From: Macrostomum lignano
Taxonomy: Eukaryota
Length of the DNA: 64,000 bases
Assembly: GCA_002269645.1 (NCBI GenBank)
Contig: NIVC01000020.1
Coordinates: 1,240,001 to 1,304,000 of the forward strand
Direction of reading: 5' to 3'
Both the position numbers and the translations under genes were made by a program. Below are positions 1 through 64,000 of this stretch, piece after piece. Each line of letters begins with the position of its first letter. The first letter of the stretch is position 1. The notes beneath the pieces are model-generated. The model saw nothing but the letters and a program-made list of their open reading frames with translations, was not told the DNA's origin and did not search any database.

Positions 1-1410
1 ACATCCTCACGCAGGTGCGTGATTGGAGTGCCGAATTTGCACACTTTCTAGTGTGAACGGTGGGACCTGTTCACCCTGGCAATGCTGGCAGATTTGCACA
101 CTTTCTAGTGTGAACGGTGGGACCTGTTCACCCTGACAATGCTGGCAGATTTGCACACTTTCTAGTGTGAACGGTGGGACCTGTTCACCCTGACAATGCT
201 GGCAGATTTGCACTATTTTCTAGTGTGAACGGTGGGACCTGTTCACCCTGACAATGCTGGCAGATTTGCACACTTTCTAGTGTGAACGGTGGGACCTGTT
301 CACCCTGACAATGCTGGCAGATTTGCACTATTTTCTAGTGTGAACGGTGGGACCTGTTCACCCTGGCAATGCTGGCAGATTTGCACTATTTTCTAGTGTG
401 AACGGTGGGACCTGTTCACCCTGGCAATGCTGGCAGATTTGCACTATTTTCTAGTGTGAACGGTGGGACCTGTTCACCCTGGCAATGCTGGCAGATTTGC
501 ACTATTTTCTAGTGTGAACGGTGGGACCTGTTCACCCTGACAATGCTGGCAGATTTGCACACTTTCTAGTGTGAACGGTGGGACCTGTTCACCCTGACAA
601 TGCTGGCAGATTTGCACACTTTCTAGTGTGAACGGTGGGACCTGTTCACCCTGACAATGCTGGCAGATTTGCACTATTTTCTAGTGTGAACGGTGGAATC
701 TGTTCACCCTGGCAATGCTGGCAGATTTGCACTATTTTCTAGTGTGAACGGTGGAATCTGTTCACCCTGGCAATGCTGGCAGATTTGCACTATTTTCTAG
801 TGTGAACGGTGGAATCTGTTCACCCTGACAATGCTGGCAGATTTGCACTATTTTCTAGTGTGAACGGTGGAATCTGTTCACCCTGACAATGCTGGCAGAT
901 TTGCACTATTTTCTAGTGTGAACGGTGGAATCTGTTCACCCTGACAATGCTGGCAGATTTGCACTATTTTCTAGTGTGAACGGTGGGACCTGTTCACCCT
1001 GACAATGCTGGCAGATTTGCACTATTTTCTAGTGTGAACGGTGGGACCTGTTCACCCTGACAATGCTGGCAGATTTGCACTATTTTCTAGTGTGAACGGT
1101 GGGACCTGTTCACCCTGGCATTGTGGCAACGCTGGTAGATTTGCACTTTCCTAGAAATCGAATTCGAACTCGTGATAGTCCAGCATCCTGCGTGTTGTCA
1201 GCTGGTCTCAACCGCTGAGAGAGGACCCCAGTCGCTGACACATTTGTAGTTCGGTTTAACTATCATATATGCATCAATGGCTGCCATTTGTCATATCAAG
1301 TCATACCCCCCGCATTGCAGACCGTGTCAATCCTGGAGCAGCGGCTCACCTTGACGGAGAACAAGCTGAAGGACGTGCTGGACTCGCAGAGGCCACCGTC
1401 AGCCAAGTAG
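1..1410 (+). CDS. POC1: POC1 centriolar protein, last two coding exons (partial: <1-14, 1321-1410)
   Basis: Exon 1-14 reads DILTQ, then GT at 15; AG at 1319-1320; exon 1321-1410 reads [29 protein letters not shown]. The joined peptide matches the Poc1 C-terminal coiled-coil motif ([23 protein letters not shown]). Not in the ORF track. Confidence 0.88.
35..1120. repeat. 57-bp minisatellite (~19 units) in the POC1 intron
   Basis: Unit CACTTTCTAGTGTGAACGGTGGGACCTGTTCACCCTGACAATGCTGGCAGATTTGCA repeated head to tail, with an internal GTGAAC...GTTCAC stem. Confidence 0.97.
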
Positions 1411-1947
1411 CTGCTGACAGAAAGCTGCAGTCGCAGAGCTGGCTGGCATTGAGCAGGCTGGCATTGAGCAGGCTGGCATTGAGCAGGCTGGCGCACCAGC
1501 TCACTGATGACTTTGCAGTTGCTTTCTGCTCTGTGCTGCTCTCCGTTGCTGTTTTTTCCTGATCTGGGCGGGCCCGATCGTCACGTGTTCCACTGTATTT
1601 GTGTGACAATTCAAAACTGCTAGGGATCTACTTTGTTGGGATTCTGGCGAGCTCAAATAGAGAATTTAGCCTCGCTTAGCTTCATCTCTCCGTCCGTTGG
1701 CTGCCAATCAAGTTATTAGCATTCCCATATTGTTTCATTCTAATGCCGGTTTTGCGAACTAGGCGAAATATTTTGACTTAATTGTTCTTGCGTTCAGTTT
1801 GCTGCTAATATTAAATGAATTATTACTTATGCGACATTGCCTGGGAGAGATCCTGTGCGGCTTGGCTTGTCTTATTTCAATTGCCAATCAAATTTTAATT
1901 AAGAGGCTGTAGTAATAGTGTTAAGACTAAATTGATTCTTTTAATGC

Positions 1948-2335
1948 CCTCAGACTGAGCAGCCAGCCTCCCAGATCCTCAGGCTGAGCAGCCAGCCTCC
2001 GAGATCCTCAGGCTGAGCAGCCAGCCTCCGAGATCCTCAGGCTGAGCAGCCAGCCTCCGAGATCCTCAGGCTGAGCAGCCAGCCTCCCAGATCCTCAGGC
2101 TGAGCAGCCAGCCTCCCAGATCCTCAGGCTGAGCAGCCAGCCTCCCAGATCTACAGGCTGAGCAGCCAGCCTCCCAGATCCTCAGGCTGAGCAGCCAGCC
2201 TCCCAGATCCTCAGGCTGAGCAGCCAGCCTCGCAGATCCTCAGGCTCAGCAGCCAGCCTCCCAGATCCTCAGGCTGAGCAGCCAGCCTCCCAGATCCTCA
2301 GGCTGAGCAGCCAGCCTCCTAGATCCTCAGGCTGA
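1948..2335. repeat. 29-bp minisatellite (~13 units), between POC1 and CCT8
   Basis: Unit CTCAGGCTGAGCAGCCAGCCTCCCAGATC. Confidence 0.95.
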
Positions 2336-2474
2336 CAGTCGAAAATCAGTTTATCTGGGCAGTCGAAAATCAGTTTATCTGGGCAGTCGAAGCAGTTTAG
2401 GGACTCTCAGATCGTAGGCAGCATCTCAACCCTCGGCACTGTTTTATCCCCCGCTGCTCTAGCAACCGCCCACA

Positions 2475-5284
2475 ATGGCCCTGCACGTTCCCCGAGCCCC
2501 CGGCTTCTACTCCATGATGAAGGAGGGCGCCCGGCACTACGCCGGCATGGACGAGGCCGTGTTCCGCAACATCGAGGCATGCTGCCAGATGAGCGGCATG
2601 ACCAGCACCTGCTACGGGCCAGTCGGCATGAACAAGATTGTCATCAATCACATCGGCAAGCACTTCATCACCAAGGACGCCGCCACCGTGCTGCAGGAGC
2701 TGGAGGTGGCCCATCCGGCCGCCAAGATGTTGGTGCTGTCCAGCAAGCAGCAGGAGCAGGAGGCCGGCGACGGCACCAACCTCTGCCTCATGCTGGCCGG
2801 CTTCCTGCTTAAGGAGGCCGAGAGCGTGTTGCGCATGGGCCTCAGCCCCACCGAGGTTGTGGCCGGCTATGAGAAAGCGCTGGAGATGGCGCAGAAGATG
2901 CTGGAAGACCAGGTTGTTGGTCAGGTGAGCATTTGGCCAGTGTGTGGGGGAATTGCATTGCATCATGCAGTCAGTTTGATGGCCATAGCAACTTTTTGTA
3001 GCGATTTGATGACCACGTGGCTATTTAGTCACTCGATGCTTTTACGATCAGTTGATGCTCATAGGATCACACAAAGGTCATGCAATCACTCGATGCTTAT
3101 AGGATCACACAAAGGTCATGCAATCACTCGATGCTCATAGGATCACACAAAGGTCATGCAATCACTCGATGCTCATAGGATCACACAAAGGTCATGCAAT
3201 CACTCGATGGTCATTCGGTCACTCGATGCTCATTCGGTCACTTTTTGGCCATCTGGTCACTCGGTGGTCATACGATCACGGGTCATTCGGTCACTCGGTG
3301 GTCATACGGTCACTCGATGGTCATACGGTCACTCGGTGGTCATACGGTCACACTAAGGCATGATTAGCCCGCGAGTATCGCACCTCCCCCCCACTCCCCC
3401 TCCCCAGGTGAGCGACGTTCGCGACATCGCTCAGGTGGAGCCGCTGATCCGCTGCGCCGTGATGTCCAAGCAGTTCGGCCTGCACGAACGCCTGGCCCGC
3501 CTGATCAGCGAGGCCTGCATCAGCGTGCTGCCCCAGGGTGGCCACTTCGATGTGGACCGCGTACGCGTCTGCAAGGTGCTGGGCGGCTCCGTTGACGGCT
3601 CCCGCCTCGTCGGCGGCATGGTGTTCCGCCGGGCCGCCGAGGGCGACGTCACCCAGGTGATCCCGGAGAGCGGCCGCGTCAAGGTGGCCGTGTTCGCCTG
3701 CCCGGTGGACTTCCTGCAGACGGAGACCAAGGGCACCGTGCTGATGGAGACGGCCGCCGAGCTGGCCAACTTCTCGGCTGAGGAGGAGCGAATCATGGAG
3801 GCCCAGGTGCGCAGCCTGGCCGAAGCCGGGGCCCGGGTTGTGGTGAGCGGCGGCAAGGTGGGCGAGCTGGCCCTGCACTACCTGAACCACTACAACATCC
3901 TGGCTCTGCGGGTGTCCTCCAAGTTCGACCTGCGCCGCCTGGCCACCGCCACTGGCGCCATCGCCCTGCCGCGCCTCACCACGCCGACCGCGGAAGAGAT
4001 GGGCTCCTGCTCCCGTGTGGTCACCCAGGAGGTCGGCGACACCAACGTAGTGGTGTTCGAGGTGAGACTGCATGTGCTTTGCGTTTGAAGCCACCGATGA
4101 CCGACCGATATTTGGAGGGGCAGAGCAGCTCGGCTGTTAACGCGTCTTCGGCTCTCTCGCCAACCATCTGTATACTCGATAAGCCATCTGTATACTGGAT
4201 AAGCCATCTGTATACTCGATAAGCCCCGCCTCTGCTCCATCTGTATACTGGATAAGCCCCACCCCTGTTCCATCTGTATACTGGATAAGCCCCACCCCTG
4301 TTTCATCTGTATACTGGATAAGCCCCGCCTCTGTTTCATCTGTATACTGGATAAGCCCCGCCTCTGTTCCATCTGTATACTGGATAAGCCCCGCCTCTGT
4401 TCCATCTGTATACTGGATAAGCCCCACCCCTGTTCCATTTGTATACTGGATAAGCCCCACCCCTGTTCCATCTGTATACTGGATAAGCCCCACCCCTGTT
4501 CCATCTGTATACTGGATAAGCCCCGCCTCTGTTCCATCTGTATACTGGATAAGCCCCACCCCTGTTCCATCTGTATACTGGATAAGCCCCACCCCTGTTC
4601 CATCTGTATACTGGATAAGCCCCACCCCTGTTCCATCTGTATACTGGATAAGCCCCACCCCTGTTCCATCTGTATACTGGATAAGCCCCACCCCTGTTCC
4701 ATCTGTATACTGGATAAGCCCCGCCTCTGCGCCGCTTCCAGGAGGACAACTGCAAGATCTCCACCGTGCTGCTCCGCGCTAGCACCGAGAACCTCCTAGA
4801 CGATCTCGAGCGGGCCGTTGACGACGGCGTCAACGCCTACAAGGCGCTGACCCGCAACCCCCGCTTCGTGTCTGGCGGCGGCGCCACCGAGGCCGCCCTG
4901 GCCGTGAAGCTGGCGGCGGCCGCCGAGGCGGAGCCGGGCCTGGAGCAGTACGCCATCTCCCGCTTCGCCAACGCTCTGGACGCCGTAGTGAAGACCCTGG
5001 CCACCAACTGCTGCCTGAACGGGGCCGAGACGCTGAGCAAAATCCACGCTGAGCTGGCGGCCGGCCGCAAGCACATCGGCATCTTCTGCGACCCGGACAG
5101 CGGCGAGTCGGCCGTGGCCAATGTGTCCGAGCGGGGCCTGTCCGACCTGCTGCTGGTGAAGCAGTGGGCCCTCCGCCTGGCCTGCCGCTCCGCCTGCACT
5201 GTGCTCAGCGTGGACGAGATCATCATGTCCAGGCCGGCCGGCGGCCCGAAGCCGCGCGGACCCGGCGGAGACGATGACGATTGA
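2475..5284 (+). CDS. CCT8: T-complex protein 1 subunit theta (CCT8), 3 exons: 2475-2924, 3408-4061, 4742-5284
   Basis: N-terminus MALHVPRAPGF, GDGTN ATP-binding motif, LDDLERAVDDGVN, C-terminal SRPAGGPKP. GT/AG boundaries are all phase 0 and give 548 aa, the expected CCT8 length. Confidence 0.97.
3020..3350. repeat. 38-bp plus shorter degenerate repeats in CCT8 intron 1
   Basis: GATGCTCATAGGATCACACAAAGGTCATGCAATCACTC about x4, followed by TCACTCGGTGGTCATACGG-type units. Confidence 0.85.
4163..4728. repeat. 33-bp minisatellite (~17 units) in CCT8 intron 2
   Basis: Unit CCATCTGTATACTGGATAAGCCCCACCCCTGTT. Confidence 0.96.
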
Positions 5285-5954
5285 AGGAAGCTGAGCCGCT
5301 GATCCAGGATCCGGGTGCGGGGCCCGTTGCTAAGAGACCGATAGAGTGACAATTGCTGATTGGCTGAGGCTCGGAAGCTGCAATGTCTGCTTTGCTTGTT
5401 TTCTTCTTTACTTTCTACCCGCCGTTTTTTACGCACCGAACTGACTGGAAGCTTCAATACTAGGCTGGGGCGGCCCTTCTGCCCGAACAACTCATTGTTA
5501 ACTGATTCCGCAAGTTTATAATAGCAGCAAATTGTTAGCGCAGTGTTTATCCAGCTGTCTTTGCTCCCACTTATTTAGTTTATTAAAATATGCCAGCTAA
5601 GACTTAGGACTGACTGAATGTTCCCCATCTCCCACTAGGCAGACTGCTTGAATTGCGTTCGCCTATTCCAGCTGAGACATGCAGGCTATAAAAAATCTTA
5701 AAGCATCGCAAGGTTTGCTTTGACAACAGAAATACACACGGGCTGCGGCCGCGACTTGTTGAATCTGATCAATGCCGCCTGTGGCTTGCGCGTCTGACTT
5801 GATTTATTTTCCTTCTATTTTAGTTTTAACGCAGTTGTCTTATTTAGATTCAGTGGCTATAATACCGTCTGTCCAAACATTCAATGTTCTCTGTGTTTAT
5901 ATGGAGTTTATTGAATGGGTTTATATTGGTAATCACTGTGGTAGTATCTTAGCC

Positions 5955-6712
5955 GTCAGCAGTGTCATCAGCCGCAATGTCAGCAGTGTCATCAGCCGCA
6001 ATGTCAGCAGTGTCATCAGCCGCATTGTCAGCAGTGTCATCTGTCGCAATGTCAGCAGTGTCATCAGCCGCATTGTCAGCAGTGTCATCAGCCGCAATGT
6101 CAGCAGTGTCATCAGTTGCATTGTCAGCAGTGTCATCAGCCGCATTGTCAGCAGTGTCATCAGCCGCAATGTCAGCAGTGTCATCAGCCGCATTGTCAGC
6201 AGTGTCATCAGCCGCAATGTCAGCAGTGTCATCAGCCGCATTGTCAGCAGTGTCATCAGCCGCAATGTCAGCAGTGTCATCAGCCGCAATGTCAGCAGTG
6301 TCATCAGCCGCATTGTCAGCAGTGTCATCAGCCGCATTGTCAGCAGTGTCATCAGCCGCATTGTCAGCAGTGTCATCAGCCGCAATGTTAGCAGTGTCAT
6401 CTGTCGCAATGTCAGCAGTGTCATCAGTCGCAATATCAGCAGTGTCATCAGTTGCATTGTCAGCAGTGTCATCAGCCGCAATGTCAGCAGTGTCATCAGC
6501 CGCATTGTCAGCAGTGTCATCAGCCGCAATGTCAGCAGTGTCATCAGCCGCATTGTCAGCAGTGTCATCAGCCGCAATGTCAGCAGTGTCATCTGTCGCA
6601 ATGTCAGCAGTGTCATCAGCCGCAGTGTCATCAGTGTCATCAGTCGCAATGTCAGCAGTGTCATCAGTCGCAACGTCACCAGTGTCATCAGCCGCAGTGT
6701 CAGCAGTCGCAG
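5955..6712. repeat. 24-bp minisatellite (~31 units) directly 3' of the bHLH-PAS stop codon
   Basis: Unit TCAGCAGTGTCATCAGCCGCA(A/T)TG. Confidence 0.96.
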
Positions 6713-8186
6713 TGGTAGTGAGCATACATATTGGAGTAAGCGCCCTGGCAGCAGTCGCAGACGCAGTAGTCGTAACAGGCGTCCTCTGTCGCGTAGGCGG
6801 GATTCCAATCGGCCGCGATTTCGCAGCCGAAGCCGGGCTCCTCAGCTGTGGCGATGGCCTCCTCAGCAATGAGGCACCTATTCAGGTGGGTGAACAGGCG
6901 CAGAGCCGACAGCTGCGCGAGCTCCGCCAGCCGGTAGCTGCAGCGCAACCCGGTCACGGCGCCCGTTGTCGAGTCCAGCACGGCGCGCAGGATGGCCAGG
7001 CAGGCGGGCCCCGGCTGGCCGTCCGGTCTAAGCAGCCGCAGGGCAGCGCGGGCCTGGCGGTCGGGGCTGGCCAGAGCCTCGGCGTGCATCCGGCTGGCCA
7101 GGCTGAGGTCACCGGGATGCAGCAAGCGGTACCAGCTGTGCCCGGCTGCCAGGCCGGGGAAGTGGTCCAGGAACAGCTGGGAGGCGGAGCGCAGCCGCAT
7201 GTCCAGCTCGTGCAGCGTCAGCAGGTCCAGCGTGCCGGCTGGAGCGGGTCCGGCTGATTCCTCCTGCAGCAGGCGGCACTCGGCCAGCAGCAGCCTGTGC
7301 TGGTGCTGAATTGATGGATGCTCGTAGTAGGTCAGGTGCGGCGACGTGACCTCTCGGATGCTCAAGGTCACGTTCTGAGCGGTGGCTGCAAAGCATTCGG
7401 TTACTGAAATTCACCTGTGCCACATCTATATATGCGCTTGACACTTGGAAACTGCAGGTAACTCCAAGCTTGACACTTGGGAAACTACAGGTAACTCCAA
7501 GCTTGACACTTGGGAAACTACAAGAAACTCCAAGCTTGACACTTGAGAAACTACAAGAAACTCCAAGCTTGAAACTTAGGGAAAATACAACTACAAGACC
7601 CCGAGTTTAGGGGCTCGCCTTGCAATTTCGTCAAAGTTTCCATGCAAAAGCTGAACTCACGGGCCGGCATGTCGCCTCCTCCATTTTCGTCATTCTCTCC
7701 GGTCTGCTGCTGCTGCGGCTGCTTTTTCTGCCTGGCCGTCTGGCTGACCAGAAATGCCAGCTCGCGGTTGCCCGCGGCCTGTCCGTCCAGCAGCTGCTCC
7801 GGATTGGTGGGCAGGTCCAGCAGCTGGTCCAGGCTGCGGCACTGCGCCATCAGCTCCGTGTTTGTTTTTGGCAGGAACTGGTTGCAGTTGTCCGATATGT
7901 ACAGAATCTCCAACTGCTGGTTCATCAACACGAAGAAGAAGTCCAATGCGGCGCACGCCTCCGCGTTGCTAGGGGCAGTCTGGTCGTACAGCCCGAGCGG
8001 CAGAGTTGGCGGCATGTGCATGAGCTTCTTCAAGTAGGTGTTGGTCAGAGATAGAATGTGCAGATAGGACAGCTTCTTGGTGATCGACCTCGGCAGCGGT
8101 AGGCACTTCTTGAGCTCCACAATTTCCCTGTTGATTGACTCGCGCCTCACCTTGGAGGTCAGCTTGGGAAACAGCCCGCCGCTCAT
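6700..8186 (-). CDS. NPAS4/dysfusion-like bHLH-PAS transcription factor, 2 exons: 8186-7661, 7385-6700 (~403 aa)
   Basis: bHLH SKVRRESINREIVELKKCLP...KLSYLHILSL resembles the NPAS4 motif RLSYLHIMSL; PAS-A-like FFFVLMNQQLEILYISDN; PAS-B-like SWYRLLHPGDL. A GTGAGT donor (phase 1) at 7660 fits the TTTGCAG acceptor at 7386. An alternative acceptor at 7404 is possible. Confidence 0.78.
7438..7575. repeat. ~33-bp repeat x4 in the bHLH-PAS intron
   Basis: CCAAGCTTGACACTTGGGAAACTACAGGTAACT, containing the CAAGCTTG palindrome. Confidence 0.9.
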
Positions 8187-8751
8187 CTCTGCTTACAGCG
8201 TCGGATTTGTCTCAGGCCAAGAGAGCCTTGGATGTTAAATACGGGCCGGAAAAACTTCGCTGCCAACCCATGATTAGCCCGCAGTTGCCGCCCCACTGTG
8301 ATTAGCACGACTTGCTTCAGTGACTCCGTGTGCCTCCCATCTGCCATAGCGTGAGTCCCAGTCAAGCTTATCTATCTCTGCCATCAGAGTTAGGTCTGGT
8401 CCTGTTTATTAACTCTCTTAACTGTTTTTTGAAGCTTATTTCTTAATTTCGGTGATCTGCGGTCAGATATATGAGTATTAGTCGTGACTAATTATTGGCC
8501 AGTGATCTCCTTTACTGATAATAACTTGGGTTTGTTCCGGCAGTTCTGATTTTTAGTTCCCCCATTTGCTCAGCCACTGTCAGTCAAAACCAGAACGCAA
8601 ACAAATTTTTAAAAGCCACAAGATAATTGAAACTGGTCGTGTATAATTTATTGAGTAAATTTATCGCAATACAGAAAAGGCACAGTAGGAGCTGCTCATG
8701 CTCAATGATCAATTATTGTGGCAGTGAGTTCATAATCAGCTAGGAGATTGC

Positions 8752-9021
8752 TCAGCCGGACTTGAACAGCAGGATGGCCACCTGGCCCAGGTAGAAGTAG
8801 ATGAAGTGCTTGGTCTCGTGGGTCACGTAGCTACCGAAGTTGCGGCCAACGATGCAGTGCCAGGTCGGGTTGTACTTCTTGTCGAACTCCTTCTTGATGT
8901 AGGCGGCGATGTCCTTCTCCACGTTGAACTTCTCCATGGCCTGGGTGGCGCAGTCCACGGCGTCCTGCTGCATGTCCTCGGACATGTCAGCGTTCTTGAT
9001 TACGGCCTTGCGCTCAGACAT
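8752..9021 (-). CDS. DYNLL: Dynein light chain LC8 (DYNLL1/2), single coding exon, 89 aa
   Basis: [25 protein letters not shown]...[36 protein letters not shown] is near-identical to canonical LC8. Confidence 0.99.
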
Positions 9022-9829
9022 AACTGCTGCTGGATGATGAAGCTGTTGAGCTTAGCTAACGGAGTTCGTGTGCGTTTTGAGTTGCTGCGGCTGCGCTTGT
9101 CTTGTGGCCGCCTGTCCGGCCTGTCTTTATGGCCTTCAGCTTCTCGGTGGCTTAGCTGCTGGTTTAGCTTCGCCAGCAGAGTTTAGCTGCTCCGGCAGCT
9201 CGCTTTTGGCTGGGCCAGGCCAGCTTGCCTGCAGGTCTTGGGCTCAGTTCGTTTAGCTGCAGTGCCCACCCTTGCGGCCCTCCATTCACAGGCGGCCACC
9301 TCAAGTTCGCTTGTTTGCCGCTGTCAATGAGAGCCTAATTGCTAGGGTGGGCGGCTGGGTCTGCCCGGCTCGAGTTTCTAGAGTTTTCCGCGCGGGCAGT
9401 TACTCGAAAATCTGCGAGATGAAATTGCCCTAGTGACCGTGCTTTTGTAGTTCTCAGAATTTGGCAAACCCCTGTTGCATTTTTTTCTCTTTGTGGCTGC
9501 TTTGTTGACAGCCAAACCGCTGGATGTTTCTTACGCATTGCCGACTGTTTGCGTTATTTCTCACGCATGCTCAGAGACTGGCTTTTGCTTAATAGCTTAT
9601 GAAAGTGGCGCTGCATCAGTGAAGCTCGTCTATTTCCTCTGCAATCTATCGATTTCATCCTACCTTTGGTTTGGGTATTTGGTTTTATAGGGTAACTCCT
9701 TTGGTATTCCAATACGCCTTCCAACTTATTTCTAGATTAAAATTTGATTTTGTTTTTTCAACAATGTTGCTGGATTTTTCACTTTAATATTGCTGATAAT
9801 TCAAGACTGCCATTTTACTTCATTTGCAG

Positions 9830-10855
9830 CAGCAGCAGCGGCCCGCCGCCGAGGCGGAGGCGGCCCTGGAGGAGCGGTTCGTCCACCGGGTGTACAGCTG
9901 CATGGCGCCCGCCCTCGCCTGCGCGGACGAAGGCGGCTCCGGCGGCTGCGCCAACCGGCGCGGCCCCCCAGCCTGCGTGCGCGACCTGCTGCGGGACCTG
10001 CCGCCCGGCTGCCTGCTGGCCGACCTCGGCTGCGGCCACTCCGCCGCCGCGCTGTCCCGCCTGGCTGCGGCGCGCGGCCACCTGGCGGTCGGCGCCGACA
10101 TCTGCCTAGACCTGCTGCTGGCCGCCAACGACGACTGGCACCGGCGCCGGTCACGGGGCCGCCAGCGACGTCAGCCTCTGCTTGTCCAAGCCGACGTCCT
10201 CCGCTGCCCCCTGCGCTCCGCCGCTTTCGACGCCGTCACCTGCGTGTCGGTGGTGCACCACCTCGCCTCCCGAGACCGACGCCGCCGCCTCCTGGCCGAG
10301 GCTGCCCGCCTCCTTAGGCCCGGCGGCCGCCTCCTCGTCACCGCCTGGGCCTTCGAGCAGCCAGGCCGGCCGGCGAGGAGCTTCAACTGCCAGGACCTCC
10401 TCGTGCCGTGGGGCGCGCCGGAGCCTCCACAGACTCCGGCTTTGCCGCCGCCGCCGAAGCCTCCGCCGCGGCCGGCGTGGCAGCGCCGCCTGAGCTCCCT
10501 GCCGCTGCTGGCCGGCCTCTTCGGCGGCGGCGGCAGCGGCGGCGGCTCCGGCGACTGTCAAGCCGACAGCAGCGACTGCGAGAGCGACTCGAGCGACTGC
10601 GAGTTCCGCATCCGGGAGTTCCCCGCCTCGTCGTGCCCGCGCCGCCACACGGCCGGCGACTGCTTGTGCGACGGCGCCTGCGGAGCGGCGGGCGCGCCGG
10701 CCAGCGAGGGCCGCAGGCTGCGCTACTACCATGTGTTCAGGCAGGGCGAGCTGGCCGACTGCGCCCGCAACCTCGGCCTGGACTGCCTGCGCGAGTGGCA
10801 CGAGCAGGGCAACTGGTGCCTGTCGGCCAGGCGGATGCCCCCTTCATACTACTGA
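9830..10855 (+). CDS. TRMT9B/Trm9/ALKBH8-type class I SAM-dependent tRNA methyltransferase-like protein (5' start unresolved)
   Basis: LEERFVHRVY N-terminal motif, LLADLGCG motif I, FDAVTCVSVVHHL, LRPGGRLLVTAWAFEQ, C-terminal RYYHVFRQGEL...GNWC. There is no ATG at the 5' end; a TTTGCAG acceptor ends at 9829. Confidence 0.85.
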   Translation, partial: QQQRPAAEAEAALEERFVHRVYSCMAPALACADEGGSGGCANRRGPPACVRDLLRDLPPGCLLADLGCGHSAAALSRLAAARGHLAVGADICLDLLLAANDDWHRRRSRGRQRRQPLLVQADVLRCPLRSAAFDAVTCVSVVHHLASRDRRRRLLAEAARLLRPGGRLLVTAWAFEQPGRPARSFNCQDLLVPWGAPEPPQTPALPPPPKPPPRPAWQRRLSSLPLLAGLFGGGGSGGGSGDCQADSSDCESDSSDCEFRIREFPASSCPRRHTAGDCLCDGACGAAGAPASEGRRLRYYHVFRQGELADCARNLGLDCLREWHEQGNWCLSARRMPPSYY

Positions 10856-11243
10856 CTGAGCTCCGCGAGTAGTATCGGATTTGTCAAGTTCATCGAACTG
10901 TTGGCGCAGACTTAATGCTTCCATACTCTTTTTAACGTTTTATTACTCTGCAATTTCACACGCTGCATGCGCTGTGCACTTTTATTGTTTGGTGTCGGGG
11001 CATTTTTGCGGTTCCAAAGTGGCTTCAGGTCAGGTCAGGTCACGCGGATTTCATGCTAGACTTATGCTAGACAGTTTTGCACATTCCAATATAAATTTTA
11101 CTGAGAACTGCTGCAGCTCCCAATTGAAATATACTGAGCTTTTTATTTCTTCATTTATCAACGAACTTACAAATGTGCCTGTTATGCTGATTCGTTTATT
11201 TCCTAGAGAAATTTCTAGGTTTTCCACATTGCAAATAGCAGTT

Positions 11244-11617
11244 TTCGATACATATCGGCTCTGGTTCGATATGTATGTCTAGATGCCCATAACAAAACTA
11301 TTATTCGATACATATCGGCGCTGGTTCCATATGTATGTCTAGATGCCCATAGCAAAACTATTTTTCGATACATATCGGCGCTGGTTCCATATGTATGTCT
11401 AGATGCCCATAACAAAACTATTATTCGATACATATCGGCGCTGGTTCGATATGTATGTCTAGATGCCCATAACAAAACTATTATTCGATACATATCGGCG
11501 CTGGTTCGATATGTATGTCTAGATGCCCATAGCAAAACTATTTTTCGATACATATCGGCTCTGGTTCGATATATATGTCTAGATACCCATAGAAAAACTA
11601 TTTTTCGATACATATCG
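11244..11617. repeat. 60-bp minisatellite (~6 units) upstream of the helicase exon
   Basis: TTCGATACATATCGGCGCTGGTTCCATATGTATGTCTAGATGCCCATAACAAAACTATTA; units line up with the 60-nt rows. Confidence 0.95.
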
Positions 11618-11653
11618 GTGCTAATCCGATTCGCCATCCGCATTCGCCCGCAG

Positions 11654-14417
11654 TCGGCCGCGGCTGCCAAGTCAGCGGCAGCAGCAGCAGTGGCGGGCGG
11701 CCAGCTGCCCAGCCGCATCATCAGCCTGTCCGGCCAACTGCGCTCCCGCACCCTGCAGACAATCCTGCGGCACACGGAGGAGCAGGGCCAGCGCTGGGCA
11801 CGCTTTACCGAGCTCAACGCCCTGCTGAAGGGCTTCCGCAGTCACGAGCTGACGGTGCTGTGCGGCCGCACTGGCACCGGGAAGACCACCCTGCTGTCCG
11901 AGTACTCGCTGGACCTGTGCGAGCAGGGCGTGCCCACCCTTTGGGGCAGCTTCGAGGTGCCGCTGCACCGCCTCTGCTCCCTCATGCTGCACCAGTTCGC
12001 CGGCAGGCCGCTGCACCGCGAGCCCGTCGACACCGTCAACGCCGTGATGGACGCCTTCGGCTCGCTGCCGATGCACTTTCTCGACTATCACGGGCCGCAG
12101 TCCACCGCCGCCGTGCTGCGCGACCTGGAGGCCGCCACGGCCGGCCCACTGGGGGTCCGGCACGCCGTCATCGACAACCTGCAGTTCCTGCTGGGCGGCG
12201 AGGCCGACGCCTCTATGGCGGACCGGTTCCTCCGCCAGGACCGGTTCGTGGGCCAGCTGCGCCAGCTGGTCAACCGCACCGGCCTGCACGTGTCGCTGGT
12301 GGCGCACCCGCGCAAGGAGGACCCGAAGAAGCTGCTGGACGTCGGCTCCGTCTACGGCGGCGGCAAGGTGACGCAGGAGGCGGACAACGTGCTGCTGCTG
12401 CAGGACGAGTCCGGACTGGACGACCGGCCGCACCCGCAGCGCTACCTGCAGGTCAGCTTCACCGCCTACCCCGCTTGCCTCATCAGCGCTGGCCCCATGA
12501 GCTGTCCGGAAATAGTCTCTGATCCCACCTGAGAATCATCTCCGATCCCACCTGAGAATCATCTCCGATCCCACCTGAGAATCGTCTCCGATCCCACCTG
12601 AGAATCGTCTCCGATCCCACCTGAGAATCATCTCCGATCCCACCTGAGAATCGTCTCCGATCTCACCTGAGAATCATCTCCGATCCCACCTGAGAATCGT
12701 CTCCGATCCCACCTGAGAATCATCTCCGATCCCACCTGAGAATCGTCTCCGATCCCACCTGAGAATCGTCTCCGATCCCACCTGAGAATTGCCCCAATCC
12801 CACCTGAGAATCGTCTCCGATCCCACCTGAGAATCGTCTCCGATCCCACCTGAGAATCGTCTCCGATCCCACCTGAGAATCGTCTCCGATCCCACCTGAG
12901 AATCGTCTCCGATCCCACCTGAAAATCGTCTCCGATCCCACCTGAAAATCGTCTCCGATCCCACCTGAGAATCGTCTCCGATCCCACCTGAGAATCATCT
13001 CCGATCCCACCTGAGAATCATCTCCGATCCCACCTGAGAATCATCTCCGATCCCACCTGAGAATCGTCTCCGATCCCACCTGAGAATCGTCTCCGATCCC
13101 ACCTGAGAATCGTCTCCGATCCCACCTGAGAATCGTCTCCGATCCCACCTGAGAATCGTCTCCGATCCCACCTGAGAATCGTCTCCGATCCCACCTGAGA
13201 ATCATCTCCGATCCCACCTGAGAATCATCTCCGATCCCACCTGAGAATCGTCTCCGATCCCACCTGAGAATCGTCTCCGATCCCACCTGAGAATCATCTC
13301 CGATCCCACCTGAGAATCGTCTCCGATCCCACCTGAGAATCGTCTCCGATCCCACCTGAGAATCGTCTCCGATTCCACCTGAGAATCGTCTCCGATCCCA
13401 CCTGAGAATTGCCCCAATCCCACCTGAGAATCATCTCCGATCCCACCTGAGAATCATCTCCGATCCCACCTGAGAATCGTCTCCGATCTCACCTGAGAAT
13501 CATCTCCGATCCCACCTGAGAATCGTCTCCGATCCCACCTGAGAATCGTCTCCGATCCCACCTGAGAATCGTCTCCGATCCCACCTGAGAATTGCCCCAA
13601 TCCCACCTGAGAATCGTCTCCGATCCCACCTGAGAATCATCTCCGATCCCACCTGAGAATCGTCTCCGATCCCACCTGAGAATCGTCTCCGATCCCACCT
13701 GAGAATTGCCCCAATCCCACCTGAGAATTGCCCAAATCCCACCTGAGAATCGTCTCCGATCCCACCTGAGAATCGTCTCCGATCCCACCTGAGAATCGTC
13801 TCCGATCCCACCTGAGAATTGCCCCAATCCCACCTGAGAATCGTCTCCGATCCCACCTGAGAATCATCTCCGATCCCACCTGAGAATCGTCTCCGATTCC
13901 ACCTGAGAATCGTCTCCGATCCCACCTGAGAATTGCCCCAATCCCACCTGAGAATTGCCCAAATCCCACCTGAGAATCGTCTCCGATCCCACCTGAGAAT
14001 CGTCTCCGATCCCACCTGAGAATCGTCTCCGATCCCACCTGAGAATTGCCCCAATCCCACCTGAGAATCGTCTCCGATCCCACCTGAGAATCATCTCCGA
14101 TCCCACCTGAGAATCGTCTCCGATTCCACCTGAGAATCGTCTCCGATCCCACCTGAGAATTGCCCCAATCCCACCTGAGAATTGCCCCAATCCCACCTGA
14201 GAATTGCCCCAATCCCACCTGAGAATCGCTGCAACCCACGCGACTCCAACCGCAGGTGGCGAAGAACCGACACGACGGGCAGCTGGGTCGCATGCCGCTG
14301 CTGTTCGACCGCCAGTCCAAGTCGTACCGGCGGCTCCGCGCCCAGCAGCAGCAGGGAGGCTCAGCGCAGCCTGTCAGGGAATCCGGCTCGACCAGTGTTG
14401 CCGCAACCGGCTCTTGA
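11654..14417 (+). CDS. TWNK: Twinkle-like mitochondrial SF4/DnaB-type helicase domain, exons 11654-12451 and 14256-14417 (5' end unresolved)
   Basis: LLKGFRSHELTVLCGRTGTGKTT (Walker A), LWGSFEV, VIDNLQFL (Walker B), VAHPRKED, GGGKVTQEADNVL, and the spliced junction RYLQ|VAKNRHDG; all match Twinkle motifs. Both splice junctions are phase 0. Confidence 0.88.
12519..14227. repeat. 22/23-bp minisatellite (~75 units) filling the Twinkle intron
   Basis: CCGATCCCACCTGAGAATCGTCT with variants ...AATCATCT and ...AATTGCCCCAAT. Confidence 0.97.
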
Positions 14418-14714
14418 CAGTGTGCTGCTTTTGAAATTGCTGCTATTTTTGTCCGGACTTATGACTGCTTGCTTGAACAGCTGATGTTGCTACTGTCAGT
14501 AGAGTTGCGAGCTTCAGATTATAACGAACTATTTTTATTGGCCTCAGATTTTTACTATATTTTTGTCAGTGTTTATCGGCTCGATTCGGTCAACCGTGCC
14601 TGTCAGCATCTGTATTTTTCATTGTTATCTTTGAGCTGACGATTTCTGACTGTAATAACAGCTGATCCCCGATTTTTTGCGAATGGCATATTTACTGACT
14701 CTACACCTCTCACT

Positions 14715-15147
14715 TTGACTCTCTCCGTGTCTCATCTAGTCTCACCCTGACTCTTATCCGTGTCTCACCCTGACTCTCATCCGTGTCTCATCTAGTCTCA
14801 CCCTGACTCTCATCCGTGTCTCCATCCTGACTCTCATTCGTATCTCATCTAGTCTCACCCTGACTCTCATCCGTGTCTCACCCTGACTCTCATTCGTGTC
14901 TCATCTAGTCTCACCCTGACTCTCATCCGTGTCTCACCCTGACTCTTATCCAGTCTCACCCCTGACTCTCATCCGTGTCTCCATCCTGACTCTCATCCGT
15001 GTCTCACCCCTGACTCTCATCCGTGTCTCCATCCTGACTCTCATCCGTGTCTCCATCCTGACTCTCATCCGTGTCTCACCCCTGACTCTTATCCAGTCTC
15101 ACCCCTGACTCTCATCCGTGTCTCACCCCTGACTCTCATCCGTGTCT
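14715..15147. repeat. ~22-24-bp degenerate minisatellite
   Basis: CCCTGACTCTCATCCGTGTCTCA(C/TCTAGT) units. Confidence 0.9.
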
Positions 15148-15875
15148 CAATGCAAGTTTTCCTGTCCAGCTGTGCAATTCCAGCAGCCCCCTGCTGATTG
15201 GCAAATTTGCCTGCTCGAGCTCCATTTTCAAGCTGGACACTCCATTTTGCCGCATTTCCTGTAAATTTCCGTTGTGTCATGCGAGCCGGGCAGCCAGTAA
15301 ATCCTGAGGCTGTTCGCCCTGCCCGATCAGGCGGGCTCTCCGTTGGAGCGAAATAACTGCCTCTGTCTGAGTTTATCGGTCGGCTTTTCTTTATTTTAAA
15401 TAAATAATTTTGCTCGGCCATTTCCTGCAATTGGTTGCTGGGCAAACAAAACTGCTGGGCGGCTCTCTGGAGAGTTGGGGATCTCCAATAAATGATGACA
15501 GAACCGCATCTGGCCCAGCAGAGCCGTCTTGGAAATTCTTAGAAAAAGCAAGAAGTCATTAGTAGGTATGCTGATCCGCATCAGCAGAGCGTGTTCTCAG
15601 CGCTGAGCAGCAATAAAAAATTCCGTCCTAATGGGACTTGCTTTGCCGCTTCAGCAGCGGCACGAATTTCTACCCACCGGACTTTTTCTATCGGAGACTG
15701 CTTTCCTGGCAAACTGCTTTCCTCACTTCTGTGCTCATTAGTCCACTCCAACTTCACGCTAATGCAGGAATAAATAGGGGTGGAATACAGGTGGGAAAGC
15801 AGTCACGTGATGAGACTTCTACATTGGTTAGATAGTAATCCATTTTTACACTTCCTAGCTGTGTGAAGAACTGGT

Positions 15876-16485
15876 GCTTACGGCATGGCGTACAGAGCCT
15901 GTCACGGGTCCTGCATGCTTACGGCATGGCGTACAGAGCCTGTCACGGGTCATGCATGCTTGCGGCATGGCGTACAGAGCCTGTCACGGGTCCTGCATGC
16001 TTGCGGCATGGCTTACAGAGCCTGTCACGGGTCATGCATGCTTGCGGCATGGCGTACAGAGCCTGTCACGGGTCCTGCATGCTTGCGGCATGGCTTACAG
16101 AGCCTGTCACGGGTCATGCATGCTTGCGGCATGGCGTACAGAGCCTGTCACGTATCATGCGTGCTTGCGGCATGGCGTACAGAGCCTGTCACGTATCATG
16201 CGTGCTTGCGGCATGGCGTACAGAGCCTGTCACGTATCATGCGTGCTTGCGGCATGGCGTACAGAGCCTGTCACGTATCATGCGTGCTTGCGGCATGGCG
16301 TACAGAGCCTGTCACGGGTCATGCATGCTTGCGGCATGGCGTACAGAGCCTGTCACGGGTCATACATGCTTGCGGCATGGCGTACAGAGCCTGTCACGGG
16401 TCATACATGCTTGCGGCATGGCGTACAGAGCCTGTCACGGGTCATGCATGCTTGCGGCATGGCGTACAGAGCCTGTCACGGATCA
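15876..16485. repeat. 41-bp minisatellite (~15 units)
   Basis: GCGGCATGGCGTACAGAGCCTGTCACGGGTCATGCATGCTT. Confidence 0.96.
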
Positions 16486-16654
16486 CACGTGGCCACGTGC
16501 AGTTTTCCGCTGCACGCCGCACTGCAAGCAATTATACTGCCGGTTTGAACTGCTGGCCTGAAGCTACGGCTACTGGAGTTCCTTGCCCGGTACCACTGGA
16601 CTGGGTATATACTGTATAGTGCGTACGTCCGTTTTCCTGACTGGATAATGTCTC

Positions 16655-16885
16655 ATGTCTGCCTGTCTGCATCCGCCTGTCTGCGTCCGCCTGTCTGCCT
16701 GCCTGCGTCCGCCTGTCTGTCTGTCTGTCTGCGTCTGCCTGTCTGCATCTGCCTGTCTGCGTCCGCCTGACTGTCTGTCTGCGTCTGCCTGTCTGCATCT
16801 GCCTGTCTGCGTCCGCCTGACTGTCTGTCTGCGTCCGCCTGTCTGTCTTTCTGCCTGTGTCTATCTGTCTGTATGTCTGTCTGAA
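16655..16885. repeat. CTGT/CTGC-rich degenerate simple sequence repeat
   Basis: GTCTGCCTGTCTGCGTCCGCCTGTCT... Confidence 0.85.
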
Positions 16886-17430
16886 TTTCATTATTTTTTG
16901 TCGGGCTATTTTTTCTATATAAATATTTTTAATAACTATATGCATCTGAAACTTGAAAGCTCCGGTCTGTTTGAGTGAAAGCCAGGCTGAAGGCTTCAAT
17001 ACAATAACGGGGCTCTGATGTCGCACTCCGATTGCAGCTGAGATTCGATCGGGTCCGAAGCAGATTTGCATTACAATGGGTACAATGGGGCACAGGTGGG
17101 GCTTTTCTGAACCGGCCCCCGCGTACGCGGTCTTAGGCTTTATGTAAATCTGCATGTTTATAGCGCCAGCGAATCGCAATTGAAACGTTAAAACCGGAAT
17201 GCTGAAGAGGGAGCCGTTATTTCAACAACACCCAAATGCACTTCGCCCAGCCTGCGCTCATAGAGCATGTGGCCTCTCAAATCGATTAATTGAATTGCTC
17301 ACTTTGTTGCCATGCAGGCCGCAGGTGCAATTAATTAATTGATTGGCAAACAGCAAAAGTGGGCGAGCAGAGAAACTCGCATCCGGCTGCTTTATATTCG
17401 CGCTTTTGTTCAAAGCTGCAGTTGCCATCC

Positions 17431-17727
17431 CTGCAGTGAATAGGGTGTCTGAGCAGCTGAGCTCATTGCTCACAGCCTGCAGTGAATAGGGTGTCTGAGC
17501 AGCTGAGCTCATTGCTCACAGCCTGCAGTGAATAGGGTGTCTGAGCAGCTGAGCTCATTGCTCACAGCCTGCAGTGAATAGGGTGTCTGAGCAGCTGAGC
17601 TCATTGCTCACAGCCTGCAGTGAATAGGGTGTCTGAGCAGCTGAGCTCATTGCTCACAGCCTGCAGTGAATAGGGTGTCTGAGCAGCTGAGCTCATTGCT
17701 CACAGCCTGCAGTGAATAGGGTGTCTG
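17431..17727. repeat. 46-bp minisatellite (~6.5 units)
   Basis: GCAGTGAATAGGGTGTCTGAGCAGCTGAGCTCATTGCTCACAGCCT. Confidence 0.96.
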
Positions 17728-18124
17728 GGCCACTTCAACTGAGTTACACTTTTTGGTCTGTTCGTGATTGAGGAGTGATGATGGAGATGTTAAGCGAGCT
17801 TTAAACGGAGAGTTCCTGTCCTGAAATGGGAAGCTCCTGTCCTGAAGTGGGAAGTTCCTGTCCTGAAATGGGGAATTGTTGCTTCAGTACCTTTCCAGGA
17901 ATATGTTGCAGAAACGCATCCGCCAGCTGCACTGACTTGCTGGCTTTCAGACTTCTGTTTTTTCTTCAAGCAGCAAGCAGGAAAGCCAAGCAAAGCAGAA
18001 CCGAGTTGCATTCATGGGCCACTTCCGCCGCGCTGTCCGTGTTTGCTTGCCAAATATTGAGAGAAAGCGGAGAGAATTCGAAGAAATTCAAGCTGCGCCA
18101 AAACCCACGCGGCTGTGATCGGTG

Positions 18125-18430
18125 GAGCTCAGACTGAGTGAGTCTGGTTCTGACCAAATGTTAAGCGGGAGCTCAGACTGAGTGAGTCTGGTTCTGACCA
18201 AATGTTAAGCCGAGCTCAGACTGAGTGAGTCCGGTTCTGACCAAATGTTAAGCCGAGCTCAGACTGAGTGAGTCCGGTTCTGACCAAATGTTAAGCGGAG
18301 CTCAGACTGAGTGAGTCCGGTTCTGACCAAATGTTAAGCGGAGCTCAGACTGAGTGAGTCCGGTTCTGACCAAATGTTAAGCGGAGCTCAGACTGAGTGA
18401 GTCCGGTTCTGACCAAATGTTTAGCGGAGC
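18125..18430. repeat. 43-bp minisatellite (~7 units)
   Basis: GAGCTCAGACTGAGTGAGTCCGGTTCTGACCAAATGTTAAGCG. Confidence 0.96.
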
Positions 18431-18520
18431 TGCTTGATTTGAGTTCGGTTTATTTATTTTGTTATAAATGGTCAGTTGAATTTATATTCATTCAGCCGAG
18501 GCCTGCGGGGTCATCCGGGG

Positions 18521-19464
18521 TCAGCTGAGCAGCTGCAGGCCGCGGTCCAGGTTCACCGAGTGCAGCATGGCGAAGTAGCACCGGCGGACGCACCTGGTCG
18601 AATCGTCGGAACAGCCGCAGGCGGCGGGCACCGGGGCGGCCATCTCGCGGAACAGCAGCCGCATCAGGCGGACCTCCGCACGCATCACGCCGATGTCCGC
18701 CACGCCGCCCAGGCAGCCGCGGCCGGTGCGGGCGCACTCCTCATCGTCTGGCATCAGCGGAGGCGGCGCGGGAGATGCCTGAGGTGGTGGGGCGAAGATC
18801 GCGCGATCACGTGAGCGCTTTGTGATCCCAACTTCTTGATTCCCTGAGCTCAGGGTCTGTCCGGTCAGTCAGGAGTCCTGAGCATCCCTGAGCTCAGGGC
18901 CTGTCAGGTCAGTCAGGAGTCCTGAGCATCCCTGAGCTCAGGGTCTGTCCGGTCAGTCAGGAGTCCTGAGCATCCCTGAGCTCAGGGTCTGTCAGGTCAG
19001 TCAGGAGTCCTGAGCATCCCTGAGCTCAGGGTCTGTCAGGTCAGTCAGGAGTCCTGAGCATCCCTGAGCTCAGGGTCTGTCAGGTCAGTCAGGAGTCCTG
19101 AGCATCCCTGAGCTCAGGGTCTGTCAGGTCAGTCAGGAGTCCTGAGCATCCCTGAGCTCAGGGTCTGTCAGGTCAGTCAGGAGTCCTGAGCACCCTGAGC
19201 TCAGGGTCTGTCAGGTCAGTCAGGAGTCCTGAGCACCCTGAGCTCAGGGTCTGTCAGGTCAGTCAGGAGTCCTGAGCACCCTGAGCTCAGGGTCTGTCAG
19301 GTCAGTCAGGAGTCCTGAGCACCCTGAGCTCAGGGTCTGTCAGGTCAGTCAGGAGTCCTGAGCACCCTGAGCTCAGGGTCTGCAGTTCTGTCAGCTAGCC
19401 TCACCTGCACGAATCCGCAGGCGCAGCAGCACAAGAGAAGCAGAGCAGCGGCTGAGGCCCTCAT
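18521..19464 (-). CDS. Predicted small secreted cysteine-containing protein, 2 exons: 19464-19405, 18778-18521 (105 aa)
   Basis: Exon 1 MRASAAALLLLCCCACGFVQ is signal-peptide-like and ends CAG|GTGAGG. A pyrimidine-rich acceptor CCCCACCACCTCAG leads in phase 0 into ASPAPPPLMPDDEECARTGRGC...CGCSDDSTRCVRRCYFAMLHSVNLDRGLQLLS*. Family not recognised. Confidence 0.68.
18842..19381. repeat. 44/43-bp minisatellite (~12 units) in the intron of the secreted-protein gene
   Basis: CCCTGAGCTCAGGGTCTGTCAGGTCAGTCAGGAGTCCTGAGCAT; contains the perfect 14-bp palindrome CCCTGAGCTCAGGG. Confidence 0.96.
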
Positions 19465-19904
19465 GCTTGGGGAAATTCGTTTAGACTTTTGGCTTTTAAA
19501 ATTTATTTTCTGGCTGGAAAGGGTGAAGGCGGAGCGGCAGAGGCTGGCCGGGCTGGCCGGAGCGGCCGGTTTTCATCTGAAGCAGCCCCAGCAGCCGAAG
19601 TCATTGGGTGGACAGGGGCCAATCAGGCCTCGCTACTGAGCAGTCCCGACTCCGAATTCATTTTGTCGTGTCGGAAATCAAAATTACATTACAATTTTTT
19701 AGCGGCCACAACAGGCCAGCATTAAATTTGAACATTGAAATTTAATTTCGGGCCTGGGCTGCAGCCCAATTTCCGCAGGTGACTGATCGCGCGAACAGCC
19801 GTCTCGGCGGGGGAAAATCGCTGCGTAAATTAAAATTAAACCGTTCTGAACCGTTCTGCCTCTGACCTTGCTGTGACTTGGCTGTCTCAACAAAGCACAG
19901 AGCC

Positions 19905-20340
19905 AGCCCTAACCCTAGCCATAGTAGCCCAACCTTAGCCCTAGTAGCCCAACCTTAGCCCTAGTAGCTCTAACCCTAGCCCTAGTAGCCCAACCTTAGC
20001 CCTAGTAGCTCTAACCCTAGCCCTAGTAGCCCAAACCCTAGCCCTAGTAGCTCTAACCCTAGCCCTAGTAGCTCTAACCCTAGCCCTAGTAGCCCTAACC
20101 CTAGCCCTAGTAGCTCTAACCCTAGCCCTAGTAGCTCTAACCCTAGCCCTAGTAGCTCTAACCTTAGCCCTAGTAGCTCTAACCCTAGCCCTAGTAGCCC
20201 AACCTTAGCCCTAGTAGCTCTAAACTTAGCCCTAGTAGCTCTAACCCTAGCCCTAGTAGCCCTAACCCTAGCCATAGTAGCTCTAACCCTAGCCCTAGTA
20301 GCTCTAACCCTAGCCCTAGTAGCTCTAACCCTAGCCCTAG
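19905..20340. repeat. 21-bp telomere-like minisatellite (~20 units)
   Basis: CTAACCCTAGCCCTAGTAGCT; the minus strand contains AGGGTTAG and TAGGG. Confidence 0.93.
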
Positions 20341-21559
20341 GAGCCATCTTAGCTTTAGCCTTAACCATATTTTTCTCACTGGCTCCAGTGTTGATCACGG
20401 TATCTATAATTAATCTTAGTCGGTTTTGTATCAACTCATGTCAGAATTTATTTGGCGAACAGTATCTGTACAAAAAGATGCTAATAAAACCCCTACATCA
20501 CTACTACTTGGCAGTAGTAACCGCAATGCAAATTTTGCATAGCCCGGACCAGTGCAGCAGTGGCGACAGCCGGTGCCAAACAGCAGAGACGGGGAGAGGG
20601 CGAGTCAGGCTGAGATGCTGTCGGCTTGGCATTTCGCAGGTGCTTATAATTTATATTTATTTAAATAGGCAAAGTACACACAGGTAATGAATGTTTGATG
20701 GCCTCCGCAAATGAAATAAGAGCTTGGCTGGTCAGACAGACAGAATGCACCACAGGTGAGGCCCTGGGGCTTCAGTGCCAGCATGAGTGCACCATGGCAG
20801 AGCGCATTGGAGCTGTACAGTTCAGAGCGGCTTGGCGGTGGGATTAATCGCATGGGAATGTTGAGTGACAGGAAAATGGCACCAGAGCGGGGAACGAGCG
20901 GCTCGTTCGTTTCTCGTCGATCAGAAAATCTTGAAAATCAAAACAAAAAATTGCTCAAATCTGAGGACACGAAATCTGAAATCAGTGAAATCGAATCAAA
21001 ATGGCTGCGAATTGGAGGCGAAAGCAAAATTGCGCGCGGCTGAAGAAACCAATCGGGCGCTTCTTCAACTCGCGGCCCAGGGCTGGAGAATCGATTTGAT
21101 GAGGCTGGGGAAGCTGGGCGGATCAGCGGTAGCCCAGCGCGAAATCGACAAAAAAATCGGCAGAAAATCTGCGCAGGCCGCACAGAGGCCAAGGGCTTGT
21201 AGAAGGCGGCTCAGACCGCCTTCGGTTTGGAATGGCATTGCGAAATTTCTGGGCATTGCAGCACATCGATAAGGCAGAGGAAAAGCAGAACAGACAAGTG
21301 CGGAGGCTTCGTTTTTGGATACGCGGTGGTGCCGGTGATTTTTTACTAAAAGCAACGCACGGGGAAATACCTGACTGGGAGCTGCACATGTACTTGAGCG
21401 CACTGGGCTGGGGGAACTCGGCTGCAAAATTATTCTACAGTACTAGAATTGAAAACTAGGACAGTAAATCGTACGGTAGGCAGAGGTTCACCAGACACTT
21501 TTGAAGCCAAATCACTTGAGCAGGTGGTGCAGGGGAGGCCGGGGATTCGGCTGAGGCCG

Positions 21560-24500
21560 CTAGAGGTCGGTTGACACGACGCTGCGGCGAGGAGGCGCCT
21601 GTGGCTGCGGCGGCGCCTGATGCTGGCGGCGAGCTGCGGGCTGCGGAGGCTCCACCCAGCGGCTGAAGGGGTCGGCGCCTGGCTGCACCGAGTATTCGAA
21701 GGTCCTGCCGCAGGTGGTGTCCACCGGCCGGATGCTCTGCGGCGGGAACTCGCGCCCGGTGTCCACGAACTCCTGCAGCGTGGCCAGCAGCCGGGGGTAG
21801 TGATGCCGCAGGCTAACGCCCCGCTGCCGCAGCTCCCGGCGAACTCGATCGAGCAGGTCCGCGCGGGACTGCCGCAGCTGCTGCTCCCGCCGCTGCTCCG
21901 CCTCTGCCGCGGCCGCCGACGCAGCTGCGACTGAGCCTTCGCTGTCTGGTCCGTCGTCTGCAGCGAGTCGCAGGAAGCACCAGGAGGTGACCAGCGGCCC
22001 GGAGTCGACGCTGACGCTGGTGCAGAGCACGAGGGCGCCAGTCGGATCGCAGAGGCGGCAGGCTTCCGTGACCTCGCGGAGCTGCTCGCCGACCAGCCCG
22101 CAGGCGGCGAGGTCTCCCGCTGGCGCGAACACCGGCGGGCGCAGCGGCGGAGTGGCGGCGGCTCCCGACAGCAGCAGGAGGACGCAGCCGCGGCCGAGGC
22201 TGCGCTGCCCGGCGCGGGCCAACGCGGAGACGGCGCGGTGCGCGGCGGAGTCTTGCAGCAAGCGGCTGGCCGCACTTCGGCAAGTGTCGGCGGCGCGGGT
22301 GTAGGCGCAGCTGCGCTTGTGCGCTTCCCAGTGGCCGCGGCGGCAGTCGGAGCCGCAGTAGTAGGTGTAGCACCTGCTGCAGGACACAAAGCTTCTCTCA
22401 GCTTCGGCCAGGTCAACGCGCTTGGCGCAGCGGGGGTTCACACACTCCATCAAGTACCCGTTGACGTCCCGGATGACGCCCTGTCTCAGCTCTGCCGCCT
22501 GCATTGCCTCGTCGGCGAATCTGACCGGCGGTGAGCGGTGGCCATCCTGGGCTGGCGTCGTCGCTGGCACCGCAGCCGCAGCTGCCGCCAGCTGTGCCGA
22601 CAAGCCGCTGGCCCGGCCAGCCGCCAGCTGTCGATCCACGAAGGCCAACGCGGCCGACGTCTGCGACTGCCGGCTTAGCCCGTCCGCGTAGCTCACGGCC
22701 GCGGTTGCCTCCGGCTGGTGCGCCAGCAGCCGCCCGTCCGGCTTCGGGCGTTGAAGCAGCTGCGCCGGAAGCATGGAAGTCTCGATCACCGTCTCTTCCT
22801 CCGACGCCGTGCCGTCATCGTCTTCGCTGCCGCTGCCGCTGCTGCCGCTGCTAGAAGACTCCGAGCTGCTGCTGGCCGACCGGTTCAGCTGCTTCGGGTC
22901 CGGGGCGCTGCGGCTTGGCGGCTTCTCCGGCTCGCCCTCTGACTCGCTGCTGATGTGCCGAACCGCCCCGTTGGTCAGGTGATGCCGAGGCGATGGCGCT
23001 GCCTGCTGCAGCTGCGGCTTCGACACTGGCTGCTGCGGCTGCTGCGGCTGCGGCTTCGACACTGGCTGCGGCTGCTGCGGCTGCGGCTGCGGCTGCGGCT
23101 GCGGCTGCGGCTGCGGCTGCGGCGGCTGCGGCTTCGACACTGGCTGCTGCTCGTCGTCCTCACCATCCGATTCCTCGGCCTCCGACGTCTCTTCCGAGTC
23201 CGTCGTGTCCGATTCCGTCGAAGAGCTGCCCTCCGTCGAGGAATCGTCCGACGAGTCCTCAGAAGAGCCGGAAGACTCAGCGTCTTCGTTGGCCTGCCGC
23301 TCCGCCGATCCACTCTCGGACTGCGTGTCCGAAGGAAAGTCCGTGGACACCGTGGTGCTGGTGTCTCCGAGCTGCTGCACCTGCTGCTCTGAGACGTCCC
23401 GAAAGCTGCGGTCGATGAACATCATGGTGCTGGCATCGCTGGACTGCTGCTCATCGTCACGTGACTCGTCCGACGAGCCGTCCAGCGACTCCGGCGGCAG
23501 CGTCGACAGCCTCGGCGGTGGCGGCGGCAGCGAAGGTGGCGACTGCGGTGGCAGCGCGGACTCCGCCACAGCGGCTTTGCGCGGCGCTACAAGAGTCTCT
23601 GCCGGGACCTCCGCTGCCGACTTCTCGGTCTTCGGCAGAAAGTCGGCCGGGTCCAGCTTCAGCGGCGCCAGCACCGAACTGGGCGCCACCAACGGTTTCA
23701 CTGGCGCCCGCACCTGATGCGGCGGCTGCTGCTGCTCGCGGCTGCTTCTGGAAGCCGCTGGCTGGCTGTCCCGCCGAATGCTGCTCTCGGTGAAGTACTT
23801 CCTCCTGGGCTCCTCCGGCGGCGCCATCGGGGGTGGTCGCGACCGCTCCGAGGCGAAGGAGGTTTTCTTGAATTCGCCCTCGCTGGCCTCGCCGCGCCTG
23901 GCGCTGAGCGAGCTGTAGCCCGGGCTGAACAGCGCCGGCCGCGCGGGCAGGCTCACGAACTTCGGGATGATCAGCGGCTGCAGGCTCTGGTCGGTGGTGT
24001 CAGTGGCAGCGGCCGACTCCCGCCCGGAGCCCAGGCTGTGCCGAGTGGACCAGGGCCGAGGCGCCTCTGCCGCTGCGGGGGCGGCTTCTGCAGCCGAGTC
24101 CTGGCTGAGCTTCAAGTTGTCCATCCATCTGGGGATGTCCAGGCGTGACAGCGACTTGCAGATGGCCTTCTCGCTTTCCGAGGTTGCGCGCTCCTCCAGG
24201 CGCTGAATGAAAGTTTTCTCCTGCTGCTGCTGGCGCCGCTTCGAGTTGGTGCGACTCGCCTTGACGCGCCTGGCGGTCATGGGCGCGGCGCCGGAGTCGA
24301 GCAGATCCTCGCTGTTGGCCCTGTTGAGCCGCTGGTCCAGCTCCGCGTCCCGGGTGCCGAGGCCGTCGAAAACACCGCCCGGTGTGGTCGGCGGCGCGGT
24401 CGCCAAGTTCAGCAGGCTCTGCGACTTCGGCGCCGGGCTCAGCGGTGACTCAGCGTCCACGTCCGTCTCCGTGACGATCTCGTGGCTCAGCTCTTCGCCG

Positions 24501-26116
24501 GTGTCGATGTCCGTCTCGATGAGCGACACGTAGGACTTGGAGTCGTTCGCGTGGCCCCCGGCTGCTCCCGCCGCGGCGACGGCTCTCGCGTCTCCAGCCA
24601 GCATGCTGCGCCGCAGGTCGAACAGCGAGACGGATTTGTAGTTGCCGGGCTCCGTGTCGAAGGCGTTCAGGTCGTATCTGGAGCCCGCTGCCGAGGCGCC
24701 CTCACCGACGCCACCGTCGGGCAGGTCGTCAATGTCGGTGGACACGAAGCGCCGCCGACCGGAGCCAGAGATCTGGGAATAAACCTGCAGGGCGCTGTGG
24801 TCGTCCAGCAGCTCCCGCAGCTGGTACATGCTGCGCGAGGAGTCCTTGCTGAGGGTGCTGCAGGCGCTGCGGGCCCGGTAGTCGCTCGGGCTGTTGCTGC
24901 CGCCGGAGCGCAGCGAGCCGGACTGGCCCGGCCTGGCCGCCGGGTCGAACACCGGCCGGCGGAAATATTCATTGCGGGCCCTCTGGAGCCGCTCCTGGTC
25001 CAGCTGCAGTGAGGACTGATGGTGCCGCGGCTGCGGCCGGGCGGCCCCGGGTGGCACCGCCGTCTCCTGCAGCACGGAGCGGTAGGGCCGCTTCTGCGAC
25101 TCCTCCGGGCTCGCCTTGCTGGCGGTGATTGGCGAGCTGGGATCGCTGGTGTCGGAGATGTAGGCGCTCTCCACCATCTGGCCGCCCAGGAGTGTGGTGT
25201 CGCCGCTCTGCGGACTTACGGCCTGCCGCTCCGGCGACATCGGCGCCTCGTTGAGGACGATTGGCGACCGCGGCGGAACTGCGGCTGGCAGCGGCGCCTC
25301 CATCTGGCGCTGCCTGGCAAGCTGGCGTGCCTTCAGCGCGTCCAGCTGCCGCTTGAGATCCAGGAAGCGCTCCTGGTCGGAGCGAATCCGACCCAGCCTG
25401 TCCGTTGCCTCCACCGACTCGTCCGTCTTCAGCTGCTCCATGAGCTGCACCTCCGACTGTACAGCCTTGGTGGCCCTCCGGCAGTAATCGTCCGCGATTT
25501 CCTGGCGCCGCTCCGTGTTGTAGCGGCTCTGGATGACGGACCGGGTGGCGGCCTCGAAGTCCGCGTAGTCAGCCTTGTCGCCTTTGGCTGGCGACGGCAG
25601 CTCCTGGGTGACGGTCTCCTGCGTGGTGTCCTGCCGGCCCAGCCGCAGCAGGGAGAACACGTTCTCTGAGTTGTCCCGGCTGTCAAGTCGCCGAGGCGAG
25701 CTCACGACCCGCTTCTTGTCCGGGTCGGCCGGGTCGGCGCCCGGGTCGGGAGACTCCCGCCGCTGCAGCTCGCTGTCGCTGCTGACGGTGATCTGCAGGC
25801 GGCTGGGCTCCAGCACGGGGCTCGGGCGCACAGTGCAGGAGGTGGAGATGAAGATCCGGTACTCCTCGGCTCCTTGGCGGGCTCTGCCGCGGGCCAGAGC
25901 CGCGCCCGCGATGCTGGCGGCCCGGGCGGTGGCCCGCGCGATGGCGGTGGTCGGGTTGGCGCCGCTGGCCTCCGTGGTGACGAAGGCCTCCGAGCCGCTG
26001 CTGCCGGACCCGTCGGCGTCCTCGGGGCCTTCCGCCGACTCGCCGTCGGCGCCACCGAGCTGGCTGAGCTGCTCGCCCTTCGCGTTGGTGATGCGGGCTC
26101 TGGAGGACGCCACGGC
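21560..26116 (-). CDS. AJM1: AJM1 (apical junction component 1/C9orf172)-like protein, large terminal exon with a C-terminal MYND-like zinc finger domain
   Basis: CVNPRC...SCSRCYTYYCGSDCRRGHWEAHKRSCAY...HRAVSALARAGQRSLGRGCVLL parallels AJM1 ([26 protein letters not shown]...[20 protein letters not shown]). The N-terminal ~1250 aa are low complexity. The 5' edge is placed at a predicted acceptor (26117-26118); the ORF track starts at 26182. Confidence 0.75.
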   Translation of the reverse strand, partial: AVASSRARITNAKGEQLSQLGGADGESAEGPEDADGSGSSGSEAFVTTEASGANPTTAIARATARAASIAGAALARGRARQGAEEYRIFISTSCTVRPSPVLEPSRLQITVSSDSELQRRESPDPGADPADPDKKRVVSSPRRLDSRDNSENVFSLLRLGRQDTTQETVTQELPSPAKGDKADYADFEAATRSVIQSRYNTERRQEIADDYCRRATKAVQSEVQLMEQLKTDESVEATDRLGRIRSDQERFLDLKRQLDALKARQLARQRQMEAPLPAAVPPRSPIVLNEAPMSPERQAVSPQSGDTTLLGGQMVESAYISDTSDPSSPITASKASPEESQKRPYRSVLQETAVPPGAARPQPRHHQSSLQLDQERLQRARNEYFRRPVFDPAARPGQSGSLRSGGSNSPSDYRARSACSTLSKDSSRSMYQLRELLDDHSALQVYSQISGSGRRRFVSTDIDDLPDGGVGEGASAAGSRYDLNAFDTEPGNYKSVSLFDLRRSMLAGDARAVAAAGAAGGHANDSKSYVSLIETDIDTGEELSHEIVTETDVDAESPLSPAPKSQSLLNLATAPPTTPGGVFDGLGTRDAELDQRLNRANSEDLLDSGAAPMTARRVKASRTNSKRRQQQQEKTFIQRLEERATSESEKAICKSLSRLDIPRWMDNLKLSQDSAAEAAPAAAEAPRPWSTRHSLGSGRESAAATDTTDQSLQPLIIPKFVSLPARPALFSPGYSSLSARRGEASEGEFKKTSFASERSRPPPMAPPEEPRRKYFTESSIRRDSQPAASRSSREQQQPPHQVRAPVKPLVAPSSVLAPLKLDPADFLPKTEKSAAEVPAETLVAPRKAAVAESALPPQSPPSLPPPPPRLSTLPPESLDGSSDESRDDEQQSSDASTMMFIDRSFRDVSEQQVQQLGDTSTTVSTDFPSDTQSESGSAERQANEDAESSGSSEDSSDDSSTEGSSSTESDTTDSEETSEAEESDGEDDEQQPVSKPQPPQPQPQPQPQPQPQPQQPQPVSKPQPQQPQQPVSKPQLQQAAPSPRHHLTNGAVRHISSESEGEPEKPPSRSAPDPKQLNRSASSSSESSSSGSSGSGSEDDDGTASEEETVIETSMLPAQLLQRPKPDGRLLAHQPEATAAVSYADGLSRQSQTSAALAFVDRQLAAGRASGLSAQLAAAAAAVPATTPAQDGHRSPPVRFADEAMQAAELRQGVIRDVNGYLMECVNPRCAKRVDLAEAERSFVSCSRCYTYYCGSDCRRGHWEAHKRSCAYTRAADTCRSAASRLLQDSAAHRAVSALARAGQRSLGRGCVLLLLSGAAATPPLRPPVFAPAGDLAACGLVGEQLREVTEACRLCDPTGALVLCTSVSVDSGPLVTSWCFLRLAADDGPDSEGSVAAASAAAAEAEQRREQQLRQSRADLLDRVRRELRQRGVSLRHHYPRLLATLQEFVDTGREFPPQSIRPVDTTCGRTFEYSVQPGADPFSRWVEPPQPAARRQHQAPPQPQAPPRRSVVSTDL

Positions 26117-26482
26117 CTGCACCGCGCCGCGGCCTGGAGTCAGTTTTGCGGGGTTTAACTGTGCTGATGCCTGCAGCCTCATTTATTTACCTTGGAAACC
26201 TGAAAGCCTGACAGATTTTACTATTCTGCGAGATCAGCTCACCACCCTCTGAGCTGCGCGATACAGCCGGGTGGAAAATTCCACACCTCAAGTCAGAGAG
26301 CCGGCAAACTTAGCGAATTGGCTACATTTTGATTCCTGCCCGGCATGAAACCTGCGCCACACAGGCCGTCTGCGCTCACCCAAGTCGAGGCTTCCAAGTT
26401 TTTTTGCGTCGTTAAGCAGCGCCATTTCCCCAAAAATGTCTCCGGAGAAAAACTGCATGAAGATAATTGATTTGCCACTCAC

Positions 26483-27140
26483 CGCTGCGCCATTGGTCCA
26501 GCGGACCGCTCGGGGCGAACTGGTACGACCCGGCGCTGACCTTCTCCAGCGCCAGAGGCTCCTCGACTGCTGGCGGCGCGTCCGCCTCCGCATCCGCTTC
26601 CGCCTTCATCTCTGCCGCTGATGCCGCTGCTTCAGCTTCCGCCAGCGGCTCCGCGCAGCTGCTGTTGTTCTTCTGCGGCTGGTCCGGCTGGCCACCCTCC
26701 GACTCCGCCGACTCCGCCGACTCTGACGACTCTGACGACTCCGAGGACTCGCTGGAGTCCGACTCGGGCGGCTCGCTCGGCCGGCCCGACTGCTCTGCGT
26801 CCAGGCGCGGCACTTTCGCCTCCGGCGGCTCGTTCAGGGCTTTGCGCTTCCTGGCCACCTCGGCGTCGTCCTCCGGTGTCGGCTGCGGCAGCGGCTCCGC
26901 ACTGGCCCCTCCGTCCACCGAATCTGCGACTTCATCGTCTGGCGCTGCCGTCTCGCTCGGCTGCTCATCATCTCCAGCCGAGGACTCCACATCGGAGGAC
27001 CGGTCGTCGTCTCCAGCCGTGCTGGAGGTCGCCGTCGAGCTGCTCGATTCGTCCTCGTCTTCGCTGGTTGAATACTCGATGTCCTCCGCCGCTTCCGGCA
27101 GAAACCTTCGTTGAGCAGCCCGCGGCATGGGCGTCGGGGT
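26483..27140 (-). CDS. Acidic/Ser-rich internal exon, probably of the AJM1-like gene
   Basis: Acceptor CCACTTCAG at 27141-27142, donor GTGAGT at 26482, coding-like composition (EDIEYSTSEDEDESSS...), same strand as the AJM1-like exon. Confidence 0.6.
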
Positions 27141-28427
27141 CTGAAGTGGAGCGGGGATTGACGGCTTGGAAATCACAGACTGGAGATCACAGACTGCAGG
27201 TCACAGACAAGATGGAGGTCACAGACTGGAGGTCACAGTACATGGCTTACCGCATTGATACCTTGCATTTCTATGCTGAAGACAATGGTTTTGTTGAGTC
27301 CTGCTGCTGACTGAAGAAAACGCTGTTTAAGCAGAGTCTGCTAAGATACTTGTTGCCGCAAACCCAAAGCCGGAACTGAGCCCAAGAAATGCCAAATTCT
27401 GTGCAAGCGCAGTCGCGGCAGGCAATGAAGCGAAGACAAATGGAAAAAAACCTGGCAAAGCTCGCCGCCGCGCTCACAAGGCCGAGCATCAAATGTTTTG
27501 CCTTTTTGTTGAGCAGCTCTCCGGGGGTTGTGGGCAGGGCTCAGACTGAGGCAGACAGAGATAAGGAGGCCATTTGCGCCGGCTAATTTAGGCAGTGCTG
27601 GCTGAGCCCCTCCTGCCCGTATCTCGGCTTGCAAGAGAGCAGAGAGCAGAGCGGAGTACACGCTAAGAGACTCAAGCTCTCTTGGCGCATTGAGTCACCG
27701 GGCGAGATACCCAAGGCTGGCCAATGCGGGCGGTCTGGGCTACGGAATGAGAAACACGAAGCGGCAAAGGCGCCAAAGAAGAAAGCGAGACAGACGCAGA
27801 GCCATTGGCAAACAGAGCGCGCGGGCGCACAGGGCGGGGAATTGCCTTACAATTGCAACTTTAAGAACTGCTCACCTTTGCTGTCGAGTCGCCCGACATC
27901 GCGGCAGCCGCAGCCGCCGCAGCCGCCGCCACCACGTCTTCCATCGGCTCGTCTGCAGGAGGAGCGGGCGGGTGGAGAGATTTCTTTATTGAATTCTGCG
28001 GCTCAAAAACCGTTTAGAAAGCCAAAACTGCTTAGGAAGACTGGCAGAAGTTCTCACGACCAGGCGGGGTCGCCGTGTTTATGGCAGAGCCACGAGCGGA
28101 ATTTCGCCTACGATTCGTGCCGCGTCCAACTTGCCCGAATTCCAACTAAATGGGAGGTGCTTGGCAGGCCGGCGGGGCAGATCTGGTACCCGCCACCTGC
28201 CCAGCCAGCCGCCAAACAGGTGCACAGCTCCGCAATGCCCCCCTGGTCTCTGCGCAGCTCCCTCCCTCCCTCCTGATAAGCGAAAGCGCCGCGCCCTTCT
28301 GACCGCCCCCCCTTTGGAGTCGGGCTTGCAAATTAGGGAGGGCTGCCCGCACTGCCGGATTGGCTTTCACTGCACGGCTGCACCTCTGGCTCTGTGCCTC
28401 TGGCTCTCTTTGCACTGGCTCCGGTGA

Positions 28428-28716
28428 TTGAGTGAGTGAGTGAGTGAGTGAGTGAGTGAGTGAGTGAGTGAGTGAGTGAGTGAGTGAGTGAGTGAGTGAG
28501 TGAGTGAGTGAGTGAGTGAGTGAGTGAGTGAGTGAGTGAGTGAGTGAGTGAGTGAGTGAGTGAGTGAGTGAGTGAGTGAGTGAGTGAGTGAGTGAGTGAG
28601 TGAGTGAGTGAGTGAGTGAGTGAGTGAGTGAGTGAGTGAGTGAGTGAGTGAGTGAGTGAGTGAGTGAGTGAGTGAGTGAGTGAGTGAGTGAGTGAGCGAG
28701 TGAGTGAGTGAGTGAG
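28428..28716. repeat. (TGAG)n tetranucleotide microsatellite, ~70 units
   Basis: Nearly perfect TGAG run. Confidence 0.99.
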
Positions 28717-29356
28717 GGAAGCCACTGCAGGCACCTGCTCTCTCCTGCTCACCCGGCATAGAAGCGCACAAGCGGGCGATTTGTCAGCCTGACTTACGGC
28801 GGCTCCCACACCCAGTGATTCGGCGCTCCCCAGCCAGGCCGCAGCCCCGGGCCAAACCAGCCCTCCCCGCCCTCCCCGCCCTCCCCGCCCTCCCCGCCCT
28901 CCCCGTCTCAATGGCGACCCCGAAATCACCGATAAATCGATTATCTGTGCCGGCCTCGCGCAGCCAGGCGCGGCTCACAGCGCACCAGTTGAATTTCTCT
29001 GCTCTGCGCTCCGCCGAGATCCCGAGCGTCTCCGAGAACTCTGATCCCATGCGCGCAATGCTTCTGCCCCTGCTCAGCTCCCAGTGACTCCCCTCCGAGC
29101 CTTGTTAGGTCAGCGCTGATGGCCTGAAGAAAGTTCTTCTGCTCGGGCTGCCGATCTCCGCCACTGCCCCATCAAATTAAAGCATTTGAGGATGCGCCGA
29201 AGGCCTGACTGATCCCCTGACACTCGCAGTAATTGCATTTGTCCGCAGCCCGCGGCTCCACGTCTCCCTGATCAGCCGCTTAGCCATCGAGTCCTCATTT
29301 GGGAAATCTCTCAGCTTTGTCAGAGGGGTCGAGATTTGAAAGACCACGAGATCATT

Positions 29357-29668
29357 CGCCAGTGCTCAGATTAGCTATAAGAATGCCGGAACTCACACTG
29401 GTCCATCGCAGCGCCCCCCCCCCAGTGCTCAGATTAGCTATAAGAATGCCGGAACTCACACTGGTCCATCGCAGCGCCCCCCCCCCAGTGCTCAGATTAG
29501 CTATAAGAATCCCGGAACTCACACTGGTCCATCGCAGCACCCCCCCCCCCCCAGTGCTCAGATTAGCTATAAGAATGCCGGAACTCACACTGGTCCATCG
29601 CAGCGGCCCCCTCCCCAGTGCTCAGATTAGCTATAAGAATCCCGGAACTCACACTGGTCCATCGCAGC
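29357..29668. repeat. ~63-bp minisatellite x5 with a variable poly-C tract
   Basis: CCAGTGCTCAGATTAGCTATAAGAATGCCGGAACTCACACTGGTCCATCGCAGCG(C)n. Confidence 0.93.
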
Positions 29669-30552
29669 GGCCCCCAGCGGCTCCGCCCGCAGCTCAATGA
29701 CCAGGCGCTTGCGGCACGCAGAGCACCGCTTCACCGTCACCCGAACCAGCGCGCCTTGGGACATGCTGTGCTCAACAATGCTTGGCTGCAGCTGCAGCCT
29801 GCTTGTAGTCCAGTTTCTAATATAACAATTCCTTAGCAACTCGGTGGCAGAGTCTGAGACCGGAACGCCCCATTATTTCTAATGCTACGTGAGCTGGCGG
29901 AGTGCCATAGACATGGGTAGCCGGCTGTGCTTTTGTACTCTATTTTAGCAGCAGCCGGATGCAGCTGGAGGGGCCCCATCAATAATTAACAAAGCCGGGC
30001 TGGCATGAAGGGGGAGACCGCACTGTCCCAGCGGAGATGACGGAGATGGAGCAATAGAAGCCGCAGCATCCCTCTGAGCCGGGCATTGGAGGGGAAGGGT
30101 TAAGTCTCTCCAAAGTAGGCAAAGTCCCGTTGATTCCCGATAGCTTAAGGCGGCGGCAAGGCTTGCGGAGTGTTTCACCCGGGCCAGGATTTCAACTGCC
30201 AAGTAGCCAGCAGTGGCTCAAGGGCCTGAAGGACTGCTGCATCCATTATCAACTGCATTGACTGCTTTCACTACACTAATTAAGTCGGTTTCTCACGGGT
30301 CTTGTGCGCAATACGCGGCTACTCGAAAGCAAAAGTGTGCCCCCCAATGCCAAATTTCCAGGCTAAACGACCCACCGTGTGGCCCTCATTATGCGAGCTC
30401 AAGCGGTGTCTACCGGGGGAAGCGGAGCACGAGAAACTTTTGTATTTATAATTTTACCAACTGGCGCTGGCCTCAGCCGCTTCTAATAGCCGTTTAATAG
30501 GCCCTCGGCCCTCGATAAAGAGCAGCGTGCCCGGCCCGCCCAGGCCACTCAC

Positions 30553-32197
30553 CGAACCGCGTCACTTCAGTCTCCTCGTCGGCTTCGTCAAGCTCCTCCT
30601 CAGTCTCAATGAGCTGGCTGCCCCGCAGGCTGTTGTCGCCGCTGCCACCGCGGCCCTCCGTCACCGTGGCGAACGACTCGCAGCTCTCCCTGGCCGTGTA
30701 GAAGGTGGACGCCGAGTCGCTCTGCAGGCCGCCGCTCTGCAGCTCCTCGGCACTGCGCGCCGCTCTCAGGCGGCTCTCCTGGTCAGCAGCGGCTGCAGTG
30801 GCAGCTGCCGTGGCTGAGCTGAAGTCCGGGTTGCTCTTGCGAATCTCCTGCATCTCGATGTCCCGCTGGATGGCGGAGCCGCGCAGCGCCACCTCCTCCT
30901 CCTCTGTCTCCATTGGGCTGGCGTACTTCTCCTCGATTTTTGCAGCCGGCAGCCACGCGTCCTCGTCGTCCTCCTCCTCATCCTCATCTTCCGAGCTGCT
31001 GATCTCATCGGAGCTCTCCTCCAGGATGGGAAACAGACAGCGGCTGCTGCCGATCATCTGGCTGCTGGCCCTGAGAATGTCGTGGATGCTCTGGTACTCG
31101 AAGCTCGGCTGGTCGTACGAGGCGTCTTTCTCGTACGTGTTGATGATGAAGTCCGAGATGTCGCTCTCTTCGTCCTCGCTGGACTCGTCCGGCGACCCCG
31201 GCGGCGCGTCCGTCTCCTCCGACGCCGCCGCAGTTCCAGCCGTCGATGCCGGCTCCACCGGCTTTGGCAGCGGCGGCAGCGGGGGCGGACGCGACGGCAG
31301 CTGCTGTGGCTGGCCGCTCCGAGCTTTGATCTTCAGCAGGATGTCGCGCGTCTTGTCGCTGAACTCCGGGTAGTAGGCGGCGTCCTGCTGCGTTGCGTTG
31401 GCGTCGCCGCCGCCGCTGCAGAATGTTGAAGTCCCCCAGAGACCGCCGCCGCCGTAGACTCCGGTGTCGTGCGAGTCGAGCGGCTCCAGCGAGTCCCGGT
31501 CCATGGCAACGGCCCGCGAGCCGGTGGGGTCGCTCTGGGTCCGGTCCTCCGGGTGCGGCCGGTGCCTCAGCGCAATCTGCAGCCCGTCCTCGTGGTATTC
31601 CTCGGTGAAGTTAGCGTCCAGATCGTCCGCCCCCGACATGGCCAAGCTGTTGCTGGTGATGGAGATGCCCGCGCCGGCTCTCTGCAGCTTCTCCAGGTGC
31701 AGATCGTCCGTGGAGCCCCTGCCGGAGTGGTGCTGCTGCGGGGAGTCGCCCTCCGTGTCCAGAATTCTGGCCAGCGCTGTGAAGTCCGACTTCACGGAGG
31801 TCATGAGGTCCTCGATGCTCGAGGCTCCATCCGGTGGCTGCCGCGGCTGCGACCACAACGGCGGCTGCGCAACGGCGCTTCGGGTTCCGACGCGACTCTT
31901 TAATGGCGAGTAGAAGGCCCCGTCTGCGGCCTCGCCGTCCAGACTGTCCGAGTCCGACAGGCTCTCATCGCGGAACTCGCGACACTCGTCTTGACTGGGC
32001 GACTCGAGAGACATCGGCTGCGGATACTGCTGCTGCTGCTGAAGCTGCTCGCCGGGCAGCTGGAGGTTCGAGTTGATGCTCAGCATGTCCCGCTTGACCT
32101 CGCTGAGCGCAGTTTCCAGGGAGCTGTAGCGCTCGTCCCGCAGCTGCGCCATTCTGTCCAGGTCAGCACCGTCAGCTGGCGGGACCTCCGCCGACAT
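30553..32197 (-). CDS. Large acidic low-complexity first coding exon (548 codons); possibly the 5' exon of the AJM1-like gene, or a separate gene
   Basis: ATG at 32197, short N-terminal coiled-coil-like stretch (LETALSEVKRDML), strong GTGAGT donor at 30552, GC-rich coding bias. No domain recognised. Confidence 0.6.
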
Positions 32198-34239
32198 CGA
32201 AGGCTCGGGGTTGCCGGCTGGCCGCCCGCGCCGCTGCGTTGGCGATTGCGAATTGAAAACCGGCAGAGTAGAAAGCGAACTTCCGACCTCGCCCTGCAGC
32301 AGCGTCTGTGATGGGCAAATTGGGGGTCAAATCCGCTGAAGCAGCCCTTGGTGCCGGTTTGGGGCAGGTAAAAGCAGCAATGGGGAGCTCGCGCCCTAAA
32401 ATCGCACTGCAATGCCGGCGGCTTTCCTGAGCAGAGCAGAGCTTTCTGCAGCCTGGCTGTACGGGCGGGGTTGCCTTTAAAAAAAGAGCTGACGCAGCCG
32501 CGTGTACGAGAGTGGGGGGGGGGGGGGGGGGCAATAAAGCCCCGGGGTGGCTGCCTCTGCCGCGCCTACGTAGCTATTTGCGCTGGCGTCTTTGCGCCCG
32601 AGCCGGGCGGGCCAAAGTGCGTCTCCGTGCGTGCGAGACCGGCCTTTTTCTTCTCTCCAGCGCCGTCTGCGCCTCTCCGCCTCTCCGCTGTGTCTCCCCA
32701 GCCGGTGAGACAATGCGAAGGCTGTTGGCTTGCTGTGCTAAAAATGAATTCGCTTTGAACGGCGCACGCTGGTGACTCACGCACGGCCAGTGTGACCTGA
32801 ACAGACCAAAGGTGTTTTGCACGTTGGCTAATTAGTATTCTATTGACCCATCTCACCTGCGGAAGCGAGACGGAGAAGGACAGCCGAAATTTCCAAAAAC
32901 GGCGATTCACAATGTACGCTTCGGAGCGGAGCCTCTCGCGAGCCGCGAGCTGCGCCAAGAGATCTCCCGCGCGGTTCCAGTGAAAATCTACGTGAGCTTC
33001 ACTTTGAGCAGCGCTTTGGAACAGGCGGCACGGGCGGCCTTCTCACCAGCCGCTGGGACGATGAGAGGCCATTTTTAGCAACTGGGCAAAACTGGGGAGG
33101 CTGTGCTCAGAAATCCTCATAGGGCCAAGAAAGGAGGCGAGAATAGCGCTGGGAAAGGCTTTGAGCAGCGGTGAGTCACCGCATTGTCCGTCGGGCCTCT
33201 CCGCCCGCCCGATTGCTGAGCAGGCCGTGTGAGCACAGCATGTGCGGCTGCCTCTGCACTGAGTCTCCCTGCCCCCAGACCCGCCTCTCCCTTCCCCGTG
33301 CCAGCGACAGCCGAGCGGTTCGCCCTCCGCCTTCCTCACCCGCCTGCCAACCTCTTCTTCCTCTGCGCACGCCCGCCAGCCTTTCCTTTCCTCGGCTCAG
33401 CGGAGAGCGGAGCGGGCAGCCCCGGCAACGGCGGGCAGGCCTGCAGTATAAGAGCGACCGCTTGCCAAACTTAGCAGCCGCTATCTGCGGTGCAGCTCAC
33501 AGCTTGTTATTGTATTTTACGATATCCTTTTCACCCGCTGTCGCGAATAAGTACGCGGCCAACCAGCCCGTGCTGCTCAAGATATTCCAAGTATTTTACG
33601 GATAGACTGGAGTTTCTCTGCAGGGGAGATTCATATAGCATTGTTGAGCTGGGTTAGCAAAGGCACTGAGCACCAGGGGCGGCATGAATCTTACAATTTC
33701 ACGGGCAGTGATTTATAAACTGGCTGAGTTACCGCCCGTAGATCAAAGCGAGTGCGGATCACAATTTCGAGTTTGCCGAGAAGCTTACAATGATAATAAT
33801 TTGTGAACGCGTATATTTTGTTGCGGTGTGCATGCGTCATGCTTACTACTAGCTATACTTGTAAAGAATAATTAAAAAGAATAATTAGTTTGTTAAGCCT
33901 AGCGCAATGCAGGTCTGTGGTAGTTTGAAGCCATACTGGCCGCAAATTAATCCCACATCAGCTCAGAATCACCAAGCATGTGCAGAGCAGTCAATAACTC
34001 TTTAAACTCGTCAAGGACGTCTCAAGTACGTAGAAGGACTGCAAAAAATGAGCAGATATTTTTTTATCTGTTTTGTGTCGTTTAAACTCTCTCCTGACAG
34101 TTGCTTTCTGCGTAGGGAAAGCCTTCAAAATGTTTTCTAAGAAATTGATGTGCCCCAGCCTGTTTTGTTCGTCCTGGGCACTCGTACGGCATGCATTTAC
34201 AGTCACTGATCATCAACAGTCAGGTGAATCCGGGCTCCA

Positions 34240-37200
34240 TCAAGTTGCTGGTGTCGCCAAAAAGTCTTCCTGAAAACGCAGCTGGTCCCTGGAATTCAAT
34301 ATGGGTGAGCAAACATGAGGGTGCTGGTCGGTGGCAAGCGGCAAGAGCCTGCGCATATCCGCCATCATATTTTCATTTCCTTGCGTTCAAATATTTATGA
34401 AATTGGTTTTTTAAGTCCAAGGCAAAATGCACTGATTTGCACATTCAGGACCCAGATCAGAAACAGTTCCGCCACACAGTCAGTCTGCTCACATTCAGGA
34501 CCCAGATCAGAAACAGTTCCACCACACAGTCAGTCTGCTCACATTCAGGACTCAGCTCAGAAACAGTTCCACCACACAGTCAGTCTGCTCACATTCAGGA
34601 CTCAGCTCAGAAACACCATACAGTCAGTCTGCTCACATTCAGGACTCAGCTCAGAAACAGTTCCACCACACAGTCAGTCTGCTCACATTCAGGACTCAGC
34701 TCAGAAACAGTTCCACCACACAGTCAGCCTGCTCACATTCAGGACTCAGCTCAGAAACACCATACAGTCAGTCTGCTCACATTCAGGACTCAGCTCAGAA
34801 ACACCATACAGTCAGTCTGCTCACATTCAGGACTCAGCTCAGAAACACCATACAGTCAGTCTGCTCACATTCAGGACTCAGCTCAGAAACAGTTCCACCA
34901 CACAGTCAGTCTGCTCACATTCAGGACTCAGCTCAGAAACAGTTCCGCCCTACAGTCAGTCTGCTCACATTCAGGACTCAGCTCAGAAACAGTTCCGCCC
35001 TACAGTCAGTCTGCTCAAATTCAGGACTCAGCTCAGAAACAGTTCCACCATACAGTCAGTCTGCTCACATTCACGAATCCGATCTGTTTACAGCGGCGAC
35101 TCACAGATTTTCCATTCCCGCCGCTTCCAGGATGCCGTGAATGTCGATAGCAAGGACCAGAGCTTCCAGTGAGGCTTGTCGACACTGATCCATCATAGTC
35201 GGCTGGTGAGATAGGTATTTGGGTTGAATTAGGAGAAACACATCCATGAAAGTCAGAGATATGAGTAAACGTTGGAATTTTGACACAGAGAAAATCCGAT
35301 TGAAAATTTCACCTCATTCAGAATGAAGTCAACAACGATATGGTTGAGCTCGCAGCTGGTGATCATGTCCTTGTTGGCGTGAATGGCTCTGACAAGGATG
35401 TCGGTGTCGCTGCAGAAATTGAGCAGTAAGAGGAGCTCCTGCGGATCCGCCTCCCCGGCCACGGCGTCCTCAAACAGCTCGGCCGCCGTTGGCGTCTCCC
35501 CCGGAAACAGCTCCAGCCTGAGGCCCTTCAGCAGGGCATCAAAGTTGCAGTAGAACAGAGACTTGTAGCTGCCGGAGCCGCACGGGAAAGCTCGCCGGAT
35601 GGACGGCGGGAGAAACCGAAACTTCGGCCACTCCGCGGCTTCAAAGCAGAACTTCCAGGCGAAATCGCAGCGGCTGACCTGCTGCCACACGAACTCCTTG
35701 GCTTCGGCTGCTGACTTCACGCGCTTGAGCCATCGGACGTGTCGGACAGGTCTGCCTTCAGCCAGCTGTGCTGCCGTCAGCGGCTCGCCCGCTTTCAGCC
35801 GAGCCAAGGCGGTCAGACCGGCTCTGGCAGTTCCAGCCCAGTCGGTCCGCAGCCGGCAGATGTCCAGCATCAGCTGCTCCATCGTATCGCCCGCAGCGAA
35901 TGGATCCTCGGGCTCCGCACCCAAGCGATGAAGAAGATTCTGGACTAGGTCGTAGATCGCATGGTATTCAGGACTCGGTCCTTCCAAGTCGGCGGTTGTG
36001 CGTCGGGACAGGGGAACCAGCAGGAAGGGGTGAAAAATGACTGCGCCTACAAAGTTTCAACTGTGGATAAGTAAAACCGTGCGATTATATTTAACCCATA
36101 CATTGAGAGATTTACCTGTCTCACTCGGAGTGAGCTTCTGGCAATACTTTGCCAAGTGAATGGGCAGTTCGTCGAGGACGTCACTGACAGCGCGAGCAAT
36201 ATCCCGCCTGTTGTGACGCCCTTTGCGCAGGTAAACAGCGGCGTCGCGCAAGAAGAAATGCGTCATGCAGGTAGTCGGGCCGCTCCTGCTGTCTTCCAGA
36301 TACCGAATCAGCATCCTTAGCGACTTCTGCACCAACTGAACCAGACAGGCCGGCTGCCAGTCCTGTACGGGCGTCTCGTCGAGCATGTAGAACAGCAGGT
36401 TTTTCGCGTGGTAGGTTTTCAGACCGCTGACTCGTTTTGAGATGACGCGCTTGATCAGGTATTTGAGCAGGATGAACAGCTGACCCTGCACGCTGGTGAG
36501 GCTTTGCATGAGCGCCCGCTCCAGCATGTTTGTGCTCACCCGCATCCTGTCGCCCTCCAAGCCAGGCGGCGAAGCTGCCACCGAGTGACATTGAGTCGCA
36601 TCCCGGATGGCTCTGAGCTGCTTCATCACGCTGGTGCTGATATTCGTGCGGTAGTTCGGCTCAAGCAGCTGTATTGGCGGGTAGTTGCAGCAGGGCAGCG
36701 CGTTCACGTTGTCGAACGCAGGTCGCAGCATGGAACCACGGTGGGGTCTTGTCGGGCAGCTCACTGGCATTTTAAGAAACAATTTTCAAAACATTTTGGC
36801 GTATAAATTCTGTGATAATACTTTTTTTACGTCACCAAAGTCTCAAATTCTCTCACCGTCGCAGCTGTACTTGATGTGACCGTCCTCATAATCAACGGGC
36901 TGGCACCTGTTCTCGCAGTTTCTGCAGCTCGCCACTGAGCCGTCACCAATGTGAAGCTGCTTCGTGTTCGCTATGATGGTGACGTCAATGTCCGAGTCGG
37001 GGTCAGTCCGGCCGCAGAGTCGCGTCAGGCAGTTCCCCCAGCCATCGGCGAAGCTACCAACGACGGAGACGCCCGGGCCCAGTCTCCGAATGGCGATGTC
37101 CTCCATCACAGCGGCGGTGCCGGCCTGCAGCACCGAGTTCGCCGAGCAGAATCCGGCGTCAAGCATGGCCAGATGGACATCAGCGCTGGCTAGATCTGGC

Positions 37201-40200
37201 GGTTGGAGACTGCAGGTTGGTGGACAGCGGCTTTTCTATTATTTCTAGCCAACCTGCATTTGCAAAATGAAATAAATTCAAGAGAACTCAAGAAGCTCAC
37301 AACTTAGCGACCGACATCAGTATTGAGAAATCTGGAAAGAACGGCACCAAAGCCGCGCCGCAATGCCCGAAAAGACGCGCACTGTAGTGATAGCGCTTCG
37401 CAAAGTGCAGCACAAAGTCGATGTGGCCTCGGTAGAAGCAGAATTCCAGGCAGCGCACGAGCTCCCTCAGCTCGATGACGGACAGCTGTAGCGTTCGGCT
37501 GCTGCGATCGGAGCTCTGCACCTTCTGCCGGGCCCTGAAAAACGCCTCAACGACGTTCGCGTGTCCATTCTGAGCGGCCAATCCGACCAATAGGGAGCCC
37601 TCATCGGACAGAAGACAGTCGTCGGCCCCAGCCTGTAGAAGGCTTTTAACGACGTCAGTGTGCCCCGAAACTGCTGCATCATAGAGTGGCGTGTGCCCGT
37701 TGGGCTGAACAAAGTCTACATCTGCCGATTGCGCAATGAGCAGCTGGACTATGTCAGCGTGCCCAAACAGTGCGGCAACAGAAATTGGAGTCGTGCCGCT
37801 GGCCTCGTCGGGCAGATCAACCTGTTTGGTGTTGATGTTGCTGAGAGGCCTCAGAAATTTCTTTTGGGGTAACAAAATACGTGAGTTTCATACCGCGGCC
37901 CCGGCACGGATGAGACTGAGCACAATAGCGGTGTGTCCGTTCTGAACCGCCGCCCACAGCGGCGAGCCGGGACTGCCCGGGTGCTCACAATCCACGTCGG
38001 CGAACGCGGCCAGAAGTTGGGTGACCAGCTTGTCGTGTCCGTTGTTCGATGCGATCCAAAGGGGTGTTGCACCGTCGCTCCACCTGAAAATGTTAGAATT
38101 CCTGACTGGATTTGAGAGACTGCTCAAGGTTTTAGGCCATCGTATATACGAGTATATCATTCAGGTTACTGTAAGTTTTTTTCATGCTAATTGTAGAAAA
38201 ACCCAGTACGTACCTGTGAACATTAACCATGGCTGCAGCATTGATCAGCTTCAGAGCAATATCTGCGTGCCCATTCTGGGCTGCCGCGTGCATCGGCGTG
38301 GCACCCGTACGCGTTCGGTGATTGGAGTCGGCCGAGGCTTGAATCAGAGCACCCGCAATATCTGCGTGGCCGCACTCGGACGCTATGCTCAGTGCAGACG
38401 AGCCGCTTTTCTTAGACAACTCAACATTTATCTCAGCGGTAGCCAGAAGCTTCTCAATGATCGCTCGATGGCCCATCTGAGAGGCGATCCACATGGGAGC
38501 GATGCCGTCGCTGCGTTGAAGATTCACGTCCGCACCGGCTTTAATCAGAGAATCGACGATATCCGACTGGCCGCTCTCAGCAGCCTTCCACAGCACCGTG
38601 CAGCCACTTCGGTCTTGCGCATCCCCTTCAGCAGAGGCTTGAAGCAGCTTTTCTACAGCTCTGATTTGCCCTTTGCCAGCGGCGATTCGCAGAGGCGACA
38701 TGCCAGCCTTGTTCTCGTAATCAGAAGCAGCTCCCGCTTGAAGCAGAAGCTCAACAACCTGGTCATAGCCACGCTGGCAAGCCGTCCATATTGGAGTGTA
38801 TCCGTGCTTCTCTTCGTGGTCAACATTTGCCGAGGCTTGTATGAGAGATTTTGCCACAGAGTAGTGTCCGTACTCAGCTGCGATGTACAATGGAGAAGCG
38901 CCGTGGCTCGTGGGAATGTCAACGTCTCTTGTTACCTTCAGCAGCTGGTCCACAGCGGCAGAGTGGCCGTACTGTGCGGCAACGTACAGTGGCGTCGAAT
39001 CAGACATTCCGCGGATGTCTGGCTCCGCGACGCCAACCTCAATCAGTTTGGCAATCAGATTAGCGAAGCCTTTCTGAGCAGCAATCCAAAGCGGAGACGT
39101 GCCAGAATGTCTCTTCAAGTCCGGATTGGAACCAGCCGCAAGCAGCTGGTCAACCATGGCAGCAGCACCCGCGCTTGTAGCAACGTACAGCGGAGACTTG
39201 CCTTCTACTGGTTCAACAATGTTAACATCTGCCGATGCTTTAATTAAAAGCCGAGTCGCTTGAACGCTTCCGACTTCAACAGATGTGTACAGAGGTGTCT
39301 GCCCGGCACTTGTTGCCATGTCCACATTGGCGCAAGCTTGAACCAGCTTATTGACTGTCGCAATGTCCTTCCTTTTTACTGCCCAGTGCAGAGGTGATTT
39401 CCCATCCAGCGTTGAGGGCGCATCCAGCCAGGCGCCCGCTGCAATCAGCTGGTCAATCGTCTTCGATCCCGGAAGCCGAATTGAAACTTCGAGCGGCGTG
39501 ACGCCGTGCACCGTTCTCGTGTCAAGCTCGGCACCAGCTCGGATCAAGAGATTCGCTATTTCGACGCGATTGTTTTGCACTGCCATGTACACCGGGGTGA
39601 CGCCATTGTGACCGGCGGTGTTGACATCCGCACCTGCGTGCATTAGTTGGCGGACGACGCAAACTTTGTCGTACTCCGAGGCGATGAGCAGGGCGGTGAT
39701 GCCATCCTGCTTGCGGCGCGTGTTGACATCGCCTCCTGCGCTAATCAGCATGCTGGTGATTTCAGAAGAACCATGACGGGCAGCGAAATGCAGCGCACAG
39801 CCGCCTTGAACTTTATCGCGAATATTCACGTCGGGGCAGCCGAAATGAATGAGCCTGCTCACAATTTCCGGGCTGTCTCCTATGACAGCAACATGCAGCG
39901 GTGACCAGCCGTCGCGTCTGATATGATCCAGCTTTGCCAAACCATTTTTAATCAGCAGAGCGGCACAGTCTAAATGCTTGAATTGAATTGCCGCATGCAG
40001 TGGTGTGGAGCCTCTGGCTGTTGCCAAGGTTACGTCAGCCGATGCAGCAATCAGTGCGGCCAGTGTTTCCAATTTCCCAGCTTGAGCGGCTATGAAAGCT
40101 GCGGTGGCTCCATCTGGCTGCACCTGTATGTCAACGTCAGCGCAGGCGCGGATGAGCAACCGAACAGTCTCGGCTGCCCCACCCTCAGCCGCGTGGTGCA

Positions 40201-40348
40201 GAGCTGCCCATCCGGCAGAGTCGGTCTCATTGGAATCGGCACCGAGGCGGAGAGACTGCGCCATCTTCTGCAAGTCGCCATCGATAGTCGCTTCCAGCAA
40301 CTCGCCAGGCAAAGGAAATTCTACGCTGCCAGCTGCGCCTTCCGCCAT
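34240..40348 (-). CDS. Ankyrin-repeat / Mab-21 (cGAS-like, cGLR) nucleotidyltransferase fusion, 8 predicted exons: 40348-38214, 38083-37894, 37821-37301, 37209-36857, 36763-36116, 36046-35313, 35202-35105, 34348-34240 (~1595 aa)
   Basis: About 25 ankyrin repeats (e.g. GATPLWIASNNGH, GHTPLYDAAVSGH). Then NTase motif VVGSFADGW...DSDIDVT, a later AFDNVNALPC, and a Mab-21 C-lobe RVSTNMLERALM...LLKYL...LKTYHAKNLLFYML...W...HFFL. All seven GT-AG introns are phase-compatible (2,0,2,1,1,0,2). The last exon is the least certain; an alternative stop lies at 35101. Confidence 0.85.
34438..35071. repeat. 50/44-bp minisatellite in the last predicted intron of the ANK-Mab21 gene
   Basis: CAGTCAGTCTGCTCACATTCAGGACTCAGCTCAGAAACAGTTCCACCACA plus a shorter ...AAACACCATA variant. 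Confidence 0.95.
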
Positions 40349-42583
40349 TTTCAATAGACGCCTGTTTTCCTTCGTCAGTTGGATTTGCCGCTTGCTCCAC
40401 ACTTTATGAGCGCCAACGAGCAGTAAGTGCAAGCTTACCTGGCATTGTCATAAGCTCGTATAACATTTTAGGCCTTGACATAAATACGCACTGGGTCGGT
40501 CGCATACTGCAGCGTACAGCAAGCTGTACCAAATTTGCGTACATCATTTTTCATAGGCCAGTGTACACTCAAGCGGGAAGACTTAGCTCTATCTACGCAT
40601 TTGCTAGTGCGCATAGATCTCACTGAACCTGTTTTAACAAGGTACTATAAAAACTATAAAAAGCAAATTTTCTCGAAGCAAATATTTTTCTATATTTTTT
40701 ATGGCCGCTTAAATTGATATTTCTTAATTTATTGGGGAAGAAAAAATCAGAAATTAGAACAACGGTTAAACCTTTCTAGGAGCAGGGTTGAAAAAACCTG
40801 ACGAACAGAGATTTAGGGAGGATGCACAGTATCGTACGCTCGTATATATAGAGTGTACTCAGAGGACAAGCAGCAGTTTTTCAATGTCTGCGACTAATTT
40901 CTCTGTTTGGTTTGCTATAATTATACAGTTTACTCTGAGTGCGCAAAATTTAATTTATTCTTATAAACATTTACCGACCGGATGCCGCCCGGTACATGTA
41001 ATGGTATATCATGATAGGCTGTCCTGCAGAGTCTCAGTTTGAAAGTTATTCGATTTCAAGACGTAAATCAGCAAAATAGGCCAGGGGCTTCTCAGAATAA
41101 GAATTAGCACCGGCAACAGTACATGCATGACAGCTGAGAGGCCGTGGGTACAGCTAGGCGATATGAGAATGAAAATTGTCGTTGAGCATAGTAGGCGCTG
41201 AACTTTTTTTCGTTAAACAATACTTTTCTTCGACGTCCGTCTGTGCTGTAGATCGCAGTATCCACAGCTATGGATTTGAGGTGGCCTTGAAGTTTCTCAG
41301 CTGGTCCTTTGGCTCGGCGCTCACCTCTAGCTCTTTTTTATGTCAGGCCGCGCGTTTCATTATCTAAAAGCCGGTTTGAGAAGTCAGGTTAACATCAGGT
41401 TATTGATGCAGTCCACTCGGGCCCGATGTCAGTCCGACGTTCCCAGCTCTCACTATGACTACTGATGCAGCTAGTGTTCGTTCTCTGTTGGGAGGCCGTT
41501 GCTTCGCCCCTGTTTCTTTGCCAACCGCGGGTTCTCGTGGTGTTCCTCTCCGGCTCCGGGCTGAGTACTAAAGCCAATATTGCATAAACACACGTTTGCA
41601 TACATTTATTATCGCTTCGTTCACCAGTGATTGGATGGCTCGATTATGCGTGTGAACGAGTCTTAAGCCGTTAAAAATCTAAACAAACTTATGCATGCTA
41701 ATAGAAGCAGTAAGCGGCTAAAATAAATTTATGGACTTTCGAGTCCTGAGAAAATGACTTTTGGTTCGAAGAATAGGATTTCCTTTTGAATGAAGGTTCA
41801 CTCTTGTGCGTCAGCGTGCATTGGCGTGTGTACTATTGTACTAATGCCTTCTCAGCCTAACTAGCACGAGCCAAGTTATCCGTGCATGAGTCATAGCTTG
41901 ATTAGGATACAAATGACTAATGAGTCACGACAAATCGGCTTTGTTTTCTTTGTTTCTTACTACAGTCTACAATGTCAGCGTTTCATTTTTCTTAACAGCC
42001 AAATATTGGCGATTTATTGGCAATTCTGAGTCAAGGTTAAAAAGGGAAAGAAAGTGTTTTTTATTTAGAAATCCCTTTTGACTTTTAGTCTAATTGGAAT
42101 TGGAATTGTATCATTATCTATATAAATAAGCCCAAAAACTCATTTCTCGGCTGACTATGTACTAGCTAGGCTAGGCATGGCATAGGTTAAACTTACTGCA
42201 TAGTAATTTAATTACTAGGCTTCGGCAATATGCCTAGGGATTCGTTATTCATTTAGTTCATTAGGCTTACATTTAATATTTAATAATATGGGTGCCTAGA
42301 CTAGAGCTAGACAGTGTAGTGTAGACTTACTATTTGTATTTATATATTATATGCCTATTGCCTATTTTATTTAAAGACAACACTACCAATATTGGAATAG
42401 ACTTGATTTTTATATGATTAGATAATTAGATAGGCCCTATAACTTTCAATGGTAATAATACTAGGGCCTAACACTTATAGTAATAGCTAGGCTAGTATAG
42501 CTATCTTAAGATTATTACTTAAGATAGTAATAGCTATCTTAAATCAGTTTATATTTTTAAATATTGTATAAAATAAATTTAAT

Positions 42584-42767
42584 CAGGGGTGGCAGAGCCT
42601 AATATTTGAGAGGGGACACTGGGCACAGGGCAAGGGGGGTACATGTACCTTTATAAGCTGCTAATTAGGACCTAAAATCAGAAAAAAACACTAAAAATTA
42701 CCACGTGGACTCATTTTCTGGGGGGGGGAGCACATGCCCCCAGTGCCACAAGCTCCCGCCGCCCATG
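42584..42767. mobile_element. Short hAT-like MITE (184 bp)
   Basis: Termini CAGGGGTGGC and (reverse complement) CATGGGCGGC match 8/10; flanks AATTTAAT and ATTATAAT resemble a decayed 8-bp TSD; GC-rich island within AT-rich DNA. Confidence 0.55.
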
Positions 42768-43207
42768 ATTATAATAGGCCCCTAGTGGTTAAAGTGTTAG
42801 ATTTACAGTTAGTAAGCTAAAAAGTCAGTTTGTTTCCAAATTTCATTTTTAAGTTTGTGTTTTTAATTATTTTTTTGTTTTTAAATTATTCAATTTTTGT
42901 TTGGACATGCACCTAGCATGATCTAGACTATGGCACCAAATAAGATATAATAACTAGTGCAATGTAAAATGGCTAGCTACAAAAAGGCCTATTAATATCT
43001 AGGCACAACAGTTAGTGTATACTCACATAAGTTTATAAAAAAATCAATTACCTATTTGTTGCTAGACATTGCTGCTACTATATCCCTAGTATTATCTAAA
43101 GGGCATGTTAAGCATGCTACATGACCATTAGTTTGCAATAAGATGGTAAATTGCCATCTAGTTAACAATGTCTCAAGATATTGCTATAATAGTAGCAAGC
43201 TCCTAAA

Positions 43208-43957
43208 GGCTCATTCTATATAAGCATGGTCGTAACATGACAGGCTATTTTTACTTATAAAATGAAATATAATAATAGAATATACTAAACCAATATTTTA
43301 AATGAAAGATAATTTTGTCAAAAATATTTTTATAGAGTTTCATGTAGATATCATCATTAGTATAGATGCTATTAAACCTTGAATGGCACTTATGGTCGTA
43401 ACAACAGGATTTTTGACATATAGAAACTAAAAGGTAAAAGTCTTATAACATTTTTATTTTTGATATTTTGCAATACATTTTTTAAAATTTGACAAAGAAC
43501 ATCTTTAGTAATCATACTCTTTTTGTAGAATATATAAACTCAAAAAGGCAACAAAGATACAAAAGAAAAGGCAGCCTTATGGTCGTAACATTATGGTTGT
43601 AACATATTTTTTTCTGTCAATTCAGTAACTTTGAGGTACCAATATATTAAAAATATAATAGATTATTTGGTCACCAATACTTTTATCTGATGATGCAAGT
43701 ACTATACTTTTATCTATAGTTTGTTTCAACCTTCCAAAGCTTTCTATTTGTTTTTAAAAGGTACACAAACTTAATGATGTCTTTTGCTTAGAAAAATGTC
43801 TAAATGTCTAAATGTCTATATCAGCCATTTATTCTTAGATTGTAGATATTACACATAAAAAACATTTGGTAAAAAAATTGGCTGATAAGGCAATGGCAAG
43901 GAAAAATATTGACTTTTTTCTATTTTCCAAAAATGTCCATCTTATATGGAATGAGCC
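43208..43957. mobile_element. Non-autonomous TIR DNA transposon (750 bp)
   Basis: TIR GGCTCATTC(T/C)ATATAAG(C)ATGG at both ends, flanked on both sides by TAAA; internal repeated ATGGTCGTAACA motif; no ORF. Confidence 0.7.
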
Positions 43958-44008
43958 TAAATATTAAAATGAAAGTTGCGTAACTCTAGGATAAGACACC
44001 TTTATCTA

Positions 44009-44124
44009 GGACTGGGTTTTTTGTGCAAATGGGTGCAAACAGCATCCTGGTCTTGAAAATCGTACCCTGAAATTTGACTCAGGGTATGAAAAGTGCACCC
44101 AAGTTATGGACAAAAACCCAGGCC
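44009..44124. mobile_element. Tiny MITE-like inverted-repeat element (~116 bp)
   Basis: GGACTGGGTTTTTTGT ... ACAAAAACCCAGGCC, flanked by TA on both sides. Confidence 0.5.
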
Positions 44125-44879
44125 TAGGAAGTATAATAAATATAGGTGCTGCTAGGTGACTAGCCATAAGTTATACTTATAATAATTTGACTCTGGTATG
44201 GTTAAAGAACTTAGCTAAATTGATTTGAAAGTGGTCTTTCGGTATAAAAGTTATATATTCTTATCATTCCTAATCTTCCTTTGAGTCTCTATATTGTTTT
44301 AGTCTACCTAGCTATACTCCTTAGTCCTTAGTATATTATACTAAAATTCCTTAGACTAAAAAGCTATATATAGCTTTTAGATATGCCATGCAATAGCTAA
44401 GCTATTAGTTGGGTTGCACATATGGCCTGAATAGGTTAAATATAATTGCTATAGCTATAGGCCAAGCTAATGTCACCCTATAGATAATTAATATGCCTCC
44501 TAGTGTTCCATGCACTTTAGTAGTCTAAAAGAAGAAAGCAATGCATGCAAATAAAATAAGAAAGATTAGAAAAAATGATCTTCTATAGCCAACCATTGGT
44601 TGGTTTGTTTAAGAGTTGTCAATAAGAACAAAAGACAACAATTAATAATTGATTATGAAATATTATTATAGTTATTATTAATATTAAAAAATGATTTTAT
44701 ATCATTTTTGATATTCAATGAATTGATAAAAATAGGAAAAACAACCTAAAAAGAATATCATTCCTTATAAGTTTATAAAAATATTTTAGAAAAAAATAGT
44801 TTTTACTAATTTTATTTTTAGTTTAAACTTAGCAAGATATAAACTGCTAATCCTGCTAATCCAAATAATATAATTTTGC

Positions 44880-45459
44880 ATAGATTTATAGTGGCAACTC
44901 TCTTCTTCACTATCTTCTTTATAGAAGTCAACAAGTTAACAAAATTTCGAAATCATAGCTGACAAATGGGTAATTGGCTACAGTGAATACTGCAAAATGA
45001 TTGCAGTAAATGATTGCTAAGACCCACAAGCCTATAAATGTTGAGTTATGAATCTCAGCTTAATTGTGCCTTGTTTTTCAAAGGGTATAAATCATACTCC
45101 TGAGCAACACAAATGTATATTCATGAGTTTTAGTGTAGCCAAAAGGAGGGAACAAAAAGTAGTAAAGTTAAACCCAGTTTGAAATATTCTGTTGCTTTAA
45201 AATTTATATGCTTCTCTAAGTTTTTCCATAGATATCTCTGTCATAGTAGCCTAACCAAGAATTTCAAGTGCATTCAATCAAAAGGACTTTTGCTACTTTT
45301 TGCTAGCTTATTGACTTACTATAATACTATAAGTCTATAGTTGAGCTCTTGTTACATTTTAGTTTAAAATATTTATAACTTTTGTTTCCATTCTCCGTTT
45401 TTAATAATGTCAAAGAGTAATACAAGCTATAAAGAAGAGAGTTGCTGCTATAAATCTGT
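44880..45459. mobile_element. TIR-bounded element (~580 bp)
   Basis: Left AGATTTATAGTGGCAACTCTCTTC versus right reverse complement AGATTTATAGCAGCAACTCTCTTC (22/24). No clear TSD. Confidence 0.5.
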
Positions 45460-46581
45460 GTAACAATGTTATTTGTACCATCAGAATAAAAGATATAATG
45501 AAAAGTAACACTACTTTTGGGATAGCCCTTGCCCCTTTATAGAATATTTTAATATTAAGAGTTACTTTCAATGTTTCTTCCATAAATAATGTTTGATAGA
45601 GTTTTAATGAATAAGAACTCCTATTTCAGTTTGACTTATTAACATTATTATAGCTAGATTCTAATCAAATAGCTAGAATTTAATTTTGTCTCATTTTTGT
45701 TTCATTTAATAGTTCCAAATTCTGACAGAAAGTATCCACATTAACACTGAAGCAATTTGTGCACAGAGATTCGACAAGTGTGTTTTAGTCTGTCTAAGGT
45801 TAGCTCTTGCACAGTGTAGACTAGTGTAGTTTATCTATTGAAGACCAAAATTAGCATTGACAAATAGGTGCTGTCAAGCTGAAATAGCCATATCCTTACA
45901 CTGAAAAGCCAACCCCAATTGAAGGCTTTGGGTTTCAATAATTTTTGCTTGTGTTTTGCTGCAACAATAAAACTAGACCAATTGCTTTTGGCATTTGGTA
46001 TGCCCAGCTGCCCACTGTTTACAAGCTGGTCATTGCTAAAATTAAGGCTCTGTTGCATTTTTGCACCTCTCTTAAGCCTGCTGGAATTAGCGCTGTTTCG
46101 TTTAGTGTCAGCCCCCCTCCACCTGGCTGCTGTGTATGTTATTGGAGTTTCCAATCAGCAGTTTGCCATCTTGGCCCGGTGCTATTAATAAGCACGCCAC
46201 CATCTCACTTGCTCTCAGTTGAATTCTGTTTATATCAGCAGCCGCCCCCGGCTCCGTGCGTCCTCTGCCTGGCACAAATTAAACCCGATCGATAACCCCC
46301 CCTCCCCCTAATTTAGTTGATTTGCGCGCCACAGCAGTCCGCTCTGATTTTATCCGCCGGCCGTGGGAGTGAAATATTTTCATATTATTTAGCTCGTTGC
46401 CCTCCCCCCCCCAGGGGCGCTGGCTCGTGCCAGCAATTAGTCTTGTACTCCGTTTATTCCCTCTCGCTCTGCGCCGCGGGTTGGGGTGGGCGCCGCGGAG
46501 GTTGGGGTGGCTGTGCTGAGTGTACATCCGATTCTCGCCAGCCGCCCGGTCCCACTGCGCCGTTGTTCTGTTTAGTGCGTG

Positions 46582-46589
46582 TATATAAA
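46582..46589 (+). promoter_or_regulatory. TATA box upstream of profilin
   Basis: TATATAAA about 160 bp upstream of the profilin ATG, in a GC-rich context. Confidence 0.55.
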
Positions 46590-46743
46590 ACAGGCGCCAG
46601 GCTTTAAAATCGGCCTTTCTTAGCCTTTTCTCTCTGAGCCGGAAACATTTAACACTTTTATTACCGCCGAGCTGCCTGCCGCCTTTTTTTACTCTCTGCT
46701 GCAACTTTCCGCCTTTCTGTTTCATTCGCCAGCTGCCATCGCC

Positions 46744-47154
46744 ATGTCTTGGGACTCCTGGGTGTCGAACCTCCTTCAGTATCCTGGCGTCAACTTCGGC
46801 GCCATCTGCGGCAACGACGGCAGCGTGTGGGCCAAGTCCGAGAACTTCGTCGCCTCGCCCGAGGAGCTGCAGGCCCTGGCCGCCGGGATCGGCAAGAACA
46901 ACGCCGGCGAGTTCCAGTCCTTCAAGCTGAACGGCGAGAAGTTCATGACTATCCGGCTGTTGAACCGCGAGCTGGACGCCAAGAAGCTGCAGTCCAGCGT
47001 GACTGTGATGGGCTGCACCCAGTGCTTTGTGATCGGCGGCTACATTGCCTCGTCCGAGGGCTCCGGCGAGCCCAATATGGGTACCGGCGGCGGTCAGAAG
47101 GTGAACGTGGCCGTGTCCAAGCTGAAGGACAGCCTCGTGGCCAGCGGCTACTGA
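46744..47154 (+). CDS. Profilin, single coding exon, 136 aa
   Basis: MSWDSWVSNLL...GAICGNDGSVWAKS...FKLNGEKFMTIR...LKDSLVASGY shows the profilin N-terminal and C-terminal signatures. Confidence 0.95.
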   Translation: MSWDSWVSNLLQYPGVNFGAICGNDGSVWAKSENFVASPEELQALAAGIGKNNAGEFQSFKLNGEKFMTIRLLNRELDAKKLQSSVTVMGCTQCFVIGGYIASSEGSGEPNMGTGGGQKVNVAVSKLKDSLVASGY

Positions 47155-49164
47155 AGCCGTGGGTGCTGCCGGACTCCTGTTAGACCCAAAGCTATCTAAT
47201 CATTGCTCCCGCCGTTTTCCCCATTCCCTCAGCTGCCCTTCCCCAATTCCGCAGTTACTCCCGCAAATTTGTGTCGCTTCCATCGCTGAAGTCTTCGTTC
47301 ATTTTGTTTTACTCTAAAATAAAATTTTTGCTGGCGCCCCACGGCTACCGCGAGTTTTCTTGCTTTCCTGTGCAACGTTTGACGCGCCAGTTCTCTCCGC
47401 TCCTTCCATGTTGTGTCCTCTTTCTCTGAGAGCAAGCAGAATAACCAGCTTCAGTTTGGCAATCAGACAGCAGCGACAGGCAATATACGGCATTAGTCTG
47501 ATGATGTGTTTTTCTCTTTGCTATCACCTTATTTTGTAGCCTGAATTCACCGCCTGCTGGCTTGTTTTGCTAGCAGAACCCGCCCCGGCCCGTGTTGGTC
47601 AGCTGAGCGCTGCCGAGCCGCTTTACTAGTAGTGTTAATATTAATTATTGTTACTCAACTATCAAGCAATAAATACCATCGCTAAATAAAGGCGTCACTG
47701 CAAAAAATGCAAAAAACACATTTTTGTTCTACAGTCTCCCGCTTTTGCAATAAAAAGTGAATTTCCGGTGTGGAGCGTCCTGGTGTCTTGCCGTGTCTCA
47801 ATTTTGCTAACGGGCACTAGCGGGTATTGCCAACTCAGAGTAAGTTCGAGAAATTCTTTGTAGCTGGCGCATTTCGATGATGCATGAGAAATTCAGCTTC
47901 TTTAGCGGCTGCCAAGGGAAAGACGAAGTTCGTTGTTTTCTCTTCTCTAAGTTCGAGTCTTGAAATTATTTTTGCCCGCCAAGTTTATGGCTGCAGCTGA
48001 GTTGCTTGGGCTGTTTGCTTGTGCTCAATGTAGTTTAGAGTTGGGGGGGGGGGGGAAGGAGGCAAGTCTGAGTCAACTTCATTCTACAGTGTCCATTATT
48101 TAACAGTCTATCTTGTTAATTAACCAGGATAACACCAGCATGCAAGTAAATAACCTCTGGGTGAGAGACAAAATCCGGGCGGCTTGTTGGCACTCTATGG
48201 TCCAAATAGACGGGCGACTCGGGGCCGATCTTTTTTTATGAGGATGGACACTTGTAGAGCACAGCAGGGCGCCGTTGGAGAACAGAAACAGCTACAGCAC
48301 GGGATCCATACAACAGGATAAGCAATGCAAAGTACGATTTAATTGTACTGTGCCAATTTCGCGTTTGATAAAGTTGAAGCCCTGTGAATCCATCCGAATT
48401 CTTTGTGTCCAGTCCGTGCTTGCCTGTATTATAGCACTGCAGACAGTTTTCACCTCTCCTGTCAGCTGGCTGCCTCAGCCACGCACAGCAAGTCAGTCAG
48501 CAACCCCTGAGAACGAGTGTATTTCGTCATATCTGCAAACAACTGCAGCTGCATTTGCAGTGCAGCCACGCATGCAGACTGCTATAGCCGCAGCATTTTC
48601 TTGGATCTTATCGGATAAACACGTTGCACGTCATAAATTTCTGATGATGTTGCGTACATGCATAGCTACCTGCAGTTCACTGGGGGGCCTGACATGAACT
48701 GCGCGTATCCGCAGACTGCTTGGATCTCTGCATGTACCCCAGCTACTGCCACTCAGCAGTAAGCAACTCAAGCGAGGCAACACATTTCTATGCTGGATTT
48801 GCCACCCGCTTCAGAATGAAGTCTGGCGCGCGTTCGTCTGCATTGGTCCCGGGGGAGCCTTGCCGAAAAATTTCATTTATTCTCTGTCTACCAAATGGTT
48901 TGCAGAATTTTGCTATTGCGCAGATCTACATAGTTGATAGGAACCAACTATACTTCATTCTCAAGCCCGTGCCTACATGTAATTTTATCTGCCTGTGGTT
49001 CGATCTTTAGAAACGTATGTATAATTAACATACCCCATGTTGAGCTGTGCTCTACCCGTACTCTTGGCTGAATGGAGCTTAGCACCCAGCTCTAAATATA
49101 CTTGTAGACTAACATGAACGGGGCTTAATTCTCGTAGACTTAAGGATGAAATGGGGAAATTAGC

Positions 49165-49472
49165 ACTGGGTGAATAGAGCTGAGCACTCTGGGGTGAATG
49201 GAGCTGAGCACTCTGGGGTGAATAGAGCTTAGCGGGGTGAATGGAGCTGAGCACTCTGGGGTGAATAGAGCTTAGCGGGGTGAATGAAGCTGAGCACTCT
49301 GGGGTGAATGGAGCTGAGCACTCTGGGGTGAATGGAGCTGAGCACTCTGGGGTGAATGGAGCTGAGCACTCTGGGGTGAATGGAACTGAGCACTCTGGGG
49401 TGAATGGAGCTGAGCACTCTGGGGTGAATGGAGCTGAGCACTCTGAGGTGAATGGAGCTTAGCACTCGGGGT
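49165..49472. repeat. 24-bp minisatellite (~12 units)
   Basis: GAGCTGAGCACTCTGGGGTGAATG. Confidence 0.95.
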
Positions 49473-49954
49473 GAAGATTCTCTTATTTTGGTAATTTACC
49501 TGCCCATTTCCCCCATGCAGTTCAAGAAAGTAAAACACTCGACAGTCGCTAGTGAGTTGCCATGCAACTGGTCGACTGGTCGACTGGTTCAGTGGCAATA
49601 CACACTGCTACTACACGTAGAGACAGAGCGAGTTATGCATGCGGCGCGGTTTCTTTCTAGGAATTCAGCTCACATTAAGTTCGCATTACAACTGCCCTAA
49701 AAAAACCATTAATTTGCTCAATCCAGTTAGAGCACTGTACATGCAAAGCGAGTGCATTATGCAGGCCTCTCTGTCCCCGGCCTTCTCTCTTTCCCTGCAT
49801 GCACACCGCTGATTGCCCAGCCCGTGTTCAGCATTGTTCTATTTATAGAAAGAAGCATTGCACTGCCAGCTCAGTCCCTCCACGCTGGCAGCCAAACCGG
49901 GCATTTATTGTGCCACCCTTGCATTTGGCATAACCAGTTTGCACCTGCGCCGAG

Positions 49955-51371
49955 ATGAAGCCGGCAACTCCTGCAGTGCACCAGCAGTCCGGCCTGCGCC
50001 TCCGCTCCTCGGTGAACCTCTGGCTGGTGGCGTTACGCCTTGCTTGCCTGGCCGGCCTTCTGGCCACCTCCGTGTGCCTCAGCTGGTGGACACCTGTGCT
50101 GGCCGGGGCGCTGGCCCTCAGCTATCGATGGTCCGCCACCCGCCTCGCTGCCGTGGACCCCGAAGATGAGTCAGCGAACCTTCAGAAGAAGCATCGCTGG
50201 AAGAATCCGCTGCGCGGGAAGCCGATCTCCGGGTCCTTGACCGACCTGCCCGAGCCGAGGCTGCTGGAGCTCCAAACGGCCGCCCTCAGCGACACGCTTG
50301 CTGACGGCGCTGATGACACTGACACCGTTGACGACTGCCAAGCGCTGCGTGCCTTTGAGCCCGTCCGGCGGGGCACCGCGTGCGCGTTCGCCCGGCGCGC
50401 GCGGCTCTGGGGCGGCCCGGCCTGGCGGCCTCGCTTGCCGCTGGCCGCCAACGCAGCCGCCTGTGCGCCCCGGCTGCGCCTTTTCTGCCGCGTCTGCGCC
50501 GAGCTCGGGCTCGACGGCTTCGTCATCCGCCTGGTCGGCAAGCACCTGTGCCGCGACTTTCGACGCTTCAGCGCTGCCGTGTACGGCACGCTGAGCACCC
50601 TGGCCGCCTGCAACACCGGCGGCGGCGGGGACTGCATGGCCGAGCCGCACCGCCTGCACCAGACGGGTTGGGTGTTCCGCTTCCACGGACAGACCTTCTT
50701 TGTCACCACCTTCGCACCCTTCTACGGCCCGGAGGACAGCAGATTCGCTTTTGGCGCATCTGATGGGTGAGTTGCTTCCCCGTTGCCCTGGCTGATCCCC
50801 TTGTGCCCTGGCTCCTCTGGTGCCCTGGCTCCCCTGGTGCCCAGGCTCCCCCGGTGCCCTGGTTCCCCTGGCTCCCCCGTTCCCTGGTTCCCCTGGCTCC
50901 CCCAGTGCCCTGGCTCCCCCGTGCCCTGGCTCCCCCGTGCCCTGGCTCCCCCTGTGCACTGGCTCCCCTGGTCATTCTAACAGCTCTGATACCAAAATGA
51001 CGTTCCATTCTCCGCACAGGTGATACTCATGTACAATCCCCCTTCAACTGAACTCGCGCAGGTTTCTTCTGCTGCAGCCCGAGCTGTCCTTCGCCCAGCA
51101 CGACCTGCCGCCGGACACGCCGCATACAAACTGGGGCGGCGCCGAAGAGGGCGACGGTCATCAGACGGTTCGCGACCGGATTCGCTGCGCCTTCAGGGAC
51201 GCGGGCCAGGCCTACCGGATCCGGGATACGACCGTGTACCCTATGATAGAGGACATCGTCATGCCGCCGAAGTCTATGGGATCAGCCGACCTACCCGAAG
51301 GCAGCAGGTGGTGGGAGGTCGGCCTGGCAGCTGAAAACGAGGGCGAGAAATCGACAGACGACTTACAGTGA
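49955..51371 (+). CDS. N-terminally membrane-anchored YqcI/YcgG-like protein, 2 exons: 49955-50766, 51062-51371 (~373 aa)
   Basis: Hydrophobic N-terminal segments; CAFARRARLWG; GWVFRFHGQTFFVTTFAPFYGPEDSRF. The phase-2 junction GG|GTGAGT...GCGCAG|G gives FLLLQPELSF...VRDRIRCAF. The CDS is well supported; the family call comes from remembered motifs. Confidence 0.7.
50780..50975. repeat. C-rich degenerate repeat in the YqcI-like intron
   Basis: CCCTGGCTCCCC(C/T)GTG-type units. Confidence 0.88.
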
Positions 51372-54300
51372 AGGCGACCCACAATCTGCATTTGGTGTTT
51401 TGGGAAACACATGATAGAGGCAAATTTTACTGGTTGCTGCATGTAAATAAATGTGCGTGCGCCTTCAATGGAAGCCTTGTACAGTTTAAATATTTCACTT
51501 GAAACCATATGCAATTTTGGCCTTCATTCATCAGACTATTCTTCTCAATATGCCATAATTCTGCTATTCATTGAAAAGTGTTCAAAGTGTCGACTTTTAT
51601 GTACACATAAAATCTGTCATTGAAAGCTGTAATACACTGCACCACGTGCATAAATGTATCTACACCAGAATTTTTTTTAATGTTTTACATGTTACAATTA
51701 TGTACATGCATGTAATAATTGGACTAAAATGTGATACATGTAAGTCAAATTGCTATGTACATTTCGATCGAGGCACATACTCGTACGCTCGTATTGAGCA
51801 TTCACATTGTTTACTTGTAGTTTGGACAAAAATTGATATAAAAATTCGCGTATAGTACGGTAGCGTTTTATACAAGTCATTTGTTCTTTAAGTTTGTCCT
51901 GGCAATAAATTTGCCGCTAGTTGCATGTATAATCAATTATCAATCAGTCATCAATCAATCAGCTGGTAGCAAAAATCGAAATGGATCAAATGGCTGTGAA
52001 TCCAGTTTTGGGTCGTCTAATTAACCAGCCTTAATTGATTTGTTTTGTTTATTGACTAAATTCAAGGCCTGGGGCACTATATTTGGGTAATAAGCGTACA
52101 CGATCGACACTCGATTCAGCCATATACTATGTACAAATTTCATGTGCATAAGTCCCATATTTAACACGAATTAGCTTCACTATACTTTTTAAATTTTCCT
52201 TTAGGTAAAATTGAGCCTCACCTGAAACATCGCAGTAGAAAATAGAATTACATTCTTCATCCTTCATTCTTTTTATAGAATTCATTCTTCACGTCTCGAG
52301 GAAACGATAGTGATACGATATTATACATGTTATGCGTCAATAACACTCAGATATATAGTGTGGGGTGTTATTGTAACAAAAGGTGCCCAGCTCCCAAAGA
52401 AGCTAGAGAAAGCAGTAAGTCGACCAGAAAAGGGAGTCGCTCACGCGGGAGAGTTACAAAGCCTCCAAATCAAACGCAAAAAGCAACAAAGTAACATGTA
52501 CAGGAAAATATAAGCGTAAGACGAAGTAAAACAAGCCTCAGGCCCAGAAGACGGCAACCAAATGCGACAAACTTGTAAAAGTAGAAGTCACAATACGAGC
52601 GTAGAGGTAGAAGTAGAAAGAAGTGTTTTTTTGAGAATCTGTAATAGTACAATGACGACTATGACGGTGTGAAGTGAATTGCGTTTGTTTTAATTTTACA
52701 TGCTTCATGTAATATTTCAAGTTGTAGAAATGTTTCGTCTCGGGCCTGATCGGCGGACCTCGGTCTTGAAGTGAGGCTTTCTATCTTTTAAGACTTTGAA
52801 CTTGAAATTAATATTGATCTTAGATTGCTTAGATTAGATTGGATTGGATTGTATAGTAATATCAATTTTGTAATTTTGCGTGCATCAATAAAGACAATAT
52901 ACCATGGAAGTTTCGGGCTTTGTGCTTGTGCCATGTGTGGCATAGTGCTTATTTATTAGATCTGTATGTGTCGTAAAACGTGCTTGGATTTTAAGTAAAT
53001 TCTACGACTACCACTATTCTGAATGATGACTGTCCTATATAATATATAAAATAATATCTATATATATATCTATATCATATTTATTTTTAAAAATTATAGA
53101 AGTTATAGCATTTTTGTAATCAACCCAAGTTAAATTAAAGTGTTTCAACTTTATAATTTAGTGCTGTCAAGCAACTGCTCTGGCATAAATGAAGTTATAT
53201 TCATGAAACTACATCCATTTCAATTTGGCACTAAATAGAGGGGTGTATCCATAGATTGTTTTGTTGGTCACCCCCTTTAATGAATGACATCCTGAAAAAT
53301 CACTGAAAATGCCCCTCTGCCTTCCCCTAAAAAAATTCAGGTTGTGCTATTGTTGGTGTGCAGACATTTTGCAAACACCCCAACAAAAAGACTGAAAAAA
53401 AATTAATTTAGTTGCATTATTATAAAGCCTGTTTTTCATAACCAAGCTTTATAAATCCTGAAAAAAATTATAAAAATGATAGACCTATCATTTTTATAAG
53501 TGTTATTAGGCCTACTTGTCATTGTCATAAAAGGGCCTAATATTTAAAAGAAATATGATAACCTATAAATGTATAATACATTTTAAAAAACTCTATTAAT
53601 AAGGTTATTGACATTGTAAATTATCTAGTCAATATTAGACAAATATGCATTTTAATAATATCTATCCAATCAAATTGATAGTACTAATTATGTAAATAAA
53701 TATTTTTGGACTTCAAAGACTTCTTACTCAAATATTGATTATTATAAAAATTATGTTATTATATTATTGATAGATGTCTTATTCTATTATTATACTAAAA
53801 TTAATTTTTTACTTAATTAAAGAATTTTTTAGCAAATGTAGGCAAGTATATATATATAATTATATATAAACGTGCTTTGCTTACACTAATATAACAAAAT
53901 ATGAATTTTGATATAAGAAAAGGTCTTGTATTCAAGAAAAGGAAAAAAAGAAAATAGACACTTGTGTCTTGTGAAGTTATGTTAGCAATTTAACTGGATA
54001 AATAACAAAAATGGCTATTTGTCCAATTTAGTTTATGGCTATTCATTAATTTAGTATTAATTGGTAATAGATATTTGTCTAATAACTAGAATAATAATAA
54101 TTATTTGAAAGAAAGAAATTATTTGAAAGAAAAAATCTTTCAAATAAGATGCAATAAAGATTAAAATATTAAAATACAAATGGTTATATTCTTTTTAAGA
54201 AATCATTTTATTACAATAACAGTTTATAGCCTAAAGTACTACTTTTAAAAACATTTAAAATTCAAAACAGCTAGCTATAAACAATAACATTTTATTGTTT

Positions 54301-55507
54301 ATTGTCTCTAACTATATATAGGCCCTATAAAAAAGCAAAAAAGCATTAATTTTTGGCTTCTAAATCTATATGCAATTTAATGTTAAAAGTTGTTATGTAT
54401 ATACTTGATATATGTTAAAAATTGTTATATTTATATATATTTCTGTAAAAATATATTTAGACTAATTTTCTTTTTCTATATAAACCATGCATGCATCTTA
54501 CTAATAATGAATAAAGATTTTTCAAATCTGCAAACTTAATGCAAATTTTATAAAAAAAACATTGATACATAAGTAAAGTACAAATTTATAAACAAAGCCA
54601 TAAAATACTAAGTCAAAAGATAGTCTTAGATAAGTCTTAAAAGCCCTAATCAACTAATTAGTTTTAGGAAAAACAAAAAAACAATAAGTGTGACAATTTT
54701 TATGATTGCACTTTTTTGCAGACATGTCATACCCTTGATAGTTGGAAGCTAGGCAATGATGCCACCCCAACAGACTTAGCAGCCATGCAGCACTCAGAAA
54801 CTTAGTTTGGCCTCTACAGCAGATAACAGGCTTAAAATTGGGTGTATGTGGCAAAATAATTTTAAGGTGGTAGAACTGCAACTTTACACTGGGCTGCCAA
54901 AAGCTATCACATCTCTTCAAGGAGCACCTATGAATCTGGCAAAAATAATTCCATTAGCATTGCATTTAACATTTTTTCTATATGGGATATTTAAAATATT
55001 TGGGCCAATGCAGGTACTTGCATGACAATGCTAATCGGGGACTTCACTTTGCTAGACTAACAGGAAAAGTGACACTCTTCAGTCTACAATGACCATTCTT
55101 AAGCTGTTTCCTGACAAATTGGATTTAATACATTTAGTGTCAATCTTAATTTTGCTTTTCTGCCAATTAACTACTTGATGCTAGTCAAAGCAGACTGAAA
55201 TGCGTTGTGTTAAAAAATTAATAAAGAAAACAAACATTGAGGCTATTTAAAGGTTATTTGGTTAGGCATTTATCCCATGCCTCATTATATAAAAGGCTAT
55301 GTAAAATGACATGCCAGATTTGAGTAGAGATGCTTTGATGAATTTTTGGCAGAGGCAATAAATTATCAAGAAAAGAAATTGGTTTGCATTTAGTTTTAGA
55401 TAAATAAATGTCATATTTAATGCAGTTTTCATATTTATAAACTATTCCAATACAGTGGATTGAGTTCAATGACTAAAATTCATTTGTTTTTGCAGTTATC
55501 AGAAGAA

Positions 55508-58500
55508 ATGAGCAATGAAGATGCATTGGATCTGTATGCCGACATCTGCACCAACAATGGGCCATCCTATGAGGTGAGTTGAAAGCATTTGGTAGCACTC
55601 AGCTGTCCCAGTTCAGCTCATTGTTTCCCCCCGACTTCCATGGCAGGATCTGCGAGCTCGCTGCCACACCCTCGAGCAGGAGACCAAGCAGCTGGTTGAG
55701 ACCATCAGCACCCTGGCCAGTGAAAACAAGGCTCTGCTGGCTGACAAGGCCAGCCTGAACCAGCTGCTCGCCCAGCAGCGGGACCACTACGAGAGGAAGC
55801 TGAAGTTCCTCAACGACAGGTTTGTTTTAATTGAATGCTTGAATCTGAGTATATCCAATTCAATGCCCTCAGTATCCCATCAGTAGGCTGGAATAACTGT
55901 AGATTGAAATGCTGCCGCAGATTCAATCAATTAGCGGTGCGCTCCATTTTAGTAAGAGGAGTTGAGGAGTTCTCCCTATTCTAATTTGGCATACTCCGCA
56001 CTCCGGAACTCCCGACACATCCCGCAGGTACCAGCGACTGGCCGCTGCCGGCAGCTCTGCAAAAGAGGCCGCGACATCCGGTGTGCAGCAGCCGAGCGGC
56101 CTCGCCGCCCCGCCAGCATCTGCGACGCCGCGCAAGCGGCGCCGATCGTCAGACAGTCGGGACCGGACGGTCTCGAAGCCGAGGTGCCGGCGGCAGACGG
56201 AATCGCCGGAGCGCCGGGACCGGCAGCGCGGCCGCCACTCGGGCGGGCGCCGCAACGGCAGTCGGTCCCCTCAGCGGCCGGCGCCAGCAGCCGGGGCTCT
56301 CGCTGACGGATTCGACTGCCGGCCGTTCAACGGGCCGAAGACGCCGCCGTCTCCGGAGCCGGCGGACGACGAGCCTTCTTTGCAGGGTGCGGCCAGAGCG
56401 GAGGGCGGCGCCTCAGCTTCGGTCCTGCGCCGATCGCCGAGTCCGAGTGCCAAGAGGCTGAGCTCGTCTGTGGAGCGGCGAGAGCGCCGCCGTGACGATC
56501 GCGCCAACCGGCAGGCGGCCGGGGCGCGCAGGGAGGCGGCGCCGGGAAGCGCGCGCCACCCAAAGGAGCGCCAGTCGGCGACTTCGTGGAGACGGCAGCG
56601 CTACCAGGAAATCCAGGTCAAGCAGCAGCAGCGCCGGCAGGGGCTTGCGGACCGCGAGCGCAAGGATCGGCCAGGTGGACGCGGCGAAGGCGACCGCCGT
56701 CCCAGATCGCCTCCGGCCCCTTCCAGCGCTCGGGGCGATAGCAAAGAGAAATATTCAAAAAATATTAATAATATAAAAAGTCGTGAAGCTGGATCGTCAC
56801 AACAGCCAAAAGTACAGCTGACAAGTCCGCATCAGCCGTCAGTTCAGCTGACAAGTCCGCATCAGCCGTCAGCTCAGCTGACAAGTCCGCATCAGCCGTC
56901 AGCTCAGCTGGCAAGTCCGCATCAGCCGTCAGCTCAGCTGGCAAGTCCGCATCAGCCGTCAGCTCAGCTGACAAGTCCGCATCAGCCGTCAGCTCAGCTG
57001 ACAAGTCCGCATCAGCCGTCAGCTCAGCTGGCAAGTCCGTATCAGCCGTCAGCTCAGCTGGCAAGTCCGCATCAGCCGTCAGCTCAGCTGACAAGTCCGC
57101 ATCAGCCGTCAGCTCAGCTGACAAGTCCGCATCAGCCGTCAGCTCAGCTGACAAGTCCGCATCAGCCGTCAGCTCAGCTGACAAGTCCGCAGTCTCTGTC
57201 CACCTCATCGAGCCTTGTCAGTCCCGGCGACAGCAGCTGCGGCAAGAAGGCAGCGCCACCCAGTCAGCGGAAGATCATCTTCAGCCTGCCCGATGCCTAC
57301 CGCACCCAACTGCCGCCCGTTGAAGTCGGCAGCGACGAGGATGCCGCCGTGAATGTCGAGCCAGTGGGAGCCGCTGCAGTCGCCGAGGCGCATCATCCAG
57401 ACGTCGCCGCCGAGGTTCGGGCAACGGATGCCTGCACGCTGATGCGAATGCACCGCTCGTGGGCCGCCAGGGAGGCCGTCAGACAGCAGCACCTGCGGGA
57501 AAACGAGGCCGCCGAAGTTGACAGCGGCGTCGGCTCGTCGCACCCGGACCAGGCGCACACGCCTGACGAGCCTTCGGTGTCCGAGGAGCCCGCGGGCGAG
57601 GCTCAGCCACCGCCACCGCCGGCCACCCCGACGCCAGCCGGTGCCGTCCCAGCCGAGCCCATCGAAGTCATCACAGACTGCGCGCCTGTGCAGCGCTGCG
57701 GGCCGCGCACGCCGCCATCGCCACCTCCGCCGACTCCGCCGCCTGTTGAGCTCGAGCTGAACTGCTCCAATGAGTTCGACGAGGAAGCTGCGGCTGAACC
57801 ACCAGCAAGCTCGGCTACGCTGGCTGCCGACTCCGTGCAGCGCGACAGGAGGTCGAAGTCGCGCGAATCAAGACGGTGCAAGGACTTCTCCGAGAGGCGC
57901 GAGGCGTCCTCGCAGCCCCGCTCATCCGAGACGTCTTCAAGCCAGCGGCATCGGCGCGAAATCTCTCGATCGCCGCTGCGATGCGGGGAATCCGGCCGCT
58001 CCGGCAGGCGCCGCTCCCGCCCAAGAGACGCTTCGCCGGCCTCAGCAGGCAGCTGTCGGTCGGGCTCGCGGGCCGCCGAGCCGCGGAATCATCGGGAGGC
58101 GACGCCGCCAAGACTGGCGAAGCGTCTGGCCAAGAAGCCGCCTGCCGCTCGAGTCAGCCACGATGTCGACTCTAAAGCCGAGGTTGCCGAGGAGGGCGAG
58201 ATTGTCAGCGATGAAGAGGGGATTCTGCGAGCGGGCACCTGCGATGAGGCAGCCAAGGACAGGGCGGCGGTTGACCGCGCCAAAAGCACGCAACGCCAGC
58301 AGCGAGCGCCGGAGCCAGTCCGGTCCGCTGTGTTCGCCAAGGCCGGCGCGGTCCTCAGCCGGCGAGCATCGCCCAAGCTGCAGCGCCGGCGTCGCTCCTC
58401 GGGTGATCACCGAAGCGAGGACGGAGCTTATTCGCAGCATCGTCAGCGGCAGCGTGGAGGCAGTCGGCACCGGCGAAGTCGATCAAAGTCCCCGTTGAAC

Positions 58501-58551
58501 CGACGTTCGCGACCCGCCTATGTCTGCACTGGCAGGAAGTGGCGCGCATAG
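55508..58551 (+). CDS. Possible FLASH/CASP8AP2-like protein: exons 55508(55496)-55573, 55647-55819, 56028-58551
   Basis: ALDLYADIC...PSYEDLRARC followed by a coiled coil (LASENKALL) resembles the FLASH N-terminus (LDLY motif + coiled coil). Splice phases 0 and 2 are consistent with the long Arg/Ser/Pro-rich ORF 56083-58551. The gene is well supported; its identity is moderate. Confidence 0.6.
56812..57190. repeat. 30-bp in-frame minisatellite (~13 units, QPSAQLTSPH)
   Basis: CAGCCGTCAGCTCAGCTGACAAGTCCGCAT; the reading frame stays open across it. Confidence 0.95.
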
Positions 58552-58634
58552 TAACACAAGCCTCAAAAAGTGAAGGATATCTTTTTTCATTACCTGTCCC
58601 GCATAGCAACCGGCCAGTCCCGGATAGTTTCGCA

Positions 58635-58738
58635 TAGCAACGGGCCAGTTCCGCATAGCAACCAACCAGTTCCGCATAGCAACCAGCCAGTTCCGCATAG
58701 CAACCGGCCAGTTCCGCATAGCAACCGGCCAGTTCCGC
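58635..58738. repeat. 21-bp repeat x5
   Basis: CCAGTTCCGCATAGCAACC(G/A)G. Confidence 0.9.
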
Positions 58739-59573
58739 TTAGCTGCAGTATAAGAATCCCATCTTAGCAATTCGTCATTTTATCTGTTTTCAGTCCAGTG
58801 ATTTTTCTCATGCTACCATAGTTTTTGAGTTTTATTATATGAAGGTTTTTTTTAGTTTTAGCGGTTGTCATGGCAACTCGCCAGCCGCAGACCGAAAGTT
58901 TTTCCGGGCACAAATTCTATTTTAGCCTGGCATTCTCTGTCATATTTTTTGTCTCCGTGCAATGCAGTATTTTTGTCCCTTTGTCAATCGTGAATTTTCG
59001 ATCCTGCTATTCAATCGCATTCCCTGGCAATCAGAAATTTGATGATTCATTATGACGTCACCAGCTTTTCTCATCTTCAGGTGTTTTTTCTCTGACCGGG
59101 GAAAGCCCTCAGTCACTTCTGTTACTCTGTACAAAGATGTTATGATCTGCACTTTATACTATCTCGTTACGTAGCGTTCTCCCTGTCTAGTGATGAAGCT
59201 CACAGCATCTTCATGGCGAGCAGTGCATTTTATCCCAGCCCCCAGTCTGGCCCATTGTGTTCGTGGATTTTTTATTGTTCACCTTCTGGCTGGCAATTTC
59301 AGCGGATCGCGGCTCCCGCATCAGCTCTGCTTTTTTATTTAATGACCACCAGCTTTTCCCTGTTTTTCTGCAACTGGCCTCAGTACACTGGCGGCCTGGC
59401 CTGACTCACTGAATCTGGAACTCGATGGCTTTGACTTCTTTATTTTTTGTGGTCCAGCACCCGGTCCGGCTTGGCTTGACTGTGTTCTGAGCAATAATAA
59501 CTCTGTGTTCCTGCAGGTTCTAGTGCCCCTTTTATAGTGCCTAATAGTGAAAATCCCCACGATACCTAATAGT

Positions 59574-60092
59574 ACAAATCCCCATGATGCCTAATAGTCC
59601 AAATCCCCATGATGCCTAATAGTACAAAACCCCATGATGCCTAATAGTGCAAATCCCCATGATGCCTAATAGTACAAATCCCCATGATGCCTAATAGTGC
59701 AAAACCCCATGATGCCTAATAGTACAAATCCCCATGATGCCTAATAGTACAAAACCCCATGATGCCTAATAGTACAAATCCCCATGATGCCTAATAGTAC
59801 AAAACCCCATGATGCCTAATAGTACAAAACCCCATGATGCCTAATAGTACAAATCCCCATGATGCCTAATAGTACAAATCCCCATGATGCCTAATAGTAC
59901 AAATCCCTATGATGCCTAATAGTACAAATCCCCATGATGCCTAATAGTACAAATCCCCATGATGCCTAATAGTACAAATCCCTATGATGCCTAATAGTAC
60001 AAATCCCCATGATGGCTAATAGTACAAATCCCCATGATGCCTAATAGTACAACCCCCATGATGCCTAATAGTGCAAATCCCCATGATGCCTA
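59574..60092. repeat. 25-bp minisatellite (~21 units) ending just before the PIGO ATG
   Basis: CCCCATGATGCCTAATAGTACAAAT. Confidence 0.96.
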
Positions 60093-60105
60093 ATCCCTCG
60101 CTTTC

Positions 60106-63100
60106 ATGTCCGAAGAAGGCATCAAGAGCGACGTCAGCGAAATCGGCAGCACAAATGGGAGCCGCCTGTCAGCTGGCGCCGCCTCCTTCGTCCTGGCGGC
60201 TGTCGGCGTCTGCCTGTGCACCAGCCTGTTCGCCAGCGGCTTTCTGCTGTCCCGCACGGAGCTGCACAATCGCTCCGCCTGCCGCGAGGCCACCGCTGGC
60301 TTTGCTGGCCGCGGCGACCTTCGCGACGGCTGCTGGCTGCCGCGTCGTTTTGACCGGGTCATGCTGCTGCTGGTAGACGCGCTGAGGTGAGCAGCATCGC
60401 TTCGGGATGCCCGCTAGTCTCGATATGCTGCTCAAAACAGTTTCTCAGAGTTCCGAGTCCTCATAGCAGGGCCGAATCCCAATTCCCCTCTCATAAAAGT
60501 GCGGACTCCCCACCCCACAGGTTCGACTTTCTGCGGCCGAATCGGTCCCTGGCCAACCGGCACTACTGGGCCGGCAACGTTCTGGCCGTGGACGAGCTCC
60601 AGCAGTCGCGCCCGCGCCACGCCTTCGTCGCCCACGTGGAGGCGGACGCGCCAACCACAACGCTGCAGCGTCTGAAGGCGCTGCTCACCGGCACGCTGCC
60701 CACCTTCATCGACGCCTCCGCCAACTTTGGTGGCGCCGCCCTGCGGGAGGACAACCTCATCGACCAGCTCCTCGGCGGCGCCGCGAACCGCACGGCCGTC
60801 TTCATGGGTGACGACACCTGGCTGAGCCTCCTGCCAGGTCGCTTCCAGCGCGCCTACCCGTTCCCGTCCTTCAGCATCCACGACCTGGACACCGTGGACC
60901 GCGGCGTCGAGCGCCACCTGGCCGAAGAGCTGCAGCGCACCGACTGGCAGCTGCTGGTGGCCCACGTGCTTGGCGTGGACCACTGCGGCCACCGCTACGG
61001 CCCCGAGCACCCGGAGATGCGGCGCAAGCTGCGAGAGGTGGACGCACTGATCCGGGCGATGCTGCAGCGCATGGACAACCGCACCCTGCTGGTGGTGCTC
61101 GGCGACCACGGCATGACCACCGGCGGCGACCACGGCGGCGGCAGCGAGGACGAGATTGACGCCGGAGTGGCGCTGGTGTCGAACTCGCGACCTCTCCTAG
61201 GCCCGGAGGACGCGCTAGCGTTGCGGCAGCAGCCGCCGCGCCTGTCCCAGATTGACCTGGTGCCGACTCTGGCGCTGCTGCTCGGCGCGCCGATTCCCTT
61301 CTCCAGCCTCGGCGCCGTGCCGCCCGCGCTGTTCGCCAGCCCCGGCGACAGAGGCGCGCGGGCGCGCGACGCTCTGACGGTGAATGCGCGCCAGGTCATG
61401 CGCTTTCTGGAAACCTACCAGGCTGCATACGCTGACCTGCCAGCCGCCCGCCTCGCCAAGCTGCGCGCAGACGCTGCCGCCGCCATTGGCTCTGACGTTG
61501 AAGGCATGCGGCGCCTCCTCGATGACGTCAAGGACGCCTGCCGCTCCGTCTGGGCGCGGTTCGACGAGCCCGCCATCGGGCTGGCCCTGACCGCCTTTGC
61601 CGTCTGCCTGGCCTTCGGCGGCGCCTTCTTCGCCGGTCCCGACGGCGGCAAAGGGCGCCTCGCTGCTGGCTTCGCTGTCGCCATTGCCGCCTGCGCCGCC
61701 GCTTTTGCTGGGCGAGCAGCGCTGCCGCCGGCCCTGGTCTGGGGGCTCCCGGCTTCCGCTCTGCTGGGCGGTGCGGCCTCTCTGGCTGCTCGCCTGCTGG
61801 CCGCCTCCGCAGGTAAAAATAATTCTCGGGCTGGGATTGCAGGCGGGAAGCCTGACTGACAGAAATCAGACAGTTCTCAATGCCAATCAGGACTCAGGCC
61901 CCTATAACCATGCTCCAGATGCGATAGCAGCCACTTCACCCGATTCCCAGTAGATTGCCAAGGGAGTCCACTTGCGTGTAAAAGTTCAAGTAGTAAAAAT
62001 GCAATTCGCAACTTTCCCGCAGCTGAGGCGCCGTCGCCCGACACCGGGGCCCGCCTCTCTCAGGTCACTTCGTTTGCCTGCGCTCTGACAGCTGGATTTG
62101 CCTCGTTAAGCCCCTTGTCCAATAGCTTCATCATTAGCGAGCCCAGCTGCCTGCTGTACCTGCTGCAGACTCTGCTCCTGCTCCAAGCCGCCGCCACCTG
62201 CGTTGCCGCCCTGCGCCGCGCCCGCGCTGACGGCCTGTGGCGCAAGCCGTGCAAATCGCTGATCGGCCACCCGTGCGCCATCTCCGCTGTGCTGCATGCG
62301 GCCGCCGCCATCTGCCTGCGCCTGGCCTTCGGCTTCGCCACCTGCCGCGAGGAGGCCCGCGGCGTTGGCTGGTGCAGCGACGCCGACGACTGGCTGGCCG
62401 CATCCGCCGCTGTGTCGAGTCAGTCCCCCCTGCTGTCTTGCGTGCTGGCGCTGCTCGCCTCTCTGGCCGCCTTCCGCTGGTGGCTCCGCCGCTGCGGCAA
62501 CTTCAACGGCTACTCGCCGGCCGTGCTGGCGTTGTCCTACCTGCCCGTTCCCATTGGCCTCTGCGCCATCATCCACTGGGTCCTGCAGGCGGCCGGCAGT
62601 CCAGCCTCCCCGCTGCTGCTGCGCATCGGCCTCGCCCTGGCCACCGCTGGCGTCTTCATCCTCCTGCTGGCTCCCAGCACTGCCCACCTCGAGCGCCGGC
62701 CCGCGACTTCTCGGCGCCTACAGGCTATTGCCGACGCGCTAGCTCGCGGCTACGACCTGGCCGAGGTGGCACCTGCCCTCTGCCGCGACCTGCTGGGTGA
62801 CAGCGGCGAGGACTCGGACAATCAGCACCGGGGCTACGGCATGCGCTTCATGTACCGCACGGCTGCCTGCGGCCTCCTCCTGTTTGCCTGTCTGGCTGTG
62901 CTGCTGCTTGCCGGCCACCGGGCCGTCCCCGCCCTCCTTCTGTGCGCCGCTGCCGCTGCGCTCCACGCCGAGCTCCGCTCCGCCCAGCTGCGCCTCGGCC
63001 AAGGCCGTCCGCTGGCCGAGCTGGCCGGCTGGCCGGACATTGTCTTCCTTCTGCTGCTCGGCTGGGCCGCCTTTTACGCCTGCGGCCTGCAGCCCAGCCT

Positions 63101-63611
63101 GTCCGCCATCCGCTGGGACCCCGCCTTCATCGCCTACAGCGCAGAGACCTCCGGCTCCGCGGGTCGCTTCTTTGGCGGAGTCCTCATCCTCAGTGGCATG
63201 TTCTGGGGCCAGCTGCTGGCCGCCATGGCCGCCCCTCTGCTGCTTCTTCTGCTGCCGCTGACCGCCGGCCACCTGCCGTTTGTCGCCCGGCCAAAGTGGC
63301 GCCGCCTGCTGCCCGACCAGTCCAGCGGTGACTTCCTGCTGACCGACCTGCCGCCCGGCACCCTCGCCGGGGCCGCCGCTGGCGTCTTCGCCCGCCTGCT
63401 GCTGCTTGCCGCCTGTCTGGCGCTCGGCAGCATGGCGGCTGCTGGCTGGCACCGCCGCCACCTCATGGCCTGGAAGGTGTTCGCGCCGCGCATGATGTTC
63501 GGCGTCATCGGCTGCGCGGCTACCGCCGTTGGCGCTGGCGCCGGCCTCCTCTGCGCCGTCTGCATTGATAGAGGCGTGCGGCGCTGGGTTAAGCAGGCGC
63601 TTAAGGAATAA
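60106..63611 (+). CDS. PIGO: GPI ethanolamine phosphate transferase 3 (PIG-O), 3 exons: 60106-60386, 60521-61812, 62023-63611 (~1053 aa)
   Basis: FASGFLLSRTEL, LLLVDALR|FDF, DAPTTTLQRLKALLTGTLPTFIDA, FMGDDTW, GVDHCGH, GDHGM, QIDLVPTL, C-terminal RRHLMAWKVFAPR. Splice phases (2,1) are compatible. Confidence 0.95.
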
Positions 63612-63615
63612 GTCT

Positions 63616-64000
63616 CCCCCTGATCCCAGCCCCCTGATCCCAGCCCCCTGATCCCAGCCCCCTGATCCCAGCCCCCTGATCCCAGCCCCCTGATCCCAGC
63701 CCCCTGATCCCAGCTCCCTGATCCCAGCCCCCTGATCCCAGCTCCCTGATCCCAGCCCCCTGATCCCAGCCCCCTGATCCCAGCTCCCTGATCCCAGCCC
63801 CCTGATCCCAGCTCCCTGATCCCAGCTCCCTGATCCCAGCTCCCTGATCCCAGCTCCCTGATCCCAGCCCCCTGATCCCAGCCCCCTGATCCCAGCTCCC
63901 TGATCCCAGCCCCCTGATCCCAGCTCCCTGATCCCAGCCCCCTGATCCCAGCCCCCTGATCCCAGCTCCCTGATCCCTACCCCCTGATTCCAGCTCCCTG
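63616..64000. repeat. 14-bp minisatellite (runs to the window end)
   Basis: CCCTGATCCCAGC(C/T). Confidence 0.97.

What the first reader, a model, noticed from the sequence alone, without database searches (positions are those of the whole stretch)
49955..51371. Intron-containing, membrane-anchored YqcI/YcgG-like protein, a mainly bacterial family, in an animal genome
Seen: an N-terminal hydrophobic anchor, a CAFA motif, WVFRFHGQTFFVTTFAPFY..DSRF, and after splicing LLQPE...RDRIR. Established (from memory): bacterial YqcI/YcgG proteins show CPF, W.F.F.G..FFV..P.Y...SR and FQP...R..IR motifs, and the family includes heme-dependent guanidino N-hydroxylases such as DcsA (D-cycloserine pathway). 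Inference: a domesticated horizontally acquired or patchily retained enzyme that could N-hydroxylate arginine-like substrates, perhaps at a membrane. The AT-rich flank is only circumstantial.
Basis: partly seen in the sequence, partly recalled or inferred. Interest (0 to 1): 0.7.

Follow-up and report, generated by a model that had tools for sequence, protein, structure and literature searches.

The report
Membrane-anchored YqcI/YcgG-like heme enzyme gene
A flatworm gene encodes a membrane-anchored relative of bacterial heme enzymes that add oxygen to arginine-type nitrogen atoms; it belongs to a large, unstudied eukaryotic branch of that family and looks anciently inherited rather than recently taken from bacteria.

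Summary
Window 49955..51371 (+) holds a two-exon gene (GT..AG intron 50767..51061, phase 2). Its 373-aa product is identical to the annotated Macrostomum lignano hypothetical protein BOX15_Mlig006710g1.

The product has an N-terminal hydrophobic anchor and a C-terminal domain with the YqcI/YcgG (AglA) fold. In the PDB, Foldseek matches the AlphaFold model (pLDDT 90.7) only to AglA (TM 0.57-0.59). Pfam PF08892 scores just 17.7 bits for this protein, below the cut-off of 27, but some relatives pass.

Every AglA heme-site residue has an almost invariant counterpart across about 250 relatives: Cys143 (thiolate), Arg263/Arg308/Arg312 (propionates), Phe249, Phe281 and Gln276. AglA's substrate-binding Arg179 is Glu278 here, so the substrate is open.

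The gene belongs to a large subfamily (924 clusters at 50% identity). Named members are spiralians, hemichordates and dinoflagellates, plus Kitasatospora. Members carry either a hydrophobic anchor or an Arf-like GTPase at the N-terminus.

Recent horizontal transfer is not supported:
- Composition matches the neighbouring genes.
- The flanks are eukaryotic genes.
- A linker motif is found only in spiralians.
- Lingula and Saccoglossus share an intron.

Best reading: an ancient, patchily retained, membrane-tethered thiolate-heme N-oxygenase. It is a new variant of a known kind, and the biochemistry is untested.

The parts
49955..50766 (+). Exon 1 (codons 1-270 plus two bases of codon 271): N-terminal anchor, linker, and the first two thirds of the catalytic domain
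   Evidence: Identical to annotated protein PAA93881.1. The same exon boundary is used in the second copy, L001.
50012..50125 (+). Codons 20-57: hydrophobic N-terminal anchor (VNLWLVALRLACLAGLLATSVCLSWWTPVLAGALALSY). Two short helices around a W-W-T-P turn; could be a hairpin or two-pass membrane anchor.
   Evidence: Hydropathy maximum 2.15. AlphaFold helices 15-41 and 46-66. A comparable hydrophobic segment is present in 62 of the 106 representatives whose N-terminus could be assessed.
50204..50245 (+). Codons 84-97: linker motif NPLRGKPISGSLTD, shared only with spiralian animal members
   Evidence: A regex scan of 258 family sequences found the motif in 21, all spiralian or clustering with them. 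Alignment.
50381..50383 (+). Codon TGC for Cys143 in the C-A-F-A motif: predicted proximal thiolate ligand of heme (equivalent of AglA Cys44)
   Evidence: Cys in 177 of 177 aligned relatives. In relatives it aligns to Pfam PF08892 profile position 12. It aligns to Cys49 of a Bacillus YqcI/YcgG protein, which aligns to AglA Cys44. Role of Cys44 from PMC12866846.
50669..50743 (+). Codons 239-263: core strand motif W-V-F-R-F-H-G-Q-T-F-F-V-T-T-F-A-P-F-Y-G-P-E-D-S-R, with Phe249 (= AglA Phe152) and Arg263 (= AglA Arg166, heme propionate)
   Evidence: Ungapped alignment to AglA 142-166 by hhalign and hmmsearch. W239 254/254, F249 255/255, R263 255/256.
50767..51061 (+). Spliceosomal intron, 295 nt, GT..AG, phase 2, inside codon Gly271; specific to the Macrostomum lineage
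   Evidence: The same sites are used in copy L001, where the intron is 580 nt. No intron at this position in Lingula, Saccoglossus or Owenia.
50774..50972 (+). 17-bp minisatellite (about 11.6 copies, consensus GCTCCCCCGGTGCCCTG) that fills most of the intron
   Evidence: Tandem Repeats Finder. The repeat matches L001 at multiple offsets and the L001 intron is 580 nt, so copy number probably explains the length difference.
51062..51371 (+). Exon 2 (last base of codon 271 to the TGA stop). Holds Gln276 (51075-51077), Glu278, Phe281 (51090-51092), the subfamily insert HDLPPDTPHTNW, Arg308 (51171-51173), Arg312 (51183-51185), Tyr322 and the C-terminal W354-W355.
   Evidence: Q276 257/257, F281 257/257, R308 252/254, R312 250/253. 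Q276 and F281 align to AglA Gln177 and Phe182. The R-x-x-I-R register against Lys196/Arg200 comes through the Bacillus protein.
51446..51451 (+). AATAAA, a candidate polyadenylation signal 75 nt after the stop codon
   Evidence: Pattern search only; no transcript end was examined.

Best explanation
The locus is a functional nuclear gene of the flatworm Macrostomum lignano. It encodes a membrane-tethered enzyme of the YqcI/YcgG (AglA-type) heme-thiolate superfamily.

Shown:
- The gene model.
- The AglA-like fold of residues about 125-356.
- Near-absolute conservation of the residues that hold and flank heme in AglA: Cys143 = Cys44 thiolate; Arg263, Arg308 and Arg312 = Arg166, Lys196 and Arg200 propionate clamps; Phe249 and Phe281 = the gating Phe152 and Phe182; Gln276 = Gln177.
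- Membership of a large, mainly eukaryotic subfamily whose N-terminus is either a hydrophobic anchor or an Arf-like GTPase.

Inferred:
- The protein binds heme b through Cys143.
- It sits on the cytosolic face of an endomembrane.
- It receives electrons from a membrane-associated reductase system.
- It uses O2 to oxygenate a nitrogen atom of a small substrate, most likely a guanidino or related amine group, as its bacterial relatives do.

The substrate is probably not bound as in AglA. Arg179 is replaced by Glu278, and the subfamily has its own 12-residue insert and a C-terminal WW motif.

Evolution: the gene was most likely present in early bilaterians, and the subfamily earlier still in eukaryotes. 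It was kept in spiralians and hemichordates and lost elsewhere. It is not a recent bacterial import.
For: Gene and context
- The spliced product equals annotated PAA93881.1.
- A second collinear copy has identical splice sites. It differs by 7 synonymous and 9 non-synonymous changes, and none of the 9 lies in the conserved region after residue 200.
- Neighbours are eukaryotic genes: profilin, an ankyrin-repeat protein, a MYND-finger protein and a PIGO/PIGG-like gene.
- GC3 is 0.81, against 0.56-0.92 for the neighbours.

Fold
- Domain model: pLDDT 90.7, pTM 0.89.
- Foldseek against the PDB returns only the five AglA entries: probability 1.00, E 9e-4, TM 0.57/0.59, rmsd 4.7 A over 235 columns. 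The next hit has E 1.9. The full-length model gives the same result.

Sequence
- PF08892 hits 22 of 23 relatives at E<0.01. Four of ten relatives tested score above the 27-bit cut-off.
- A subfamily HMM hits a Bacillus protein annotated YqcI/YcgG from its Cys49 to its LQP motif: 28 bits, E 1e-10 with Z=2.
- That Bacillus protein matches AglA at 4e-40.

Residues
- Residue roles in AglA come from PMC12866846.

Distribution and descent
- 924 clusters at 50% identity with E<=1e-3.
- Named members: molluscs, brachiopod, annelid, nemerteans, flatworm, hemichordates and dinoflagellates.
- The linker motif is found only in spiralians.
- Lingula and Saccoglossus share a phase-1 intron at ...LS(I/L)|E(H/E)N....

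Membrane modules
- Of 106 assessable representatives, 62 have a hydrophobic N-terminus and 19 an Arf-like GTPase. Eight of the Arf-type proteins start MGxxxS.
Against: - The window protein itself scores only 17.7 bits on PF08892, below the cut-off of 27. It has no NCBIfam hit.
- Neither it nor profiles of its subfamily find AglA by sequence in the PDB.
- hhalign against the single AglA sequence gives only 18% probability, over 53 columns.
- The R308/R312 to K196/R200 correspondence rests on motif register through a third sequence, not on a direct alignment.
- I could not read model coordinates, so I did not check that these residues surround a heme-sized pocket.
- AglA's Arg179 is Glu here.
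- No heme binding, activity, localisation or redox partner was tested.
- Neighbour-joining trees do not place the Macrostomum sequence with other animals with any support (23-24% bootstrap).
- pN/pS between the two copies is 0.44 from only 16 differences, which is weak evidence.
Confidence: 0.7

Rival explanations
1. Recent horizontal transfer from a bacterium into the Macrostomum lineage, later domesticated by gaining an intron and an anchor.
For: - PF08892 is mostly bacterial (2,602 species, per the supplement of PMC12866846).
- A bacterial member of this very subfamily exists in Kitasatospora (hhalign probability 99.9, E 7e-32).
- The Macrostomum sequence is a long, poorly placed branch in the NJ trees.
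- The Macrostomum intron position is not shared with other animals.
Against: - The best matches are spiralian animals: 42-51% identity to gastropods, covering about 90% of the protein including the non-catalytic N-terminus. Identity to Kitasatospora is 31%.
- The anchor and the NP(L/F)(K/R)GKP..SL linker motif are shared only with spiralians.
- Base composition and GC3 match the neighbouring host genes.
- There are three annotated copies in the genome, and two were seen in collinear eukaryotic context.
- The same AT-rich blocks flank unrelated genes and are collinear in the second contig.
Confidence: 0.05
2. The protein keeps the fold and binds heme but is not an N-hydroxylase. It could be a heme sensor, chaperone or transfer protein at a membrane, or it could catalyse a different oxidation on a non-guanidino substrate, such as a lipid or a protein side chain.
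For: - The substrate-contacting Arg179 of AglA is Glu278 here, and that position varies within the subfamily: E 190, Y 19, M 15, T 15 of 257.
- The subfamily has its own insert (HDLPPDTPHTNW) and a WW C-terminus that AglA and the Bacillus protein lack.
- Membrane anchoring and Arf-GTPase fusions are unlike the soluble bacterial enzymes, which sit in biosynthetic gene clusters.
- Only six members of the whole family have been characterised, all of them bacterial (PMC12866846).
Against: - Besides the heme ligands, the residues that position the guanidine in AglA are invariant here: Phe152/Phe182 and Gln177, equivalent to Phe249, Phe281 and Gln276. That is more than a pure heme carrier would need.
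- Every characterised member of the family is a guanidine N-hydroxylase.
Confidence: 0.2
3. Assembly contamination, or a decaying pseudogene of no function.
For: It is annotated only as a 'hypothetical protein', and the Pfam score is weak.
Against: - It has a spliceosomal GT..AG intron and eukaryotic neighbours on the same contig.
- A second contig is collinear over more than 12 kb.
- The reading frame is intact in both copies, and every subfamily-invariant residue is kept.
Confidence: 0.03

Closest known systems
AglA (also called AlpD) of Streptomyces monomycini, the argolaphos pathway enzyme; PDB 9UB3, 9UB5, 9UBT
   Same: - It is the only structural match in the PDB: TM 0.57-0.59, probability 1.00.
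- Same order of motifs: the Cys motif; W-x-F-x-F-x-G-x-x-F-F-...-P-x-Y-...-S-R; Q-x-x-x-x-F; R/K-x-x-x-R.
- The counterparts of Cys44, Phe152, Arg166, Gln177, Phe182, Lys196 and Arg200 are all conserved.
   Different: - About 17-18% identity, and not detectable by pairwise or profile sequence search of the PDB.
- AglA is soluble, bacterial, cluster-encoded and works with a PDR/VanB reductase.
- The flatworm protein has a 125-residue N-terminal anchor and linker, Glu instead of Arg179, a 12-residue insert before the R-D-R-I-R helix, and a WW C-terminus in place of AglA's loop L2.
DcsA (D-cycloserine pathway) and the other characterised guanidine N-hydroxylases of the family: Mhr24, ChmN, AmbT, GntA
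   Same: Same Pfam family as AglA and the same predicted fold with cysteine ligation, according to PMC12866846. DcsA hydroxylates free L-arginine to N-omega-hydroxy-L-arginine (PMC8976061).
   Different: I named these proteins but did not fetch or compare them. All are bacterial, soluble and encoded in natural-product gene clusters. No eukaryotic member has been characterised.
Bacillus toyonensis plasmid protein WP_000236658.1, annotated 'YqcI/YcgG family protein'
   Same: It bridges the two groups. It matches AglA at 4e-40. The flatworm subfamily HMM matches it from its Cys49 to its LQP motif at 28 bits. It carries PFPCYFA, W-E-F-C-F-A-G-E-P-I-F-V, S-R-Y, L-Q-P and V-R-K-V-I-R.
   Different: It has no membrane anchor, no subfamily insert and no WW motif. 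It has Arg after Q-P, as AglA has at 179. It lies between a YbaK/EbsC gene and a LysE transporter gene, near a P450 gene.
Kitasatospora sp. NBC_01300 homologue (plasmid NZ_CP108409.1 about 382304-382891, with a 99% identical chromosomal copy); uncharacterised
   Same: It is a clear member of the same divergent subfamily: hhalign probability 99.9, E 7e-32, 31% identity over 206 columns. It has F-x-P-I-R-R-G-S-x-C-P-F-A, L-D-G, F-A-P-C-Y-P, L-L-F-Q-P-x-x-S-F, V-R-E-R-I-R and W-W.
   Different: It is bacterial, with no N-terminal anchor seen in the matched frame, and lacks most of the DTPxTNW insert. Like the flatworm protein, it misses PF08892 at E<0.01. It sits next to a P450, a dCTP-deaminase-like gene and a class II aminoacyl-tRNA-synthetase-like gene. 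Close relatives were found only in Kitasatospora.
Microsomal cytochrome P450 monooxygenases (analogy only)
   Same: A thiolate-ligated heme domain tethered to a membrane by an N-terminal hydrophobic segment. They would need an external reductase.
   Different: The fold is unrelated. There is no PF00067 hit even at E<=1, and AglA is described as a new structural class with no significant similarity to previously characterised heme enzymes (PMC12866846).

Membership tests
Pfam PF08892 YqcI/YcgG | Whole-protein score at or above the curated gathering cut-off (27 bits) | tested here: not met
   The window protein scores 17.7 bits, E 0.0032, over residues 166-281. Relatives do better: 22 of 23 hit at E<0.01. 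P0044 scores 32.9, P0048 29.5, P0053 29.5 and P0056 27.2 bits. The subfamily therefore straddles the cut-off; this protein is below it.
YqcI/YcgG (AglA-type) superfamily | AglA 'sandwich' fold: a central beta-sheet with helices on both faces | tested here: met
   The AlphaFold2 domain model (pLDDT 90.7) matches only AglA entries in the PDB: probability 1.00, TM 0.57/0.59, rmsd 4.7 A over 235 columns. All other hits have E>1.
YqcI/YcgG (AglA-type) superfamily | Proximal cysteine (AglA Cys44) in the FPC/CPF-type motif as heme thiolate ligand | tested here: met
   Sequence level only. Cys143 (T-A-C-A-F-A) is Cys in 177 of 177 relatives. In relatives the Pfam alignment starts at this Cys, at profile position 12. 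The subfamily HMM aligns it to Bacillus Cys49, which aligns to AglA Cys44. Actual ligation was not tested.
YqcI/YcgG (AglA-type) superfamily | Basic residues clamping the heme propionates (AglA Arg166, Lys196, Arg200) | tested here: met
   Arg263 aligns directly to Arg166. Arg308 and Arg312 correspond to Lys196 and Arg200 by the shared R/K-x-x-I/V-R register, seen through the Bacillus protein. Conservation: 255/256, 252/254 and 250/253. The second and third correspondences are indirect.
YqcI/YcgG (AglA-type) superfamily | Distal-pocket residues that position the guanidine (AglA Phe152, Gln177, Phe182) | tested here: met
   Phe249, Gln276 and Phe281 align to them in hhalign. They are invariant in the subfamily: 255/255, 257/257 and 257/257.
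AglA-like substrate binding | Arg179 and loop L2 residues (Ser221, Thr222, Lys225, Gln228) that bind the substrate backbone and phosphonate | tested here: not met
   The position aligned to Arg179 is Glu278. It is Glu in 190 of 257 relatives and otherwise Tyr, Met, Thr or Leu. The C-terminal region has a different, subfamily-specific sequence (Y-P-x-x-x-x-I-V-x-P...W-W) with no detectable alignment to loop L2.
Heme-dependent guanidine N-hydroxylases | Heme b binding and O2/reductant-dependent N-hydroxylation of a guanidino substrate | not testable with these tools
   This needs protein expression, spectroscopy and LC-MS assays. [quoted passage not shown]
Cytochrome P450 (PF00067) | P450 fold and Cys-pocket signature | tested here: not met
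   No PF00067 hit at E<=1. No P450 structure appears among the Foldseek matches. The resemblance is functional only.

The most novel reading that the evidence does not exclude
Spiralian and hemichordate animals, together with many protists, have a membrane-tethered thiolate-heme enzyme unrelated to P450s and NO synthases. In protists it is often fused to an Arf-like GTPase. It N-hydroxylates a guanidino compound such as arginine, a methylarginine or a phosphagen precursor. That would give these organisms an NOS-independent route to N-hydroxyguanidines and possibly NO, or a new membrane-linked signalling or metabolic step switched by a GTPase.
Probability: 0.2. Interest if true: 0.8.

Novelty: new variant of a known kind. 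Interest (0 to 1): 0.55.

Why it matters
The YqcI/YcgG enzymes are a recently described structural class of thiolate-heme N-oxygenases. So far they are known only from bacterial antibiotic and toxin pathways. The literature notes that the Pfam family also occurs in eukaryotes (PMC12866846). I found no paper that describes or characterises a eukaryotic member.

This locus shows three things:
- Animals carry an intact version that looks catalytically competent.
- It belongs to a large eukaryotic branch (hundreds of sequence clusters) that Pfam only half recognises.
- That branch is consistently tied to membranes, by a hydrophobic anchor or by an Arf-like GTPase.

If the chemistry is conserved, this is an unrecognised nitrogen-oxygenating heme enzyme in animal and protist cell biology. 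It is directly testable in a flatworm with RNAi and transgenesis. It also gives enzyme engineers a new, divergent set of sequences. If the chemistry is not conserved, it is still a clean case of an old enzyme fold re-used at eukaryotic membranes.

Tried and rejected
Searches that gave nothing
- Sequence searches of the PDB never reached AglA. I tried the window protein, subfamily profiles A2 and A3, the relative with the best Pfam score, P0044, and the Kitasatospora protein. I obtained the AglA sequence only through a Bacillus YqcI/YcgG protein found by tblastn on plasmids.
- NCBIfam: no hit.
- hhalign of the subfamily against the single AglA sequence aligned only the core motif, at 18% probability.
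The single-protein scan found only Kitasatospora. The breadth of bacterial members is therefore unknown.
- Cluster look-ups gave no taxonomy for most unnamed relatives. Contig look-ups for P0018, P0022 and P0015 returned only anonymous metagenome or read-archive records.
- Literature searches for a described eukaryotic member, an Arf fusion, or the gene identifier found nothing.

Analyses that stayed inconclusive
- Neighbour-joining trees of 130 and 40 sequences did not resolve the deep branches or the position of Macrostomum. A first attempt timed out.

Ideas rejected
- Bacterial contamination: there is an intron, eukaryotic neighbours and a collinear second copy.
- The AT-rich flank as a sign of a foreign island: such blocks occur elsewhere in the window and are collinear in the second copy.
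- The long antisense ORFs 50171..50959 and 50182..50709: by-products of high G+C, with no support.
- A bacterial-type promoter or terminator around the gene: none above chance.
Full report
**1. What is at the coordinates**

The window has G+C-rich coding stretches alternating with AT-rich, ORF-poor blocks. At 49955 an ATG opens a reading frame that runs to 50766. A GT follows at 50767, and an AG at 51060-51061 restores the frame. The frame then ends at a TGA at 51369-51371.

The spliced CDS is 1122 nt and gives 373 residues. That exact protein is in public databases as PAA93881.1, 'hypothetical protein BOX15_Mlig006710g1' of the flatworm Macrostomum lignano. Two further annotated copies exist, g2 and g3. 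The g2 copy lies on a contig that is collinear with the window from about 40.0 to 52.7 kb at 93-97% identity. It uses the same donor and acceptor. Its intron is 580 nt rather than 295 nt, apparently because a 17-bp minisatellite inside the intron has a different copy number.

The two coding sequences differ at 7 synonymous and 9 non-synonymous sites (pN/pS about 0.44). All amino-acid changes fall in residues 43-200, and none falls in the most conserved part. Homologues align through the exon junction without a gap.

Neighbours in the window are ordinary eukaryotic genes:
- profilin at 46744..47154
- an ankyrin-repeat protein
- a MYND-finger protein
- a PIGO/PIGG-like gene

The gene's G+C (0.67) and GC3 (0.81) fall inside the range of those neighbours. 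The AT-rich flank says nothing about foreign origin.

**2. What the protein is**

Pfam gives only a sub-threshold hit to PF08892 (YqcI/YcgG): 17.7 bits against a cut-off of 27, over residues 166-281. NCBIfam gives nothing. The homology becomes convincing at the level of the family:
- 22 of 23 relatives hit PF08892 at E<0.01.
- Four of ten relatives tested exceed the cut-off. In those, the alignment to the Pfam profile begins exactly at the conserved cysteine.
- An AlphaFold2 model of residues 123-373, built on 60 relatives, has pLDDT 90.7 and pTM 0.89.
- Foldseek against the PDB returns the five AglA entries and nothing else of significance. The best is 9UB3: probability 1.00, E 9e-4, TM 0.57/0.59, rmsd 4.7 A over 235 columns. 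The next hit has E 1.9. The full-length model gives the same answer.

AglA is the first solved YqcI/YcgG enzyme. It is a thiolate-heme guanidine N-hydroxylase with a fold unlike other heme enzymes (PMC12866846).

**3. Residue-level comparison**

That paper assigns these roles in AglA:
- Cys44 is the heme ligand.
- Arg166, Lys196 and Arg200 clamp the heme propionates.
- Phe152 and Phe182 sandwich the substrate side chain.
- Gln177 positions the guanidine through a water molecule.
- Arg179 holds the substrate backbone.

No profile of the flatworm subfamily finds AglA by sequence in the PDB. I therefore reached its sequence indirectly. A tblastn of a relative against plasmids found Bacillus genes annotated 'YqcI/YcgG family protein'. 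One of these matches AglA at 4e-40, which displayed the AglA sequence.

An HMM of the flatworm subfamily aligns to the Bacillus protein from its Cys49 to its L-Q-P motif (28 bits, E 1e-10 for two targets). It aligns to AglA residues 139-166. hhalign aligns flatworm residues 234-291 to AglA 137-190. Together these give the following register.

| AglA residue | Flatworm residue | Basis |
|---|---|---|
| Cys44 | Cys143 | via Bacillus Cys49 |
| Trp142 | Trp239 | direct |
| Phe152 | Phe249 | direct |
| Arg166 | Arg263 | direct |
| Gln177 | Gln276 | direct |
| Arg179 | Glu278 | direct |
| Phe182 | Phe281 | direct |
| Lys196 | Arg308 | shared R/K-x-x-I/V-R motif, indirect |
| Arg200 | Arg312 | shared R/K-x-x-I/V-R motif, indirect |

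Across all subfamily sequences I held, these positions are essentially invariant:
- Cys143: 177/177
- Trp239: 254/254
- Phe249: 255/255
- Arg263: 255/256
- Gln276: 257/257
- Phe281: 257/257
- Arg308: 252/254
- Arg312: 250/253

Seven of the twelve invariant columns in a 67-sequence alignment are thus the known functional residues of AglA. The exception is informative. The Arg179 position is Glu in 190 of 257 sequences and otherwise variable. The subfamily also has its own insert (H-D-L-P-P-D-T-P-x-T-N-W) and a C-terminal W-W. The heme machinery and the guanidine-positioning residues are conserved, but substrate-backbone recognition is not.

**4. The N-terminus and the membrane**

Residues about 20-57 are strongly hydrophobic (maximum 2.15 on the Kyte-Doolittle scale). 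They are modelled as two helices, 15-41 and 46-66.

Among the 150 best cluster representatives:
- 62 have a comparably hydrophobic N-terminal segment.
- 19 instead have an N-terminal Arf-like GTPase domain. Pfam Arf E-values are 1e-32 to 1e-44 for those tested. Eight of the Arf-type proteins begin M-G-x-x-x-S.
- 44 are truncated.
- 25 have some other extension.

From general knowledge, M-G-x-x-x-S is the usual context for N-myristoylation. Two unrelated membrane-association modules in front of the same domain argue that the domain works at a membrane, on the cytosolic side. That topology, the identity of the membrane and the electron donor are inferences.

**5. Distribution and origin**

A profile search of 1.84 billion cluster representatives found 924 clusters at E<=1e-3 and 342 at E<=1e-30.

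Named members:
- Mollusca: many gastropods and bivalves
- Brachiopoda: Lingula
- Annelida: Owenia
- Nemertea: Lineus, Tubulanus
- Platyhelminthes: Macrostomum
- Hemichordata: Saccoglossus, Ptychodera
- dinoflagellates: Symbiodinium, Effrenium, Polarella
- EukProt transcriptomes, many anonymous metagenome and read-archive sequences, and one nr record labelled Anoxybacillus

No vertebrate, arthropod, nematode or cnidarian name appeared. The word-indexed searches are not exhaustive, so absence is not proven.

One clear bacterial member exists, in Kitasatospora. It is present on both the chromosome and a plasmid, and lies beside a P450, a dCTP-deaminase-like gene and a class II aminoacyl-tRNA-synthetase-like gene.

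Evidence against a recent bacterial import into Macrostomum:
- The best matches are gastropods, brachiopod and annelid, covering about 90% of the protein including the non-catalytic N-terminus.
- A linker motif between anchor and domain occurs only in spiralian members. Compare N-P-L-R-G-K-P-I-S-G-S-L-T-D here with N-P-L-K-G-K-P-R-L-T-S-L-S-E in Littorina.
- Lingula and Saccoglossus share a phase-1 intron at exactly the same aligned position, and probably a second one in the anchor. The gene was therefore already interrupted before protostomes and deuterostomes split.
- The composition is native.

Evidence that keeps the question partly open:
- The Macrostomum intron is lineage-specific, and Owenia has none.
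- My neighbour-joining trees recover a mollusc, brachiopod and nemertean clade (100%), hemichordates (87%) and dinoflagellates (73%). They leave the long Macrostomum branch and all deep nodes unresolved.

**6. Mechanism, with degrees of belief**

| Statement | Belief | Status |
|---|---|---|
| Real gene with an AglA-type fold | about 0.95 | shown |
| Binds heme through Cys143, with Arg263, Arg308 and Arg312 on the propionates | about 0.75 | inferred from conservation and alignment |
| O2-dependent N-oxygenation of a guanidino or related nitrogen, with electrons from a membrane-associated reductase | about 0.45 | inferred from the family's only known chemistry and from conserved Phe249, Phe281 and Gln276 |
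| Free arginine is the substrate | about 0.2 | speculative |

The main rival is a heme-binding protein with a different substrate or a non-catalytic role (about 0.2). Recent horizontal transfer (about 0.05) and artefact or pseudogene (about 0.03) are unlikely.

**7. Comparison with what is known, and novelty**

The gene is already annotated, but only as 'hypothetical'. Pfam-based surveys note that YqcI/YcgG proteins occur in eukaryotes (PMC12866846). I found no description of a eukaryotic member, of the anchor, of the Arf fusions or of this subfamily.

By strict Pfam membership this protein fails the cut-off. By fold and active-site residues it belongs to the superfamily. By substrate-binding residues and architecture it differs from every characterised member. 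I rate it a new variant of a known kind, of moderate interest. It is worth a bench test, because a heme spectrum and a small substrate screen would settle most of the open points.

Noticed in passing
window 49168..49475: A 24-bp minisatellite (about 13 copies, consensus GGGTGAATGGAGCTGAGCACTCTG) lies 480-790 nt upstream of the start codon. The repeat region aligns at many offsets in the collinear second copy, so copy number probably differs.
   Followed up: partly
window 42001..46000 and 52001..56000: AT-rich blocks (G+C about 0.30-0.33) without long ORFs lie between G+C-rich genes. At least the upstream one is collinear in the second Macrostomum contig. They look like ordinary intergenic sequence, not a foreign island.
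   Followed up: partly
window 46744..47154 (+): An intronless 136-aa profilin gene lies about 2.8 kb upstream of the YqcI/YcgG-like gene. The same arrangement is present in the second copy (L001 6560..6979).
   Followed up: partly
L002 about 5990..6705 (Kitasatospora sp. NBC_01300 plasmid NZ_CP108409.1); also L005, L006, L007: A bacterial member of the 'eukaryote-type' subfamily is present on both the plasmid and the chromosome (99% identical) and in two other Kitasatospora species. It is flanked by a cytochrome P450, a dCTP-deaminase-like gene and a class II aminoacyl-tRNA-synthetase-like gene. This may be an uncharacterised biosynthetic cluster. Which way any transfer went between bacteria and eukaryotes is unknown.
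   Followed up: partly
relatives P0014, P0015, P0045, P0049, P0053, P0071, P0077, P0084, P0086, P0104 and others; L014 1462..2856: Nineteen of the 150 best family representatives are fusions of an N-terminal Arf-like GTPase with the YqcI/YcgG-like domain. Eight of the Arf-type proteins start M-G-x-x-x-S. The source organisms are unnamed (read-archive and metagenome assemblies). I found no paper describing this architecture.
   Followed up: partly
protein P0148 (nr): A 291-aa member of the subfamily is labelled 'YqcI/YcgG family protein [Anoxybacillus sp. EFIL]' in nr. In the 130-sequence tree it groups, with 92% and 80% bootstrap, with two unnamed representatives rather than with canonical bacterial YqcI/YcgG. 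It could be contamination of that assembly or a genuine bacterial member.
   Followed up: no
cluster mates P0209 and P0210 of the window protein: UniRef names two sequences of the same 90% cluster 'TLDc domain-containing protein'. Pfam found no such domain in the window protein. The name is probably propagated from an older or fused gene model.
   Followed up: no
L009 11308..11323 (Saccoglossus kowalevskii): Reconstructing the annotated Saccoglossus protein requires a 16-nt micro-exon between two introns. It may be real or an annotation artefact. The conserved phase-1 intron just before it does not depend on it.
   Followed up: no
window 21560..26182 (-), 30494..32197 (-), 56083..58551 (+): These are long single-exon ORFs of 1540, 567 and 822 aa with high GC3. 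The first has only a MYND finger. The other two have no Pfam match. They were not examined further.
   Followed up: no
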